64,000 bases of DNA from a bacterium (GTDB lineage Bacteria > UBA8248), in contig OY843592.1 in NCBI GenBank assembly GCA_963692865.2, positions 2,656,001-2,720,000 on the forward strand, given 5' to 3'. The notes beneath the pieces were generated by a model. That model was not told the DNA's origin, made no database searches, and was given only the letters and a program-made list of their open reading frames with translations. The translations under genes were made by a program, and so were the position numbers. Shown one piece after another: positions 1-64,000 of this stretch (its first letter is position 1; the number at the start of each line of letters is the position of its first letter).

Positions 1-1061
1 ACTCCGGCGGCTTTTGCATGATCAATCGCCTCTCGAGTCTGGGGCATGACACCTTCATTCGCCGCCACAACGATGATTACCAAATCTGTTACCTGCGCCC
101 CGCGCGCCCTCATTGCCGTAAAGGCTTCATGTCCCGGGGTGTCCAAAAATACAGCCGTTCCCTTGTCCGTGGTAACTCGATAGGCGCCTATGTGCTGGGT
201 GATTCCGCCTGCTTCGCCTTCCATCACGTTGGCTTTGCGGATAGCATCGAGAAGTCTCGTTTTGCCATGATCGACATGCCCCATAATTGTTATGACGGGA
301 GCCCTTGGCTGAAGATCTTCTTCTCTATCCTCTTCTTGAATCAGTATATCTTCAATGTTGTCTTTGGATATCTCGACTTCATAGCCGAAGATTTCGGATA
401 TCTCGGTAGCCGTGTTGTGATCTATCATTTGATTGATAGTTGTCATCTGGCCTTTTTTCATCAACTCCTTGATTACTTCCGTCGCCTTTACGTTAATTTT
501 CTCGGCGAGTTCTTTCACCGTTATCGTCTCTGCAATACGCACGCGCCCGCCATGCCGGCGAGGAAGTTTCTCTTTGCCGGTGTCCTGAGCCACTTTGGGA
601 CTTGGTGATGATGGGGCGACTTTTTCTTTCGGTTGTGAAATCGCTTTATCCGGAACTGTCTGTTTTTTCCCGTCAACCTTGTCTTTTAGCGCATCTGAAT
701 TTTCCTCAACAAGGGTACCTTCCGGAGTGCCGGAGGCTTGGGCTGCTGTTTCTGGAGTGGGCTGAGAGGCTGCTGTTTCTTCTTTGGATACTACATCTTC
801 CAGGCCAGGCTCACTTGCTTTTTCCGGCTTTGCAGCTTTTGTCTTTGTTGAAACTTTTTCTTCAGCCTCGCTTGCAGGAACCGCTTTCTTCTCTTGAACC
901 GCGTCCTGAGAAAAAAGCGCTATCACCAACTCGGCTGTTTCATCATCCACAGTGCTCATATGGCTTTTAACTACGATTCCCTCCCTGGCTAATTCCTCAA
1001 CAAAAGCCCTGCTGTCATATCCAAGATTTTTAGCCAACTGGTATACGCGTACACTCGCCAT
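1..1061 (-). CDS. infB: Translation initiation factor IF-2, 5' part (runs off the left edge)
   Basis: Not in the ORF track. Reverse strand from ATG at 1061 reads [14 protein letters not shown]...[11 protein letters not shown] and later [21 protein letters not shown] and [20 protein letters not shown] (IF-2 G-domain); lies downstream of nusA. Confidence 0.97.
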
Positions 1062-1141
1062 ATGACCCTCACTGCAGATTGTTCACATCCACCATTCAAT
1101 CAACGAGAAAATCTGAAATAAACTCCGAAATGCATATTGCC

Positions 1142-1732
1142 TCAACCGTTATGAATTGCTCTTTCCTGCATCAAGCGCAAGCAAATACTATCTACAAGAA
1201 GAGGTTCATCGATATATAACACTCCAATCGGTTTTCGACCTAAAAATTCCCCCAGTTCATTCTTAGCGAAAGGCAGAATATAGAATTCTTCGGTCATACG
1301 TTTCAAGTTCATCAAACCTTTTGATGATATATTATTGGCAACAAACGGTTTCCCCATTTTCGAGAGTTTTATCTTTTTGAAGACCGCCTCTTTTCCAAAG
1401 GTGAGCGCACCCTTTCTTTTAGAAGCGGCCAGCATTCCCATGAGTTTTCGGCCCAGAAGCATTCTCAAATTTGGAATCAACTCATCTGAGTCGATCCTGA
1501 AATTTCTTCCTTTCAGTGCGACTTGCAAGTGATTCGAAGAAACAAGCCTTGAAATGCAATTCATATTAAAACAACAATGAGCGCCTCTTCCCGGCAGCTT
1601 GCTCCCCAACTCGCAAACGATATTCTCCTTCGGGCCGATCACCATTCGAAAAAAGATATTCACATCGCCTTTGTTCCGACAAACTACGCACATTCTATGG
1701 GGCAAAGTATCCAGTCCTTCATCATGTCTCAT
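1142..1732 (-). CDS. YlxR/DUF448 (RnpM-like) domain fused to an L7Ae/YlxQ-like RNA-binding domain
   Basis: PHRMCVVCR...LPGRGAHCC YlxR motif followed by LMGMLAASKRKGALTFGKEAV (L7Ae-like); sits between nusA and infB. Start moved to ATG 1732 with GGAG upstream. Confidence 0.85.
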   Translation of the reverse strand: MRHDEGLDTLPHRMCVVCRNKGDVNIFFRMVIGPKENIVCELGSKLPGRGAHCCFNMNCISRLVSSNHLQVALKGRNFRIDSDELIPNLRMLLGRKLMGMLAASKRKGALTFGKEAVFKKIKLSKMGKPFVANNISSKGLMNLKRMTEEFYILPFAKNELGEFLGRKPIGVLYIDEPLLVDSICLRLMQERAIHNG

Positions 1733-3071
1733 GAGGCTCCGAGCCGACAGACTTCTCATGCAATTGGGCTGCTTCAATGAGTAGCCCGGCCCGCTTTGGG
1801 CCTATGCCGGGAACCTCGCATAGCTCATCCGTGGATGCCGCGCCGACCGCCGCAATAGTAGAAAAGCCATTGTCCGCCAAAAGCCGCGCCATTTTTTCAC
1901 CAACAAGCTCCAGTTCTACCAGTTCACTGGTAGAGTCCCCATCAGTTTCCGTTGATTGAATACTCTCATCTTGCTCTTCCACACCAGCGGCGTCCTCCGG
2001 ATGCTCATCGCTTGAAAATGCTTGCTCGGCGACGAGGCGTCGATACTCGCCCTCACCTTTCAGATCGATTTTCCAACCTAAAAGTTTAGCCGCTAAGCGA
2101 ACATTTTGGCCGCCTTTTCCAATGGCCAAGGAAAGCTGATCGTCAGGCACCAACACCTCCATTCGGCCTTCATCTTCAAACAAAGTGATATGTTGGATTT
2201 TGGCGGGACTGAGCGCATTTGCCGCATATGTGCGTATATCGTCACTCCAGGAGATGATATCGATCTTCTCCCCCCTGAGTTCTTGAACAATCGACTGCAC
2301 ACGGCTGCCCCGTGTTCCCACGCATGCGCCCACCGGATCGATATCTCGCTCATGACTTACAACAGAAACTTTTGAACGCCCACTAGGCTCACGGACACAA
2401 CCTTTTATGGCCACTACTCCATCGTAAATTTCAGGCACTTCCATCTCAAATAGACGAATCAGCAAGCCAGGATGCGTTCTGCTGAGAACAATTTGAGGCC
2501 CCTTCGTAATTTCACGCACCTCCATAATATAGGCACGGATGCGGTCTCCACGCTTGTAGACCTCTCTGAATATCTGCTCCCGACGAGGAAGGATTGCCTC
2601 TGTACGCCCGATATCTACATAAATATTCCCTCGCTCCACCTGGGAGACAGACCCGGTAATTAAATCGCCTTCACGCTCCTTGAATTCTTCGTAAATGTTC
2701 GCACGCTCCGCCTCTCGTACTCGCTGCAATATCACTTGCTTGGCGATCTGAGCGGCAATTCTGCCCAGTCCTTCAGTTTCCACACCTTGTGAGAGAAAAT
2801 CCCCGACCTGAATATCGGGATTTTCCTTGCGTGCCTCATCTAAAAGGATTTCACTCTGGGGGTTCTGGATAATCCTGACGACTTCTTTCGCCGCTTTGAC
2901 GTCAATTTCACCGGTTTGTTCATCAAACGATACATCCACGTTTTTGCCCAAGCCGTATTGCTTCTTCGCGGCTGACGCCATGGCGACTTTCAGGGTATCG
3001 AGAAGAAAATCTTTGGAGACACCTCGCTCGCGCTCCAATTGTGTTAGGACCGCAATCAATTCTTGACTCAC
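1722..3071 (-). CDS. nusA: Transcription termination/antitermination factor NusA
   Basis: GRIAAQIAKQVILQRVREAER, S1 and KH domains (DPVGACVGTRGSRVQ, SLAIGKGGQNVRLAAKL), C-terminal HhH (VPGIGPKRA). Confidence 0.98.
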   Translation of the reverse strand: MSQELIAVLTQLERERGVSKDFLLDTLKVAMASAAKKQYGLGKNVDVSFDEQTGEIDVKAAKEVVRIIQNPQSEILLDEARKENPDIQVGDFLSQGVETEGLGRIAAQIAKQVILQRVREAERANIYEEFKEREGDLITGSVSQVERGNIYVDIGRTEAILPRREQIFREVYKRGDRIRAYIMEVREITKGPQIVLSRTHPGLLIRLFEMEVPEIYDGVVAIKGCVREPSGRSKVSVVSHERDIDPVGACVGTRGSRVQSIVQELRGEKIDIISWSDDIRTYAANALSPAKIQHITLFEDEGRMEVLVPDDQLSLAIGKGGQNVRLAAKLLGWKIDLKGEGEYRRLVAEQAFSSDEHPEDAAGVEEQDESIQSTETDGDSTSELVELELVGEKMARLLADNGFSTIAAVGAASTDELCEVPGIGPKRAGLLIEAAQLHEKSVGSEPHET

Positions 3072-3103
3072 AAACTACTCCTCCATGATGGATTGAGTTG
3101 ACT

Positions 3104-3601
3104 TTACTCCGAATTCCCTGAACTTAGAAATTCCGCACCCCAATCCACATCCAAGCTCGCTTTTGCGATATCGGCCAGCGGAAATGAAACTTTCTCCTCA
3201 TTCTCTAACAGCACACGGATATTGCTTCCATCAATCTCGATTAGTTGCCCGACAATTCCCCTCTTCCGCCTTTGCATCCCTTTAAGACGTATGCGCACTC
3301 GATGCCCGACATAGCGTTCAAAGTCTTGGATTTTTCGCAAAGATCTCTCAATCCCGGGGCTTGATATTTCAAGGCGATAAGAATTTTCAATGGCGTCCTT
3401 TTGGTCGAGACGTTCTCCGAGTTCTCGACTGACGGCTACGCAATCAGAAATAAAAATACCTCCTGGCTTTTCAATATATACCCGAATTACCTGTCGGCTA
3501 CGGCTACCGGTCAGTTCAACATCAATCAATTCAAACCCAAGCTCGGAAACTACTTCCTGGGCGATAGTCCATATTCGACCACCAACGTCAATTATCACCA
3601 T
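3104..3601 (-). CDS. rimP: Ribosome maturation factor RimP
   Basis: YRLEISSPGIERSL motif; first gene of the rimP-nusA-infB operon; start chosen at ATG 3601, downstream of the leader hairpin. Confidence 0.93.
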   Translation of the reverse strand: MVIIDVGGRIWTIAQEVVSELGFELIDVELTGSRSRQVIRVYIEKPGGIFISDCVAVSRELGERLDQKDAIENSYRLEISSPGIERSLRKIQDFERYVGHRVRIRLKGMQRRKRGIVGQLIEIDGSNIRVLLENEEKVSFPLADIAKASLDVDWGAEFLSSGNSE

Positions 3602-3619
3602 AACCCTGTTCCGAGAGCG

Positions 3620-3655
3620 AATAAAAAAATGGGCCATCAATTGACCCACTTACTC
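3620..3655 (-). promoter_or_regulatory. rimP leader attenuator/terminator hairpin
   Basis: Minus strand reads AGTGGGTCA-ATTGA-TGGCCCA-TTTTTTTATT just upstream of the rimP start, matching the conserved GGG...CCC + U-tract rimP leader. Confidence 0.75.
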
Positions 3656-3914
3656 GACAGCCAAGATCATCGATACTTTAATCGCCATGCGAGTAAAGCG
3701 CAAGTGCAATAGCTTCTTCGTACAACATGAAGCATTATTGCCCGAAGAAATGCGGCGTGTTAAATTCTGCCGAATTAGGGTGATAGAATATCTTGAAACC
3801 AAACGAGCGGTGAATCCGTTTTGCGTTTTCCTCGAAGAAGCGCCAAGGGCTTCCTTGCCCGATGATGAAGACGCCTCCTGGGTGGAGCGCAATCATCAGC
3901 GAAGAGGCAACTCC

Positions 3915-4898
3915 ATGATTCGGTTGACGAAAGTAAAGGCCCTGTGGATTTACGAAACGATGGTCCGCATTCGAAAGTTCGAGGAGCGCTCCATCGAGTT
4001 GTTTCAGGCAGGAGAATTGCCAGGCTTTCTTCACGCCTATATCGGCGAGGAAGCCGTCGCCGCCGGTGTTTGCGCTCACTTGACCCCGAAAGACCAAATC
4101 ACCTCTACACACCGCGGGCACGGCCATATGATCGCAAAGGGACTTCAATACGAAGGCATGTTCGCCGAGTTGTACGCTCGGGCGACCGGCTACTGCAAGG
4201 GAAAAGGCGGCTCCATGCACATCGCTGACCAGGATTTGGGTGCTCTGGGGGCGAATGGCATTGTGGGAGGGGGTATCCCTATTGCCGCCGGCGCCGCTCT
4301 GGGGCTTCTACTCAAGGGGGAAAAACACGTCGCCGTAAGTTTTTTCGGCGACGGGGCCAGCAATGAAGGCGCTTTCCATGAGGGCATCAACATCGCCGCC
4401 ACCTGGAAGCTGCCTGCCGTATTCGTCTGCGAGAACAACGGATTCGCCGAAAGCACGCCTCGCGCTACTCATCAGGCGGTTCAGGACATCGCAGATCGGG
4501 CCAAAGCCTACGGCATGCCCGGAATCGTTGTCGATGGCATGGACCCTCAGGCCGTATACGAAGTGGCCGGTGAAGCGATTGCGCGCGCCCGCGAAGGGCG
4601 TGGACCTTCGCTGCTCGAAGCGAAAACAATGCGCTTTCTGGGCCATTACGTGGGTGACCCCGGCACCGCTTACGGGCACGACAAAGAGGTGGGGAAATGG
4701 CTCAAGCGCGACCCGCTCATCACGTTCGCCGAAACACTCAAGAAGAAAAAATGGTTGAACAAAAAAAGCATCGACGCCATCCTTGCGAACGTGAACAAAG
4801 AGATGGAAGAGGCTATCGAATTCGCCCGGAAAAGCCCGGAACCCGAGATTGACGACGCCATGGCCGATATTTACGCGCCCGCCCAGGGAAAAGGATGA
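3915..4898 (+). CDS. TPP-dependent 2-oxoacid/acetoin dehydrogenase E1 alpha subunit (AcoA/PdhA-like)
   Basis: GFLHAYIGEEA, STHRGHGH, GKGGSMH, GDGA...ENN TPP motif; start set at ATG 3915 after GAAGAGG. Confidence 0.93.
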   Translation: MIRLTKVKALWIYETMVRIRKFEERSIELFQAGELPGFLHAYIGEEAVAAGVCAHLTPKDQITSTHRGHGHMIAKGLQYEGMFAELYARATGYCKGKGGSMHIADQDLGALGANGIVGGGIPIAAGAALGLLLKGEKHVAVSFFGDGASNEGAFHEGINIAATWKLPAVFVCENNGFAESTPRATHQAVQDIADRAKAYGMPGIVVDGMDPQAVYEVAGEAIARAREGRGPSLLEAKTMRFLGHYVGDPGTAYGHDKEVGKWLKRDPLITFAETLKKKKWLNKKSIDAILANVNKEMEEAIEFARKSPEPEIDDAMADIYAPAQGKG

Positions 4899-5878
4899 TG
4901 CGCGAGATTTTATACAGAGAAGCCATCGTCGAGGCCCTGGATGAGGAAATGGCGAGAGATGGTTCCGTCTTTCTGCTCGGAGAGGACATCGCGGAGTTCG
5001 GCGGCTCATACAAGACGACCGTGGGGCTTTTGGAGAAATACGGCGCCGAGCGGGTGAGGAACACGCCCATTTCCGAGCAGGGAATCATCGGCGCGGCCCT
5101 TGGGGCGGCGCTCGTGGGCATGCGGCCCGTAGCGGAGTTGATGTATATCGATTTTTCCGCCGTCGCCATGGATCAAATCGTCAACCAGGTCGCCAAGGTA
5201 CGCTATATGTTCGGCGGCAAGGCGAATACCTCGCTCGTCATCAGAACCCAGGGCGGCGCGGGACGCAGTTCCGCCGCGCAGCACGCGCAAAGCCTGGAAG
5301 CCTGGTTTGTTCACGTACCGGGCCTCAAGGTGGTCATGCCCTCCACCGCGCGTGACGCAAAAGGCCTTCTGAAGGCGGCGGTCAGGGATGATGACCCGGT
5401 ATTTTTCATCGAACACAAACTCCTTTATCTGGAAAGAGGCGCTGTCCCCGAGGAGGAGGAGATCATCCCCATAGGCGTCGCCGAGGTGAAAAGGGAGGGA
5501 AGCGACTTTACCATCGTTGCTACCTCCTCGATGGTCGGCAAATCGCTCGCTGCAGCGGAGGAACTCGAAAAAGAGGGCATAAGCTGCGAGGTCATCGACC
5601 CCAGAACGCTTTTCCCGCTGGACACGGAGACGATTCTCGCCTCGGTACGCAAGACGGGCCGGCTCCTCATCACCCATGAGGCGGTGCAACGTTGCGGCTG
5701 GGGAGCCGAAATCGCCGCCTTGGCCGCCAGGGAAGCTTTCGATTACCTCGACGCGCCCATCGAGCGCGTCTGCGGCAAGGAAACGCCGGTGCCTTTTTCG
5801 CCCAAACTCGAATCCTACGTCATCCCCGACAAAGATGACGTAATCGCCGGTGTCCGTGGTATGTTGGAGACGGTATAA
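4895..5878 (+). CDS. 2-oxoacid/acetoin dehydrogenase E1 beta subunit (AcoB/PdhB-like)
   Basis: GEDIAEFGG, NTPISEQ, AAQHAQSLEAWF, DPVFFIEHK; overlaps the E1 alpha stop. Confidence 0.95.
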   Translation: MMREILYREAIVEALDEEMARDGSVFLLGEDIAEFGGSYKTTVGLLEKYGAERVRNTPISEQGIIGAALGAALVGMRPVAELMYIDFSAVAMDQIVNQVAKVRYMFGGKANTSLVIRTQGGAGRSSAAQHAQSLEAWFVHVPGLKVVMPSTARDAKGLLKAAVRDDDPVFFIEHKLLYLERGAVPEEEEIIPIGVAEVKREGSDFTIVATSSMVGKSLAAAEELEKEGISCEVIDPRTLFPLDTETILASVRKTGRLLITHEAVQRCGWGAEIAALAAREAFDYLDAPIERVCGKETPVPFSPKLESYVIPDKDDVIAGVRGMLETV

Positions 5879-5916
5879 TTCCCGAACACATTCATTCATT
5901 AGGAGCGTAAATATTC

Positions 5917-7161
5917 ATGGCCACTCCTCTCCCGATGCCGAAGCTCGGCCTCACCATGGAAGAAGGCACCATCCTCAAATGGCGCAAGGACGAGGGTGAA
6001 GCGGTCGAAAAGGGCGAGATTATTCTCGACATCCAGACCGATAAAGTCGAATACGAGGTCGAATCGCCGGACGGCGGCCTGCTTCTCAAAACTTTGGCGG
6101 GAGAAGGCGACGTCGTTCCCTGCGGCACGGACATCGCCGTCATCGGCGAGGCGGGAGAGGACATCGGCGGTTTTGGAAGTGCTCCCCCCAGCGCCCCGGC
6201 GGAGGCGGAACCAGAGGCGGCGCCGGTTCCCGCGCAAGCTTCCCCGACGCCTCCCCCTGCGCCCACGGCTCCAGTCCAGACTCAGCCTTCGCCTACGGGC
6301 CGCGTTTTCGCCAGCCCGGCGGCAAGGCGCGTGGCGCGAGAGCTGGGCATCGATTACCGCACGCTCAAAGGCTCGGGCCCCGGCGGAAGAATCGTTCAGG
6401 CCGACGTGAGGGCAGCGAAGGCATCGGGCCTTCCCGCCGCGTCGGCGGCAGCCCCAAGCGGCCCCGCGGCCGTGGCGGGTTCCACGCCCCTGGCCGGTAT
6501 GCGGAAAATCATCGCCGAGCGTATGCTCGCAAGCTGGTCGCAGGTGCCGCGCATCACCATGCAGGCCGAGGTGGACCTCACCAACCTCCTCGCCGTGCGC
6601 GAGGCCAGCCGCCAGGCATGGGAGAACGACCTCGGCGTCAAGGTGTCCATCAACGATCTCATCCTCTTCTACACGGCCCGCGCCGTACGCCGCTGCCCGG
6701 CCGTGAACGTCCGCCTCGCCGAAAACGCCCTGGAGCAGATGCGGGACGTGAACATCGGAGTAGCCGTCGCCGTCGAGCAAGGCTTGATGGTGCCCGTCAT
6801 CCGGGGCGCCGACCAGAAATCCATCGACGCCATCTCGCGCGAGTCGCGAGCGCTGGCCGAGGCGGCCAGAGCGGGCGCGCTGGGACTCGATGCGCTCGAG
6901 GGCGGCACCTTCACGGTCTCGAATCTCGGGGCGTACGGAGTCGACCATTTCAGCGCCGTCATCAACCACCCCGAATCCGCCATCCTCTCGGTGGGGGCGG
7001 CGCGCGAGCGCGCCGTCGTGCGAAACGGCGAGATCGCGGCCCGGACGACGGCCTATGTCGGCATCAACGCCGACCACCGCCTGGTCGACGGCGCGCCGGC
7101 GGCCGAATTCCTCAGTACGCTCAAGGAGATGCTCGAGCACCCCAAGGTGATGCCCGCGTAA
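5917..7161 (+). CDS. Dihydrolipoamide acyltransferase E2
   Basis: Lipoyl domain (QTDKV), Pro/Ala linker, ASPAARRVARELGID E3-binding domain, catalytic DHRLVDG. Confidence 0.95.
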   Translation: MATPLPMPKLGLTMEEGTILKWRKDEGEAVEKGEIILDIQTDKVEYEVESPDGGLLLKTLAGEGDVVPCGTDIAVIGEAGEDIGGFGSAPPSAPAEAEPEAAPVPAQASPTPPPAPTAPVQTQPSPTGRVFASPAARRVARELGIDYRTLKGSGPGGRIVQADVRAAKASGLPAASAAAPSGPAAVAGSTPLAGMRKIIAERMLASWSQVPRITMQAEVDLTNLLAVREASRQAWENDLGVKVSINDLILFYTARAVRRCPAVNVRLAENALEQMRDVNIGVAVAVEQGLMVPVIRGADQKSIDAISRESRALAEAARAGALGLDALEGGTFTVSNLGAYGVDHFSAVINHPESAILSVGAARERAVVRNGEIAARTTAYVGINADHRLVDGAPAAEFLSTLKEMLEHPKVMPA

Positions 7162-7450
7162 CGAGAAACCCATTCAGTATCAATACTTTACAACTTTTTA
7201 TTCAACTGTTTTATCTTGTGATTTATTTTCCGAAAAACATCGTGAATTTATCTTATTTTATCAGTTTTTTCAGGTTATTTATTGAAATGCCTCTCCGGTT
7301 TTCCGGCAGGGTTCGGAGAGGGTTCGCCCGTGCGGAAACGGCGCCCGGGAACGCGGCCGATCCGACCGGGCGCGCGCCCTGGAGTCGAAAACCCCGCATC
7401 GCCGGATCGACGCCGATGACGTGAACCTGCGCCATGAGCCCTCCTCCTTC

Positions 7451-7616
7451 GGGGTTGTTGAAAAAACCCTCTCCGCCGCATCCTGAGCAGCGGCGAAGCC
7501 GCGTATCGAAGGTCAATCGCAACCGATGCGGGAGCGATTGCCTCTCACCCCGGCGCGAGGCGCTCGATTCCCCTCGCCCCTTCGACAGGCTCAGGACAGG
7601 CCCCTTCGACACGCCG
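7451..7616. repeat. REP-like palindrome cluster with an IS-like end motif
   Basis: GGGGTTGTTGAAAAA at 7451; CATCCTGAGCAGCGGCGAAGCCGCGTATCGAAGG at 7479-7512; CCCTTCGACAGGCTCAGGACAGG at 7578-7600. Related units recur at 9456-9564 and 26917-27011. Confidence 0.7.
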
Positions 7617-7904
7617 TCTCGTCGCAGCGTGATGCCGCCGGGAGGGGCGTCCGCCCCACCGGCCTCTCGCTCAAGAAGCCGCGCATATCCTGTCCCGGCC
7701 CGAAAATCCCCGCCAACCGCAAATGCGGGAAAATGCGCGCCGCGCCCGGAATCGTGAGGGAGGGCGCGTAAACGGACAGGCGTCCCGGCGGGGTTCGCGC
7801 CGGAGGCCTCCCCGGCAATCCGGCTCGCGCGGCCCCTGCGTTTTCTCCCGCGCTCCGCTTCGTTCAAGAGCCGGCGACGGCGTCACGCGTTCTCGGGGCG
7901 CTCT

Positions 7905-7970
7905 GGCGCTCCGGATGCAGATCCCGTGGTCGAAATTCCTGCCGGAAAAATTTTTTCTCGTCGATGTCAT
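7905..7970 (-). pseudogene. Decayed 5' fragment of zur
   Basis: MTSTRKNFSGRNFDHGICIRSA aligns with the Zur N-terminus MASREKHFLRRDHDHVACIESA (11798 downward); similarity is lost after about 22 codons. Confidence 0.7.
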
Positions 7971-7980
7971 CCTGAATTCC

Positions 7981-8013
7981 TTGACGGACCGAATTGTTAT
8001 GTTATAACATTAC
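7981..8013 (+). promoter_or_regulatory. sigma70-like promoter overlapped by a Zur box (znuA1)
   Basis: TTGACG at 7981; GAATTGTTATGTTATAACATTAC at 7991-8013 closely matches the proteobacterial Zur consensus GAAATGTTATA-N-TATAACATTTC. Confidence 0.85.
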
Positions 8014-8077
8014 ATTTAACAGCTTCGCCATCCCATTTCACGCCGAAAGGAAAGTATTCATGAAAAGGACCTTATCA

Positions 8078-9172
8078 ATGAAATATGTGTTGCTCACTGC
8101 GGCTCTGACGATGGCGCTCCTCGCGCGCCTGACCGCCCCCGCATCGGCCGCGCCCCCGGTGGTGGTCTCCATCAAACCGCTTCATTCGCTGGTCTCAGGC
8201 GTCATGAAGGGGGTCGGCGAACCCCATCTGCTGATAAAAGGCGCCGCCTCGCCGCATACGTTTTCACTCAAACCCTCCGATGCCGGCGTCCTCGAGAGGG
8301 CGCGCGTGATTTTCTGGGTGGGCGAGGCGCTCGCCCCGAGCCTCGATCGGCCCATCGAAGTTCTGCCGAAACGGGCGAAGGTCGTCGCCATGACGGAGAT
8401 AAAGGGTCTGAAGCTGTTGAAGATCAGAGAAGGCGGTTTGTGGGAAGCGCACGACGACCACGGCGAGAAGGGAAAAGGCGGCCACCATGACGAACACGGG
8501 CACGGCAAGGCCAAAGACGCCGATCATCACGACGAGCATAAACACGCCAAGGGAAAAGACGAGCGCCACGACGAGCATAAACACGAGAAAGCCAAAGACG
8601 ACCATCACGATGAGAAGGCCGGCGCTCATCACGGGGAGCATCATCATCACAGCGATATCGACGCGCACGCCTGGCTCGACCCCGTGTACGCCAAGAAGTG
8701 GGTGCATGAGATCACGCATGAGCTCGAAGAGGTGGATCCTGCGAACAGGAAAAAATACGAGGCGAACGAAAAGAGGCTTATGGCTCGATTGGACGCCCTG
8801 CACGAGGAATTGAAAAGCACGCTCGCGCCGCTGAAAGGCGCGCCCTACGTCGTCTTTCACGATGCGTATCAATACTTTGAGAAACGCTACGGACTGAACG
8901 CCATCGGTTCGGTGACCTTCTCGCCCGAGAAAAAGCCGGGCGCGGCGCGCCTCGTGGCGATACGCAAGAAGATCAGGGACACGAAGGCGGCCTGCGTGTT
9001 CAGCGAGCCGCAGTTCCAGCCCAAGCTGGTGAAGGTCGTCATGGAGGGAACGGGCGCCGAAACCGGCGTGCTCGACCCCCTGGGCGCGGATATTCCCGCC
9101 GGTGAGGACGCGTATTTCACCCTCCTGCGCAACATGGCGAAATCGCTCAGGACATGCCTTTCGGGAGAATAA
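8078..9172 (+). CDS. znuA: Zinc ABC transporter substrate-binding protein ZnuA, copy 1
   Basis: Signal peptide, VVVSIKPLHSLV, ASPH, His-rich loop, DAHAWLDP, FHDAYQYFEKRYG, EPQF. Start 8078 chosen by homology to copy 2; 8060 is also possible. Confidence 0.92.
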   Translation: MKYVLLTAALTMALLARLTAPASAAPPVVVSIKPLHSLVSGVMKGVGEPHLLIKGAASPHTFSLKPSDAGVLERARVIFWVGEALAPSLDRPIEVLPKRAKVVAMTEIKGLKLLKIREGGLWEAHDDHGEKGKGGHHDEHGHGKAKDADHHDEHKHAKGKDERHDEHKHEKAKDDHHDEKAGAHHGEHHHHSDIDAHAWLDPVYAKKWVHEITHELEEVDPANRKKYEANEKRLMARLDALHEELKSTLAPLKGAPYVVFHDAYQYFEKRYGLNAIGSVTFSPEKKPGAARLVAIRKKIRDTKAACVFSEPQFQPKLVKVVMEGTGAETGVLDPLGADIPAGEDAYFTLLRNMAKSLRTCLSGE

Positions 9173-9286
9173 TCCCGGCGCCGCTTCCTGGGGAAATGAA
9201 CCGGCCCGCCCTGTTCCCCCGCATATCCCCAGGAGCCGCCCGCATTTTCGCAGCGGCGAATGGAACCGAAGGGGGGCGATAGTTCC

Positions 9287-9706
9287 GTAGCCGGACAGGC
9301 GCAGGAGCCTGTCCGGCTACGGTGGATGTGGACTGAGGGGAGAAGCCCGACTCCGAGGCGGATCGGCTCCCTTGCGGGGGTCGCATACGGGGTTGTTGAA
9401 AAAGCCGATGCGGTGCAATCCCCCTTCTCGTCCTGCCCAGCCCGCCTCTTCGCCTCACCCTGAGTAGCGGCGAAGCCGCGTATCGAAGGGCCGAAATTCG
9501 CGCCCGCCGGAGAGATGCTCTCCCATCCTTCGATACGGCGCTTACGCGCCTACTCAGGATGAGGGTTCGGGGCCGCTTGCTCGGGATGAGGAGGTCAAGC
9601 GTTCTGCGAAGTCCGATGCCGCGCGGTGGGCCGAGTCCGTTCAGCGACCCCTACACATTCTCCTCGAACAGCGACCGCAGGGAGGGCACAGGGGCCTGTC
9701 CGCTAC
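9287..9706. repeat. Intergenic REP mosaic between converging znuA1 and znuB
   Basis: Palindrome GTAGCCGGACAGGC-GCAGGA-GCCTGTCCGGCTAC (9287-9320); GGGGTTGTTGAAAAAG near 9389; inverted CCTGAGTAG...TCGAAGG pair (9456-9564); reverse GTAG unit ending at 9706. Confidence 0.75.
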
Positions 9707-9737
9707 GCCTCGCTTCGAACGCGGGGTTCCGCGCGGC

Positions 9738-10532
9738 TCACCCCCTGCCTGCGATCATTTCCCAGGAATGACTGAACAGGAACAGCACGGCCGCCGCCAC
9801 AACGATGCAGGGACCCGCGGGCGCGTTCCATTCGACCGACGCCCAAAGACCCGCCCCCACGGAGACGACCCCCGCCAGGACGGCGAGCGCCGCCATCTGC
9901 TCGGGCGTTTTGGCGAACCGCCGCGCCGCCGCCGCCGGTATGATGAGCATCGAGGTGATGAGCAATATGCCTATCAGCTTCATGGCGACGGCGATGATGA
10001 AGGCGATGAGGAGCATGAAGATGAATTTCACGGCGAAGGTCGGAATCCCCTCGGCGCTCGCCAGTTCCTCGTTCACCGTGACGGCGAGAAGGCCCCGCCA
10101 CAGCCACGCGAGCACGGCCAGCGCCGCCGCCCCGCCGAGGTATATCCACCATAAATCGAGCGGGCCGACCGCGAGAATGTCCCCGAACAGATAGCCCATC
10201 AGGTCCACCCGGAGCGTCTCCAGCACGCTGACGGCGATGATGCCCACCGAAAGCGCCGTGTGCGCCAGGATGCCGAGCAGGGTATCGGTGGAGAGTGTTT
10301 TCCGGCTTTGCAGCGCCAGAAGAACGATCGCGAGGCCGATGCATGAGATAAGGATGCCGAGCCTGAGGTCCACTCCGAAGGCGAACCCTATCGCCACGCC
10401 GAGAAGAGCCGTGTGGGACATGGAGTTTCCAAAGTAGGCCATCTTGCGCCAGACGATGAAACAGCCCACGGGGCCCGTCACCAGCGCGACGCCCACCCCG
10501 CCCATGAGCCCCCTGACCATGAAATCCTCCAT
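9738..10532 (-). CDS. znuB: Zinc ABC transporter permease ZnuB
   Basis: GPVGCFIVWRKMAYFGNSMSHTALLG, DLMGYLFGDILAV, GILLITSMLIIPAAAARRF; true start MEDFMVRG at 10532 overlaps the znuC stop. Confidence 0.95.
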   Translation of the reverse strand: MEDFMVRGLMGGVGVALVTGPVGCFIVWRKMAYFGNSMSHTALLGVAIGFAFGVDLRLGILISCIGLAIVLLALQSRKTLSTDTLLGILAHTALSVGIIAVSVLETLRVDLMGYLFGDILAVGPLDLWWIYLGGAAALAVLAWLWRGLLAVTVNEELASAEGIPTFAVKFIFMLLIAFIIAVAMKLIGILLITSMLIIPAAAARRFAKTPEQMAALAVLAGVVSVGAGLWASVEWNAPAGPCIVVAAAVLFLFSHSWEMIAGRG

Positions 10533-11317
10533 CAGTCGCCTCCTTGATGGTGGTGGGCTTCCTTGGGTTCGATGGGGAGTATCTCCCCTTCCGGCCCGTG
10601 AACGTGGTCGTATCTGTGCCTGTAAACGGCGAGGCTCTCGGCCGCCTGTTTGCCGAACAGGGCGAGATATTCGGGGTTTTTGCTCACGGCTTCGGGATGC
10701 CCCGTGCAGCAGATATGCCTGTTGAGGCACACCACGCGGTCCGTGAACGCCATGACGAGGTGGAGGTCGTGCGAGATCAGGATGACGCCGCAGCCCCTGT
10801 CGTCCCTGATCTTCGCGATCAGGCGGTACAGTTCGCCCTGCCCGTTGACGTCCACGTTCTGGATGGGCTCGTCGAGAACGAGGAGTTCGGGGTCGCGCAG
10901 CAGGGCGCGGGCGAGGAGAACGCGCTGGCGCTCTCCGCCGGAGAGGCTCTGGACGGGTTGATCCAGCAGGTTTCCCGCGCCCACCTCATCGAGATGCGCC
11001 TCCATCTGCTCGGAAGACGGTTTTTGGGTAAGACAGAGCAGCCTGCGCACGGTGAGCGGAAGCGAAGGGTCCACCTCGAAGGCCTGGGGCAGGTAGCCTA
11101 CGGAGAGGTCCCCGTTCCGGCGAATCTCGCCCGAGTCGGGCTTGAGCAGCCCGAGCAGCATGCGGACCAGCGTGGTCTTGCCCGCGCCGTTGGGGCCGAT
11201 GAGGGTGAGAATTTCGCCCGCCGATATATCGAGGTCGACGTTATCGAGAATCGTCGTCTCGCCGATGCGGAAATTGAGGTTCGCGACGGAAATGAGGGGA
11301 GGCCGCGCGTCATCCAT
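10532..11317 (-). CDS. znuC: Zinc ABC transporter ATP-binding protein ZnuC
   Basis: GPNGAGKTT, LSGGERQR, LVLDEP, SHDLHLVMAFTDRVVCLNRHICCTGHPE; start at 11317 overlaps the zur stop. Confidence 0.95.
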   Translation of the reverse strand: MDDARPPLISVANLNFRIGETTILDNVDLDISAGEILTLIGPNGAGKTTLVRMLLGLLKPDSGEIRRNGDLSVGYLPQAFEVDPSLPLTVRRLLCLTQKPSSEQMEAHLDEVGAGNLLDQPVQSLSGGERQRVLLARALLRDPELLVLDEPIQNVDVNGQGELYRLIAKIRDDRGCGVILISHDLHLVMAFTDRVVCLNRHICCTGHPEAVSKNPEYLALFGKQAAESLAVYRHRYDHVHGPEGEILPIEPKEAHHHQGGD

Positions 11318-11798
11318 CGTCGTGGCACTCCATGCACCGGCCGCTGATTTCCATGACGGGCGTCTCCACCAGGAAGCCTGCCTGGGTGGCGCTCGCCTCG
11401 ATGGCCTCGCCGATTTCCTCGCTGTGCGTCTCCGCCACGTTTCCGCAATCACGACAAATGAAGAACAGGGCCTTGTGGGCGTCCGCCGACATCGCGCAGC
11501 CCACGAACGCGTTCATGCTTTCGATGCGGTGGATAAGGCCGTGCTTCAAGAGGAAATCCAGCGCCCGGTAGACCGTGGGCGGAGCGTTTCTGCCTCCGCC
11601 CGCGTTCATGCGCTCAAGCACATCGTACGCGCCCAGAGGCGCATGGCTCTCCCAGACGATTTCCAGAACCCGCCTCCTGTGCGGCGTGAGTCTGGCGCCG
11701 CGCTCACGGCAAAGCGCTTCGGCTTGTTCGAGGGCGCTCTCGATGCAGGCCACGTGGTCGTGATCCCTGCGGAGAAAATGTTTTTCTCTCGATGCCAT
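11310..11798 (-). CDS. zur: Zinc uptake regulator Zur (Fur family)
   Basis: RLTPHRRRVLE, APPTVYRALDFL, HRIESMNAFVGC, CRDC and CMEC zinc motifs; divergent from znuA2. Confidence 0.93.
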   Translation of the reverse strand: MASREKHFLRRDHDHVACIESALEQAEALCRERGARLTPHRRRVLEIVWESHAPLGAYDVLERMNAGGGRNAPPTVYRALDFLLKHGLIHRIESMNAFVGCAMSADAHKALFFICRDCGNVAETHSEEIGEAIEASATQAGFLVETPVMEISGRCMECHDDG

Positions 11799-11808
11799 AC
11801 AAAATTCC

Positions 11809-11846
11809 TTGACGGGCAAAATCGAAACGTTATATTATACCAACCC
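11809..11846 (+). promoter_or_regulatory. Divergent zur/znuA2 promoter with Zur box
   Basis: TTGACG 11809-11814; GAAACGTTATATTATACCAACCC 11824-11846 resembles the Zur consensus and covers a -10-like TATATT. Confidence 0.8.
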
Positions 11847-11889
11847 CAAGGGCTGATTCAATCCAACTCAGGCCAAAAGGGCTTAACTC

Positions 11890-13065
11890 ATGAAATATAT
11901 GTCGATCATCCTGGTTCTGACAATGGCGCTGTTTACGGGGTTTGCAGCCCCTGCTTCGGCCGCGCCCCAAGTGGTGGTTTCCATCAAACCGCTTCATTCG
12001 CTGGTATCCGGCGTCATGAAGGGGGTCGGCGAACCCTACCTTCTGATAAGAGGCGCCGCCTCGCCGCATACGTTTTCCCTGAAACCCTCCGACGCCAGAG
12101 AACTCGAGAGGGCGCGCGTGATTTTCTGGGTGGGCGAAGTGCTTGCTCCCGGATTGGAGCGGCCCCTTGAGGTTCTGCCGAAAAAGGCCAAAGTCGTCGC
12201 CCTCGCGGAAATAAAGGGTCTGGAGCTGATTAAGCTCAGGGAAGGCGGCCTGTGGGAAGGGCACGATGATGATCATGGCGAAAAGGATGATCACCACGAA
12301 AAGGAAAAGGGCGAGGCCAAAGGCGAGCATCACGACGAGGGCAAAGAGGCGAAAGCCGGGGACGATGATCACGACAAGGAGAAACGCGGAAAAGCCGAAG
12401 ACGACCATCATGACGAGAAGGAAAAAGCCAAGGCCAAAGAAGAACATCACGATGAAGAAAAGCGCGGAAAAGCCGAAGATGACGATCACGATAAGGAGAA
12501 GGCCGAGGCCAAGGGTGGTCATGGAGATGAGGAGGATCATCACGGCGGCTTCGACGCGCACGTCTGGCTCGACCCCATGAACGCCCGCAAATGGGTGGAC
12601 GCCATCGCCCATGAACTCGAAGAGGTGGATCCTGGGAACAGGAAAAAATACGAGGCGAACGCGCGGAACATGAAGGCCCGCATCGACGGCCTGCACAAGG
12701 AACTCGCGCGCACGCTCGCCCCGGTGAAGGGTACGCCCTACATCGTCTTTCACGATGCGTATCAATATATGGAAAAACGCTACGGACTGACCCCCATCGG
12801 TTCGGTGACGCTCTCGCCCGAGAAAAAGCCGGGTTCGGCGCGCCTCGTGGCGATACGCAAGAAGATCAGGGACACGAAGTCGATCTGCGTGTTCACCGAG
12901 CCGCAGTTCCAGCCCAGACTGGTGAAGGTCATCATGGAGGGAACGGGCGCCGGAACAGGGGTGCTCGACCCCCTGGGAACGGATATTCCCACCGGGGGGA
13001 ATGCGTATTTCACCCTCATGCGCAATATGGCGAAATCGCTCGTGAGGTGTCTTTCGAGGAAATAG
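11890..13065 (+). CDS. znuA: Zinc ABC transporter substrate-binding protein ZnuA, copy 2
   Basis: Same motifs as copy 1, with a longer His/Asp/Glu/Lys-rich loop; in the canonical position divergent from zur-znuC-znuB. Confidence 0.94.
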   Translation: MKYMSIILVLTMALFTGFAAPASAAPQVVVSIKPLHSLVSGVMKGVGEPYLLIRGAASPHTFSLKPSDARELERARVIFWVGEVLAPGLERPLEVLPKKAKVVALAEIKGLELIKLREGGLWEGHDDDHGEKDDHHEKEKGEAKGEHHDEGKEAKAGDDDHDKEKRGKAEDDHHDEKEKAKAKEEHHDEEKRGKAEDDDHDKEKAEAKGGHGDEEDHHGGFDAHVWLDPMNARKWVDAIAHELEEVDPGNRKKYEANARNMKARIDGLHKELARTLAPVKGTPYIVFHDAYQYMEKRYGLTPIGSVTLSPEKKPGSARLVAIRKKIRDTKSICVFTEPQFQPRLVKVIMEGTGAGTGVLDPLGTDIPTGGNAYFTLMRNMAKSLVRCLSRK

Positions 13066-13226
13066 TTCGGGGCGGCGTTTCCCCGGGGATATGAACGAGC
13101 CTGCCCGGCTCCACGCATATCTTCGGATGCCCGCCCGCCGCGGTCGATAATTTTGGCGGGAACGTATTCCCATCCTCTTTGCTGAAAACTTTCCGCAAAA
13201 TTCTGTATTTGCGCCTGAACAATCTG

Positions 13227-13256
13227 TTGACACTCCCCCCTTTCGTCTAGTAACTT
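13227..13256 (+). promoter_or_regulatory. Candidate sigma70 promoter of the permease-SPFH operon
   Basis: TTGACA (13227-13232), 18 nt spacer, TAACTT (13251-13256). Confidence 0.45.
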
Positions 13257-13324
13257 CAAAAAATAACGCGATACGGAATCGGTGTGGTTTCCACGAAATC
13301 TTTCATTGCGAGGGGAATGGCCCA

Positions 13325-16054
13325 TTGGCTGCCGATTTGGCAAGCAGATTCGCCGATTTTTTTTACTTTCTGTGGATGTCGTTCCTGCTGCTCTCGCCCA
13401 TGCTGCTGCTCGGTCTGTTTCTCTCCGGCCTGATCCACGTCTTCATCTCCCGTCAGGCGATTCTCCGGTGGCTTCGCGACGACGGCCTGAAATCGGTGAG
13501 CGTCAGCTCGGCCGTCGGCGTCCCCGTGCCGCTGTGCAGTTGTTCCGTCGTGCCCGTGGTCGCCGAGATGCGCAGAAAAGGAGCTTCCCGCTCGTCTTGC
13601 ATGTCCTTTCTGATAACGGCTCCCGAAACGGGCGCCGATTCGATTCTCGTGACGAACGCCTTCTTCGGATGGATAGCGGCGATAGTCCGCCCCGTCATCA
13701 GTTTCGTCACCGCGGTCGTCGCCGGCGTCTTCTGCATCGGCCTCATAAGAGCGGATGAAGGCGCGGCGAAAGAAGGCGAGCACGATCATGAACACGACCA
13801 CGGGCACGATCACGACCACGCGCATGATCACGGGCATGGCCACGACCACGATCACGGCGCGCACGAACCGCTCGTGCCGGGTTCGGAGGACTGCTACATC
13901 AGTCCTGCCCAACTCAAGCGCGCCCTCATCCGTTGGGTGAAGGGAGTCGCCGTATCGGTGCGAAACTGGAAGGCCGCGTCATGGGTGAAGCCGGACTTCT
14001 ACCAGGAGGAATTGTCCGCCGATGAGGAATCGGGCGAGACCGGCCTCGCCCCTGTGTCCGAGGCGGAGCGCCTGCCGGGTTTCAGGACGATCGTCAGGCA
14101 CATATTCAGCTACGGCTTTGTCGAAATCGCGGACGACATTCTCTTCTCGCTTCTCTTCGGCGTCTTCGTGGGCGGATTGCTCTTTCTGGTGATCCCGAGC
14201 GATCTGATGCAGAACGAATACGCCCGCTGGGCGTCCTACCCGATCATGGTCATCATCGGTATTCCCCTCTATATCTGCGCGTCCGCGAGCACGCCCATCG
14301 CCGCCGCGCTCGTCGCCAAGGGTTTCACTCCCGGGGCTGCGCTGATTTTTCTCATGACGGGCCCGGCGACCAACACGGGAACCATCGCGGTTATCATGAA
14401 CCAGTTCGGCACGCGCTTCGCGTCCATCTACGTCGGCGTCGTCATCGTCGTCACCGTCATTTTCGCCGTCCTGATCGACGCGTTTTTCTTCGCCACCGGT
14501 TTTTCGCTTCCCGTGAACCTCAACGCCTCGGAATCGCCCGCCATCCTGTTCCTGCAATACGGGAGCGCCCTGGTCTTTTTCGTCCTGGTCGTGTGGCGTT
14601 TCCGCGCCGGCGCCTTCCGAACGGGATATGAGGATCTGTTGCAGAACATCCGCTCCATGTCCGAGCCTTCCAGGTACGTGTGGGATCGCCTGACCCGGGG
14701 CCGGTCCATACGAGGCGCTTTCTCCCTGAAAACGCCCATGGGCCTCATTCTCTCGGGCCTGATTCTCCTCGTCTTCCTCGGCACCGGCTTCACGACCGTG
14801 CCTCCAGGCGCCGTCGGCTACGGCCGCCTGTTCGGCAAGATCTACTGGAGAGACTTGCAACCGGGGCTGCACTATCTCGCTCCCTGGCCCTTCGTCGAGG
14901 TGGATAAATGGCCGGTCAGAGAGGTGAAGTCCATCATGTCCGGCGACGTCCACGAGTACGTTTCCGGCGATCTGAATCTGGTCTCCCTCACTGTGAACGT
15001 GCAGTACCGGGTGCAAGACCCCTTCGTCTATCATTATCGGGTAATCGACGCGCCCAAGGTCATTGAGGACAGCGTCAGGGACCACCTGCGCGGCTTCGTA
15101 TCCGCCCGGGGTCTGGAGCAGTTGCTCAACGTCCATCGCAAAACCCTGGAGAAGCACGTCTCCCATTTGTTCGAGCATTTGTCCGCCAAGGCGGATTCGG
15201 GGCATGCGGACGTAGAAGCCTCGGCGTTCGAGAGCGTCGAACTGGTAAAGGTGAATCTGGCGGCCATCCGCCCCGTGGCCGAGACGATAAGCGCGTTCCG
15301 GGAGGTGTCGAGCGCGCAGGAGGACAAGGAGCGGATTATCGTCAACGCGCAGCGGTTCCTCGTGTCGCTGACGCCCCGCGCTTACGGCAATGCCGATTAC
15401 GAGGTGAAACAGGCCGACGGCGAGGCGTACCGTAGAGTGAAAGGCGCCGGGGCGGAAGCCGACGCGATCCGGCGAGTGTCCGGGGCCGTGCGGAGCGCTC
15501 CGGAGGTTCTTGAGAACATGCTGTGGCGCGAGAAGCTCGAAATCGCGCTCTCGCATAACTCCAAGATCATCGTTCCCGACAAGGGAAGTCTGGCCAAGGT
15601 CGCGCTGTGGAAGCGGCGCTCCACGGGAACGAGTCATGGCGCCCACAATCCCGGACGCGGGAGGAACGGCGCCGGCGAGGACGCGGGCCACGAAGGCGGT
15701 GGCGGCGATAACGACAAGAGCGGCGGCCACGGCGGGAACAACGCAGAGAAAGACAAGAGCGAAGCCCACGGCGAATCGGGCGAATCCGGGGGCGGCGCGG
15801 CGCATGGCGAGAACAACGGCGCTCATGGCGAGACGGAAAAATCCGGGAACGCGAGAGCCCACGGCGGGAACAACGCGGAGAAAGACAAGAACGGCGCCCA
15901 CGGCGAATCGGATAAATCACCAAACGATACGGCCCTTGGCGGGAGGAACGGCGCAGACGAGGGACGCGGCGCTCATGGCGCGTCGGCGAGCTCGAACGTC
16001 GCGCGAAATGATTCCATGGCCGGGGCGAACCACAGCGGGAGAGAGAAGAGATGA
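13325..16054 (+). CDS. SO_0444/DUF318-type metal permease fused to an HflK-like SPFH domain with a His/Gly-rich tail
   Basis: N-terminal half has PVPLCSCSVVP, LITAPETGADS, an (HD/HG)n loop, PLYICASASTPIAAAL and GPATN. C-terminal half has FTTVPPG..FGK..LQPGLHYLAPWP, AFREVSSAQEDKER and PEV..MLWREKLE (HflK-like). One open frame of 909 aa. Confidence 0.85.
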   Translation: MAADLASRFADFFYFLWMSFLLLSPMLLLGLFLSGLIHVFISRQAILRWLRDDGLKSVSVSSAVGVPVPLCSCSVVPVVAEMRRKGASRSSCMSFLITAPETGADSILVTNAFFGWIAAIVRPVISFVTAVVAGVFCIGLIRADEGAAKEGEHDHEHDHGHDHDHAHDHGHGHDHDHGAHEPLVPGSEDCYISPAQLKRALIRWVKGVAVSVRNWKAASWVKPDFYQEELSADEESGETGLAPVSEAERLPGFRTIVRHIFSYGFVEIADDILFSLLFGVFVGGLLFLVIPSDLMQNEYARWASYPIMVIIGIPLYICASASTPIAAALVAKGFTPGAALIFLMTGPATNTGTIAVIMNQFGTRFASIYVGVVIVVTVIFAVLIDAFFFATGFSLPVNLNASESPAILFLQYGSALVFFVLVVWRFRAGAFRTGYEDLLQNIRSMSEPSRYVWDRLTRGRSIRGAFSLKTPMGLILSGLILLVFLGTGFTTVPPGAVGYGRLFGKIYWRDLQPGLHYLAPWPFVEVDKWPVREVKSIMSGDVHEYVSGDLNLVSLTVNVQYRVQDPFVYHYRVIDAPKVIEDSVRDHLRGFVSARGLEQLLNVHRKTLEKHVSHLFEHLSAKADSGHADVEASAFESVELVKVNLAAIRPVAETISAFREVSSAQEDKERIIVNAQRFLVSLTPRAYGNADYEVKQADGEAYRRVKGAGAEADAIRRVSGAVRSAPEVLENMLWREKLEIALSHNSKIIVPDKGSLAKVALWKRRSTGTSHGAHNPGRGRNGAGEDAGHEGGGGDNDKSGGHGGNNAEKDKSEAHGESGESGGGAAHGENNGAHGETEKSGNARAHGGNNAEKDKNGAHGESDKSPNDTALGGRNGADEGRGAHGASASSNVARNDSMAGANHSGREKR
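15727..15911 (+). repeat. Intragenic direct repeat in the His/Gly tail
   Basis: CCACGGCGGGAACAACGCRGAGAAAGACAAGA...GCCCACGGCGAATCGG occurs at about 15727 and 15859, encoding HGGNNAEKDK..AHGES twice. Confidence 0.8.
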
Positions 16055-16962
16055 CCTTCAGCGCAAAGAGAATCTTCGCGGCCATCGCCGTGGTTGTCCT
16101 GCTCGTCGTAGCCTACGACTGCTTCTACGTCGTCGACGAGACGCAACAAGGGGTACTGACCCACTTCGGCAAGATTTCGCCTCCCGTCAGGCAGCCCGGC
16201 CTCCACGTGAAATGGCCCAGGCCCGTATCCAGGGTCTACAAGGTCGACCGGCGCATTCACGCCATGACGGGCCTCACCCAGGAATTGATCACCGAGGATC
16301 AAAAGAGTGTCCTTATAGACGGATACCTGCTCTGGCGCGTGACGGACCCCATTCTCTTCGTCGAATCGATCCGGACAGGCAAGAGCGCGACGAATCGGCT
16401 CAAGGACCTCTATATGTCGAGCAGCGGCATCATCATCAGCAACAAGGCGCGCGACGCCTTCATCGGGCTGGGACTCGAGCATGAAGATCTGAGCGAGGCG
16501 TCTCAGAAGATTCTGGGCCTCATCGCGCCCGTCGCGAAAAAAAATTACGGCGTCGAGGTAGTGCGCACCGGGATCGTCGAGTACACGCTGCCTGTAGCGA
16601 ACCGGCCGAGCGTGATTCAGCGGATGATCTCCGAGCGCGCCCGCATCGCCGCCCGCTACCGCAGCGAGGGCGAGGAGATGGCGATCCGCATCGAGGCCCG
16701 CGCCATCAACGAGCACGAGAAACTCCTCGCCGATGCCCACGCCCAGGCGACGACCATTCTGGGCAAGGCGGAAGCCCAGGCGATGGCGCTGCTCGGCGAG
16801 GCGTACAAAGCGGACCCGGAGTTCTACAAGTTCATCCGCGCCCTCGACAGCTATGATCTCATAATCAACCGGAACACAACCCTCATGCTGCCGGCGGACA
16901 ACGAACTGTTCAAATATCTCGACAGCAAGGAAATACCCCGCCGGGACGGGGCTGGCCGATGA
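16051..16962 (+). CDS. HflC-like SPFH protease modulator
   Basis: YVVDETQQGVLTHFGK..PGLHVKWP, RMISERARIAARYRSEGEE, AYKADPEFYKFIRALDSY; ATGA overlap with the upstream gene. Confidence 0.9.
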   Translation: MTFSAKRIFAAIAVVVLLVVAYDCFYVVDETQQGVLTHFGKISPPVRQPGLHVKWPRPVSRVYKVDRRIHAMTGLTQELITEDQKSVLIDGYLLWRVTDPILFVESIRTGKSATNRLKDLYMSSSGIIISNKARDAFIGLGLEHEDLSEASQKILGLIAPVAKKNYGVEVVRTGIVEYTLPVANRPSVIQRMISERARIAARYRSEGEEMAIRIEARAINEHEKLLADAHAQATTILGKAEAQAMALLGEAYKADPEFYKFIRALDSYDLIINRNTTLMLPADNELFKYLDSKEIPRRDGAGR

Positions 16963-18284
16963 ACGAAGGACAATCAACGCCTCCAAGCGCGCGAATCATA
17001 TACGCCGTATTCGACTTTTTCGGGCGTCAATACAGGAAGGTTATCGCCGGCCTCATCATCGTCTGCGTGCTCGCTTTTCTGGCGAACGGCTTCTACGTCG
17101 TCCAGAAAGAAGAACAAGCCGTGCGCACCCGCTTCGGGAAGGTGGTCGACGCCGAAGTCGGCCCGGGGCTGGGCTACGCCGTCCCGCTCATCGAGCGGGC
17201 GCACGTTCGCAAGGTCAAGGAGATCGTCGGATACCAGATCGGGAGCAGGAGCGGCGCCACGATCAACTTCACGATACTCTCCGGCGACCTGAACCTCCTC
17301 GATACGGACGTGGCCGTTCAATACAAGATCAAGAACCTGCGCTCCTACCTCTTCGCGGCCTCCGACCCCCGCAAGATGCTCACCATGCTCGTTCGCGAGG
17401 GGCTGGTCAAGATTCTGGGGGAGAACTTCATCGACCTGATCTTCACCTCGAACCGCGACGTCATTCAGAAACAATTGGCCGGCCTGGTGAACAAGCGCCT
17501 CGAATCGCTGGGCGTCGGGATCGAGCTCGTCACGCTGAACATCGTCGAGGTGCGCTCGATTCCCGAAACCCTCCAGGCCTTCCGGGACGTCAACGACGCC
17601 TTCGCGGAGCGTGAGCAGGTCGTGAGCCGGGCGAACAGCCAGAGGGAAATGCTGCTCGCCCGCAGCAAGGGCCAGGCCGACGCGCTGATCATGAACGCGA
17701 AGGCGAACGCCCGCGAACGCCTCGTTCAGGCGCGAGGCAGCGTCCGCGCCTTCAAGGCGCTGCTGGCCGAGTACAGGAAAAATCCGAACCAGGTGGCCAT
17801 CACCCGGTATTGGCAGCGTATGCGCGCCATCTTCACCGAGGCGAGTCTGGCGATGGTGAATCCGGGCAAGGACTCGACCATCGACATCAACATGCTCGAA
17901 GGCGCGCCGGGATTCACTCCTGCGGGAGCAGGCGGCCACGGCGTGGCGGATTTGGTGACGCGAATGCCGCATACGGCGGGCGATGCCGATGGACGCCTGA
18001 GCAGGGCGACCATGCCGCCCTACATCCACAGGCTCGAAACCACCCGGCGGGACGACCCGCTCAGAGAAGGCCGTTTCCACAAACGGCGCACGGAGCGCGA
18101 CCATGCGCGGGTGGCCAGTCCACGCTCGCTGATCTTCGATACGCCTTCCATATTCTCCCATCGCCACGGCGCGCCCGGCCGCAAGAGGATCGGAAACCGG
18201 GCGGACCAGAGGCCGATGACGGAGAAAATGCTGGGCGCGGGCGGGAACAACCATGGGCGCGAGACGGGGAAAAAGGATGATTAG
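16959..18284 (+). CDS. HflK-like SPFH protein with C-terminal extension
   Basis: FYVVQKEEQAVRTRFGK..GPGL, LSGDLNLL, AFRDVNDA, EYRKNPNQVAITRY; about 120 aa basic, His-containing tail; ATGA overlap. Confidence 0.88.
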   Translation: MNEGQSTPPSARIIYAVFDFFGRQYRKVIAGLIIVCVLAFLANGFYVVQKEEQAVRTRFGKVVDAEVGPGLGYAVPLIERAHVRKVKEIVGYQIGSRSGATINFTILSGDLNLLDTDVAVQYKIKNLRSYLFAASDPRKMLTMLVREGLVKILGENFIDLIFTSNRDVIQKQLAGLVNKRLESLGVGIELVTLNIVEVRSIPETLQAFRDVNDAFAEREQVVSRANSQREMLLARSKGQADALIMNAKANARERLVQARGSVRAFKALLAEYRKNPNQVAITRYWQRMRAIFTEASLAMVNPGKDSTIDINMLEGAPGFTPAGAGGHGVADLVTRMPHTAGDADGRLSRATMPPYIHRLETTRRDDPLREGRFHKRRTERDHARVASPRSLIFDTPSIFSHRHGAPGRKRIGNRADQRPMTEKMLGAGGNNHGRETGKKDD

Positions 18285-19491
18285 ACGACTGCCCGGCAGA
18301 CTTCGCGCGGCTCTCTTTCCGGCCTTGGCGCTCTTGCTGGTCCCGTCGCTTTCGGCGGCGGCGCCCGGCGTGAGCGCGGATGCGGTCGTTTTCGGCCAGA
18401 CCGTCGGCATCTCGGGGCCGGCCAGGAGCGCGGGGCTCCTCTTTCAGGAGGGCATCTTCGCGGCGCTGGAAGAACGCAACGCGCGGGGGGGCGTAGGCGG
18501 CAGGACGTTGAGGCTGATCTCGATCGACGACGGATACGAGCCCCAAAGAGCCGCGGAGAACGCGAAGAAATTCGCCGCGGAAAACAAGGTGCTCGCCTTG
18601 ATCGGCGGAACGGGAACGCCGACGACGAAACGCGCCGCGCCGGTGCTGCGAGAGGCCGGGATCCCTCTGGTGGGCGTCCTCAGCGGCGCCGACTTTCTGC
18701 GGGATGCCAGGCGGTATCCGAACCTCGTCCACCTGCGGGCGAGCTATTCCCAGGAGGTCCGCGCTCTCGTGGATCACATCGTTCGCAAACGCGGCAAGAA
18801 ACGCTTCGGCATCATCTACCAGGACGACGCTTTCGGACGTTCCATATTGAAGAGCTACCGGGAGGCGCTGGCCGCGCACAAACTCCGCGTCCGGGCGAAA
18901 GCGAGTTTTTCGCGCAATACGCATGCCGTTCACGCGGGCCTGTTCGTCCTTCAAAAGGCCGATCTCGACGTCTTGATGATCGGCGGAACAAACGAGGTAA
19001 GCGCCGAGATCATCAATCTCGTGAACGACCTGGGCCACGATTACGTCATGGCCACGTTGTCCATCTCCCTGTCCCATAAACTGAGAATGAGCATCGAAGC
19101 GCGGAGTGACAAAATCCTGCTGAGCGAAGTGCTGCCGGACGCGCACGACACGAGCAGCAAAATCGTCAGAAGTTATCAGCGCGCCATGCTTGACCGAGCG
19201 GCGAAAAAGGGGAGCGGGGAGTCCGCCCGGCCCGAATTCACCCAGTTGTCCCTGGAGGGCTACATTCTCGGCCGCTTCGTCATCGCCGTCCTCGAGCGCA
19301 CGGGCGAGAATGTAACAAGGGAGCGGTTCCTGCAACAGGCGCTGGCCTCCGGGGTTACGCTCATCGACGACTGGGCGGTCGAATTCAAGCCCGGAGCGAA
19401 CACCGGCTCGAAGTACGTCAAGGTGATCAACTTCAACAAGGATAGCCACGACTTCACGAAAGGAGACGGCGGCCTTGAAAAAGGTAGATGA
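18277..19491 (+). CDS. Type I periplasmic (LivJ/Leu-binding-like) substrate-binding protein
   Basis: Signal peptide, GGVGGRTLRLISIDDGYEPQRA, GTPT, LRASYSQE, YQDDAFG; start 18277 overlaps the hflK-like stop. Confidence 0.85.
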   Translation: MIRRLPGRLRAALFPALALLLVPSLSAAAPGVSADAVVFGQTVGISGPARSAGLLFQEGIFAALEERNARGGVGGRTLRLISIDDGYEPQRAAENAKKFAAENKVLALIGGTGTPTTKRAAPVLREAGIPLVGVLSGADFLRDARRYPNLVHLRASYSQEVRALVDHIVRKRGKKRFGIIYQDDAFGRSILKSYREALAAHKLRVRAKASFSRNTHAVHAGLFVLQKADLDVLMIGGTNEVSAEIINLVNDLGHDYVMATLSISLSHKLRMSIEARSDKILLSEVLPDAHDTSSKIVRSYQRAMLDRAAKKGSGESARPEFTQLSLEGYILGRFVIAVLERTGENVTRERFLQQALASGVTLIDDWAVEFKPGANTGSKYVKVINFNKDSHDFTKGDGGLEKGR

Positions 19492-19963
19492 GTTTTCCAC
19501 CGAAGAGGTCGGAGAGGAGTGGCTGCGCGAACTCTACAAGGTGATCGCGCTGCGCCGCGGCACCATGTTCCGGCTCATCACCGAGTCGGCGCGCATGCTG
19601 CTCTACGGCAACGCGGGCGGCACGGCGTTGATCATCGGCTTCATGAGCAACACCTCGAAGGCGGAAAATACGTTCTACCACTGGACGCTCCTGCTGGCTT
19701 TGATCGTGTTCGGAGCCGGCGTTCTCATGGCGGCGCTCACCCTGGTGCTGGTGACCCTGGTTTCGGTGAAAGAGGCGCACGGGGCGGAAGACGGACTCAA
19801 GGAGTTCGTCGACGGCAATCTGGATCGCACGAAAGTGCTGTTCACGGTGAAAAACGAGACGTTTCGCCTCGCGGACTACACCACGGTGGCCGGCACCGTC
19901 AGCGCCGCGTGTTTCATGATCGGCGGCCTGCTCAGCCTCTTCCTGTTGGTTCTGTTCTTCTAG
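19475..19963 (+). CDS. Hypothetical membrane protein (about 3 TM segments)
   Basis: Hydrophobic segments, host-like codon usage, overlaps the upstream SBP stop by 17 nt. Confidence 0.7.
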   Translation: MKKVDEFSTEEVGEEWLRELYKVIALRRGTMFRLITESARMLLYGNAGGTALIIGFMSNTSKAENTFYHWTLLLALIVFGAGVLMAALTLVLVTLVSVKEAHGAEDGLKEFVDGNLDRTKVLFTVKNETFRLADYTTVAGTVSAACFMIGGLLSLFLLVLFF

Positions 19964-20159
19964 GCCTCCCGAGGGGACAAAAGCGAACCTCCCCGCTTCG
20001 GTAAGATTCCTCCCGCATCAGCCGCGATTGGCCCCCGTTTCCCTCCCCTCGCCTCGTGTTGTATGATGATCCGCGTTGCAACGCGCGCGTTATGGAAGAG
20101 CGCCGCGAGTACGGCATATACCGCCCCCCGGCGAGACCGGGTCATTCGGGAGACAGGCA

Positions 20160-20570
20160 ATGGCCGAGACAGTTCGTGAAGTCCCCTACTACTACATGAT
20201 CGCGTCGAACAAGCCGGGAGAGGGCGCCGCCCTCTCCGCCATGCTGAAGGAGTCGGGCGTCGGCCTGCTGGCGGTGCACGCCTTCCCCGAGCGCAGGCGC
20301 GTTCAGGTCGACATCGTGCCCGAGGACGCGCGCGCCTTCACCGCCTTCGCGCGAAAGGCGAAGATCAAGCTCAGCCCCCGGAAGAAGGCCTTCCTCGTCG
20401 AGGGCACGGACCGCACGGGCGCGCTGGTGCCGGTCTTCGCCAAGCTCGCGGACGCAGGCATCAACATCACCGCCATCACGGCCATCGCCGCGGGCCGGAA
20501 GCGCTACGGCGCCATCTTCTGGGTGAATCCCAAGGACCAGCGCCGGGCCAAGAAAGCGCTGGGGGCGTAG
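20160..20570 (+). CDS. Tandem ACT-domain protein
   Basis: Two ACT-like motifs, NKPGEGAAL..LKESGVGLL and DRTGAL..VFAKLADAGINIT; start at ATG 20160 after GGGAG. Confidence 0.75.
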   Translation: MAETVREVPYYYMIASNKPGEGAALSAMLKESGVGLLAVHAFPERRRVQVDIVPEDARAFTAFARKAKIKLSPRKKAFLVEGTDRTGALVPVFAKLADAGINITAITAIAAGRKRYGAIFWVNPKDQRRAKKALGA

Positions 20571-20605
20571 ACGCGCGAGCGAAAAGGTAAGGCTTGCCGC
20601 TCTTC

Positions 20606-20942
20606 GCAGCCGGACAGGCGAAGGAGCCTGTCCGGGGACCTTCGTGTCCGCCGCCTTTCTTTGAAGAAAATTGAGAATACTGTAGGGGCGGTTCACGAAC
20701 TGTGGAGCGACCCCGGGAGAGATCGCCCCCTATCCGTATCCTATCCGTATAAGAAGGCACTTACCTTTCCTCTCAAGGCGGTCTTGCCCAAGAGTCGTCA
20801 TTCCGGCGTATGCCGGAATCCAGAACCGACGAAGGGGGAGACACGGCGGGTTTTATTCCCTGCCCTCATGGGATAGGCATGACGGCAAAAAAAGAAAGGC
20901 GAAAAACAAATTTCCTCGATTCCGGCATACGCCGGAATGACG
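20606..20942. repeat. Intergenic REP mosaic including an inverted ATTCC-family doublet
   Basis: GCCGGACAGGC..GCCTGTCCGG (20606-20635); GTAGGGGCGGTTCACGAAC (20682); CGTCATTCCGGCGTATGCCGGAATCCAG (20796-20823) and its inverse at 20918-20942. Confidence 0.75.
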
Positions 20943-20952
20943 GTGTGAAACA

Positions 20953-21417
20953 CTACAACCCCAACTCCATGAAGAGCGCGCCCTCCACGGGATTCTCCGC
21001 ATACGGGTCTATCTCCCTGAAACCCATCGAGCGGTACAGGGCGACGGCCGCGCGCATGGCGGGCAGCGTATGGAGGCGCAGGGCGGCGTAGCCCATCTCC
21101 CGCGCCTCCCGGACGATTCGCTCCGCACACCTTCTCCCCAGGCCGCGTCCCCTGAAACCGGGCCTCAGATAAAGCCGCTTCATCTCGCATACGCCGCCGC
21201 CGAGGTCGCGCAGGGCGACGCAGCCCGCAGTCCGCTCCCCCGAGCGCAGGATGAGAAACCTCCCGCCCGGCGGGCCGTAGGCGCGCTCCAGAGCCTCGAC
21301 TTCCTCCTCGAAGCCCTGAAAGCACAGGTCCACCTCGCTCTCGGCCTCGTACTCGCGCAGCAGCACCCTCGCTTCGCGGTAGTCTTCTTCCGTCTCAGCG
21401 ATGATGAATTCGGGCAT
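20953..21417 (-). CDS. GNAT family N-acetyltransferase
   Basis: GCVALR..CEMKRLYLRPGFRGRGLGR, LHTLPAMRAAVALYRSMGF. Confidence 0.92.
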   Translation of the reverse strand: MPEFIIAETEEDYREARVLLREYEAESEVDLCFQGFEEEVEALERAYGPPGGRFLILRSGERTAGCVALRDLGGGVCEMKRLYLRPGFRGRGLGRRCAERIVREAREMGYAALRLHTLPAMRAAVALYRSMGFREIDPYAENPVEGALFMELGL

Positions 21418-21508
21418 TTTCGCACCTCCTCCTCATGCGCATCCTACAGCGGGTGATGGCGACTCGTGAACCGCCCGAAGGGCGACCAAGAAAATTTACA
21501 ACAAGAGC

Positions 21509-21535
21509 GTAGGGACAGGCCCCCGTGCCTGTCCG
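21509..21535 (+). repeat. GTAG-family REP
   Basis: GTAG-GGACAGGC-CCCCGT-GCCTGTCC hairpin; same core as at 9287 and 20606. Confidence 0.65.
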
Positions 21536-21685
21536 AGGTCGCGACTGTCCTTCCATTCGACTATTTCCTGCGCGAAGGCGACCTCTCCCCTCTTCCCCCA
21601 CGCCGATGATGACGCGAACTCCACCCGCGCTTATAATGGCGTATCGCCCGATTGCGGATTATGGGAATGAAGGAGGCCTTGCGCC

Positions 21686-22021
21686 ATGACGCGAGTCGAC
21701 GACGCGCTTCTCCGGCGGATGGTCGAAACCATCGTGGACGAAGTCGATCCCGAGCAGGTGATCCTCTTCGGCTCACGCGCGCGCGGCGAGGCGGCGGCGG
21801 ACTCCGATGTGGATTTTGTGGTGGTGGAAGCCGCGCCCTTTGGCGCCGGACGGAACAGGCGCGCCGAGACGACGCGTCTTTGGCGCGCGCTGGCGGGTTT
21901 CGATGTTTCCAAAGACATTCTGCTCTTCAGCCGCGACGAAGTGGAATACTGGCGTGATTCCCTCAACCACGTGCTGGCGCGCGCCCTGCGCGAAGGCGAA
22001 GTACTCTATGAGCGACATTAA
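21686..22021 (+). CDS. Minimal nucleotidyltransferase (MNT/MntA-type antitoxin)
   Basis: ILFGSRARGEAAADSDVDFVVV (GS-x10-DxD), ends ALREGEVLYE; AAGGAGG RBS. Confidence 0.9.
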   Translation: MTRVDDALLRRMVETIVDEVDPEQVILFGSRARGEAAADSDVDFVVVEAAPFGAGRNRRAETTRLWRALAGFDVSKDILLFSRDEVEYWRDSLNHVLARALREGEVLYERH

Positions 22022-22034
22022 GCAGGCTGGCTAA
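22008..22034 (+). pseudogene. Possible stub of the HEPN partner gene
   Basis: An ATG overlapping the MNT 3' end reads MSDIKQAG-stop, at the position where the HEPN partner usually starts. Confidence 0.35.
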
Positions 22035-22126
22035 GCCCCTCTCTGATTGATCCCTGCACCTCCTTGCGCCAGAATGCGCGCGTTCACTCTCATCCGTTCA
22101 CGCTTTCATCAGAAAAGGAATTCACC

Positions 22127-22789
22127 ATGCCGATAAACGAAGCCACCGGTCTTTCAGGCGACATGGGCGTCACCGAGGAGATGATGGCCTGCCCCCTGCC
22201 CCGCGTGCCGCTCATCGACCCGGACGACATCCCCGAACATCTGGCCGAAGAACTCGCGCCCCTCTATGAGCGCGGCGTGAAGCGCTGGGGCAAGGTGTCG
22301 CGCTTCCTGCGCCTGCTCGGCTGGGCGCCCGGCTTCGTCGAGGGCTGGCAGATCATGGACGGAAAGCTCAGGGTCCAGCACCGCGACTCCGACCCCGAAT
22401 ACCTCCACATGGCCCAGCTCGTCATCATCAAGACGGCCATCCTGACCGAGTGCAACAACTGACTCGGGCACAACGTCGAGCTCGGTCGGGCTCAGGGCAT
22501 CGAACAGGAAAAAATCAATCTGCTGGAAGGCGACGGCTGGCGCGACAGCGCGCTCTTTAACGAGAAGGAAAAGGCCGTCATCAACTGGGCGGAGGAAGTC
22601 ACGAACTTAACAGCGAAAGAGAACGACGCGGCCTTCGAGGCCATGAAGAAGCACTTCTCCACCGAGCAGCTCGTCTCCCTCACCCTCATCTGCGGGCTGT
22701 GGAACCTGACGGGCCGCGTGGCCGAGGCTTTGCACCTCGTCGTGGAACCCCCCGGCGAGCGCATCGCGTTTCAGGAGGGCGGTGAGTAG
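22127..22789 (+). CDS. AhpD/carboxymuconolactone decarboxylase-like selenoprotein (CxxU; UGA at 22460-22462 read as Sec)
   Basis: The frame continues past TGA: ...ILTECNN-U-LGHNVELGRAQGIEQEKINLL..WRDSALFNEKEKAVINWAEEVT..FEAMKKHFSTEQLVSLTLICGLWN..RVAEALHL to TAG at 22789 (220 aa), giving a complete AhpD-like fold. A SECIS-like hairpin follows the UGA. Confidence 0.88.
22463..22500 (+). promoter_or_regulatory. Putative bacterial SECIS element
   Basis: Stem GAGCTC (22478-22483) / GGGCTC (22488-22493) with an apical loop GGTC that starts with G, 21 nt after the UGA. Confidence 0.7.
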
Positions 22790-22790
22790 G

Positions 22791-22966
22791 GGGGATAGTT
22801 GTGAAAAGGTCGTAGGGGCGGACCTGCGTGTCCGCCCGCTTGTAGGTATCAATCTTCATAACGATAATAGAATGATAAAACACGGCGAACGCAAAGGGCG
22901 GACACGCAGGTCCGCCCCTACAAAACCATCGAACCCCACCGCTTCGGGCACTTTTTCAACAACTCC
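22791..22966. repeat. REP doublet (REPIN-like) with IS-like ends
   Basis: Perfect 26-bp inverted pair GTAGGGGCGGACCTGCGTGTCCGCCC (22812-22837 / 22896-22921), flanked by GGATAGTTGTGAAAAG and CTTTTTCAACAACTCC. Confidence 0.8.
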
Positions 22967-22996
22967 GTATACGCGCCTCTTCTTTTCTAAGAAGAA

Positions 22997-23176
22997 CTAT
23001 ACCCCAGGTATCGGATCCCCTGCCTCCTCCAAAACTTCGATATAGCCCTCGATGGCTTCCCGGATATTCTGAATGGCTTCTTTTCTGGATTGGCCCTGGC
23101 TGATGCACCCGGGCAAGCTCGGGCATTCGGCAAGCCAGTATCCATCCTCTCCGGGCTTGATGATGACCTGTCTCAA
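22997..23176 (-). CDS. HicB-family antitoxin (short, orphan)
   Basis: MRQVIIKPGEDGYWLAECPSLPGCISQGQSRKEAIQNIREAIEGY; TTG start after GGGAG; no hicA adjacent. Confidence 0.85.
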   Translation of the reverse strand: MRQVIIKPGEDGYWLAECPSLPGCISQGQSRKEAIQNIREAIEGYIEVLEEAGDPIPGV

Positions 23177-23231
23177 CCGTTTTCTCCCATGTATTCTTTT
23201 GAGAAAGGGAAGCTCTGCTGCTTGTGCCGCC

Positions 23232-23843
23232 TCATGGCGTGACGCCCACAAGCACCAGAGGAACGGCGGGAACCCCGCGGCCTTGCCGCAGGACGTTCAG
23301 CAAATCCCGCTCGTAGTAGGCGACGCCGGAAGACATCTCCCGCTCCAGTTCCTTCATGGGAAGTATCTCCACTCCTACGTCGATGATGTCGGAAACGTAG
23401 AAGCTCAAATGCTTTACGAACAGATCATGCGCGACGAAGGCGTACTTGCCGAACTGAACCTCCACCGCGACGCGCTCTTTTACGAAATCCGTCTGGTTGT
23501 AGGACATGATGGGTTCGTGTCCCGCTTCTTCGATGGCGCGTTTCTGCTCGCTTTCCGACAGGCCGTATATGCCACGCATGAGCTTCTCGTCCGCCGTGAG
23601 CCAGAAAGTGCTCCTGCGTTCGCTCCAGCCCCGGGCCTTGAGGCCATCCTTGAATGCGCGGTTCATATCGGCGGGCGAGAACAGCAACTTTCCGGGCATG
23701 GTCTTTTCTCTGGAGACCTTGGTCCGGCAAGCCATCGCGTCGACTTCCGCGATGACTTCCTGCACCTCATCCCATAACCGTTTGCGGTGGACAAGCAGAT
23801 ATTCCTCGCCGTTCAGATGAGAATACTTGGCTTTGATGCGCAC
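23232..23843 (-). CDS. BglII/BstYI-family type II restriction endonuclease
   Basis: YSHLNGEEYL, NQTDFVKERVAVEVQFGKYAFVAHD (D..ExQ active site), EMSSGVAYYE; coupled to the MTase. Confidence 0.88.
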   Translation of the reverse strand: MRIKAKYSHLNGEEYLLVHRKRLWDEVQEVIAEVDAMACRTKVSREKTMPGKLLFSPADMNRAFKDGLKARGWSERRSTFWLTADEKLMRGIYGLSESEQKRAIEEAGHEPIMSYNQTDFVKERVAVEVQFGKYAFVAHDLFVKHLSFYVSDIIDVGVEILPMKELEREMSSGVAYYERDLLNVLRQGRGVPAVPLVLVGVTP

Positions 23844-24757
23844 TAATGACCGCCGTTTGGTTTGGCGGGGTCATAGATGGGCTTTCCCATCGGGCGCGTT
23901 TTCAAGGTTCCCGCATACAGCTTACGCACCCGGTCGAGCGCGATGTCCGCGTATTCGGAAACGACGTCGCAGCCATAGGCCGTTCTCTCGTGCTTGAGAG
24001 CGGCGATGATGGAAGAGCCGACGCCCATGTAGGGGTCGAACACCGCATCGCCCGCATCCGTCATGGAAAGAACCAAGCGCTCCACCAACTCGACGGGGAA
24101 CTGGCAGGGGTGAATCGTTTTTTCGGGGTGATTGCTCTTCACGTTCGGAAAAATCCACACGTCGCTCGGGTTCTTTCCCTTGGGATTCCCCGATAGTTTT
24201 CCGATGTTCGGCCCCTTGAAGTGTTTCTTGCCCGGATACTTCGCAGGCACCCGTATCGGGTCGAGGTTCCAGGTGTAATCGTCGCCCTTCGTCCACCAGT
24301 TGATGGTTTCGTATCGGCCCGAGAGCCGCTTGGTGCAGTGAAGCCCGTGGCCGAAGCTCCAGACGATTCGGTTGCGGAGCTTGAGACCCTGCGCCCGAAA
24401 AACGGGATATAGAACCGCGTCGAGCGGAATGATCTCACCGTTTTCCACATAGTTGCCGACCTGCCAGCAGATGGAGCCTTTGGGGTGCAGGAGACGCACG
24501 CACTCGCGTATCACCCGCTCCTGCGCTTCGATGTAATCATCGATCGGGGTTCTCGATTCGTATTCCTTCCCCAGGTTGTAGGGGGGCGAGGTGACGATGA
24601 GCTTCATCCGCTCATCGGGAAACTCGGCCATGAAAACGAGGTTGTCCGCGCACGCGAGGACGGGTTGGCTTTTTGGTTCTTCCCCCTCCAATCGAGGGAG
24701 CATGTCCTGCATCGGCTGCCGCGCCGTGCTTTCAACATTCGAAGCGGCGTTGGTCAT
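23843..24757 (-). CDS. Site-specific DNA methyltransferase (N4-C/N6-A, beta class)
   Basis: IVTSPPYN motif IV precedes HPCQFP and VFDPYMGVGSS motif I. Confidence 0.93.
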   Translation of the reverse strand: MTNAASNVESTARQPMQDMLPRLEGEEPKSQPVLACADNLVFMAEFPDERMKLIVTSPPYNLGKEYESRTPIDDYIEAQERVIRECVRLLHPKGSICWQVGNYVENGEIIPLDAVLYPVFRAQGLKLRNRIVWSFGHGLHCTKRLSGRYETINWWTKGDDYTWNLDPIRVPAKYPGKKHFKGPNIGKLSGNPKGKNPSDVWIFPNVKSNHPEKTIHPCQFPVELVERLVLSMTDAGDAVFDPYMGVGSSIIAALKHERTAYGCDVVSEYADIALDRVRKLYAGTLKTRPMGKPIYDPAKPNGGH

Positions 24758-24804
24758 CCGATTTCCTCACGGGCGGCTAGCAACAAACGGTTGGCAATCT
24801 CAAT

Positions 24805-25227
24805 TTATAACTTGCCTTGATTCGCTAACGCAACGAAGTTCTCCAAATCCATCAAGGTGACCAAATCCGCATGTACCAAATGACGGTTCAGGCCGCCTCC
24901 CAGATAATAATCACGCAAACTCCATCCGGCACCGCCAAGAACAAGATATGCTTTTTTCCCGGCTCCGTTTTGTATCGCTTCGGCGAGACATATTATTTCA
25001 TAAGGAACTTTTTGCTCGGCGGTGCCGGAAACCTGTTGCCACTTGAGAGAGATGAGATATTTATTGTCGTCATCGTCTTTCGCTAACACATCCAGACGAT
25101 GGCGTCTTCCATTCGGCCTTTCGCCGATGAACACCTGCGTTTCATAGTGATATCCGCCATTCGTCAGCGCAGGCAGAACCATCGCCTCCAAGACCCCACC
25201 CGTTCGGGTATCGCGCGCGGCATTCAT
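24805..25227 (-). CDS. Small PD-(D/E)XK superfamily nuclease
   Basis: GGVLE...HRLDVLA...LISLKWQQVSGTAEQKVPYE; ATGA overlap with the upstream Dam-like gene. Confidence 0.75.
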   Translation of the reverse strand: MNAARDTRTGGVLEAMVLPALTNGGYHYETQVFIGERPNGRRHRLDVLAKDDDDNKYLISLKWQQVSGTAEQKVPYEIICLAEAIQNGAGKKAYLVLGGAGWSLRDYYLGGGLNRHLVHADLVTLMDLENFVALANQGKL

Positions 25228-26063
25228 GTTTCCATTCCCCTCACCGCCAGCACCTCCATCGCGGGAGAGCGATCCCCCGTGCAACTGATGCGGCGCGGGC
25301 CTTCGAGGAACGAGAGCGTGAAGCCGTTTTTCTCATAAAGCGCCACGATTCTCTCCGTCGCCTGGTTCGAGAGGACGACGGGACCTTCGTGCGCGGCGAG
25401 AAATTCCGCGAGCCGCACCTGATCCGCCCAGCCAAAATCCTCCTTGGCGTATTTGGTGAACTGGACGTCATACGGAGGGTCCGCGTAGATGAAATCACCG
25501 GGCTCGACCGGGAGCGCCTCGAAGTCTTCGCAGTGAAACTCCCAGCCTTCAAAAACCTCCCGGTAGGCCGAGAAATCCCGGGCATAGTTGATTCGCTTGT
25601 AGCGCCCGAAGGGGACGTTGAACTCGCCCTTGCTGTTGAAGCGGCAAAGCCCGTTGTAGCCCGTGCGGTTCAGGTAATAGAAAAGCTCCGCCGCCTCCTT
25701 GTTGCGCCCCCGTCCGCTCATGAGGAGTTCGTTGAACCGCTCCCTGTGAGCGTAGTAGGTCTCAGACTCGTTTCGCATGTCGGTCCGCGCGCGTGAGAAT
25801 CCCTTCTTGAGCCAGGCGTAGAAGTTCATAAGCGGGGCGTTGATGTCGTTCAGGAGCGCCCTCTCGGGGCGGAGGCCGAGCGCGACCGCCAGCCCGCCGC
25901 AGAAAGGCTCCACGAGGCGGCGCTCGCCGTGTTTTTTCCAGTACGCTTTAATGTGCGGGACGAGCCACCGCTTGCCGCCGGCCCATTTGAGCGGCGGGCC
26001 GGGTTTCTCATCGACTGCGTTGAGCTTCGCTTTGCGAACGCGCGCTTTCGTACTCGTGACCAT
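25224..26063 (-). CDS. Dam-like (D12 class) DNA adenine methyltransferase
   Basis: PLKWAGGKRWL, EPFCGG, LNRTGYNGLCRFNSKGEFNVPFGRY, YADPPY; exact start uncertain. Confidence 0.92.
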   Translation of the reverse strand: MVTSTKARVRKAKLNAVDEKPGPPLKWAGGKRWLVPHIKAYWKKHGERRLVEPFCGGLAVALGLRPERALLNDINAPLMNFYAWLKKGFSRARTDMRNESETYYAHRERFNELLMSGRGRNKEAAELFYYLNRTGYNGLCRFNSKGEFNVPFGRYKRINYARDFSAYREVFEGWEFHCEDFEALPVEPGDFIYADPPYDVQFTKYAKEDFGWADQVRLAEFLAAHEGPVVLSNQATERIVALYEKNGFTLSFLEGPRRISCTGDRSPAMEVLAVRGMET

Positions 26064-26179
26064 TCGCTGTCCCGGGATGTGTCTTTGGGCGGATGCGGAC
26101 ACTTTATCACAAAGCGACGCCGGGGCCACTAATCCACAGGCGCAGAATAGCGATGGCGCATTTTCGCCGAGCGAAGTGA

Positions 26180-26208
26180 TTGCGCTTTTCTTAAATTGTT
26201 ATTACGAT
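26180..26208 (+). promoter_or_regulatory. sigma70-like promoter for brnT-brnA, probably leaderless
   Basis: TTGCGC, 17 nt spacer, TACGAT; the -10 ends 5 nt before ATG 26214 and there is no SD. Confidence 0.5.
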
Positions 26209-26213
26209 TAGCC

Positions 26214-26465
26214 ATGCAATACGAATGGGACGAGAACAAACGGGAGGCCAATCTTGACAAGCATAATGTCGATTTCCTCACCGCCCTAGAGTTTGACTGG
26301 CAGACGGCTTTGGTCTACGAGGATGCGCGCACTGAATATGACGAACGACGTTTTTGGGCTTTGAGACAGATTCAGGAGCGGGTCCATGTTCTGGTATTCA
26401 CCCGCCGTGAATCGTTCGTCCGGATCATAAGCCTACGCAAAGCGAATCAAAGAGAAACGAGGTAA
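26214..26465 (+). CDS. BrnT-family ribonuclease toxin
   Basis: MQYEWDENKREANLDKHNVDF...RIISLRKANQRE. Confidence 0.9.
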   Translation: MQYEWDENKREANLDKHNVDFLTALEFDWQTALVYEDARTEYDERRFWALRQIQERVHVLVFTRRESFVRIISLRKANQRETR

Positions 26466-26499
26466 TACGCGGAACATCGCGCATAACGAAGGAGTGAAG

Positions 26500-26808
26500 A
26501 TGGCGAGAAAGCGAAAGAATCAGGCACCGCCAGAGGCGGAGGATCGCCCACTGAGCAAGGAGATGCTGGAGAAGATGCGTCCTGCCTCAGAGGTCGTGCC
26601 CGAGATCGTCGCGGCCCACGCACGAGGAGAACTGGTGAGCACCCCTCCCCGCCGTTTTCGCGGGCCGCAGAAAAAGCCCACCAAGGTGCAGACCACCATT
26701 CGCCTCGACGCGGACGTGGTGGCGCACTTCAAAGCAGGCGGCAGGGGGTGGCAATCCCGCATCAACACCGCCCTGCGCAATACCGCGTTCGGCGGCAACG
26801 CGGACTGA
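26500..26808 (+). CDS. BrnA-family antitoxin
   Basis: RGPQKKPTKVQTTIRLDADVVAHFKAGGRGWQSRINTALR. Confidence 0.92.
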   Translation: MARKRKNQAPPEAEDRPLSKEMLEKMRPASEVVPEIVAAHARGELVSTPPRRFRGPQKKPTKVQTTIRLDADVVAHFKAGGRGWQSRINTALRNTAFGGNAD

Positions 26809-26916
26809 CCCCGGCCGAGCCCCTGGGAGGTGAAAAACCAGCCCTTGGAACGGCCGCGTTTGACGCTCCTTCATCGGGCGCGTCAACTCTCGTCCTGCAC
26901 GCCGCCGTATCTGCCT

Positions 26917-27011
26917 CACCCTGAGTAGCCGCTGAAAGCGGCGTATCGAAGGGCGCTCCCGACGCGGTCCGTCCCTCGATACGGCGCGCGAACGCGCCTA
27001 CTCGGGATGAG
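26917..27011. repeat. Inverted REP-like doublet (CCTGAG...TCGAAGG family)
   Basis: CACCCTGAGTAGCCGCTGAAAGCGGCGTATCGAAGGG and inverse CCCTCGATACGGCG..CGCCTACTCGGGATGAG; closely resembles 9456-9564. Confidence 0.75.
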
Positions 27012-27133
27012 GGGGCATTTCGTCCCGGGTCAAACACGATTGATGAATGAGTGTTTGACGCGACCTTTTGGAGACGAGGAAAACATCACGCGCAAGGACG
27101 TCGGATGCGCTGCAGGTATTCCCCCCTGCCCCC

Positions 27134-28183
27134 CTACCCCCCGATCTCCGCACGCACGATGGCCGCGCCCTCGGCCATGGACTTGAGCTTGCCGAAGGCG
27201 ACGTCGCGGCTCATGTACTTCATACCGCAATCAGGCGCCAGGATGAGCCGCTCGGGCGATATGTGCTCGAGCGCCGCGCGGATGCGCGCGGCAACGGTTT
27301 CGGGCGTTTCGATCTCGGGGTCGTCGTTGTCGATGACGCCCAGGATGATGGTCTTGTCCGGCAGTTCCTCCAGCACGGCGAGATCGATTTTCGGCTGGGC
27401 CGCCTCGATGGATATCTGGTCGATGGCGCTCTCGTTCAGTTCGGGCAGGAAGGAATAGGCGTCGGGCTTTCCCAGCCCCTGCCAGGCGTGTATGGCCGCG
27501 TAGCCGAAGCACATGTGAAGCGCGGTCGTGCCCTCCACGCCCTTCAGCGCCTCGCCGATCACCTCCACGGCGAACTCCCTGGCGATTTCCGCGCGCGCCT
27601 GCATGTAGGGCTCGTCTATCTGCACCACGTCGGCGCCCGCGGCGAACATGTCCTTCACCTCCTCGTTCACCGCGCGGGCGTAGTCGAGCGCCATCGCCCG
27701 CTGATCGCCGCCGTAGTAGTCATCCTGCGCCTGCTGCGTCATGGTGAAGGGCCCCGGCAGCGTGATCTTGATCTCCCGGTCCGTGTTGGCGCGCAGAAAC
27801 GCCACGTCGCTCACCTCGATGGGCCGGGGGCGGTGGATCTTGCCAATCACGCGGGGGACGGGGTTGTCCCGGCCAGAACGATCCTTCGCATAGCCGTGGC
27901 TCTCGGTATCGATGCCGCCCAGGGCCGTGGAGACGCGGTTCGAATAGCTCTCGCGGCGCGCCTCGCCGTCCGAGATGATATCGATTCCCGCGCGCTCCAT
28001 GTCGCGGATCGCGAGGAGGGTGGCGTCGTCCTGCGCGGCCTCCAGAAACTCGGGCGGGATGCGCCACAACTCCTGCACGCGCACGCGCGGGGGGAGGCGC
28101 GTATTGAGATTCTCGCGGTCGATGAGCCAGTCGGGCTGGGTGTAGCTGCCCACGACGGTGGTGGGCAGTAGTTTTTGGGACAT
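27134..28183 (-). CDS. Cobalamin-independent methionine synthase family protein (single catalytic barrel, short MetE-like)
   Basis: LPTTVVGSY, SDGEARRESY, LPGPFT, QIDEP, Zn ligands HMC..E..PDCG; lacks the N-terminal folate-binding barrel. Confidence 0.88.
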   Translation of the reverse strand: MSQKLLPTTVVGSYTQPDWLIDRENLNTRLPPRVRVQELWRIPPEFLEAAQDDATLLAIRDMERAGIDIISDGEARRESYSNRVSTALGGIDTESHGYAKDRSGRDNPVPRVIGKIHRPRPIEVSDVAFLRANTDREIKITLPGPFTMTQQAQDDYYGGDQRAMALDYARAVNEEVKDMFAAGADVVQIDEPYMQARAEIAREFAVEVIGEALKGVEGTTALHMCFGYAAIHAWQGLGKPDAYSFLPELNESAIDQISIEAAQPKIDLAVLEELPDKTIILGVIDNDDPEIETPETVAARIRAALEHISPERLILAPDCGMKYMSRDVAFGKLKSMAEGAAIVRAEIGG

Positions 28184-28251
28184 CGGGGTTTCCTCCTCGC
28201 ATCGCTGAAGCCGAGTCCGGCTCCGTTTGTCGCATTACCCTCAGAAAAGTC

Positions 28252-29322
28252 TCAGGGCGTCAGCATCACGCGCATCACGCCGTCTTCGCGCGCCTTGAAC
28301 ATGCGCATCGCCTCGTTGAACTCATCGAGCGCGTACGAGTGCGTGAGCATCTTGTCAACGGCGATGTGCCCGTCGGCGATAATCTGGATCGCCCTCGGGT
28401 AGCAGTTGGGCGAACCACGCCCGCCGAAGATCGCGATTTCGTCGAGCACAATGCGGTCGGTGTTGAAAGACGTCTCCTGGCCGCCGTTGATGCCTTCCAG
28501 CACAACGCGACCGCCGCGCCGGGCCATGTCCACCGCCTGGCGCATCACCTCGGGCGGGCCTGCGCACTCGATGACGAGGTCCACACCGCGGCCGTCGGTC
28601 TCGCTCATCACGACCTCGACGGGGTCTTCCTTCGTGATGTCGATAGTGCGGTCCGCTCCCAGTTCCTCCGCGATTCCCAGCCGGTAGCCGCGACCGGTGA
28701 TGAAGGTCTTGGACGCGCCCATCATCTTGACGAGCTGGAGCACGGCGAGACCCAGCAGACCGGGACCCAGGATCGCCACGGTGTCGGCCGGCTCGATGCC
28801 TCCGCGCTCGAGTGCGTGAAGCGCGATGACCACCTGGTTCACGATCACCGCGTCTTCCCATCTCAAGGAGTCGGGCATCTTGTGGAGGTTGTTCGGCGGC
28901 GCCAGGCCGTATTCGCTGAAGGCGCCGTTCGCCGTGTGGCCCAGGAGCTTGTAGCCGCCGCCTGGCTTCGCGAAGTTCTCGCAGATGTGGTAGTCGCCCC
29001 GGATGCAGGTGGCGCAAGCGCCGCAACCCACAGTCGGCTCCATGATGACGCGATCTCCAATTTGGAGTGAGGTTCTCGCGCCGGTCCCGATGGCGGCCAC
29101 CTCGCCGGCCCACTCGTGCCCCTGGACGAAGGGATAAAACGGCGGCCACATGGGGCGCATGTGCCCCTCGTAGATATGGATGTCCGTGCCGCAGATGCCG
29201 CAGGCGGCGACCTTCACCAGCACCTGGTCGGGTTCGTAGTCGGGCACGGGGATCTGCTCGATGCGCACCTCGTGCGCGTCGTGTGTGACGGCGGCCTTCA
29301 TGGTTTCGGGAATATCGCTCAT
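28252..29322 (-). CDS. Zinc-dependent alcohol dehydrogenase (MDR; threonine/sorbitol dehydrogenase-like)
   Basis: CGICGTD, GHE, structural Zn CGACATC..C, GPGLLG. Confidence 0.92.
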   Translation of the reverse strand: MSDIPETMKAAVTHDAHEVRIEQIPVPDYEPDQVLVKVAACGICGTDIHIYEGHMRPMWPPFYPFVQGHEWAGEVAAIGTGARTSLQIGDRVIMEPTVGCGACATCIRGDYHICENFAKPGGGYKLLGHTANGAFSEYGLAPPNNLHKMPDSLRWEDAVIVNQVVIALHALERGGIEPADTVAILGPGLLGLAVLQLVKMMGASKTFITGRGYRLGIAEELGADRTIDITKEDPVEVVMSETDGRGVDLVIECAGPPEVMRQAVDMARRGGRVVLEGINGGQETSFNTDRIVLDEIAIFGGRGSPNCYPRAIQIIADGHIAVDKMLTHSYALDEFNEAMRMFKAREDGVMRVMLTP

Positions 29323-29363
29323 CTCACTCCCCTCCTTCGCTTAAGAGGATTTTGATAATGCCG

Positions 29364-30008
29364 TCAGCCCTTCGGGCTCAATTGCTGGGGTTTCCTGTCG
29401 GGCCGCTGCATGTCGAACACGTCGTGCGAGCGGCAGTACCCGTTGCCCGCCAGCCTGCCAACAGGCCTGAGCAGAACGGGGTCGATGTATTTCCCCTCCT
29501 CTATCATCACGTCCTCGCGCACGTGCCAGCGCACCACCTCGCCGATGATGACGTTCGTCAGGTGCTCGCGCCCGTTCGTGATGAGGTGGCGGAACTGGCA
29601 CTCCATGGCCACGGGGGCCTCGGCGATGCGCGGGGCCTTCACGAGATCGGAATCCAGCGGCGTGAGGCCCGCTTCCTCGAACTCGCTCACCTCGAAGGGA
29701 AAGTCGTCCGCGCAGATGTTCATCTGCTCCTCCAGGCCGTCCACCACCGTGTGGATGACGTAGCCCTGCGTCTCCATGATGTTGCGCGCCGTGTCCTTGT
29801 AGGAACTCTCGCGCACGCCCACCGATATCGATAGCAGGGGCGGGTCGTGGCCCACGCAGGTGAAGAAGCTGAAGGGCGCGAGGTTCGCGTAGCCGTCAGC
29901 ACTTATGCTGCTCACCCAGGCGATGGGCCTCGGCACGACGGAGCCGACGAGCAGGCGGTAGTTCTGGCGCCAGTGGTTGTCGGCGGGGTCGATGGTTTTG
30001 TATTCCAT
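29364..30008 (-). CDS. Flavin reductase family protein
   Basis: VVPRPIAWVSS, NLAPFSFF, KDTARNI, PVGRLAGNGY. Confidence 0.92.
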   Translation of the reverse strand: MEYKTIDPADNHWRQNYRLLVGSVVPRPIAWVSSISADGYANLAPFSFFTCVGHDPPLLSISVGVRESSYKDTARNIMETQGYVIHTVVDGLEEQMNICADDFPFEVSEFEEAGLTPLDSDLVKAPRIAEAPVAMECQFRHLITNGREHLTNVIIGEVVRWHVREDVMIEEGKYIDPVLLRPVGRLAGNGYCRSHDVFDMQRPDRKPQQLSPKG

Positions 30009-30048
30009 GCGTTTTCATACTCCTGTCGATGTGAGCCGCAAAGCGGCT

Positions 30049-30852
30049 TCAAGGGGAACAATCTACAGGACCCGTCGATTCCATCGCCGTGAAGCACGCC
30101 CCCTGCGGGTCCATGATTCCGCCGATCCGCCCCACGTCGGGTATGTCCATCGGCGGGAACGTGCCCTGCCCGCCCAGGCTGACTGCCTTCTCCAGCGCGG
30201 CGTCGAAGTTTTCCACCTGAAAATACACGCCCCAGTGCGGCGGCATGCCGCCCATCTCGGGCGTGAGTTCGAGCATGCCCGCGCGCGGCTCCTCGCCGCT
30301 CATGAAAACCGTGTAGTCCCCGCCCGCGGGGTTGGGCGCCACGGTGTCCGTCCAGCCGAACAAATCAGCGTAGAAAGAACCCACGCGTTCCAGATCTTTC
30401 GTGAGCAGTTCGTTCCAATTGAGCGCGCCCGGCTCGTTCATCACGTCGGCCCCCTTGTGCGCCCTGGGCTGCCAGAGGCACAGGAACGCCTCCCCCGGGT
30501 CGCGGATCATCGCCATGCGGCCCGCGTCGAACACGTCGCAGGGCTCCTGGGCGGCCTGGCCGCCGAGTTCCACCGCTCTTTTCACGGTCTCGTCCGCGCT
30601 TTCGACCGACACGTAGCTCTGCCAGAAAGAGGGGTGGCCGCTTTCGAGCATCCCCGGAAACATCTCGAACATGGCGCAGACCTGTTTTCCGCTCTTCGAG
30701 AATATGGTGTAGACCGCGTCGTCCATCACGGGCCGATCCTCGAACGTCCAGCCGAACAGGGACGTGTAGAAATCCCTGGCGACGACCACCTCTTTCGCCA
30801 CCAGGTCGGCCCAGCAGAAACTCCCCGGCGCGTATTCATTTCCCTCAGGCAT
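30049..30852 (-). CDS. VOC/glyoxalase family protein (two domains)
   Basis: PGSFCWADL..FYTSLFGW, GRMAMIRDPG, WNELLT..FYADLFGW, DPQGA. Confidence 0.9.
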   Translation of the reverse strand: MPEGNEYAPGSFCWADLVAKEVVVARDFYTSLFGWTFEDRPVMDDAVYTIFSKSGKQVCAMFEMFPGMLESGHPSFWQSYVSVESADETVKRAVELGGQAAQEPCDVFDAGRMAMIRDPGEAFLCLWQPRAHKGADVMNEPGALNWNELLTKDLERVGSFYADLFGWTDTVAPNPAGGDYTVFMSGEEPRAGMLELTPEMGGMPPHWGVYFQVENFDAALEKAVSLGGQGTFPPMDIPDVGRIGGIMDPQGACFTAMESTGPVDCSP

Positions 30853-30935
30853 GAATTTCATTCCTCTATTGATGACGGCAAATCATGATTGGGGTTCGGG
30901 GAAAAATCATAGCGCGAAGCGGCGGCGGCGAACAA

Positions 30936-31204
30936 GGGGTTGTTAAAAAACCCCTCCTCGCTTGAAATTGAGCACCACCGTCATTCCGGCGAAAGCCGGA
31001 ATCCAGGGACTTTGCTTTTGAATTCGTCTTTTCGCTTTATCGTTTTTCATGGTCATCCTGCGATTCGATATCCTGATCTGTTCTGGATTCCGGCTTTCGC
31101 CGGAATGACGGCAATCCGCGAATACGGGTTTGCAATGACGGTCCTCTTTCCCGGTTGGGTTTCATATGCCGAATCACGAAGGTCAGGATTCTTTCAACAG
31201 CCCC
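30936..31204. mobile_element. MITE-like element: IS-type terminal inverted repeats enclosing an inverted REP doublet
   Basis: GGGGTTGTTAAAAAA (30936) ... TTTCAACAGCCCC (31204), enclosing CGTCATTCCGGCGAAAGCCGGAATCCAG (30979-31006) and its exact inverse (31083-31110). Confidence 0.65.
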
Positions 31205-31212
31205 ACGAGCGC

Positions 31213-33348
31213 TCAAGCATCCGCATCGTATTCATAGCGCAGGCCGTCCGGCTCATCGGGGTCGGCGGGACGAGAAACAGGACCTTGGGCGTCTTCACCC
31301 TGCGGGGTCTCTATCGCCTCTTCCTCCAGCAGCCAGCGCTCATAGAGATCATTTGGCAATTCCTCCACGTATCTCGAAAGCCTGGAGAACGCCCCCATAT
31401 TCCACCTCTCGCTCTCGAGCATGGGCTGGCACATGTAGAGTTCATCCTTCGCCCGCGTGAGGGCGACGTAGAAAAGCCTTCTCTCCTCCTCCTCGCCCTC
31501 GGGGTCGGCAAGCGACCGCGTCGAGGGGAAGCGGGTGTCTGTGAGCCAGAGGAGGAACACCACCTTCCACTCCAGGCCCTTCGCCTGGTGAACCGAGGTC
31601 AGGACCATCGACTCATCCGGCTCGTCTTGATCGCCAGGCGCCGAGGGGCCGGCTGCGGCGGCCGTTCCCATGAGCGCGAGTTCCGAGAGAAACGCCGTCG
31701 CCCCGTCGTACTGCGCCGCGTATTCCGCGAGCTGGCGCACGTCTTCTATGCGCGCTTCGGCATCTTCGAAAGTGTTCTCGACGTAATCCTGATAGAACCG
31801 ATCCAGCACGAGGTTTATCATCTCCGTCGGCGGCAGGGCGGATTGCCCGGCTCCGTCGGCGGCGCGGGGCGCGCCCGTGAGCTCGACGACCAGTTTTCTG
31901 AACTTCTCGAAACCCTCGCGCGCGTTCCCGGGGATGAATCCCACGCCGGCGCTCGCGAGAAACGAGAAGGGCTCCTCATATATCCGCACCTGCTCCCACA
32001 CCCGGTGCGCCGTCACGTCCCCCACGCCGGGCAGGAGCTTGAGCGCGCGCTTCCAGGCCAGTTCGTCCGCAGGCGAACTCACGAGCCTCAGGAACGCCGT
32101 AACGTCCTTGATGTGGCGCTGCTCGAAAAAGCGCAGCCCGCTCCTGATCTCGAAGGGAATCCCCCGGCGGGTAAGCTCCATCTGAAGCTCCATCGAGTGG
32201 TAGTGCGCCCGGTAGAGCACCGCTATATGGGAGAGCGGCACGTCATCCTCGTCGCGCAGCGCCAGCGTGCGGTCGACCACGAAGTCCGCCTGCTGCATGG
32301 CGTCGCGCGCGGCCACGAGGGCGGGCTTCATCCCCTCGCCGCGCGTGGTTTTGAGGTTTTTCTCGAACTGGCGCTTGTTGTGGGCGATGGAGGCGTTGGC
32401 GAGCGACAGGATGTTGGCCGTGCTCCTGTAGTTCTCCTCCAGGCGAAAGAGCCTCGCGTCGGGATACCGTTCGGGAAAGGTGATGATGTTCTCGAAGTGC
32501 GCGCCCCGGAAGCTGTAGATGCTCTGCGCGTCATCCCCCACCACGGTGACGTTTTTCTGCTCTCCGGCCAGGAGGTCCACCAGGTCGGCCTGCACCTTGT
32601 TGGTATCCTGGTATTCATCCACGAGGATGTAGCGAAAACGCGTCTGGAGTTCCCGTCTGACCTCCTCGTGTTCTTTGAGCAAATCCCTCGTGAGCGAGAG
32701 CAGGCCCGAGAAATCCACCGCCTGGATCTCTTTCTTGCGCTCCTCGTATCGGGCGGCGATTTGCTCTATCTCGCCCAGGCGATCCGACAGGTATGGGTAA
32801 CGGCCCAACACCGTCTCCGCGGCGCTTTTGTCGGTATCGGCGGCGAGGGAGAAAACCGCCTCCAGAACGCGGCCTCTCGGTAAATACTTCTCCTTCGGGT
32901 CGAACCCCGCGAGGCGGATGCACTCGGTCACCAGGTCGGCCGCGTCCTCGCGATCCAGGATGGTGAAATTCGGTCCGTAGTCGATTAGGTTCCCGTAGCG
33001 CCTAAGTATCAAATTCCCGACGTGGTGGAACGTGCCGCCCCAGACGCGCCGCGCGTCCGTCTGGATGAGCGAGGCGGCCCGGTGGAGCATCTCTCGCGCG
33101 GCCTTGTTCGTGAAGGTTACAAGGAGGATGGATTCGGGCGCGACGCCGTCTTCCACCAGGCGAGCGAGTCGGTAGGTGATGGTGTGCGTCTTGCCGCTGC
33201 CCGCGCCCGCGATGACCAGAAGCGGGCCGCCGCCCGCCATCACGACTTCGAGTTGCCGGGGGTTGAGTTTCTCTTCATACGCCTTTCGCCGCGCTGGCGA
33301 AGGAGCGGGCCTCCTAATCGTGTACGTCTTGTGCTCTCGCGCGCTCAT
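31213..33348 (-). CDS. UvrD/PcrA-family ATP-dependent DNA helicase
   Basis: AGAGSGKT, VTFTNKAA, VDEYQDTN, VGDDAQSIYSFRGA, LEENYRST, SVHQAKGLEW, EERRLFYVALTRAK. Confidence 0.96.
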   Translation of the reverse strand: MSAREHKTYTIRRPAPSPARRKAYEEKLNPRQLEVVMAGGGPLLVIAGAGSGKTHTITYRLARLVEDGVAPESILLVTFTNKAAREMLHRAASLIQTDARRVWGGTFHHVGNLILRRYGNLIDYGPNFTILDREDAADLVTECIRLAGFDPKEKYLPRGRVLEAVFSLAADTDKSAAETVLGRYPYLSDRLGEIEQIAARYEERKKEIQAVDFSGLLSLTRDLLKEHEEVRRELQTRFRYILVDEYQDTNKVQADLVDLLAGEQKNVTVVGDDAQSIYSFRGAHFENIITFPERYPDARLFRLEENYRSTANILSLANASIAHNKRQFEKNLKTTRGEGMKPALVAARDAMQQADFVVDRTLALRDEDDVPLSHIAVLYRAHYHSMELQMELTRRGIPFEIRSGLRFFEQRHIKDVTAFLRLVSSPADELAWKRALKLLPGVGDVTAHRVWEQVRIYEEPFSFLASAGVGFIPGNAREGFEKFRKLVVELTGAPRAADGAGQSALPPTEMINLVLDRFYQDYVENTFEDAEARIEDVRQLAEYAAQYDGATAFLSELALMGTAAAAGPSAPGDQDEPDESMVLTSVHQAKGLEWKVVFLLWLTDTRFPSTRSLADPEGEEEERRLFYVALTRAKDELYMCQPMLESERWNMGAFSRLSRYVEELPNDLYERWLLEEEAIETPQGEDAQGPVSRPADPDEPDGLRYEYDADA

Positions 33349-33471
33349 TTCAATGCTCTCTGACCAAGTTCAAGCTTGCAGCCCTCGTCCAGCGATGCGC
33401 GATAAAACGCTGCCGCGGTTCATATCAGCACCTTAACGCTTCCCGGCGAAACGGCCCAACCGTCCATTCGG

Positions 33472-33501
33472 TTGACAGGCGAACGCCCCCGAAGATAAGG
33501 T
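33472..33501 (+). promoter_or_regulatory. Candidate sigma70 promoter
   Basis: TTGACA, 18 nt spacer, TAAGGT upstream of the small gene at 33539. Confidence 0.45.
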
Positions 33502-33538
33502 AAATCCATACACGGACATCTCGGGCTGGAGCGTTCCG

Positions 33539-33730
33539 ATGGACGGATACCAGACATTCCTGGACGGCGCGGCCCTGGGCTTTTTCCTGGGCTTCATCGC
33601 CTTTTATCTGCTGCACCGCTACATGGCGCCTGGGCGGAAAAAGCCGAAAACAGAAGTCGACCGCCTCGTCGACGACATTCAGGACTACTACCGGAACGTC
33701 TCCGACCCGGAAGGCAAGGACTACGACTGA
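33539..33730 (+). CDS. Small single-pass membrane protein
   Basis: GGAG RBS, N-terminal TM segment followed by a charged tail, host-like codons. Confidence 0.65.
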   Translation: MDGYQTFLDGAALGFFLGFIAFYLLHRYMAPGRKKPKTEVDRLVDDIQDYYRNVSDPEGKDYD

Positions 33731-33757
33731 GCCGCGCGCGCTCCCCGGGGCGCATTC

Positions 33758-34414
33758 TCAAATATAGGGCTGATACGGATTCCGCTCCGAGACGGGCGCG
33801 TCTTGTAAGTGCGCCAGGGAGTTCATCGTCACGACGCTCCAGCCCCGCTCGGGCGAATGTTCGATGATGTTCACCGCGGCGTTGTGCTGGCGTATCCGCC
33901 GGAAGCCGTCGAGGTCCACGCCCAGTATCCGGCACAGGATCATGATGATCGCCAGATTGTGGCTCACCGCGGCGATGACCTCGTTTTCGTGCGCCGCGAG
34001 GAACCGCTCCATCGCGGCCCAGGCCCGCTCCTGCAACTCCGCGAGCGTCTCGCCGCCCGGCATGCGTGCGCGAGCGGGATGGTTCCACCACACCTGCATG
34101 AAATCGGGATGCGTCTCTGGAAGGCGGCGAAAGGGTTCTCCCTCCAGTTCGCCCTGGTTCAACTCGGCGATTCCCGCCTCCTCGAGGAGCGGCGCATCCG
34201 CGGCTTGCGCGACGATCTCCGCCGTGCGCCTGGCGCGCTGGAGCGGACTCGCGTAAACGCAGACGATGGGGCGTCCGCGCAGCGCGCACGCGAGCGCCTC
34301 GGCCTGCGCGACGCCCACTTCGTTGAGCGCGGTGTCGGATATTCCCTGTATGCGCTGCTCGACGTTCCAGTCCGTCTCGCCGTGTCGCAAGAGATAAAGA
34401 AGCAAAGCGGTCAA
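33758..34414 (-). CDS. Histidine phosphatase (phosphoglycerate mutase-like) family protein
   Basis: LLRHGETDWN, SPLQRARRTA, PGGET, VSH. Confidence 0.92.
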   Translation of the reverse strand: MTALLLYLLRHGETDWNVEQRIQGISDTALNEVGVAQAEALACALRGRPIVCVYASPLQRARRTAEIVAQAADAPLLEEAGIAELNQGELEGEPFRRLPETHPDFMQVWWNHPARARMPGGETLAELQERAWAAMERFLAAHENEVIAAVSHNLAIIMILCRILGVDLDGFRRIRQHNAAVNIIEHSPERGWSVVTMNSLAHLQDAPVSERNPYQPYI

Positions 34415-34448
34415 ACTCCGGTGGGCGGACGCCCGGGCGAGCGTCTCC

Positions 34449-35012
34449 TTAGTTGTTGTCCTCTTTCATAAAATCGTCGGGCTTTAAGTTCTTGAGCCAC
34501 TCCTTGACGTCCTCGGGCTCCTCTTCGATCGGCTTTTCCTCCTCGGGGGGCGCGTCTTCCCCGCCGCCCGCCCCCATTCCGGAGACGCCCTCTTTCCCTT
34601 CCTCTTCGTTGAACTGGATGCTCTTCGCCTCCTCGAGCACCTTCTCCTCGACGAATATCGGGCTGCCCATGCGCAGGGCGACGGCGATGGCGTCGGAGGG
34701 CCTCGAATCGACGACGACTTCCGAGGCGTTTATGGAGAGGTGGATTTCGGCGAAGAAGGTGTTGTCCCGCAGATCGTTGATGAGGATCTTGTCCACCCGG
34801 CCATTGAGGTCGTTGATCATGTTCTTGATCAGGTCGTGGGTCATCGGACGCGGCGTCTCGAAGCTCTCGATCTCGCGCGCGATGGCGTGCGCCTCGAAAA
34901 TGCCCACCCAGATGGGCAGGGCCCGGTCTCCGTCGGTCTCGCGCAGCACCACAATCGGCACGTTGGTGTGCGGGTCGAGCGTGAGGCCCTTGATTTTCAT
35001 CTCGATCATCAT
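34449..35012 (-). CDS. Bifunctional nuclease family protein (DUF151)
   Basis: LPIWVGIFEAHAIA, PRPMTHDL, DSRPSDAIAVALR; start overlaps the miaB stop. Confidence 0.92.
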   Translation of the reverse strand: MMIEMKIKGLTLDPHTNVPIVVLRETDGDRALPIWVGIFEAHAIAREIESFETPRPMTHDLIKNMINDLNGRVDKILINDLRDNTFFAEIHLSINASEVVVDSRPSDAIAVALRMGSPIFVEEKVLEEAKSIQFNEEEGKEGVSGMGAGGGEDAPPEEEKPIEEEPEDVKEWLKNLKPDDFMKEDNN

Positions 35013-36403
35013 TCCCCTTCCTCCATCACCACGGCGCTCGGCGGCGAGACTCCGGCCAGAGAGTGAACCCCGCCCCGCATGATCTTCACCTCGACCACTT
35101 CTCCCGTCTCGGGTGTATAACCCTCCGCGTATAATTGTACCCTGTGATTGCCCCGGCTGCGACCCGCGAACCACTTCGATTCCGATTCATCCGCGAAATC
35201 CGGGCAGCCCGCGCAGCCTGCGGGCGCGCTCTTGGGCTTCACCGCCCCCTCGACCATCACTTCCTGAACGCCGCCGACGAGTTCCGCGTGCAGGCTCTCG
35301 GTCATCTCGCGCTGCACCCGGCTGGCCTCCTCGAAGCGCTCGGAGACCACCTCTTCGGGCAGGGTGTCCTCCATGTCGAACGCGGGCGTTCCGGGCCGGG
35401 GGGAGTACTTGAACATGTAGATGTTGTCGTAGCGCGCCTCGCGCAAGACGCGCAGCGTGCCCTCGAAGTCCTCGTCCCGCTCGCCGGGGAAGCCGATGAT
35501 GACGTCGGAAGTCAGCACCCCGCCCTTTACGCGCTCCCGGAACAGAGAAACCTTATCGAGGTATTCCTCCGCCGTGTAGCCCCGCTCCATGCGCGCGAGC
35601 ACGGCGTCCGCCCCCGACTGCACCGGCAGGTGAAGATGCTCGCACACTTTTGGCGATTCCCCCATCGCTTCGACCATGTCCTCATCACAGTCCTTGGGGT
35701 GCGACGTCATGAAGCGGATGCGCTCGAGCCCGTCCACCTCGTTCAAGCGCCTCAGCAGCCCGCCGAAGGTAAGTTCGCCCGGTGATTTGCGGCCGTAGGA
35801 GTTCACGTTCTGGCCGAGGAGCGTGACTTCGCGGAAACCCTCCTCCACCGCGCGCTCTACTTCTTCCACGATGAGTTCGCTCGGCTTGCTCCATTCGGGT
35901 CCGCGCGTGTAGGGCACGACGCAGAAGGTGCAGAAATTATCGCACCCGCGCGCGATGCTCACGAAGGCGTTCAGGCCGCCGCCGCGCGCCATCGGAGCGA
36001 GTTCGGTGAAATCGGGCGCTATCGGCTCGGTATCGACCACCCGGCGCTCTCCCATCTCCTCCAGCAGGGTCGGGAGCTTGGCGATGTTCTGGGTACCGAA
36101 GACGAGGTCGACCGTTTTGCCGCGCTTCGCAATGGCCTCCCCGTCGCGCGTGGCGAAACAGCCGCACACGCCGATCTTGAGGGCGGGGTTCTCCTTCTTC
36201 AGCTTGTCGAGGCGCCCGATTTGGCTATACACCTTCTGCTCCGCCTTGTCGCGGATCGAGCAGGTGTTCAGCAGGATGAGGTCGGCCGCCTCGTTCGATT
36301 CGGTCTCCTCATACCCTTCAGCCTCCAGATACCCGGTGATGGTCTCCGTGTCGTAACGGTTCATCTGGCAGCCGTATGTGAATATCTTGAACTTCTTGCT
36401 CAA
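35009..36403 (-). CDS. miaB: tRNA 2-methylthio-N6-isopentenyladenosine synthase MiaB
   Basis: TYGCQMN, NTCSIRDKAEQK, radical SAM CDNFCTFC, LLGQNVNSY, YSPRPGTPA, TRAM domain. Confidence 0.95.
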   Translation of the reverse strand: MSKKFKIFTYGCQMNRYDTETITGYLEAEGYEETESNEAADLILLNTCSIRDKAEQKVYSQIGRLDKLKKENPALKIGVCGCFATRDGEAIAKRGKTVDLVFGTQNIAKLPTLLEEMGERRVVDTEPIAPDFTELAPMARGGGLNAFVSIARGCDNFCTFCVVPYTRGPEWSKPSELIVEEVERAVEEGFREVTLLGQNVNSYGRKSPGELTFGGLLRRLNEVDGLERIRFMTSHPKDCDEDMVEAMGESPKVCEHLHLPVQSGADAVLARMERGYTAEEYLDKVSLFRERVKGGVLTSDVIIGFPGERDEDFEGTLRVLREARYDNIYMFKYSPRPGTPAFDMEDTLPEEVVSERFEEASRVQREMTESLHAELVGGVQEVMVEGAVKPKSAPAGCAGCPDFADESESKWFAGRSRGNHRVQLYAEGYTPETGEVVEVKIMRGGVHSLAGVSPPSAVVMEEGE

Positions 36404-36599
36404 GGCGCGCTCCTGGGTCTTTCCGGTATCCGGCGACCCTCTGTTGGGCGCACGTCCAATACGCCGCCCCTGAAATTCTTCGGGCCATATTGCGAGGGCG
36501 TGTTTTCGATGTCAACTTGGATGATGGAAAAGAGGCCCGCATTTTGCTAAAGCTGTCGAGAGTTTGCGCTTTTTTCATCCAAAAGAACGGGTATGCGTC

Positions 36600-37163
36600 A
36601 TGCGCGCGGTCTGTTTTCATGGAAGACGAGAAATCGGCGGAGAGGGTCTTTTCCTGAACGCGGCGCGCATATTCGCAGGCGCGGCCAACCGCGCGGGGTT
36701 TTCCGCCCAGGCGCGCACGCCGGGCTTCCCTTCCCCGCCCGGCTCGCCCGACAGGGCCGTAGTGAAAATTTCAAGAGAACAACTCGCGGACCTCGCCATA
36801 CCGTCTGAATATGACCTGGAAGTCGTCTGCGACCCCCTCCTCGCCGTCGCGCCCCCGATGGGAGACGCCCTGAAAGGCCCTGAAGGCATCCTCGTCCTGA
36901 ACACGCAAAACACCGTGCAGGGCCGCGATTTCCGCATCGCCTCGGTGGACCTGGACGCCATCGCCTCTGCGCGCGGCGCATCGCCCGAGGCGGCGCATCT
37001 GGGCGCGGCGCTGGCCGCCTGGGAGGAGCTTGAGGGAGGTATTTCGGCGCGAGACGTTACCGAGGCGCACCTGGAAATTACGGGCGAGCCCATGCGTGAA
37101 GCGGAAAAAGAAGCGCTGGGCGAAGCCGTTTCGATGACGAAAAGGGCGTTTGGCGCCGAATAA
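36600..37163 (+). CDS. Divergent 2-oxoacid:ferredoxin oxidoreductase gamma-subunit-like protein
   Basis: FHGR..GGEG..AARIFAGAA, AVVKISRE, YDLEVVCDP, GILVLNT, VDLDAIA resemble PorC/KorC; no alpha or beta subunits nearby. Confidence 0.6.
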   Translation: MRAVCFHGRREIGGEGLFLNAARIFAGAANRAGFSAQARTPGFPSPPGSPDRAVVKISREQLADLAIPSEYDLEVVCDPLLAVAPPMGDALKGPEGILVLNTQNTVQGRDFRIASVDLDAIASARGASPEAAHLGAALAAWEELEGGISARDVTEAHLEITGEPMREAEKEALGEAVSMTKRAFGAE

Positions 37164-37181
37164 CGAGAAGGCGGCCTGAGT

Positions 37182-37534
37182 GGGGGCTGTTGAAAAAGCC
37201 CACAGAAGGAGCACACTAAATTTCACTCCCTTGAGAGGGTTGTTGAAAAAGCTTCGCTTCCCCTGGGGCTGACCTTCGCCTTTGTTCGTCATTCCGGCGA
37301 AAGCCGGAATCCATTTTGCCTTTGACCCTTCGCCCGGACGTCCTCGCTCCCGGCCGGGGAGGATACGGACGCCGCGATATACATCCACTTCATCCGTTCC
37401 GGACTAAGGCGCGGCGCGCCTTCCCGCAAGTCGGAATCAAATGCAAAAACGAAGGCAAAAATCATAAAATGGATTCCGGCTTTCGCCGGAATGACGGTGG
37501 TTTTCCCACATCGAGGGACTTTTTCAACAACTCC
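37182..37534. mobile_element. MITE-like element with IS-type ends and ATTCC REP doublet
   Basis: GGGGGCTGTTGAAAAAG (37182) and GGGTTGTTGAAAAAG (37237) ... CTTTTTCAACAACTCC (37534), enclosing inverted CGTCATTCCGGCGAAAGCCGGAATCCA at 37287-37313 and 37470-37496. Confidence 0.65.
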
Positions 37535-37723
37535 GAGTGGGACCGCATTTCTCGCCCAACATCCATTTCTCCGGGTATCCTCCCGTTTTGCGTTGACCTC
37601 TCTTCGGCGCAAAGTGTAGTTTGTGCCCATCAGTTCCCGCCCGGAGGCGAGTAGACCACGCTTGCTCCTTGAGCAGGAAAGGCGTGCCTCCCGCCGCCCA
37701 CACCCGCCCACGGAAAGATCCGA

Positions 37724-38968
37724 ATGAAGCAGTTCTCGCGCACAAGCGCGCCCTGGCTCTTGCTCGTCGCGTTCCTGGTTTCGGGGTGTTCTTATTTTGA
37801 AGACAATTTCCTCGCGCGCCTCATCGCGCCGGAACCGTTCGAAATCGGCCTATGGGCGCAGGCGGAGGGCGTGAACCGCACCCTCGACAGCGCCGGGAAA
37901 ATCAAGGCTCTGGTCAAGCGCGCCTGCGCCGCCGGCGTCACGGACATCTACGCGCAAGTCTACCGGTCGGGCCGCGCATGGTTCCCAACGTCGCTGGCTG
38001 ATGATTCTCCCGCCAAGCGCGCCGGGCAGGATCCCCTGACCCATCTGCTCGACCTCACCTCCCGGGGCGAAAAATACGACTGCCCCATGCGGGTCCATGC
38101 GTGGATAAACGCGTTCGCTCTTGCGAGAAACAAAAAAGCGCCCATCATCCGCGAACTCGGAGCCGAGGCCGTGCTCAAGGATCAGCACGGGCGCTCGCTC
38201 CTCGAATACCCCCTTTCGGGAAAACCCCCGTGGGCGAAAGGCTTCGGCCTGGGGACGCCGGGCATTTTTCTCGACCCCGGCCATCCGGGGGTGCGCAAGC
38301 GCATCATCGACGTTGCGGCGGATTTGGTAAGAAAATACCCGGCGCTTGCGGGAATACATCTTGATTTCATCCGCTACCCCTACGCGCTTCCCATATCGCC
38401 GGGGTCGCGCTTCTCCCCGCGCCTGGATTTCGGCTACAACGGCGCCACCATCGCCCGTTTCGAGCGAGAGACCGGCAAAACCGCGCCGCGCGCAGGTGCG
38501 AGCGTGAAGAGCGCCGACGCTGCGGCGTGGGACGACTGGAGGCGGGCGCAGGTAACGGCGGCAGTTCGCGGCGTTTATGAAACAACGAAAGGTTTAAGGG
38601 GACAAGTAATTGTTTCCGCTGCGGTTCTACCTTGGGCCGAACGGGCCTATCTCTCCGCCTTTCAGGACTGGCGCGGCTGGCTCGAAAAGGGTTTTCTGGA
38701 TAAGGCCGTGGTCATGAACTATACCGGGGATGAACACTTGGCCGCTCAAATCAGCCGAAGCGCGCTCGCCGCCAGGAGGATGAAACCGCCTCATCCGCGC
38801 GCGCGCCAGGTCGTCATCGGCCTGGGGGCATATCTGTTCACGAAACGCCCGGCGGGCTTGTGGCGCGAATGGCGCACCGCCCGGGAAGCCGGGGCCGATG
38901 GCGTTGCGCTTTTCTCCTACGATCAGATGGCAGGAAACGATGCGATGTGGAAATTCCCCGTTCGGTGA
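37724..38968 (+). CDS. Glycoside hydrolase family 10-like (GHL10, YddW/DigH-like) lipoprotein
   Basis: Lipobox LVSGC; RVHAWIN, FLDPGHPGVR, GIHLDFIRYP, QDWRGWL, GVALFSY. Confidence 0.85.
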   Translation: MKQFSRTSAPWLLLVAFLVSGCSYFEDNFLARLIAPEPFEIGLWAQAEGVNRTLDSAGKIKALVKRACAAGVTDIYAQVYRSGRAWFPTSLADDSPAKRAGQDPLTHLLDLTSRGEKYDCPMRVHAWINAFALARNKKAPIIRELGAEAVLKDQHGRSLLEYPLSGKPPWAKGFGLGTPGIFLDPGHPGVRKRIIDVAADLVRKYPALAGIHLDFIRYPYALPISPGSRFSPRLDFGYNGATIARFERETGKTAPRAGASVKSADAAAWDDWRRAQVTAAVRGVYETTKGLRGQVIVSAAVLPWAERAYLSAFQDWRGWLEKGFLDKAVVMNYTGDEHLAAQISRSALAARRMKPPHPRARQVVIGLGAYLFTKRPAGLWREWRTAREAGADGVALFSYDQMAGNDAMWKFPVR

Positions 38969-39004
38969 CTTCACCGCATCCATCGGCGGACAAGCGTTTT
39001 GGAC

Positions 39005-39033
39005 TTGCCAGAAATGGCCTCGAAAGCTATAAT
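39005..39033 (+). promoter_or_regulatory. sigma70 promoter of hup
   Basis: TTGCCA, 17 nt spacer, TATAAT. Confidence 0.75.
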
Positions 39034-39187
39034 TTGTATTTGGTAACATCATTACCCGCCCTTTTGTTTCACTTCCGCCTAACAATTTTGAGTTTCTGTT
39101 GTTGGACATGGTTTCAACAAACAGAGAAGGCGTGAGCGCGCACGCACCGCCCGCGCGCCGCTCAGGGCGAAAGAGGAGAAGAAGAAA

Positions 39188-39460
39188 ATGAACAAAGGCG
39201 AACTCGCAGACGCCATCGCCGAGCAGGCGAACCTGAGCAAGTCGAGCGCACAGGGCGTAGTCGACGCATTCGTGGGCGCCGTAACCTCGGCGCTCAAGAG
39301 CGGGGACAAGGTGACGCTCACGGGCTTCGGCACCTTCAGCGTCTCCCAGCGGGCGGCCCGCAAGGCGCGCAACCCGAGGACGGGCGAGGAGATTCAGGTG
39401 GCCGCGGCGACCGTGCCGAAGTTCAAGGCGGGAGCCGGCCTGAAGGCCTCCGTGAACTAG
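39188..39460 (+). CDS. hup: DNA-binding protein HU
   Basis: MNKGELADAIA...GFGTFSVSQRAARKARNPRTGEEI..PKFKAG. Confidence 0.97.
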   Translation: MNKGELADAIAEQANLSKSSAQGVVDAFVGAVTSALKSGDKVTLTGFGTFSVSQRAARKARNPRTGEEIQVAAATVPKFKAGAGLKASVN

Positions 39461-39680
39461 GACGCGCTATCCCGACTGCCGGTAATCCGGCTCGGCCGTA
39501 AAAAGAACCTCAAAATCCGAGGGGTATATCTGTGCTGAAAGGCGTAAGGAATACCCTATCGAGATAGAGTGAGTGGGTTGGTGTGCCTGGAAAGAGGCGC
39601 TGAAACAGTCTTTCACCTGACATTGGAGCAGAAAAACTAACGAGACTTACGGGTTTGGTTCGACCCCGAAGCGGGAACGC

Positions 39681-40490
39681 TCAGGGAGTCTCGCCCTCTA
39701 TCGCGGTTTCTCCTTGCCATGCCTCCCAATCCGAGAGCGCATCCACCGATTCGTCGATAAAATCCATATAATCGCCCGTCATCCGCGCCCCCTCTTCGAT
39801 GAGACGGCATGTCTTCTCCGTGTTCTCCTCGCCGAAGGGCAACCCGAGCTTTCTCAAGACGATTTTCGTTCGCCCGCCTACGAAGAGGTGATCGACGTCG
39901 TGCATATCGCCATAAAACTTGCGAGGAGCGCCGCGCGCCCGCGCGACTTTCTCGGGCTTGCAGCCATATAAGGCGCCGAGACCCTCCGCGTATTCTCGTT
40001 TCTGCGCGTCGCTCATCGCGTCCTGGGCGTCCCGGAGCTGCACTCCCACCGTCCCGTCGTCGAGATGTATGGCGTAATCCACGGCGATTTCAACCAGCAC
40101 GTGCGCGAGGTAGTGGAGCGTGGCCTCATCGGTTTTCACGCCCATCTTTTGCGTAAACTCCCGCATCAGGGGTATGAGCGCGCCACCCTTTCGGTAGGTG
40201 TAGCCCTGTTTTTGAGAAGGCGCCAATCCGCTCGCCGCCTTGGCGATGCTCCCGTAGTGGCAGATGTTGTCGACCACCAGATGGCATTTCACCCACAATA
40301 GTTTCGGGAATCGCTCCATCACGCCCGCCTGCGGCGCGAAGCGGTGGGTGTCCCTGGGCTTGAACTCTCCCGAGAGAGGCAGGGAGTCGGGCGCCACGTT
40401 GTAGACGTAGGCGTCATCGCCTGGATGGGGCGCCTCCGGGTGGCGCTCCAGCAACTTTCTTAGAACCAACGTGTGGCAGTTTGTGAGCAA
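39681..40490 (-). CDS. Putative zinc-dependent phospholipase C/P1 nuclease-like metallohydrolase
   Basis: From TTG 40490 (GGGAGG RBS): MLTNCH...APD...TH...HLVVDNICH...HVLVEIAVD, a ligand spacing typical of the Zn-dependent PLC fold. Confidence 0.55.
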   Translation of the reverse strand: MLTNCHTLVLRKLLERHPEAPHPGDDAYVYNVAPDSLPLSGEFKPRDTHRFAPQAGVMERFPKLLWVKCHLVVDNICHYGSIAKAASGLAPSQKQGYTYRKGGALIPLMREFTQKMGVKTDEATLHYLAHVLVEIAVDYAIHLDDGTVGVQLRDAQDAMSDAQKREYAEGLGALYGCKPEKVARARGAPRKFYGDMHDVDHLFVGGRTKIVLRKLGLPFGEENTEKTCRLIEEGARMTGDYMDFIDESVDALSDWEAWQGETAIEGETP

Positions 40491-40503
40491 GAGCTTCGCC
40501 TCC

Positions 40504-41415
40504 CTAAAGCGGCTCTGCCAGCGAATAGCGTCCATCGGCGCAGGCGACTTCGCCGGATTCCACGAATCTCGCCAGATGCAGTTCTATCACCCGTGCGCCG
40601 AGCTCTCTCTGGCGCTCGGGTAAATCATGATAGATGAGATCCGCTATCTTGGCGGGCGTATCGTGCCCTTCCCCAAGTGCTTCGAGATATTGCGCATCGC
40701 GCTTCTTGCGGTGCTCGATGAGTTCGTCGATTCTTCCGATGGGATCCTCGATGATCGGGCCGTGGCCGGGATAGATGAGGCGAGGCGCGAGCTTCTTCAC
40801 CTTCTCCAGCGATTCGAGGTAGTCGCCCAGATTCCCCTTGGGCGCAGTCACCGCCGTCGTCGAGGGGAGAAGAACGTTGTCGCCTCCCAGAAGAATCCTC
40901 TCCTCCTTCCACCAGAAAGAAAGGTGTCCGGGCGAATGGCCCGGCGTGAGAATGGCTTCCAGGCGCATTTCTCCTGACTCGACGAATTCTCCCTCCCTGA
41001 TCGGCAAGACCTGCAGATCCGGCTGCTCTTCCTCCAGATAACCCATTTCAAGCGGGTGAGCATAGACCGGAACATTGAAGCGCTCGCAAACCGCCCCGGC
41101 GCCCCCCGAGTGGTCGAAGTGGTGGTGTGTCAGGACGAGTCTGTCCAACCCATCCCCGGCGCGCGCCTCCACCCAGGAGAGCATCTCGGGAATGCACTCG
41201 CGGTAGCCCGTGTCGAAGAGGATGAAAGGCCCATCCCCGACGAGGATCACCTCCACGTGTTCCATGAACGAACCCCGGGGAGCTTCCAACTGCTGACTCT
41301 GGATGAGGGACGAACCGGTAAATTTTGCGTTCAAGAAGAATCCTCGCTTGGAATTTCGTCCGACCGGGGAAACCCGCGCCATGCCGCCGACTCGATGAAT
41401 CGCCGGAGTTTTCAT
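40504..41415 (-). CDS. MBL-fold metallo-hydrolase (LACTB2-like)
   Basis: LTHHHFDHSGG, TPGHSPGH, GGD, YPGHG, C-terminal winged helix; start uncertain. Confidence 0.9.
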   Translation of the reverse strand: MKTPAIHRVGGMARVSPVGRNSKRGFFLNAKFTGSSLIQSQQLEAPRGSFMEHVEVILVGDGPFILFDTGYRECIPEMLSWVEARAGDGLDRLVLTHHHFDHSGGAGAVCERFNVPVYAHPLEMGYLEEEQPDLQVLPIREGEFVESGEMRLEAILTPGHSPGHLSFWWKEERILLGGDNVLLPSTTAVTAPKGNLGDYLESLEKVKKLAPRLIYPGHGPIIEDPIGRIDELIEHRKKRDAQYLEALGEGHDTPAKIADLIYHDLPERQRELGARVIELHLARFVESGEVACADGRYSLAEPL

Positions 41416-41521
41416 TCGCTCGCTCGTTTCAAGGAAGATGTTTCTCTTTCAACATCTCTCCGGAGGTGAAAAGCGAGAAAAATCATCGGCCCTGGATTTT
41501 CGCCGGCCGGAAAAGACGGCA

Positions 41522-41549
41522 TTGACAGATATCGAAAATCTGTTATCTT
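41522..41549 (+). promoter_or_regulatory. Promoter of the ABC operon with an overlapping palindrome
   Basis: TTGACA, 16 nt spacer, TATCTT; inverted repeat ACAGAT-N7-ATCTGT at 41525-41543. Confidence 0.5.
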
Positions 41550-41706
41550 CACTACCACAAAAATCCGCAGACAGTAAAGAAAACAACTTATTATTGCGCC
41601 ATTTTCTCTCATCTGCGGGTTTTTGTGATGAAAACGAAATGTGGGAGCCTTTTTATTTAACCGGGGATTCGTTCCCCACTCTATTCCAGCAATGAGGAGA
41701 TTCTCG

Positions 41707-42813
41707 ATGAAACCCCGTATCCGTTACTTCGTCGCCGCCGTCGCGGCTCTGGCCGTCTTTGCATCGGGCGCGCTCGTGTCCGAAGCGATGATGAAAAACC
41801 AGAAAGAACTCGTGCGCGCGGCGAAAAAAGAGGGCGCCGTCACCATCATCAACCCTCTGTTCAGCGACCGCACGGCCAAGCGCATGGGCCCGGCCTTCGC
41901 CAAGCACTACGGCCTCGGCGACGGCTTCAAGTTCCGTAACCTGCGTAAAGGCACCGGCGCCACCGTCTCCCAGGTACGCCAGGAGATGCGGGCCAACAAG
42001 TTCACCGTCGACGTTCACGTGGTGAGCGCACCCGGCTTCTTCGCCGCGGCCCAGAAACGCGGCGCGTACCACAAGCTCGACAGCGCCGAGTGGAACAAGC
42101 ACTTCGCGGCGGTTATCAAGAAGGCAGGCCAGTACGCGAACTACCCCTACGTCGTGACGCCTCTGGCCTATACCTTCCAGCCGGTATGGAACACCGCCTG
42201 CAAGGGCATGAAAGATCTCAATGTAACTCAGTATTCCGACACCATCTCCAAAAAAGTGATGGGCCAGACCATCGCAGGCGACATCACCAAGAGCTTCACC
42301 TACACAAACACCGTCATCTCGCTCATCGAGAACGGCATGGACATGAACAAGTACTGGGACGACCTGAAAGCCACGAAGCCCGTCGTCATGTTCCGCACCG
42401 AGCCGAAGATGCAGGTGCTCATCAACTGCGAGCGCGGCCTCGACCCCTGGAACATTACGGGCCGCGTTTATCAGAACGTCCTCAAGAAGCCCGACCTCGC
42501 TAAAGTACTCAGGACCGGATACTACAAAGAAGGCCAGGTCATGCTGGGCAACCAGGCGGCTGTCTTGAATGGCGCGCCGAATCCCAGCGCCGGCAAACTG
42601 CTGGTGGAATTCCTGCTCACCAAGGAAGGCACCGACGTATACGTGGAAGGCGAGGCCGTCTACAGCTTCCGCGCGGGTTACAAGCCGCCCAAGGTCGTGG
42701 CTCCCTATCTTCTCGACCTCAGCAAGCACAAGCTGCTGGGTCTCAAGGACTGGGTAGGCGCGCAGAAGAAGTTCAAGGCGACGCGCGCCGAATTCATCAA
42801 ACGCTTCAAGTAG
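41707..42813 (+). CDS. ABC transporter substrate-binding protein (Fe3+/AfuA/polyamine-like class)
   Basis: Signal peptide, AAKKEGAVT, APNPSAGKLLVEFLLTKEG; GAGGAG RBS; heads the ABC operon. Confidence 0.85.
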   Translation: MKPRIRYFVAAVAALAVFASGALVSEAMMKNQKELVRAAKKEGAVTIINPLFSDRTAKRMGPAFAKHYGLGDGFKFRNLRKGTGATVSQVRQEMRANKFTVDVHVVSAPGFFAAAQKRGAYHKLDSAEWNKHFAAVIKKAGQYANYPYVVTPLAYTFQPVWNTACKGMKDLNVTQYSDTISKKVMGQTIAGDITKSFTYTNTVISLIENGMDMNKYWDDLKATKPVVMFRTEPKMQVLINCERGLDPWNITGRVYQNVLKKPDLAKVLRTGYYKEGQVMLGNQAAVLNGAPNPSAGKLLVEFLLTKEGTDVYVEGEAVYSFRAGYKPPKVVAPYLLDLSKHKLLGLKDWVGAQKKFKATRAEFIKRFK

Positions 42814-42839
42814 GACGCTTATTGATAGTCGCTCGGAAC

Positions 42840-42873
42840 GGGTGGGAGCCCACATTGGGCTCCCACCCTTCTT
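42840..42873 (+). terminator. Strong hairpin after the SBP gene (terminator or mRNA stabiliser)
   Basis: GGGTGGGAGCCCA-CAT-TGGGCTCCCACCC, 13-bp stem followed by TTCTT. Confidence 0.7.
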
Positions 42874-43121
42874 GCATGAAATATGTAAATCCGAGGCGCG
42901 CCATACCGCGAAGGTTCAGCCGGGGGTCGCCATTCAGATGTAAGGACAGCAGAGCCTTCGCGATGTAGTGCGAATCGAGCGTTTTTCATAAACCGGACTC
43001 CCCGCGAAACAGCGCGAAGTTTCGCGGGGCGTGTTGCTTTTGGAATCAGCGTTTTTTATAGTCTTATCCTCGTATTCCCGGACAAACTCGCGTTCGCAGG
43101 AAAGGTTGCAACGACAAGACT

Positions 43122-44870
43122 ATGGCCACGGACACCACAGTACCCCAAATCGACGTCGCTCCCCCGCGCGGCTGGCGAACATGGTTCACGCAGGAGAACC
43201 TCATCACGACCGTCGTCGGCATCATCGTGGCGGTGGCGGTCATCGTGCCCCTGGTCGCGCTCGTCATCAACAGCTTCCTGGTGCTCGACGACCTGGGATT
43301 CGACACCGAGTGGGGATTCCAGAACTACAGGGATATTTTCCAGGGCCGCGTCATCCGAAAAGCCCTCATCAATACCGCCATCATCAGCACGGGCTGCACC
43401 ATCCTGGCCACGCTGCTGGGCGTATCGCTCGCTTGGATCAACGCGAGAACCAACTGCCCGTTCAGGGAGAAGCTCGAGCCCTTCAATCTCATCCCCTTCT
43501 TCCTGAGCCCCTTCGTCGGCGCCATCGCCTGGCACAACCTGGCCTCCCCGAAAGTCGGCCTGTTGAACAACATGGCGAAAAGCTTTTTCGGCATCTCTTT
43601 TCCATTGTTCAACGTCAACAACTTGTGGGGCGTTATCTGGGTGACGGGTATCTTTTTCGCTCCGCTCGTCTACCTGTTCGTGGTGGGATCGCTCAGGCGC
43701 ATGGACCCCTCTCTCGAGGACAGCGCGCGAACGACAGGAGCGGGGCTCTTGCGAACCACATTTACCATCACACTACCTCTCGTGACGCCGGCAATTCTCT
43801 CGGGCGCCATCATCGTGTTCGTGACGACGGCAGGGGAGTTCGGGGTTCCCTTCAAGCTCTCCGCCCCCTTCGGGTGGGAAACACTGACAACGCAGATTTT
43901 CACCAAGGCTGTGGGCGATGACGCGAACCACTATCTGGGCGCCGCCATGAGCATGGTGGTGGGCGTGGTGACTGCGTTTTTCATATGGATTCAGCACAGA
44001 ATCATCGCGCCTCGTTCGTACACGACTGTTACAGGCAAGGGTTTCAGGCCGAATCTCATCGACCTGGGCGCATGGAAGTGGCTCGCTTTCGCCTACAATA
44101 TCTTCTATGTCTTCGTCGCCGTGGTTCTTCCCATTATCTGCCTTTTCTTCGTGAGCCTCCACAAAATCTGGTCGGGGCGGATCATCTGGGAGGAACTCAC
44201 TTTCTGGAACTACCAGAAGGTGCTCTTCTTCTGGTGGCCCGAGAGCATCGACGCGGCCACCAACGGCATCATCAACAGCTTTATTCTTGCGTTCGGCGGC
44301 GCTTCCATCGCCATGGTGGTGGCCATCATCGTTAGCTACATGATCCACCGCACCAAGGGCTTCGGCGCGCGGATGCTCGATTTCCTGAGCGTGATCCCCA
44401 TAGGCTTCCCCGGCATCGTGCTGGCGATGGGCGTTCTCGTCACCTACATCAAGACGCCCATATACGCCACGCTCTGGATTCTGCTGCTCGGCTACATCAC
44501 GAGGTTTTTCCCCTACGGGCAGCGGAACATCTCCTCCATCATGATGGCCGTATCCGAGGAACTCGACCAGAGTTCGCGCATGGCGGGGGCTTCATGGCTC
44601 ACCACGCTCCGGAGAATCACCATTCCGCTCTTGAAGCCGGGCATCTTCGCCGGGTGGATTCTGTTGTTCGTCATTTTCCTGAGGGAACTCTCCATCTCCA
44701 TCATACTCTACTCCGCCGGAACGGAGACGCTCTCCGTCGGCGTGTATTACCTCTCGAACTTCGAGAACGAACCCATGACGTCGGCCCTTTCCATCGCACA
44801 GACGGTCGCGCTCCTGATCTGCGTCGTCCTCTTCAGGAAAGTCGCCGGCAAAGAGGCGCTGACCGCGTAG
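43122..44870 (+). CDS. ABC transporter permease (FbpB/AfuB-type, two fused domains)
   Basis: Two EAA-like loops (SLEDSARTTGAG, ELDQSSRMAGAS) and about 12 TM segments. Confidence 0.92.
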   Translation: MATDTTVPQIDVAPPRGWRTWFTQENLITTVVGIIVAVAVIVPLVALVINSFLVLDDLGFDTEWGFQNYRDIFQGRVIRKALINTAIISTGCTILATLLGVSLAWINARTNCPFREKLEPFNLIPFFLSPFVGAIAWHNLASPKVGLLNNMAKSFFGISFPLFNVNNLWGVIWVTGIFFAPLVYLFVVGSLRRMDPSLEDSARTTGAGLLRTTFTITLPLVTPAILSGAIIVFVTTAGEFGVPFKLSAPFGWETLTTQIFTKAVGDDANHYLGAAMSMVVGVVTAFFIWIQHRIIAPRSYTTVTGKGFRPNLIDLGAWKWLAFAYNIFYVFVAVVLPIICLFFVSLHKIWSGRIIWEELTFWNYQKVLFFWWPESIDAATNGIINSFILAFGGASIAMVVAIIVSYMIHRTKGFGARMLDFLSVIPIGFPGIVLAMGVLVTYIKTPIYATLWILLLGYITRFFPYGQRNISSIMMAVSEELDQSSRMAGASWLTTLRRITIPLLKPGIFAGWILLFVIFLRELSISIILYSAGTETLSVGVYYLSNFENEPMTSALSIAQTVALLICVVLFRKVAGKEALTA

Positions 44871-44874
44871 AACG

Positions 44875-45972
44875 ATGAGCGAAAACAACTATCTCCAGGT
44901 CGATCATCTCGTAAAATACTTCGGCGACGACCGCGCCGTGGACGGTATTTCCTTCGGCATTCCGGAGGGGAAATTCCTCACCCTGCTCGGCCCGTCCGGC
45001 TGCGGAAAGACCACGACGCTCATGTGCATCGCGGGTCTCCACAAACCCGACGCGGGCGAGATACGCATCGGCTCGGACCCGGTCACCTCGGTAGAAAAGC
45101 GCATCAACACCGCGCCCGAGAAGCGCAACATCGGCATGGTGTTCCAGAGCTACGCCATCTGGCCGCACATGGACGTGACGCAGAACGTGGCCTACCCGCT
45201 CGAGATACGCAACATGGCGCAATCCGAGATCGACGATCGCGTCGCCGAAGCGCTCAAAATCGTCGGCCTCACCGATATGGCGGACAAGAACGCCACGCAG
45301 CTCTCGGGCGGCCAGCAGCAAAGGGCGGCCCTCGCGCGCGCGATGGTCTTTCGTCCGCGCCTGTTGCTGTTCGACGAGCCGCTCAGCAACCTGGACCTGA
45401 AACTCAGGGAACAGATGCGCATTGAACTCAAGCGGATTCAGCACGAAATCGGCATCACCTCGATCTACGTGACGCACGACCAGGCGGAAGCCCTCGTGAT
45501 GAGCGATGAGATTATCGTGATGAGCAAGGGGCACATCGAGCAAACGGGCGGCCCCCATTCCATCTACGCGCGCCCCGTCAACAAGTTCGTGAGTAATTTC
45601 ATCGGCGTGGCGAACCTGACCGAGGGCCGCATCGTCGGAAACGGCGGGGGGGGATCGGGAACCATCGAGATATCCCAGGGCGGCGAGAGCGTCCAACTGC
45701 CCTGCCTGCTCGCCGGCGGCCTCGCAGAGGGCGACGACGCCTACCTCTCCGTCCGGCCCGAGAACGTGGACGCATCGCGCGAACCGAAGGACGGCCCCCG
45801 GATAGAGGGCGAGGTCATCCAGTCCGTCTTTCTGGGCAACTGCCTCGATTGCCGGGTGAAGTGGGGCGAATTCGAATGGAAGGTGCTTGCGCATTCGAGA
45901 GAACGCCTGCGCGTGGGCGAGAAGGTGTACGTGCGCCTTGACCCGGATCATACCCTGGCCGTCAGACCCTAG
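44875..45972 (+). CDS. ABC transporter ATP-binding protein (FbpC/PotA-like), copy 1
   Basis: GPSGCGKTT, LSGGQQQR, FDEPLSNLD, TOBE domain. Confidence 0.94.
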   Translation: MSENNYLQVDHLVKYFGDDRAVDGISFGIPEGKFLTLLGPSGCGKTTTLMCIAGLHKPDAGEIRIGSDPVTSVEKRINTAPEKRNIGMVFQSYAIWPHMDVTQNVAYPLEIRNMAQSEIDDRVAEALKIVGLTDMADKNATQLSGGQQQRAALARAMVFRPRLLLFDEPLSNLDLKLREQMRIELKRIQHEIGITSIYVTHDQAEALVMSDEIIVMSKGHIEQTGGPHSIYARPVNKFVSNFIGVANLTEGRIVGNGGGGSGTIEISQGGESVQLPCLLAGGLAEGDDAYLSVRPENVDASREPKDGPRIEGEVIQSVFLGNCLDCRVKWGEFEWKVLAHSRERLRVGEKVYVRLDPDHTLAVRP

Positions 45973-45984
45973 AGGATAGATAGC

Positions 45985-47082
45985 GTGTCATTCGTCGAAA
46001 TCACGAAGCTGGTGAAGTCATTCGGGCCCGAAGTGGCCGTGGCGGGAATCGACTTGTCCGTCGAACAGGGCGAGTTCGTCACCCTGCTGGGACCTTCGGG
46101 CTGCGGAAAGACCACGACGCTCCGGTGCATCGCGGGCCTCGAACACCCAGACAGCGGCGACATTCAAATCGAGGGGGACTACGTCACCTCCGTGTCGAAC
46201 GAAGTTTTCCTGACGCCCGAGGAGAGAAACCTCGGCATGGTGTTCCAGAGCTACGCCGTCTGGCCGCACATGACGGTCTTCGACAACGTGGCTTACGGCC
46301 TGAGGATCCGCCGCGAAACCAGGGCCGCCATCAAGGAGAAAACGACAAAGGCGCTCGACCTCGTGGGTCTCGGCCACCTCGCCGAGCGCTACGCCACCAA
46401 GCTCTCCGGCGGGCAGCGCCAGCGCGTCGCCCTCGCCCGCGCCATCGTCTACAACCCCAAGGTGGTGCTGTTCGACGAGCCGCTGAGCAACCTCGACGCC
46501 AAACTCCGCGAGCAGATGCGCATCGAACTCACGCGGCTGCAGCACGACGTGGGCATCACCTCGATATACGTCACGCACGACCAGACGGAGGCGCTCGTCA
46601 TGAGCGACAGGGTCGTGGTGATGGACAAGGGCGTGATTCAGCAAATCGGCGACCCCGAGGCCATCTACGCTGAGCCCACGAACGCCTTCGTGGCGAATTT
46701 CATCGGCGTGGCGAACCTTTTGGAAGGAAAACTGCTCGGCCACGACGGGGAACTGACGGACCTGGAAATTCCCTTGGGCGACGGGAATGCCCCCGTTCGT
46801 CTCAAGGCCACCGGCGCGGAAGGCGCCTCGGTTGGCGCAAGGATCATTCTGAGCATCCGCCCCGAGGACATCCTGTTGCACCTTGAAAAACCGGCCGATG
46901 CGATGAACCTCATCGAAGGCGAGGTGATCGACACCGTATATCTGGGCAACTTCCTCGACTGCCAGGTCCGGGTCGGCCCGCACGAGGTGGGCGTGCAAAT
47001 CGACCACTTCGAGGAACTCGAAACCGGCCAGAAGGTGTATCTCTCCTTCACACCCGATCACGGCCTTTGCCTGACCGAATAG
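45985..47082 (+). CDS. ABC transporter ATP-binding protein (FbpC/PotA-like), copy 2
   Basis: GPSGCGKTT, LSGGQRQR, FDEPLSNLD, TOBE domain. Confidence 0.94.
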   Translation: MSFVEITKLVKSFGPEVAVAGIDLSVEQGEFVTLLGPSGCGKTTTLRCIAGLEHPDSGDIQIEGDYVTSVSNEVFLTPEERNLGMVFQSYAVWPHMTVFDNVAYGLRIRRETRAAIKEKTTKALDLVGLGHLAERYATKLSGGQRQRVALARAIVYNPKVVLFDEPLSNLDAKLREQMRIELTRLQHDVGITSIYVTHDQTEALVMSDRVVVMDKGVIQQIGDPEAIYAEPTNAFVANFIGVANLLEGKLLGHDGELTDLEIPLGDGNAPVRLKATGAEGASVGARIILSIRPEDILLHLEKPADAMNLIEGEVIDTVYLGNFLDCQVRVGPHEVGVQIDHFEELETGQKVYLSFTPDHGLCLTE

Positions 47083-47086
47083 GCCC

Positions 47087-48133
47087 ATGCCCCCCCGCTC
47101 CCAAGCAATCCCCAAACTTCTGGCGGGAGGGGACATCGCCATCAACCGCGCGGAGGAGAAAGGCGCTTTCGGAAGACTGATTCCCCTCCTCAGAGAAGCG
47201 GACGTCTCCTTCGCCAATCTGGAACTGCCTCTATCCCGCGGCGGAAAACCCGCGCCCGAGAAAATCCTGCTGCGCGGCGCGCCGGACATGGCCCGCGCTC
47301 TCACCGAAGCCGGCTTCGACGTCATGGCCTTTGCGAACAACCATGTGCTCGACTATGGAGAAAACGCCTTTGCGGAAACCATATCGCTCATGGATTCCCT
47401 GGGCGTTGCGCTCGTGGGCGGCGGAATGAACCTCACGCAGGCGAGAAAACCGGTTCTCATCAAGCGCGGAGGTCTCAAGATAGGCTTTCTGGCGTATTGC
47501 TCCGTCATCCCGAGGGGTTTCGAGGCATCGGCCACGGAGCCGGGCGTGAACCCCGTACGCGCCCACACGGCCTACCGTCCCTGGCGCGACCTCTCGGAAT
47601 ACCCCGGCACCCCGCCGCGAATCGACACCTGGGCGGAACCCGCCCATCTCGCGCGCATGAAGCGCGACATCAGGAGTTTGAGGAAAAAAGCGGACCTGGT
47701 CGTCGTGAACCACCACTGGGGCACGAGCATGACGCACGAGGTGATGGCTTTCGAGCGCGAAATCGCGCACGCGAGCGTCGACGCGGGCGCCGACCTCGTC
47801 TTGGGAGGACATCCGCACGTTCTACAGGCGATTGAGTTCCACAAGGGCGCGCCCATCGTCTACAGCATGGGAAACCTGATATTCGATTTCGAGATTCCAT
47901 TCTTCACGGATGAGACTCACGACACCTTCCTCTTCGGCTGCGCCCTGACGAAAAAGGGAGTGCGGGAACCCTACCTCATTCCCGTAACGGCCGGCGTGTT
48001 CTCAAAGCCTAGGCTCCATTCTCCCAAACGGGGCGAGGGCCGCAGAATCGTAGAGGTCATGAACGCGCTGAACGAGCCTTTCGGGACGAAGCTGGAAGTC
48101 CAGGACGAGCGGGTTTTGATATCCGCCCCGTGA
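47087..48133 (+). CDS. CapA-family metallophosphoesterase-like protein
   Basis: GGD, ANLE, ANNHVLDYG, HHWG, GGHPHVLQ, YSMGN. Confidence 0.9.
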   Translation: MPPRSQAIPKLLAGGDIAINRAEEKGAFGRLIPLLREADVSFANLELPLSRGGKPAPEKILLRGAPDMARALTEAGFDVMAFANNHVLDYGENAFAETISLMDSLGVALVGGGMNLTQARKPVLIKRGGLKIGFLAYCSVIPRGFEASATEPGVNPVRAHTAYRPWRDLSEYPGTPPRIDTWAEPAHLARMKRDIRSLRKKADLVVVNHHWGTSMTHEVMAFEREIAHASVDAGADLVLGGHPHVLQAIEFHKGAPIVYSMGNLIFDFEIPFFTDETHDTFLFGCALTKKGVREPYLIPVTAGVFSKPRLHSPKRGEGRRIVEVMNALNEPFGTKLEVQDERVLISAP

Positions 48134-48221
48134 GGAGCCATCCTTACATAGCCACGCATTGCCCTCTTCGAACGCAAAACGGCTACTAAATCCGGGTGGA
48201 ATCCAGCTTTTCGGGATTCCT

Positions 48222-48587
48222 CTAACTCAACACCCCGTCCGCATCGCGAACCGGCCCCTTGATGATGATGGCCTGCATTTTCTCGCCCACGGCTGCGGTC
48301 TTGTGCTCCATCCCCGCCGGGATGAACGCCACCGCGCCCGGATAGAGGTCGATTTTCTCGCCGTGCGTCTCCGTATAGCCCTGGCCGCTCAGCACCCAGA
48401 TGACTTCCTCCTGTCCGGGGTGCGCGTGCGGCTCATGCGGGGTCGCCGGGTCGTACTCGGTGAGTCCCACGCGCACGTGTTCGGAGCCGTTGGCGGTCGG
48501 GCTGACCAGAATTTTCGTCTGCCCCCAATCCACGGGCTTGAAGTCGGCTTTCCCAACGTCCACCACTGATTTTTCCGGCATTTTCAT
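48222..48587 (-). CDS. Cupin domain protein
   Basis: HEPHAHPGQEEVIWVLSGQG...FIPAGMEH. Confidence 0.9.
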   Translation of the reverse strand: MKMPEKSVVDVGKADFKPVDWGQTKILVSPTANGSEHVRVGLTEYDPATPHEPHAHPGQEEVIWVLSGQGYTETHGEKIDLYPGAVAFIPAGMEHKTAAVGEKMQAIIIKGPVRDADGVLS

Positions 48588-48625
48588 CTCCTATATTCTA
48601 CTTGAATAATTCCGCTTAACTATTT

Positions 48626-49681
48626 CTATTTTAACCTGTTTCTTACGGCGTCGCCGCATTCTTTCGTGTTCAGACGGCCCCCGATGTCCGTCGTGCGCTC
48701 CCCATGCGCGATGGCTTCTTCCACAGCGCGTCGGATGGAGGCTCCACCCTCCGCGCAGCCAAGGTGATCCAGCAAAAGAGCGCCCGTCAAAATGGCCGCC
48801 ATGGGGTTGGCGACCCCGCGGCCGTAGATGTCGGGCGCCGTGCCGTGCACCGGCTCGAACATCGAGACGCCCTCCAAATTCACGTTCGCGGAAGGCGCAA
48901 GGCCCAGCCCGCCCACGAGGCCCGAGGTGACGTCGCTCAGGATGTCGCCGAACATGTTGTTGGTGACGATGACGTCGAATTCCGCCGGGTGCTGGATCAC
49001 CTCCATCGCCACGGCGTCGATGTGCTTGGCCTCGGATTCTACATCCTCAAAATCCGCCCGCACCTCATCGAAAACGCGCCGCCAGATTCCTCCCGCGTAG
49101 CGAAGCCCGCTCGCCTTGTCCGCCATCGTTACTTTTCGGCGTTTATGACGCCTCGCGAACTCGAACGACGCCCGGATGACGCGCTCCACGCCCTTGTAGG
49201 TGTGCACTTCTTCCTGCAGGGCGACCTCGTCTTTCGTTCCCCGCTTGAAAAACCCGCCCACGTTCACGAACAGGCCCTCGGTGTTCTCGCGCACGACGAC
49301 GTGGTCGATGTCGCCCGCGCCCATGTTCTTGAGCGGCGTCAGATCCTCATGGTAGAGCCGGCAGGGGCGGATATTCGCGTACAGGTCGAGCCCGAAGCGG
49401 ACCCCGAGAATCACCTGTTCCTGTACGATTGAGCCGGGAACTCTCGGGTCACCGACGGCCCCTTGAAACACGGCGTCGAAGCCCGCCCGAAGCGCATCAC
49501 AGCCGTCTTCGGGCATCCCCCTGCCCTGTTCCAGATATCTATCGCTTCCCCAGTCGAAGTATTCGAACTCCACCGGAAACGAGGCCGCCCCGGCCGCCGC
49601 CTTGAGCGTCTCCTCCGCCTCGGGCATCACCTCGTTCGCGATTCCGTCTCCGCGCACCACCGCTATGCGAGCCACTCTCAT
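48626..49681 (-). CDS. Isocitrate/isopropylmalate/tartrate dehydrogenase family protein
   Basis: GDGIANEV, GAVGDPRVP, VRENTEG, TNNMFGDILSD, MFEPVHGTAPDI; start at ATG 49681. Confidence 0.92.
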   Translation of the reverse strand: MRVARIAVVRGDGIANEVMPEAEETLKAAAGAASFPVEFEYFDWGSDRYLEQGRGMPEDGCDALRAGFDAVFQGAVGDPRVPGSIVQEQVILGVRFGLDLYANIRPCRLYHEDLTPLKNMGAGDIDHVVVRENTEGLFVNVGGFFKRGTKDEVALQEEVHTYKGVERVIRASFEFARRHKRRKVTMADKASGLRYAGGIWRRVFDEVRADFEDVESEAKHIDAVAMEVIQHPAEFDVIVTNNMFGDILSDVTSGLVGGLGLAPSANVNLEGVSMFEPVHGTAPDIYGRGVANPMAAILTGALLLDHLGCAEGGASIRRAVEEAIAHGERTTDIGGRLNTKECGDAVRNRLK

Positions 49682-49851
49682 CTCTCCCCAGTTCCAGAGC
49701 GCATTTCCCGAAAAGAAGCGCATTTTGACAAAAGGCGAGCGCAACCCGCAAGGCGAAGCGCTGCCCTGCAAGACTTCCCGAAAAACGCAAAGACGGGCTA
49801 ATATGGCGCGGCATTCAAGGCGTCATCGTCGGTCAATATATTTTCGAGGAG

Positions 49852-50955
49852 ATGTTCATGGTCGAGTCCGGTCCACTGCCCGAAGGCACGGTGCGGTTCC
49901 CCGCAGAAGTCATCGAAGAGTTCGTCTACACCATATTCCGCAGTAAGCACGTGCCCGAGGACGACGCCCGCCTGGTGGCGAAAGTATTGGTCAGCGCCGA
50001 TTTGAGAGGCATCCGCAGCCACGGGGCGGCGCGGCTGACCTTCTTCATGGTTCGCCTCGAAAACGGCGTGCTCAACAACAGGCCCGACATGAAGTTCCAC
50101 AAGGGAAGCGACACCACCGGCCTTCTCGACGCGGACGACGCCATCGGCATCGTCGCCTCGAACCGCGCAATGGACGAAGCCCTCGCCATGGCGGAAAAAC
50201 ACGGCTCCGGCTTCGTGACAGTACGCAACAGCAGCCACTTCGGCTACGCGGGCTATTGGGCGAAAAAGGCGATGGAGGCGGGCTACATCGGCATCAGCAT
50301 GACGAACGGCGGTCGCCGCACGGCGCCCACTTTCGGAGCGGAGGCGCTCTTCGGCACCAATCCGATGAGCGTGGCGATACCCGGCGGGCCGGGCGGGACC
50401 GACTTTCACCTCGATATGGCCACCGCCGTGACGGCCGTCGGCAAAATCGAGACGGCCCTGCGCGAGGGCCGGGAAATCCCCAAAGGCTGGGTGCTCTCCT
50501 CGCTTGGAACGCCCACGCTCAACGAGAAGAGCATACTGAACTACGAGGTGCCTCTCGCGCCCCTGGGCGGCGAGGGCGACGAAACCGGCGGCCACAAGGG
50601 TTACGGTTTACAACTGATGATCGAGCTTCTATGCGGCGTGCTCTCGGGCGCGGGTCTCGAAAACCGCATGGCGGGGGCTGCGGGAACGGCGAAATCCGCT
50701 ACGGGCCATTTCATGGGCGCGATCAAGATGTCGGGCTTCCGGGACCTGTCCGCCATGTTCGGCGACATGGGAAGACTCTTCAAGACCATCCGTGGGGCGA
50801 AGAAGGCGCCGGGCCACGATCGCATCTACATTCACGGCGAGCCGGAGGCGATCGCCGAGGAGGAGAACAGGCGGGTCGGCGTGCCCATAACGCCCGCCGT
50901 CCTGGAGCAGATACAAAAGCTGAACGAGGAACTCGAACTCGGGTTTGAGCTTTAA
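49852..50955 (+). CDS. Ldh_2 family (malate/L-sulfolactate/ureidoglycolate) dehydrogenase
   Basis: ADLRGIRSHG, NSSHFG, GTNP, LDMAT, GHKGYGL. Confidence 0.92.
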   Translation: MFMVESGPLPEGTVRFPAEVIEEFVYTIFRSKHVPEDDARLVAKVLVSADLRGIRSHGAARLTFFMVRLENGVLNNRPDMKFHKGSDTTGLLDADDAIGIVASNRAMDEALAMAEKHGSGFVTVRNSSHFGYAGYWAKKAMEAGYIGISMTNGGRRTAPTFGAEALFGTNPMSVAIPGGPGGTDFHLDMATAVTAVGKIETALREGREIPKGWVLSSLGTPTLNEKSILNYEVPLAPLGGEGDETGGHKGYGLQLMIELLCGVLSGAGLENRMAGAAGTAKSATGHFMGAIKMSGFRDLSAMFGDMGRLFKTIRGAKKAPGHDRIYIHGEPEAIAEEENRRVGVPITPAVLEQIQKLNEELELGFEL

Positions 50956-51125
50956 GGCGTCTAGCCGCACCGATGAGGGAAAACCACCGTCAAAAACAAA
51001 GGCGGACGGAAGCGGGGGTCCGCCCTTACGAAGGATGAATCTTGACCCAAAAACGAGGGCTTACCGGCCCAGACGCGGGAGGGAGGGTGATTCTCGCTCG
51101 CCCGGAGGAGCGCCGGGAAATTCGC

Positions 51126-51713
51126 CTAGGAGCCGGCGGCCCGCTTGAGGTAGGCGACGACCTCGGGCGCGTCCCATTTGCGAACGCCGATAATCTTCTG
51201 AAGGAGACGGCCCTGGCGGTCCACGATAAAAGTCTCCGGCACGCCGGTCGTGCGGTAGAGCTTCTTGATGCTACCGCGCGGGTCGAGAAGAACCGGAAAC
51301 GAGAGGCCGAAGCGCTCGACGAATTTCCGTACCGCGTCCGCCCCCAGCGCGTCGATGCTCACCGCCAGTATCTCGAACGGCGCGCCTTCCCTTTTCATCC
51401 GGGCGTAGAGGCGCTGCAAATCCGGCATTTCATCCAGGCACGGCACGCACCACGTGGCCCACACGTTGATGAGCACCACCTTGTTCTTTTGGTTCATGAG
51501 GGAGGCGCTCCCCCCGCCCAGAAGCGGGTACTCGAAAGGGGGAGCCCGGCCGCCGATTTCGGGATTGGGCGCGGGCGCTTGCTCGACGCGTTCCGTCGTC
51601 AGGCGCTCGCCCACCGCCCAGAGCAGCGTAATCAATACCGGCGCCAGGATGAACGAAACGGCCAGCCTCTTGGCCTTTCGCTGATCGGAACCCGGGTTTT
51701 TCGACGCTTCCAT
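51126..51713 (-). CDS. TlpA/ResA-like membrane-anchored thiol-disulfide oxidoreductase
   Basis: N-terminal TM segment, WATWCVPC, GVPETF. Confidence 0.9.
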   Translation of the reverse strand: MEASKNPGSDQRKAKRLAVSFILAPVLITLLWAVGERLTTERVEQAPAPNPEIGGRAPPFEYPLLGGGSASLMNQKNKVVLINVWATWCVPCLDEMPDLQRLYARMKREGAPFEILAVSIDALGADAVRKFVERFGLSFPVLLDPRGSIKKLYRTTGVPETFIVDRQGRLLQKIIGVRKWDAPEVVAYLKRAAGS

Positions 51714-51717
51714 ATTT

Positions 51718-52401
51718 TCAGCTTTTCTCGCCGAGCAGGTGCCCCACCAAAGCGAAGGCGGCCTCGCTGTCCCATTCGCGGGCTCCTGCACCGTAGCCCG
51801 CCACCCGGCCTTTTCTGTCCACGAGATACGTCGTCGGCAGGCCACGCACCTTGTAGAGCGCCTTCGCCTTGTGCTCGGGGTCGAGGACGATGGGAAAAGT
51901 CAGCTTCAGCTTCGCGACGAATTCACGCACATCATCTTCATTGCCCTGATCCAGCGATACCGCCACGATCTCGAGCCCTTGCGGCTTATATTTCGCATAA
52001 AGCCGCTCCATCGAGGGCATTTCCCGAATGCACGGCTGGCACCACGTCGCCCAGAAATTCACCAGGACAAGCTTTCCTGCGTGCCGCGCGAGAGCATGAT
52101 TCTGCCCATCCAGGGCTTTGAGCAGCACATCCGGCGCATCGGCGCGCTTGACCTGCTTCAAAAAACTCATGTCGCGGTATAAGGCAGCGTCATCCCCCGC
52201 CTGCGCTTTGCTCTTTACCTGCTGCTGCTTTGTCTCCGCCTCATGCGTCGGAGTCACTTCTTGATTTCCGAAATACACGATCATCCAGACTACCAGGACG
52301 AGACTAATCACCATCCCGATCAACCGCCACTTGATGCTCCGGCGGGGCGTTGAGAGCCCATCGAGACTTCTGGCGAGTTCGGTTTTGGGATTATAAGTCA
52401 T
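51718..52401 (-). CDS. TlpA/ResA-like membrane-anchored thiol-disulfide oxidoreductase
   Basis: TM segment, NFWATWCQPC, GLPTTY; start at ATG 52401. Confidence 0.9.
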   Translation of the reverse strand: MTYNPKTELARSLDGLSTPRRSIKWRLIGMVISLVLVVWMIVYFGNQEVTPTHEAETKQQQVKSKAQAGDDAALYRDMSFLKQVKRADAPDVLLKALDGQNHALARHAGKLVLVNFWATWCQPCIREMPSMERLYAKYKPQGLEIVAVSLDQGNEDDVREFVAKLKLTFPIVLDPEHKAKALYKVRGLPTTYLVDRKGRVAGYGAGAREWDSEAAFALVGHLLGEKS

Positions 52402-52432
52402 CTGCAAACTCCCGGCGGCGAAGTATGGCGGC

Positions 52433-52921
52433 TCACCCCTCGAAATCACCAAGTTCGCGCCTAAGGCGATTTTCCAAGGGGTCATCCGAGGCGGTTTCTT
52501 GAGGGACTTCTCCTCCCGCCTCGTTTTGCTCGGCGTCGTCGGGGCGCTTCGTCCACGCCCTCACGAGTACGAAGACCACGCCGAAGCCCGCCAGCACCCC
52601 CCCGAAAGGAAGAAGCCATGCGGTGAGATAAAAACCCTCCGCCGGTGGTTTCGGCAGGACTTCCCGGCCGTAAACTTCTACGAAATACCGGACGATCTGC
52701 TCTTTCGTCTCCCCGGCGAATATCTTGCGGCGAACGAGTTCCCTGAGCTGGGCGCCTTCGCTGCTCGGGCAGTCGTGGAGCAATTTCCCCGGACACACCG
52801 GACTCATGAGCTCCCCCGCCACTTCGGAGAAGGTGGTCTTGGCTCCCGGCGAGGCGGCTCTGGCCTCCGGATGCGCGCAGAATGCGAGCACGAGGCATAC
52901 GGCGAGACAAAAGCGCATCAT
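52433..52921 (-). CDS. ccmH: Cytochrome c biogenesis protein CcmH
   Basis: Signal peptide, ELMSPVCPG..DCPS, EQIVRYFVEVYGREVLPKP, WLLP TM segment. Confidence 0.85.
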   Translation of the reverse strand: MMRFCLAVCLVLAFCAHPEARAASPGAKTTFSEVAGELMSPVCPGKLLHDCPSSEGAQLRELVRRKIFAGETKEQIVRYFVEVYGREVLPKPPAEGFYLTAWLLPFGGVLAGFGVVFVLVRAWTKRPDDAEQNEAGGEVPQETASDDPLENRLRRELGDFEG

Positions 52922-53052
52922 GGGGAATCTCCCCTGGATTTAAGTTTTTTCTCCTCCTCGACCAAATTATCCATTCGCGTCTTGAGAGTCCACCAGTAAA
53001 TCGCAAAGCCGCCCAGAACGACGATGTACGCCGCCGTCACGTAGCCCATCAT
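52918..53052 (-). CDS. CcmD-like small membrane protein
   Basis: MMGYVTAAYIVVLGGFAIYWWTL plus a basic tail; overlaps the ccmC stop and ccmH start. Confidence 0.75.
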   Translation of the reverse strand: MMGYVTAAYIVVLGGFAIYWWTLKTRMDNLVEEEKKLKSRGDSP

Positions 53053-53744
53053 CCTCCCTCCCGCGCAGAGCGCGCCTGTTCCACCCGCGCCTTCAGGCGC
53101 TCGATTTGCGCGCGCTTTCTGGCGAAACAGGCGAAAAGGAGCGTAAAGGCCAGCAGGGTGCTCCACAAGGCGACGTGCATGGAATCGGGCAGGTCCCTTA
53201 AGCCCCCCGAGCGCATCACCACGGGCTTTGGATGCAGCGTGCGCCACCATTCCACCGACATGTGCACGATGGGCACGTTCAAAAAGCCGATGATCCCCAT
53301 CACGGCGGCGAAGCGCGCCCTCTGGTCCGGCTCCGTCATGTAGGCGCGCAGCATGAGATACCCCACGTATATCATCCACAGGATGAGCGTGGTGGTGAGC
53401 CGCGCGTCCCACGTCCACCACACGCCCCACACCGGTCGCGCCCAGATGGGTCCCGTGATGAGCACCAGCGTGCAAAAGACGACCCCCGCTTCCGCGGAGG
53501 CGTGCGCGCGAACGTCGTCTTCAGGGTTTCTCGTGACGAGATATTTTATCGAGAAGATGAAAACGAGAAAAAAAGCGAAAAACGCCACCCAGGCCGAGGG
53601 CACGTGGATGTAGAAAATCCGCTGCGGCGTCCCCTGGAGCCTGTCGGTTCCTGCAACGAACAAATCCGCATATATGGCGAAGGCGAGAATGATCAGAGTG
53701 AACACCGGCAACCAAATGAACGCCCCCCGCTCGTTTTGATCCAT
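53049..53744 (-). CDS. ccmC: Heme exporter/chaperone loader CcmC
   Basis: IFYIHVPSAW, WARPVWGVWWTWDARLT (WWD domain), WWRTLHP. Confidence 0.93.
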   Translation of the reverse strand: MDQNERGAFIWLPVFTLIILAFAIYADLFVAGTDRLQGTPQRIFYIHVPSAWVAFFAFFLVFIFSIKYLVTRNPEDDVRAHASAEAGVVFCTLVLITGPIWARPVWGVWWTWDARLTTTLILWMIYVGYLMLRAYMTEPDQRARFAAVMGIIGFLNVPIVHMSVEWWRTLHPKPVVMRSGGLRDLPDSMHVALWSTLLAFTLLFACFARKRAQIERLKARVEQARSAREGG

Positions 53745-53826
53745 CAAACCCTTCTCCCGGCGGCGCGAAACGGCGGCCTGCAAATATAAAGTATTCCAGT
53801 ACATATAGAAACATAAGGCATTGATA

Positions 53827-54516
53827 TTATTCTTCTAATATATATTCAAAAACAACAGAGGCGGCCACCAAGAATACCACATCATACACCAACATCAAGC
53901 GAATCCAATCTACCGAATCCGCCCATCCACCCCCGCCGAGATGGGCTTCCGTCGCCTTTACGGCGGCTATCAGGACTGGCACGAGAACGGGAAACATCAG
54001 GACGGGCAGCAATACCTCGCGCGTTCGCGTGCGCGCGCTCATGGCGGAGAAAAGCGCGCCGGCGGCCGCAATTCCGATGGTCGCGCAAACAGCGACGAGC
54101 GCGAGAACGCCTGCCGATTTCCACACGTCCGCCTGGTAGAGAACCGCCAGAACGACGAAGCCCACCAACTCCATGATCCCCATCAAAACGACCGCAGAAG
54201 CCACTTTGCCGAGATACAGCGCAGAAGGATCGGCGGGGCTTGCGTACATGGCAGAAAAGCCCGCGCTCTCGCGCTCGACGCCCATCGTGCGGGACAGTCC
54301 GATGACGCTGGCGAACAGGAACGATATCCACAAGATTCCCGCCTGTAAGGCGCGGGCGTTCTCCCGGCTTCCGCCTCCCGGCCCGAAGGCGAAGCTGAAC
54401 AGCGTCAGCACGAGCAGCGCGAAAACCACCATAACGAAGAGGCTTTCCCTCGTCCGCCATTCGAGGCGCAGATCCTTTTCCGCCACAGCAAGGAAGACGG
54501 AGAAAAAACGCCTCAT
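53827..54516 (-). CDS. ccmB: Heme exporter protein CcmB
   Basis: KDLRLEWRTRE, LLPVLMFPVLVPVLIAAV. Confidence 0.92.
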   Translation of the reverse strand: MRRFFSVFLAVAEKDLRLEWRTRESLFVMVVFALLVLTLFSFAFGPGGGSRENARALQAGILWISFLFASVIGLSRTMGVERESAGFSAMYASPADPSALYLGKVASAVVLMGIMELVGFVVLAVLYQADVWKSAGVLALVAVCATIGIAAAGALFSAMSARTRTREVLLPVLMFPVLVPVLIAAVKATEAHLGGGGWADSVDWIRLMLVYDVVFLVAASVVFEYILEE

Positions 54517-55226
54517 GCCGAGCCTCCGGTGGAATCATCGAAAGCGGCCATCACTTCTTCCTGGCTCGAATTTTCCGCATCTTCCTCATATACGAGCCTG
54601 CCCCCTGCCAAAACGGCGATTTTATCGCTCATCTCGAAGGCTTTTGCGAGGTCGTGCGTCGTGAACACCATGATGCGCTCGCTGCCCCCACAAAGCGCGC
54701 CCACGACGTTCTCCAGGCGTCCCGCCGCCTCGGGGTCGAGGCCGGCGAAAGGCTCATCGAGCAGCACGATTCCGGGTTCGTGCAAAAGCGCGCGCGCCAG
54801 GGCCGCGCGCTGCCTGAGACCCTGGCTCAATACGCGCACGGGCTCATCGAGACGCTCCGAGATGTCGAGCGTCTCCGCCAAAGACCCCACACGACCCGGT
54901 ATGTCTCCGCTCGTCACGCTGAAGAGTTTGGCGAAATAATCGAGGTTTTCACGGATCGTCAGCCCCTCATAGAGCATGGGCTCGTGCGTGAGGAGGCCGA
55001 TTCCCCCTTTCGCATCGCGTGAGAGCGTCTCACCGTCCACGCGCACCGCCCCTTCAGTCGGCCTCAGCAGGCCGGCCAGGGTCTTGAGGAGAGTCGTCTT
55101 GCCAGAGCCGTTCTTGCCGAGCAGAGCGAGCGTTTCACCCGACGAGACGGCGAGATTCAAATCCCTGAGCGCCCATCTCCATCCGTATCGCCTGGATACG
55201 CCGAGAGCCTCCAGCATGTCATCCAC
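54513..55226 (-). CDS. ccmA: Heme ABC exporter ATP-binding protein CcmA
   Basis: GKNGSGKTT, LSQGLRQR, LDEPFAGLD; directly upstream of ccmB. Confidence 0.9.
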   Translation of the reverse strand: MDDMLEALGVSRRYGWRWALRDLNLAVSSGETLALLGKNGSGKTTLLKTLAGLLRPTEGAVRVDGETLSRDAKGGIGLLTHEPMLYEGLTIRENLDYFAKLFSVTSGDIPGRVGSLAETLDISERLDEPVRVLSQGLRQRAALARALLHEPGIVLLDEPFAGLDPEAAGRLENVVGALCGGSERIMVFTTHDLAKAFEMSDKIAVLAGGRLVYEEDAENSSQEEVMAAFDDSTGGSA

Positions 55227-56133
55227 CCTCTTGGTCTGAGAGTTCTTTCAGGCGCTCGAAACGCGGGGCGCGCTCGTCAGCGTGCTCCTCGGAGGATATC
55301 TCTCCCGAAGCGAGTCTGTCGTCGAGCACCGCGATGGCGCGCAATATCTCCTCTCGCTCCACCTGGGCGGAGTAGGCCATGTTCCTTCTCTTGCGGACGT
55401 AGAATCCAAGTCCCAAGCTCAAGACGACTACAACGCCCCCCACGACGTAAAAAACGCCGAGACCGCCCATCGACTCGGGCGCCTGCATGTCGATTTGCAC
55501 CACCGTTCCCGCATCGGCGGCGCCCACGAAACGGTTGTATTCGCGGTTCTGAAACTCGACGGCGGGCTGAGCGGCAAGACCGATAGCCTGAGCCTGCACA
55601 CGGTCCTTCTCGGGCAGGACGGCCAGGCTCGGCGTGTCGTAGAGAATCGGCTTCTCCACCCGGATGCCGCCGAATTCATCCGCCAGGCGATAGAGGAGGA
55701 CGACGAACTTCCGCCCCGGCGGTATGGGTTCGCTCGTCCGAAGTTCATCCCCCACCGAAGCGAGATATTTCGGATCCAGCCCGGCGGGCGCTGCGCCCCA
55801 GCTCGCCCTGGGATTTCTGACGTTGCTGCTTCTCGGCAACGCGAATCGAAGCGTGGGAGCGCCTCCCCTCGACACGATGGTGGCGCTTCCCTCGTTCTCG
55901 AAATCCATCATCTCCACCACCTCGAAAAACCCCTTCTCGAGCCGGATCGTGAGGATGTTGCGCCTGAGCTTGAGGCGGGAGAGGTCCGTGGTCGCAGGGC
56001 CCGAGATTGCGGTTTTCGCCCTTGGAGGCGCGGCCTGGAGTTTCGCCGGACCCGCGGATGAGAAAAGAGGCGAGAAGCAAAGAACGAACAAGCCCGGAAT
56101 GAGCAGCCTGCGGACGGCGGCGATTCGCTTCAA
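55219..56133 (-). CDS. Hypothetical exported, membrane-anchored protein in the ccm operon
   Basis: Signal peptide, beta-rich periplasmic domain, C-terminal TM segment and IAVLDDRLASGEIS short helical motif. Confidence 0.7.
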   Translation of the reverse strand: MKRIAAVRRLLIPGLFVLCFSPLFSSAGPAKLQAAPPRAKTAISGPATTDLSRLKLRRNILTIRLEKGFFEVVEMMDFENEGSATIVSRGGAPTLRFALPRSSNVRNPRASWGAAPAGLDPKYLASVGDELRTSEPIPPGRKFVVLLYRLADEFGGIRVEKPILYDTPSLAVLPEKDRVQAQAIGLAAQPAVEFQNREYNRFVGAADAGTVVQIDMQAPESMGGLGVFYVVGGVVVVLSLGLGFYVRKRRNMAYSAQVEREEILRAIAVLDDRLASGEISSEEHADERAPRFERLKELSDQEGG

Positions 56134-56732
56134 TTTAGCTTTCGCCCACAGGCGGAGCAGAAATTATCGGCCTGCTCCACGGCGTTCCCGCACGAGGCGC
56201 AAAACCGGGGCTTCACACTTTTCGTTTGCTCATCCGGTGGAGAATCGGGTGAATCTTCCTGCGGTTCACCAGCGCTTTTCCTGTAGCGGAGAATCTCCTC
56301 CTCCAGGCGTTCATCAAGTGATTTTTCAGCCACGACTTCCGTGGAGTCGGGCCGCACGGCATCGAGACGGGCCGCCGCCTCGGCCGCCTCGCGCTCGTTC
56401 ATCCGAACGGGCGCCATCCCCTCCTTCACCCCTTTGGCGTCGAGGCGTCGCAGCACCTCCACCGCACGGGCGCGCGCGGGCGCCATCATCTGGGCGTAGT
56501 CCTCATCGGAGAGTTTTCCCATCTCCTTGTCGAACTCGATGTCCATGATGTTCTTATAGGCCTGCTCGCGCTCCATCAACAAGCGCGTCAACTCGCGGTT
56601 CGAAAGCGGCCGCGCGTTTTCCTCCTCGGGCAGAACGCCTTGCGCCGCCTCAGGCCGCATGATGGGCCGGATGGTGTGGAAAAAAGCGGCGCCTACGGCC
56701 CCCAAAGCGACCACAATCCCGAGAATTTCCAT
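56130..56732 (-). CDS. Membrane protein with CcmI-N-like segment and C-terminal zinc ribbon
   Basis: N-terminal TM segment, DIEFDKEMGKLSDEDY, FCASCG..FCSACG. Confidence 0.75.
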   Translation of the reverse strand: MEILGIVVALGAVGAAFFHTIRPIMRPEAAQGVLPEEENARPLSNRELTRLLMEREQAYKNIMDIEFDKEMGKLSDEDYAQMMAPARARAVEVLRRLDAKGVKEGMAPVRMNEREAAEAAARLDAVRPDSTEVVAEKSLDERLEEEILRYRKSAGEPQEDSPDSPPDEQTKSVKPRFCASCGNAVEQADNFCSACGRKLN

Positions 56733-56735
56733 AAC

Positions 56736-58700
56736 TCAAGTCCGCTTTTTTCTTCGCCTGCCCCAGCGCTCCGGCAGGAAGCAGACGATGGAGCCGAGGG
56801 TGAAAACGACGCCTCCCGCCCACACCCAGTTCACGAGCGGGTTCACCATGAATTTGAAAGTGGCCGCGCCGTCCGGGTCCGCCTCGGCGAAGACGGCGTA
56901 GATATCCGACCGCGCTCCCCGGCGGATGCCGGGTTCCGTCGTCGGCTGCGGAGGCGTGAAATAGAGCCTTTTCTCCGGCTCCACCTCTCCGATGCGATAC
57001 CCCGCCCGGTAGACGCCCAGGCGCGCGAAGGCGGAGCGGTATTGCGGCGTCGTGCTCTCGCGAAGCCCCTCAAAGCGCATCCGCACGCCGTCGAGCGCGA
57101 AGCTCTCGCCCACGCGCAGGCGCACCTCGCCCACTTCCTGATAGGCGGAGGACGCCGCCACCCCCACGAACAATATCGCCATCCCCAAATGAACGATGTA
57201 GCCTCCGAAACGCCTCTTGTTGCGCATGGTGAGCTCCCATGCCGCCCGGGCGGCGCGCTCTCCCTGGTGACGCACGCGCGAGGAGATTCCTCGCCAATAC
57301 TCAAGAGCAATCGTCCCCACCACGAACGCACACAGCCCGAACGTGAGCGCCGCATAGACGTGGCGGACGCCGAAGATCGCAAGGACGAGAAAAGCCCCCA
57401 CGGCGACTACCGAAGGGTATATGAAACTCCTGTTCATCTGCTTGCGCGAGGTCCTGCGCCACGCGAAAAGCGGACCCGCGCCGCAAAGAAATATGAGCAA
57501 AAGCCCTATCGGCACGTTCACCTGGTTGAAGAACGGCGGCCCCACGGTGACCTTCACCCCCTTCACGGCTTCGGAGACGACCGGGAAAATCGTTCCCCAG
57601 AAGACGGCGAACGTGATGCCGACGAGCACGACGTTGTTCAGGAGAAAACTCGCCTCGCGCGAGAAGAAGCTCTCCATCTCGTGTTCGCTCTGGAGTTGAG
57701 GCAGACGCCATATCATCAGCCCGAAGGATATGACGAGCGCCACCAGCAGATAGACCAGAAACGCCCAGCCGAACGATGAGTTCGCGAAAGCGTGGACGCT
57801 CGAGATGATGCCGCTTCTCGTCAGGAAAGTGCCGAATATCGTGAGGGCGTAGGTGATGATGATGAGCGAGACGTTCCAGACCTTGAGCATCCCGCGCTTT
57901 TCCTGAATCATTACCGAATGGAGAAAAGCGGTTCCCACGAGCCAGGGCATGAGGCTCGCGTTCTCCACCGGGTCCCACGCCCAGTATCCGCCCCAGCCGA
58001 GTTCCTTGTAGGCCCACGCGCCGCCGAGCAGGATGCCCACCCCGTTGAAGAACCAGGCGAACAGCGTCCAGCGCCGCGTCGAGGTGATCCAGTCGGTGTC
58101 GAGCTTCCCGCTCGCCAGTGCGCCGATGCAGAAGGCGAAGGGCACGGCGAAACCCACGTAGCCCAGATAGAGGTTGGGCGGGTGGATCACCATCCCCCAG
58201 TCCTGGAGAAGCGGATTGAGTCCGCGTCCGTCCGGGGGCGGAGTGGTTAGCGTGTCGAAAGGCGGGGTGACGAAGTTCAGAATCAGCAGGAAGAACAGCG
58301 CCGTCGCCATGAGCGTGGCCGTGACGTAAGGCATCAGTTCCAGATTCCTGTCGCGGTTTTGCCGGATGACGACGAACGCATACACGCAAAGGAGCAGGAG
58401 CCACATCAACAGGCTCCCCTCCTGCCCCCCCCAGAACGCGCTGAAGCGATAAAACCCGTTCAGGGTGTTGTTGACGTGCCCGGCCACGTACTCCACGCGG
58501 TAATCCCGCACCATGAGCAGATAGACGAGGCACGCGCTCGCGCCGCTCACCAGCCAGAATACACCGACGGCGGCGTTTCGGCCCGAGGCGATGAGGTCGG
58601 CCCTGCGCTTTTGGGCGCCGAAGACGGATGCCCCGATTCCGAACACCGCCAGGACGAGAGAAGCCAGCAAGCTGTAGTGTCCGAACTGAATGGCGATCAA
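56736..58700 (-). CDS. ccmF: Heme lyase CcmF
   Basis: WGGQEGSLLMW, HPPNLYLGY, WAYKELGWGGYWAWDPVENASLMPWL, RSGIISSVHAF. Confidence 0.96.
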   Translation of the reverse strand: MIAIQFGHYSLLASLVLAVFGIGASVFGAQKRRADLIASGRNAAVGVFWLVSGASACLVYLLMVRDYRVEYVAGHVNNTLNGFYRFSAFWGGQEGSLLMWLLLLCVYAFVVIRQNRDRNLELMPYVTATLMATALFFLLILNFVTPPFDTLTTPPPDGRGLNPLLQDWGMVIHPPNLYLGYVGFAVPFAFCIGALASGKLDTDWITSTRRWTLFAWFFNGVGILLGGAWAYKELGWGGYWAWDPVENASLMPWLVGTAFLHSVMIQEKRGMLKVWNVSLIIITYALTIFGTFLTRSGIISSVHAFANSSFGWAFLVYLLVALVISFGLMIWRLPQLQSEHEMESFFSREASFLLNNVVLVGITFAVFWGTIFPVVSEAVKGVKVTVGPPFFNQVNVPIGLLLIFLCGAGPLFAWRRTSRKQMNRSFIYPSVVAVGAFLVLAIFGVRHVYAALTFGLCAFVVGTIALEYWRGISSRVRHQGERAARAAWELTMRNKRRFGGYIVHLGMAILFVGVAASSAYQEVGEVRLRVGESFALDGVRMRFEGLRESTTPQYRSAFARLGVYRAGYRIGEVEPEKRLYFTPPQPTTEPGIRRGARSDIYAVFAEADPDGAATFKFMVNPLVNWVWAGGVVFTLGSIVCFLPERWGRRRKKRT

Positions 58701-58773
58701 CGGAAAACTCCCGGGGTAGAGCGGATTTTCATGGCAACATGAGAGACGCGGGGGCGTTTACTTGGGAGCAGAG

Positions 58774-59250
58774 CTATCTGGCCCCGGTCGTTTGCTTTCG
58801 ACTCGCGGCTTCTTTCATCAAGGCTTCGTGATTCGCCGGTATGCTCTCCCCCGCCTCCTTCATTTCCTCGAATTTCGAGGGGCACGCGACCATCAGATTC
58901 TTCGCCACCAGGACGCCCTTGCCGTCTAGCTTCCCTTCGGCGATGACAGGAAACCCGTTTTCGAGCAAATCGGGGGGAACCCCCTTGTAGCTTACGGGCA
59001 AGGTTCCCTTCTCACCCTGAATATGGAAGGCGAGCAGCATGGCGTCGGGATTTTTCTTGAGCGTCCTGGGCACGATCTTCCCCTGAACCCTGATGCCCCG
59101 CCCGCCCAGAGACGGCGCCTTCCGGGCTACCTCGTCCACAGTCAGGAAATACACTAGGTTTTCGCTCTGGAACCCCGATACGGCCAGATAGGCGAACGCG
59201 CTCACGATGATCACGCCTGCGATGAGAAACTTGATTTTCTGAACGCTCAT
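58774..59250 (-). CDS. ccmE: Heme chaperone CcmE, Cys-type variant
   Basis: N-terminal TM segment, VYFLTVDE, YKGVPPDL, VIAEG, ACPSKF in place of HxxxY. Confidence 0.9.
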   Translation of the reverse strand: MSVQKIKFLIAGVIIVSAFAYLAVSGFQSENLVYFLTVDEVARKAPSLGGRGIRVQGKIVPRTLKKNPDAMLLAFHIQGEKGTLPVSYKGVPPDLLENGFPVIAEGKLDGKGVLVAKNLMVACPSKFEEMKEAGESIPANHEALMKEAASRKQTTGAR

Positions 59251-59354
59251 CCACAACCTCTCGGCGGCCCAAAACAGCGCGGTTCAAGAATACGACGCCC
59301 CATGGTTTCTTTCAACCGACTGACGAACATAACCCCTGCCATGTTTCATCATTT

Positions 59355-59393
59355 TCAAAGAAAAACCGGCGGAGCCGTATGAACTCCGCCGGT
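59355..59393 (-). terminator. Rho-independent terminator after ilvC
   Basis: ACCGGCGGAG / CTCCGCCGGT 10-bp stem followed by TTTTCTTT on the minus strand. Confidence 0.75.
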
Positions 59394-59416
59394 CGCGATT
59401 TCTACAGGATGCTATC

Positions 59417-60454
59417 CTATTTCACCTCGCGCTCCTCGATCCACGGCATCATCGCGCGCAGACGGCGGCCGACAATCTCGATGTCGTGTTCCTTCTCCTT
59501 GCGCACCACCGTGTTGAACGTGGGCCGGTTCACCATGTTCTCGTTGATCCACTCGCTGGCGAACCTTCCGGTCTGAATGTCGCGCAGGATTTCACGCATC
59601 CGCTCGCGCGTCGCATCGTCGATGACGACCTTGCCGCGCGTGATGTCGCCGTACTCGGCGGTGTCCGACACCGAATAGCGCATCATGGTGATGCCGCCCT
59701 GGTAGATCAGGTCGGTGATCAGCTTCACCTCGTGGAGACACTCGAAATACGCCAGCGCGGGTTGATAGCCCGCCTCCACGAGGGTTTCGAACGCGACGCG
59801 GATCAACTCGGTAATGCCGCCGCACAGCACCGCCTGCTCGCCGAAGAGGTCCGTTTCGGTCTCCTCCTCGATGGTCGTCTCGATGATGCCGGCGCGGGCG
59901 CAGCCCACCGCCTTGCCGTAAGCCAGGGCGTACTCCTTCGCCTTGCCCGTGGCGTCCTGAAAGACGGCCACCAATCCCGGCACGCCGCGCCCGTCCTCAT
60001 ATTGGAACCGCATGGTATGGCCCGGGCTTTTGGGCGCGATCATCACGACGTCGATGTTTTCCGGAGGAATGATTTGCCCGTAATTGAGGTTGAAACCATG
60101 GGCGACCACCAGAGCGTCACCATCACTCATGTTGGGCGCGATGTCGGCATTCCAGATTGCGGGCTGGAGATGATCCTGCGTGAGGATGACCACCAAATCA
60201 CCCGCCTTGGCCGCTTCTGCAGTTTCCATCACTTCAAGGCCATCGTCCTCGGCCTGCTTCCAGCGGGGGGAGGATTTCCTTAAGCCCACCACGACGTCCG
60301 CGCCGCTGTCCTGCGCATTCAGCGCATGGGCGCGCCCCTGGCTTCCGTAGCCGATGACGGCGATTTTTCTGTTCTGCAGCAGGTTCAGGTCCGCATCGGC
60401 GTCATAGTAGATTTTCAGGTCTTTCAACAACTGTTCTTCGTTCGCTTCGCTCAT
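59417..60454 (-). CDS. ilvC: Ketol-acid reductoisomerase
   Basis: [53 protein letters not shown]; start at ATG 60454. Confidence 0.97.
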
Positions 60455-60791
60455 GGCCTTTGGCCCTCCAGGATTCGCAGCCCTCGCCGCGCCGTCAAAA
60501 ACGATCAACATGGGCGGAAAACACCCGCCACTCAAAAGGAAGTCGGCTTCTTGCGGGAAACCTCTGAAAAAAGAGACCCTAATCTAGGAGCCGGAAGCAG
60601 GAGCGTCAAGGCGCTCCAGGCATCGGGAAACGAATTCAAAAGCGCCTGATCCTACTCTGGGAACCGCCCCTTCAAGAACCCCCTGTCAGTACCGCCTGTC
60701 CTATGTCGGAAGCGATTTTCTTCTCACCGCAGACGCAAGAGACGCAAAAAAGCCGAAGCAACGCGCTCCGGCTTTTCCCCCAAATTCACTT

Positions 60792-62198
60792 CTATATTGC
60801 AGAAGTAATGACCGGCCTGTCAATTCCCTTGAAAGCGACCGCAATCTCATCGGCGGCTTTCGAAGCCGCGTCACTTGCCTCTTGCGCGAGCGCCTTCGCC
60901 TTATCAGCCGCCTGATGAGCGGATTCCGTCGTCCTGTCCTTCGCATCCGCAAGATACGCGCTCGCCTGCGCGGAAAACTCGCCGGCTTCCGCCGCGGCGT
61001 ATTTGGCCTGCTCGACGGCCGCCATCGCCATATCCTTGCCCTTCTCCAGCATCTGGCGAACGGCCTGATCGGCGTCGTCTTTCTTGTGCATAAGCGCAAC
61101 GGAGGCGTGCGCCAGCGCTGTCTCGACCGATTCCAGGGACTTTCGGGCCGATTTCACCGCCGCCTCGCTCGCTTCCGTCAAAGAGGACATTTTAGGGACT
61201 TCGAGCGGTATCGTGGGGTCGGTCATCGTGTGGAGCACTTCAGCCCGCACTTCCGCCGAACCCAGCCTCCTCGCCTCGGAGGCGCGCAAGCCCTCCTCGT
61301 CCACCATGATATCGAGTCTTTTCGCCACGATGCGCTGGCTCGGCTCCCTCACCCCCCAGACCAGACCCAGGAGTTCCATCAGCCTGATGAGCCGGTAGGT
61401 AATATCCACCTCGAACCACCGCTGGCCGTGAGCGGCCGAGCGCTGGTCCGCATGGTGGTTGTTGTGCCAACCTTCGCCGAAGGAGAAGATGGCGACGAGC
61501 CAGTTGTTGGTGCTCTCCTCATCCGTGTTGTAGTTGCGGTAGCCGAAGGTGTGCGTCACCGAATTGACCGCCCAGGTGCAGTGCCACAAAACGACAGTAC
61601 GAACGAATACGCCCCAGACGAGCCAGGACATGCCCAAACCGCCGTACCATTCTCCCGCGAAGTAAATCGCCACAGCCGTCAGAACGTAGATGGGGAAAAA
61701 GAATTTGTCGAAAAAGCGCTGCCACCTGTCGCGGTGCAAATCCTTTGCGAAACGCGAATACTCGTCATAAGTGTGCGCGTCCGGCAGGCTGACGAAAAGC
61801 CATCCGGCATGCGCCCACAGAAAGTTCACGAGCGGGGAATGGGGGTCGGGCTCCTCATCCGATTCCTTGTGGTGGATGCGGTGCATCGCCACCCACTCGA
61901 TGGGCCCGCTCTGGAGCGCCTGGCAAGCGCAGAACGTCAGGAAATATTCTACCGGCTTATACGTCTGGAAACTTCTGTGCGTCAGCAGCCGGTGGTAGGC
62001 GACTGTTACGCCTACCATGCCTGCAACGAAATACATCACGATTCCCAGCACAAGGCCGGAAACGCTGAAATAATCCAGGTCAAAAGCCATCAGGGCGAGC
62101 AGATGAATCCCCCCGATAACGAAAATCGTCTCCCACTGCAACTTTCTTTCAGCTTTTCTGTGAATTGCGAGGCTTGGTTTTTCCGGCGCCGTAGACAA
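60792..62198 (-). CDS. Acyl-CoA/acyl-lipid delta-9-type desaturase with Ala-rich C-terminal extension
   Basis: His boxes YHRLLTH, HRIHH, GEGWHNNHH; about 170 aa extra helical tail. Confidence 0.9.
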   Translation of the reverse strand: MSTAPEKPSLAIHRKAERKLQWETIFVIGGIHLLALMAFDLDYFSVSGLVLGIVMYFVAGMVGVTVAYHRLLTHRSFQTYKPVEYFLTFCACQALQSGPIEWVAMHRIHHKESDEEPDPHSPLVNFLWAHAGWLFVSLPDAHTYDEYSRFAKDLHRDRWQRFFDKFFFPIYVLTAVAIYFAGEWYGGLGMSWLVWGVFVRTVVLWHCTWAVNSVTHTFGYRNYNTDEESTNNWLVAIFSFGEGWHNNHHADQRSAAHGQRWFEVDITYRLIRLMELLGLVWGVREPSQRIVAKRLDIMVDEEGLRASEARRLGSAEVRAEVLHTMTDPTIPLEVPKMSSLTEASEAAVKSARKSLESVETALAHASVALMHKKDDADQAVRQMLEKGKDMAMAAVEQAKYAAAEAGEFSAQASAYLADAKDRTTESAHQAADKAKALAQEASDAASKAADEIAVAFKGIDRPVITSAI

Positions 62199-62524
62199 GT
62201 TCTTCCCCCATTCTCAAATAATCCGTCAGGGTATCGTGGAACTTCATTTTAGATATGATCGGGCGATGTGCCGAGACAACTCTTCATCAACCTCAGACAC
62301 TGTGCTGAATCGCGGTTATCATGGGCCAGAAGCAATCAGAAATCAAGCCCCCCAAAGAAATCACTCTCCCTGAAGGCGAATCTTTCACCAATTTCACCAA
62401 AGCCGACCATGTGGGCTCGACACATGGCAAATAAGGAGAACCCGGTGATCCGCATTGTCATTTTGCCGATTCTCCCGTAAGAAGCGAATTCCATACCCAC
62501 ACGTCATCCTGCGAGGAGAACGCT

Positions 62525-63409
62525 ATGCCCGAAGTGAGAACAAACGGCGTCAGTCTGTATTACGAAGCCAGCGGCGAGGGCGCGCCCATCGTGTTCGTTC
62601 ATGAATTCGCGGGCGACTGCCGCAGCTGGGAGGATCAGGTACGCTATTTCAACCGCAGATACAGGGTCATCACATATAACGCCAGAGGATTCCCCCCCTC
62701 CGAAGTGCCTGAAGACGCATCACAATACAGCCAGGACATCGCCGTGAACGATCTGGCGGGCCTCATCAGGGATTTGGACCTTGCGCCCGCCCACGTCGTA
62801 GGACTTTCAATGGGCGGCTATGCGACCCTGCACCTGGGTTTGCGCCACCCCGAGCTCGCCCGCTCCATTGTCGTCGCCGGGTGCGGCTACGGCTCCGAGA
62901 TGAATCAGCGCGAACGGTTCCAAAAAGACGCGGAAGAAGTCGCCGACAGGTTCCTGACCGACGGCATGGAAAAGTTCGGCCCCGTATACACCGCAGGCCC
63001 CACGCGCATGCAACTGAAAAGAAAAGACGCCATCGGTTATCAGAAATTCATCGACCACTTCATGAGCCACTCTCCCCTGGGCTGCGCCAATACGATGCGC
63101 GGGGTGCAAAGCGCGAGGCCTTCGGTCTATGAACTCGAAGAGCAGATGAAGAACTGCTCCGTGCCGACGCTCGTCCTCACGGGCGATGAGGATTTCCCCT
63201 GCCTGGAGCCGGGGCTGTTCATGAAGCGCAACATTCAGACGGCCGCCCTGTTCACCTTTCCCAACTCCGGTCACCTCATCAACCTCGAGGAACCCGCCAT
63301 GTTCAATCGCGTCGTTCTCGAATTCATCACCGAGGTGGACGCCGGGCGCTGGCCTGCGCGCGACCCGCTCTCGATGGGAGAATCCGCGCTGTTGCCGGAT
63401 GAGGAATAG
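62525..63409 (+). CDS. Alpha/beta hydrolase
   Basis: VHEF, GLSMGG nucleophile elbow, GDED, SGHLINLEEP. Confidence 0.92.
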   Translation: MPEVRTNGVSLYYEASGEGAPIVFVHEFAGDCRSWEDQVRYFNRRYRVITYNARGFPPSEVPEDASQYSQDIAVNDLAGLIRDLDLAPAHVVGLSMGGYATLHLGLRHPELARSIVVAGCGYGSEMNQRERFQKDAEEVADRFLTDGMEKFGPVYTAGPTRMQLKRKDAIGYQKFIDHFMSHSPLGCANTMRGVQSARPSVYELEEQMKNCSVPTLVLTGDEDFPCLEPGLFMKRNIQTAALFTFPNSGHLINLEEPAMFNRVVLEFITEVDAGRWPARDPLSMGESALLPDEE

Positions 63410-63430
63410 TTTTTACGTCAAGGAGAAGAC

Positions 63431-64000
63431 ATGCCGGGCAAGCTGGAAGGAAAAAGAGCCATCGTCACGGGCGCCTCATCCGGCATCGGCGCGGCCATCG
63501 CGCGCAGATTCAGCATGGAGGGCGCATCCATCTGGGCGGCGGGAGGCTTCAACCGGGAACGTCTCGACGGAATCATCGCCGATTGCAGCGCGGGAGGCGG
63601 CAAAATCGACGGACGATGCTACGACTTGAGAGACGCGCGCAAGGCGAACGACGTGATGAGCGACGGCGCGCGATTCCTCGGCGGCCTCGACGTCATGGTG
63701 AACTGCGCCGCCATGCGGGGACACAGGAGTTTTTTGGAGTTCACAGACGAACAGATTGACGAGTTGTATGAAGTGAACGCGAAATCCGTTTTCATCGCCA
63801 CGCGCGAGGCGGCCAGGCTCATGGCGCCGCAGGGCAAGGGGAAAATATTGATGATCGGCTCCATCGACGGCGAGCGCGGCGTGCCCGGCAACGCGCTCTA
63901 CTGCGCGACCAAGACCTCCATGCACAACTTGACGCGCGCCCTGGCCGTGGAACTCGGCCCTCTTGGACTGCGCGTCAACTGCCTCATGCCGGGAACCACC
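63431..64000 (+). CDS. SDR family oxidoreductase (partial, runs off the right edge)
   Basis: Not in the ORF track. AAGGAG RBS, MPGKLEGKRAIVTGASSGIG, VNCAA, GSI, YCATK, RVNCLMPG. Confidence 0.93.
   Translation, partial: MPGKLEGKRAIVTGASSGIGAAIARRFSMEGASIWAAGGFNRERLDGIIADCSAGGGKIDGRCYDLRDARKANDVMSDGARFLGGLDVMVNCAAMRGHRSFLEFTDEQIDELYEVNAKSVFIATREAARLMAPQGKGKILMIGSIDGERGVPGNALYCATKTSMHNLTRALAVELGPLGLRVNCLMPGTT

Follow-up and report, generated by a model that had tools for sequence, protein, structure and literature searches.

A metal permease fused to an HflK-like SPFH protein in a conserved five-gene cassette with a possible role in zinc homeostasis

Background

HflK and HflC of Escherichia coli form a complex with their client, the protease FtsH (7vhp, 7wi3, 9cz2). 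The two paralogues, one HflC-type and one HflK-type, are built from an N-terminal membrane helix, an SPFH domain and long coiled coils, and there is also an open, nautilus-like structure of the native assembly (9cz2, according to its title). Other SPFH oligomers with a membrane partner are QmcA-YbbJ (8z5g) and stomatin-aquaporin-1 (9zd2), in which the partners are separate proteins; the titles of these structures contain no metal link.

On the side of the transporters, SO_0444 of Shewanella oneidensis, a stand-alone permease linked to a ZntR-like regulator, is reported to be required under ZnSO4 and CuCl2 stress (PMC3219624), and the literature presents ArsP-type permeases as exporters (10.1101/2022.07.06.499078).

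Among described systems, a Zur-regulated locus of Pseudomonas aeruginosa comes closest; in it, three SPFH genes accompany the Zn/Cu importer HmtA (PMC4542158, 10.1101/2021.05.28.446167, PMC13086221). This locus, PA2439-PA2434 (PaFlo5-7 and HmtA), is described as Zur-bound and induced by zinc depletion (PMC4542158, 10.1101/2021.05.28.446167, PMC11761036, PMC9431628), and an FtsH link has been proposed for PA2437-2439 (PMC11761036, PMC9431628). A P. aeruginosa SPFH triple mutant is reported to show only subtle phenotypes, zinc not being among the conditions tested (PMC13086221). The association of SPFH proteins with a metal transporter, which the sequence-only reading did not mention, is thus already in print. 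For the permease-SPFH five-gene architecture described here, our literature search found no functional description, in agreement with the sequence-only reading that had pointed to the fusion and knew of none.

Results

The window analysed is a stretch of 64,000 nucleotides from a bacterium of the lineage UBA8248 (contig OY843592.1). Its ORF listing and translations contain five overlapping plus-strand genes, g1 to g5, at positions 13325-19963, which form one operon. The overlaps can be read directly from the letters: an ATGA at 16051-16054 joins g1 (13325-16054) to g2 (16051-16962), and another at 16959-16962 joins g2 to g3 (16959-18284). The TAG of g3 (18282-18284) is overlapped by g4 (18253-19491), whose ATG may be that at 18253 or at 18277, while g5 (19475-19963) begins with a TTG at 19475, preceded by AAAGGAG and situated ahead of the g4 TGA (19489-19491). 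Two starts are also conceivable for g1, namely the TTG at 13325 (909 aa) or an ATG 17 codons further in; the database copy has 892 aa. The gene content of 13325-19963 includes no ftsH, hflX or ABC permease or ATPase, and the next gene, encoding an ACT-domain protein (20076-20570), is unrelated to the cassette. The five-gene layout and these absences are as the sequence-only reading had described them. The GC-rich DNA also bears long antisense ORFs (e.g. 13979-15901 on the minus strand, 640 aa); the family matches and cross-phylum conservation of the plus-strand genes show these to be the real ones.

The N-terminal part of g1 (residues 1-427; 13325-14605) is a permease of the SO_0444/ArsP_1 type. 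It matches PF03773 (ArsP_1) at residues 21-384 (E 3.5e-46) and scores 316.2 bits against NF033936 (SO_0444), above the cut-off of 300. An AF2 model of medium confidence (pLDDT 67.2), read together with the positive-inside rule, predicts about nine membrane helices in two repeats, with broken helices at the CSC (68-74), APETG, ICASAS and GPATN motifs. Across 118 sequences, C71, C92, C190 and C318 are invariant and C73 almost so. The motifs named earlier for this protein (PLCSC, YICAS, GPATN and an HD-repeat loop) were all found in its translation and are conserved. The His/Asp-rich loop between the two permease repeats (residues about 150-180, HDHEHDHGHDHDH...; 13772-13864) contains an array of 18-nt repeats (13793-13857) and is modelled with pLDDT <50; 15 His residues lie in the loop 146-263, and an HD-type repeat occurs in 22 of 101 fused representatives.

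The permease is followed by a basic, helical linker (residues 428-470) and a single anchor helix (471-493), together encoded at 14606-14803. The linker has seven K/R within residues 432-463 and carries the conserved sequence WRFRAGA..SGYEDLL; hydropathy agrees with this division, and the model places helices at 430-457 and 471-486. Residues 494-760 (14804-15604) constitute an HflK-type SPFH domain and coiled coil. This part matches PF01145 (Band_7; residues 492-676, E 4.8e-11), g1 residues 475-759 align with residues 83-352 of E. coli HflK (7vhp_E, E 3.7e-19), and its best Foldseek match is also HflK (7vhq_E, E 4e-14). Residues 480-650 are modelled with pLDDT 85-91, and the coiled coil as long helices. 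The remaining residues, 761-909 (15605-16054 with the stop codon), form a disordered tail (pLDDT <30) rich in G, A, N, E, S, D and H; such a long tail was found only in copies from the same genus and in two of 17 other aligned homologues, whereas in most g1 homologues the C-terminal tail is short and contains His.

The permease and SPFH parts are truly fused in frame: they lie in a single ORF, and a DNA contig of a second strain from another study (X5) spans 13312-15818 and differs there by 47 substitutions, without gaps. The permease/SPFH junction is bridged by this contig and by two from RNA libraries (X6, 14174-15138; X9, 14443-15072). Both PF01145 and PF03773 are present in 116 of the 120 best g1 homologues listed, and of the 150 best representatives at 50% clustering, 101 are fused, always with the permease first. 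An artefact was considered and rejected in view of the second-strain DNA, free of indels, and of fused homologues numbering in the hundreds. The fused architecture is that of a large, old family, a point missed by the sequence-only reading.

The two following genes encode further SPFH proteins, each with a single N-terminal membrane helix. The product of g2 is of the HflC type: it scores 170.2 bits against TIGR01932 (cut-off 134.4), aligns with HflC (7vhp_G, E 7.4e-34) and clusters in the tree with the genome's own HflC and Marinomonas M2 (98/95). The product of g3 (441 aa, with a basic C-terminal tail) is a second HflK-type protein, which in the tree falls on the HflK side as a separate clade (100/100). 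Against TIGR01933 (cut-off 159.4) g3 scores 147.6 bits and g1 121.2 bits, both below the cut-off. Across related loci identity is 64-94% for g2 and 46-84% for g3. A separate housekeeping hflK/hflC pair, for which the sequence-only reading had suggested a search, is present elsewhere in the genome (G000:C1:490505-492114; HflK, 286.7 bits), as are two ftsH genes.

The product of g4 is an orphan periplasmic binding protein of the LivJ type (PF13458 Peripla_BP_6, E 7.2e-47; nearest solved relative 4kv7_A, E 4.7e-39), whose N-terminus, basic and then hydrophobic, resembles a signal peptide. The family and structure names among its matches refer to amino acids, urea and amides, metals not being among them. 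The 162-aa product of g5 is a membrane protein that gave no match in Pfam, NCBIfam or PADLOC and none at E<=0.001 in a fold search against the PDB; its Atlas neighbours are unnamed clusters throughout. It is nonetheless conserved (72% mean column identity in a 19-sequence alignment), with an invariant acidic N-terminal helix (EE..EEWLRE) and H69, and its AF2 model (pLDDT 78.9) consists of helices 9-58, 66-112 and 127-161. Both g4 and g5 were found in every complete cassette.

Among 59 related loci surveyed, 40 are fused. The order g1-g2-g3-g4-g5 is colinear in all 30 (23 distinct) that have at least 5.5 kb of downstream DNA, and the other ten, cut by a contig end, carry the expected genes up to that end. 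The gene set and its order are thus kept across distant lineages. Metatranscriptome contigs from two libraries of one study cover 25/30 and 18/30 bins and span the g2/g3, g3/g4 and g4/g5 boundaries, DNA carry-over being possible.

As noted earlier, the cassette lies directly downstream of a zinc-uptake locus (7994-13065) comprising znuA1 (+), znuB (-), znuC (-), zur (-) and znuA2 (+, 11890-13065). A pattern search for Zur-like boxes gave five matches against 0.96 expected, all at the Zur-box-like palindromes 7996-8013 and 11829-11841 of the znu locus and none in the cassette's own promoter region. There, a candidate promoter (13227-13255, plus strand) consists of TTGACA, an 18-nt spacer and TAACTT; it was not called by a consensus scanner, and both TTGACA and the TAACTT-type element are conserved in 8/8 aligned intergenic regions from the same genus.

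Metal transporters predominate around the cassettes: znuABC, ZIP, Czc-type RND, CDF and P-type ATPase. Homologues of znuA/B/C occur at five of 20 distinct loci, and this linkage recurs in distant lineages. In one (L049) the order is znuA, cassette, znuC, znuB on the same strand; in another (L056) znuCB directly follow g5. A ZIP-family gene lies near g5 in 9/20 distinct loci, and efflux genes are likewise found in 9/20. The latter include CusA/CzcA RND (TIGR00914, 1206.8 bits) with MFP and OEP genes, a CDF gene (L059) and a CopA-like ATPase (L065). Unfused permeases, 58-63% identical to that of g1, were also found, one in a co-directional row between a TonB-dependent receptor and a CobW/COG0523 gene (L073), the other between Nramp and ZIP (L072).

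A Marinomonas operon (L005) resembles PA2439-PA2435 of the P. aeruginosa locus, known here from its published description, in outline: its three SPFH genes, of which the first encodes a polytopic N-domain, precede the gene for a His-rich P-type ATPase. Homologues of its M1 protein occur in Pseudomonas spp. The cassette has in common with these loci a tandem of three SPFH genes (for Marinomonas, the tree places one with HflC and two on the side of HflK), a polytopic membrane domain at the N-terminus of the first, a His-rich metal transporter and a patchy distribution resembling that of horizontally transferred genes (for the P. aeruginosa type as described in PMC13086221). In contrast, their transporter is a separate P1B-type ATPase and not an ArsP_1 permease joined to an SPFH protein, the long Marinomonas SPFH protein has an N-domain without a family match, the Marinomonas operon lacks a binding protein and g5, and g2 is only 29% identical to M2.

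Chains of E. coli HflK/HflC are the top fold matches, and the cassette shares their subunit types and domain plan. It differs in having three paralogues, one of them fused to a polytopic permease, in the two HflK-type scores below the equivalog cut-off, and in its lack of linkage to ftsH or hflX; its client would be a transporter. QmcA-YbbJ and stomatin-aquaporin-1 are also among the fold matches; QmcA faces the cytoplasm in E. coli. With the stand-alone SO_0444 the permease of g1 shares the Cys-Ser-Cys motif (PMC3219624; 10.1101/2022.07.06.499078); it differs in its His-rich loop, linker, anchor helix and SPFH domain, in the company of g4 and g5, and in contexts that include uptake genes.

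Discussion

The NF033936 score and the recurrence of znu linkage in distant lineages support the metal link proposed for the cassette, which is quite probably a metal-handling SPFH-permease complex. Our preferred, more specific reading, to which we assign a probability of roughly 45%, is an inner-membrane complex for zinc homeostasis, perhaps extending to copper or cadmium, whose permease, assisted by a binding protein, is attached to a ring of the HflK/C type; its assembly, substrate and direction we infer. By analogy with E. coli HflK/C, g2 would alternate with the HflK-type g1 and g3 in a periplasm-facing ring or cage, whose membrane helices would enclose a patch of membrane. Each g1 would bring one thiol- and His-rich permease into this patch by its cytoplasmic linker, and the unfused g3 may dilute the bulky g1, allowing the ring to close. 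A closed cage of three SPFH proteins with the permease inside would be the result, and g4 might deliver or sense a ligand, as the sequence-only reading supposed; homology to E. coli HflK/C and gene order are the grounds for this picture.

In TRAP (DctPQM) and TTT (TctABC) transporters, a large permease of the secondary type is encoded together with a small membrane subunit and a periplasmic binding protein. The parts list of g4, g5 and the g1 permease is similar, and these three may act as a tripartite secondary transporter; the likeness would lie in the way of working and not in membership, since no homology was detected, g4 being LivJ-type, g5 without a family and the permease ArsP_1. Because of this resemblance to a tripartite uptake system, which the sequence-only reading had missed, we do not take the efflux label of the family at face value. 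Zinc, or a complex of zinc with a ligand, would be taken up or handed over as part of a Zur-type response. Scarcity of zinc is a condition for which we see even odds, and net inward transport is a tentative proposal. This side is backed by the contexts of the unfused permeases, by the constant presence of g4 and g5, and by analogy with the Marinomonas operon and the Zur-bound locus of P. aeruginosa as published.

Several observations count against the preferred reading, and a number of them favour a module for efflux or resistance, in which the permease would export Zn(II) or Cu and the SPFH ring would merely stabilise, cluster or gate the pump. Efflux is suggested by the name of NF033936 (SO_0444 family Cu/Zn efflux transporter) and by the one member of this family studied experimentally (PMC3219624), and also by the description of ArsP-type permeases as exporters (10.1101/2022.07.06.499078). 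The cassette could then be a further determinant within a metal-resistance island, consistent with the efflux genes at 9/20 distinct loci, with a same-strand RND gene whose end lies 75 nt before g1 (L041) and with a MobF/TraI relaxase near the L056 cassette. The conserved promoter without a Zur-like box points the same way, and the known ligands of LivJ-type proteins and the subtle phenotypes reported for the P. aeruginosa triple mutant (PMC13086221) also weigh against our proposal. We nevertheless regard a plain efflux pump as rather unlikely. In every complete cassette g1 is accompanied by g4 and g5, which have no obvious role in efflux. Moreover, cassettes are embedded in, or lie directly before, znuABC and ZIP genes, close unfused homologues keep company with uptake genes or COG0523, and the cassette locus of the window contains no MerR/ZntR-type gene.

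The efflux label and the znu, ZIP and COG0523 contexts would be reconciled if the permease pumped cytoplasmic zinc into the lumen that a closed SPFH cage would form in the periplasm, where g4, periplasmic by its N-terminus, and His-bearing C-terminal tails would hold or pass on the metal as a protected pool for metallation or for times of scarcity. The HflK-type parts do cover the cage-wall region of E. coli HflK (residues 83-352), the model has long coiled-coil helices and His residues often stand at the tail ends of homologues; on the other hand, the open form of native HflK/C and the poor conservation of the long g1 tail in the window speak against such a store, which we consider improbable. 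Still more doubtful is a quality-control adaptor, in which the HflK/HflC-like proteins would recruit FtsH and the fused permease would be a tethered client with a turnover set by metal status. The HflC-equivalog score of g2, the closeness of g1 and g3 to HflK, the two FtsH genes and the link proposed for PA2437-2439 (PMC11761036, PMC9431628) agree with it, but neither ftsH nor hflX lies in or beside the cassette of the window, g1 and g3 fall below the HflK cut-off in a genome with a canonical HflK, and g4 and g5 would have no role.

With its permease built into an SPFH protein, the cassette could show how bacterial SPFH rings serve a transporter.

The cassette and its gene products

The cassette consists of five overlapping ORFs on the + strand: g1 (13325-16054), encoding an SO_0444/ArsP_1 permease fused to an HflK-like SPFH domain; g2 (16051-16962), encoding an HflC-type protein and sharing an ATGA overlap with g1 at 16051; g3 (16959-18284), encoding a second HflK-type protein and sharing an ATGA overlap with g2 at 16959; g4 (18253-19491), which overlaps the end of g3 and codes for a LivJ-type binding protein (Pfam Peripla_BP_6); and g5 (19475-19963), which overlaps the end of g4 and codes for a 162-aa membrane protein. 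All four overlaps were read directly in the DNA. The ORF list, the sequence reads and the family matches confirm the accuracy of the sequence-only reading, which had described overlapping genes with these domains next to a znu locus. Chance ORFs in GC-rich DNA were rejected on the basis of the family matches and conservation. A defence-system reading was likewise discarded, since none of the five proteins matched any PADLOC-DB family (E≤0.001).

In the g1 protein, Pfam recognizes ArsP_1 (residues 21-384) and Band_7 (residues 492-676). Residues 18-423 match NF033936 (SO_0444 family Cu/Zn efflux transporter) with 316.2 bits, a small margin above the equivalog cut-off of 300. The first permease repeat contains the Cys-Ser-Cys motif (C71-S72-C73) described as a signature of the SO_0444 family (10.1101/2022.07.06.499078); C71 is invariant and S72 and C73 are at least 90% conserved among 118 sequences. 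The Band_7 domain (PF01145, gathering score 23.6) is present in all three SPFH proteins (43.5, 68.4 and 63.7 bits for g1, g2 and g3, respectively). The g2 protein exceeds the cut-off of the HflC equivalog TIGR01932 (170.2 versus 134.4 bits), while falling below that of the enterobacterial HflC model NF008259 (143.2 versus 427). The HflK equivalog TIGR01933 (cut-off 159.4) is reached neither by g1 (121.2 bits) nor by g3 (147.6 bits), for which HflK is still the closest family.

No ABC permease or ATPase gene was found in the cassette of the window or between the cassette genes of related loci, whereas ABC importers with a LivJ-type binding protein (HAAT) have their ABC genes encoded alongside. 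The Pfam search also detected no P-type ATPase within the window's cassette. The g5 product is a conserved protein without a family or fold match in the databases searched: Pfam, NCBIfam and PADLOC assigned it to no family, its Atlas matches were all unnamed clusters, and no PDB fold matched at E≤0.001. Its comparison with the long SPFH protein of Marinomonas gave an hhalign probability of 0.08.

The next gene downstream of g5 is an unrelated ACT-domain gene. Farther downstream are genes for a small nucleotidyltransferase of the NTP_transf_2/Polbeta, MNT-like type (21686-22021, + strand) and an N6/N4 DNA methylase (23843-24757, - strand), which may be remnants of toxin-antitoxin or restriction-modification systems. 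An Rfam search over 12900-20600 returned nothing at E≤1.

The permease-SPFH fusion

The proposal that permease and SPFH domain are joined in one frame was borne out, with neither a stop codon nor a frameshift at the junction. A contig (X5) from a DNA sequencing run of a different study spans 13312-15818 with 47 substitutions and is gap-free across the junction, and the homologues are fused as well; an assembly artefact or frameshift was rejected on these grounds. Contigs of another run (X1) are identical throughout, and this run may be the source sample itself.

A homologue search with g1 yielded 671 matches among 8000 scored candidates. Of the best 120, which were listed, 116 carry both Pfam domains; they are 716-892 aa long and 58-100% identical to g1, their hosts are MAGs of Gemmatimonadota, Opitutae and Latescibacteria, and they are named only as "SO_0444 family Cu/Zn efflux transporter" or by YraQ/HflC-type labels. 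A search of 1.84 billion cluster representatives gave 7703 matches at E≤1e-3 (1095 at E≤1e-30). Both parts are present in 101 of the best 150, always with the permease first; 94 of these 101 are full-length fusions of 666-941 aa, with identities down to 29% (29-46% for the distant fused clusters), and 95 of the 101 contain C[ST]C. The junction itself, a basic linker (WRFRAGA..SGYEDLL) followed by an anchor helix, is conserved in the alignment.

One fused homologue of 796 aa (P0014) also has PF02535 (Zip) among its precomputed domains, probably owing to a His-rich loop that resembles the ZIP model. The g1 protein ends in a low-complexity, G/A/N/E/H-rich tail of about 130 residues (within residues 761-909; 15605-16051), which contains ..NNAEKDK..AHGES.. 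repeat units and is shared by the own-genus copies and, among 17 other aligned homologues, by two. This tail varies between strains, since X5, derived from a related strain, carries a rearranged piece at 15794-15818.

Conservation and distribution of the cassette

We examined 59 related loci, 53 of them metagenomic and six taken from same-genus genomes or a close MAG. The fusion is present in 40 of them, and in every fused locus with at least 5.5 kb of DNA after the permease part (30/30) the genes g1 to g5 follow in the same order. After loci with identical identity signatures had been dropped (a criterion of our own), 23 of these 30 were distinct, 17 of them distant. The remaining 10 fused loci end at contig edges, with the expected genes present up to the cut. 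In the distant loci, identity to the window is 64-80% for g2, 46-62% for g3, 45-60% for g4 and 53-85% for g5. In seven further distinct loci the homologue (51-65% identical) consists of the permease alone, and the 2.4 kb or more of DNA downstream of it contain no SPFH gene. The permease therefore exists in stand-alone as well as fused form.

The distribution of the cassette is sparse. Within the window's phylum, a full-length copy was found in 6 of 51 genomes (including the window's own), with one more cut at a contig end; counting the cut copy, 6 of 22 other species of the genus have one. In the phylum of a Verrucomicrobiaceae MAG carrying a related locus (L003) there were 0 copies in 301 sampled genomes at E≤1e-60, which indicates rarity, not absence; in that of a Gemmatimonadaceae MAG (L002) the count was 1 in 301 at E≤1e-40, again a sample that speaks of rarity only. 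A contig scan with one protein found eight loci, with L001 the only full relative. Five same-genus genomes lacking the cassette retain zur-znuA2, and their 1.5-kb flanks hold neither g5 nor the ACT-domain gene. In one distant locus (L056) a complete cassette is preceded, at a distance of 2.3 kb, by a gene for a MobF/TraI-type conjugative relaxase-helicase (1061 aa; 2518-5703, - strand), which hints that the cassette can ride on a conjugative element. Taken together, the sparse distribution and this relaxase suggest that the cassette is an accessory module spread by horizontal transfer.

Metal-related gene neighbourhoods

The flanks of 20 distinct loci were clustered, with one member per cluster scanned and the rest assigned by BLAST clustering. 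Homologues of the window's znuA/B/C (40-94% identical) occur in five of the 20 loci: in L049 the order on one strand is znuA, cassette, znuC, znuB, and in L056 znuCB directly follows g5. Nine loci have a gene of a ZIP cluster (whose scanned member is a ZIP transporter) near g5. Efflux genes are likewise found in nine loci; the scanned members of these clusters are a CusA/CzcA RND protein (TIGR00914, 1206.8 bits), HlyD_D23 and OEP, to which a CDF protein (L059) and a CopA-like ATPase accompanied by a sensor kinase (L065) are added. The gene contexts of the cassette and its relatives are thus mixed, comprising both uptake and efflux functions.

Unfused close homologues were found in eight distinct loci, two of which are informative and six uninformative. 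In L073 (15-3630) a TonB-dependent receptor, the permease and a CobW/COG0523 GTPase form a tight co-directional row, and in L072 (6460-10449) the permease lies between Nramp and ZIP genes. These stand-alone permeases are 58-63% identical to that of g1, and their contexts are typical of metal uptake, not efflux, despite the efflux name of the family.

SPFH paralogues and membrane topology

Residues 475-759 of g1 align with residues 83-352 of E. coli HflK (7vhp_E; E 3.7e-19), and g2 aligns with E. coli HflC (E 7.4e-34). In a tree of 30 SPFH parts, for which the program warned of long branches, the g1-SPFH, g2 and g3 sequences each form one clade (100/100); g2 clusters with the HflC encoded by this genome (98/95), and g1-SPFH and g3 with its HflK (100/99). 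A separate housekeeping pair, named as a point to confirm in the sequence-only reading, does exist: a canonical HflK (286.7 bits) adjoins an HflC-like gene 2.18 Mb from the cassette. In view of the tree, the alignments and this canonical pair, the cassette encodes extra paralogues, one of HflC type and two of HflK type.

An AF2 model of g1, built from 118 alignment rows (mean pLDDT 67.2; 85-91 over residues 480-650), places coiled-coil helices (652-724 and 726-743) after the SPFH domain and has a tail that is disordered from residue 761 onwards. The fold search with the whole model returned 47 PDB matches at E≤0.001, all the listed ones being of SPFH or vault type. The best are HflK, HflC, QmcA, prohibitin, stomatin, erlin and flotillin, and no permease-type fold is among those listed.

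The g2 and g3 proteins have a single N-terminal hydrophobic helix preceded by K/R residues, and the N-terminus of g4 is basic and hydrophobic. In g1, K/R residues are abundant in the loops that follow helix 1 and the CSC region as well as in the His-rich loop and the linker. The model shows two repeats, with helices broken at the CSC/ICASAS and APETG/GPATN motifs, plus a ninth helix. A re-entrant arrangement of the broken pairs (55-84 and 298-331) would put the His-rich loop and the linker in the cytoplasm and the SPFH domain in the periplasm, like those of g2 and g3.

Regulation and expression

Upstream of the cassette are znuA, znuB, znuC, zur and a second znuA. The two ZnuA paralogues (7994-9172 and 11890-13065), which flank znuCB-zur, both contain a very long loop in which His, Asp, Glu and Lys abound, and in each of the two znuA promoters a Zur-box-like palindrome comes after a CTTGACGG -35-like element. 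These palindromes (7996-8013 and 11829-11841) are confined to the znuA1 and zur/znuA2 promoters, and the 260 nt before g1 contain no Zur-like box. The cassette has its own promoter-like element (TTGACA / TAACTT), located 70-100 nt before g1 in 8/8 own-genus loci, and may also be transcribed by read-through from znuA2. Among 18 distant loci no shared upstream motif was seen by eye, and a few (L062, L051, L059) have AT-rich palindromes. A promoter/terminator scanner returned one promoter-like site, on the wrong strand, and terminator-like sites at about the level of shuffled sequence.

The znuA2-g1 intergenic region (13064-13312) is replaced in X5 (247 nt skipped, 312 other letters), and the window's version is shorter than that of the other own-genus loci by about 60-70 nt; the promoter-like core is retained.

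In two metatranscriptome libraries of one study, contigs cover 25 and 18 of 30 bins over 11700-20300 and extend across the permease/SPFH junction as well as the g2/g3, g3/g4 and g4/g5 boundaries; such libraries may hold DNA, and a contig over two genes is no proof of one transcript. Cover begins within the cassette at 13386 and is missing from 11700-13134 (znuA2), a gap that proves nothing.

Discussion

In the cassette described here the gene set is conserved, permease and HflK-like domain are covalently linked, one HflC-type and two HflK-type subunits are encoded together, and the neighbourhood is one of metal transport. All assigned domains come from known families, and databases contain many copies of the fusion, whose only annotation is that of an efflux transporter. 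Our literature search brought up no publication that deals with an SPFH-permease fusion or with a combination of PF03773 and SPFH. Architecture and cassette are thus without a description in the literature found, while the kinds of system they represent, an SPFH ring with a client and a binding-protein-assisted permease, are known.

The closest parallel comes from Pseudomonas aeruginosa, in which three SPFH genes (PA2437-PA2439) are reported to share a locus with the Zn/Cu-importing P-type ATPase HmtA and to be up 9-14 fold in a znuA mutant (PMC4542158). Their products are described as raised in zinc-depleted proteomes (PMC11761036), and the PA2439 promoter as shifted by Zur (10.1101/2021.05.28.446167). 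A 2026 study named the three proteins PaFlo5-7, judged their operon to be patchily distributed and probably acquired by transfer, and reports no more than subtle phenotypes in tests that did not include zinc (PMC13086221). We compared the cassette with this operon type through a Marinomonas flavescens contig (L005, 7053-13129), on which three SPFH genes precede a P-type ATPase with a His/Asp-rich N-terminus, and which matches the Zur-regulated PA2439-PA2435 locus in outline. The first Marinomonas SPFH protein (654 aa) combines a 330-aa polytopic N-domain lacking a Pfam family with Band_7 and has homologues that are common in Pseudomonas spp.; the second is of HflC type with a His-rich N-terminus, and the third belongs to the HflK side. 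The cassette likewise has three SPFH genes in tandem, and the product of the first one also bears a polytopic N-domain. However, the N-domains of g1 and the long Marinomonas protein are of unrelated families, and the partner of the Pseudomonas-type operon is a P1B-type ATPase (HmtA), present in Marinomonas and absent from the cassette.

The best-supported reading of these data is that the cassette encodes an inner-membrane complex for zinc homeostasis; in its specific mechanism we have moderate confidence. By analogy with E. coli HflK/C, g2 would alternate with g1 or g3 in a hetero-oligomeric ring, which would fence a membrane patch holding the tethered permeases, and the unfused g3 would lower the number of bulky subunits in the ring. 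Judging from the parts list, g4, g5 and the g1 permease may form a tripartite, binding-protein-assisted transporter, which favours uptake or hand-over during zinc scarcity.

The main rival is plain efflux by the permease. It draws on the "efflux" label of the SO_0444 family and on the Czc, CDF and CopA neighbours. The label goes back to Shewanella SO_0444, called a Cu/Zn efflux protein from ZnSO4/CuCl2 fitness defects and complementation and encoded with a ZntR-like gene (PMC3219624); outward transport with Zn/Cu tolerance is known only for this member of the family. A further rival is export into the lumen of an SPFH cage for storage or metallation. Against export, the binding protein, the znu, ZIP, TonB-receptor, COG0523 and Nramp contexts and the Pseudomonas analogy argue for a role in scarcity. 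FtsH-linked turnover, the function suggested by the HflK/HflC paralogues, has to be set against gene linkage: the HflK/HflC modulators of FtsH bind that protease and are genetically linked to hflX/hfq or ftsH, whereas neither hflX nor ftsH lies in or beside the window's operon, and the two ftsH genes of the genome are elsewhere (C1:2571128 and C1:1399067). The earlier observation that the operon lacks ftsH, hflX and ABC ATPase/permease genes held for the window.

A more far-reaching and rather improbable reading is a closed, periplasm-facing SPFH nanocompartment whose wall subunits bear metal permeases and whose lumen holds a dedicated binding protein, i.e. a bacterial "zinc vault" that would capture, store or hand over zinc sealed from the bulk periplasm. 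If true, this would make it the first SPFH cage to carry its client as a genetic fusion, as well as the first such compartment for bacterial metal handling.

To our knowledge, few clients of bacterial SPFH rings are known beyond the HflK/C-FtsH system. Here a client is fused to a ring subunit and the fusion has been kept in evolution. The cassette is of interest because its client is genetically defined and the system is testable: with its defined set of five co-expressible proteins, it allows direct tests of what the client is, of the stoichiometry and of how the ring affects transport. The public label "SO_0444 family Cu/Zn efflux transporter" hides half of the fusion protein, and "efflux" may give the wrong direction of transport. 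The cassette also suggests how the so far unexplained Zur-regulated SPFH genes of Pseudomonas might be interpreted, and it points to what may be a new way of handling zinc.
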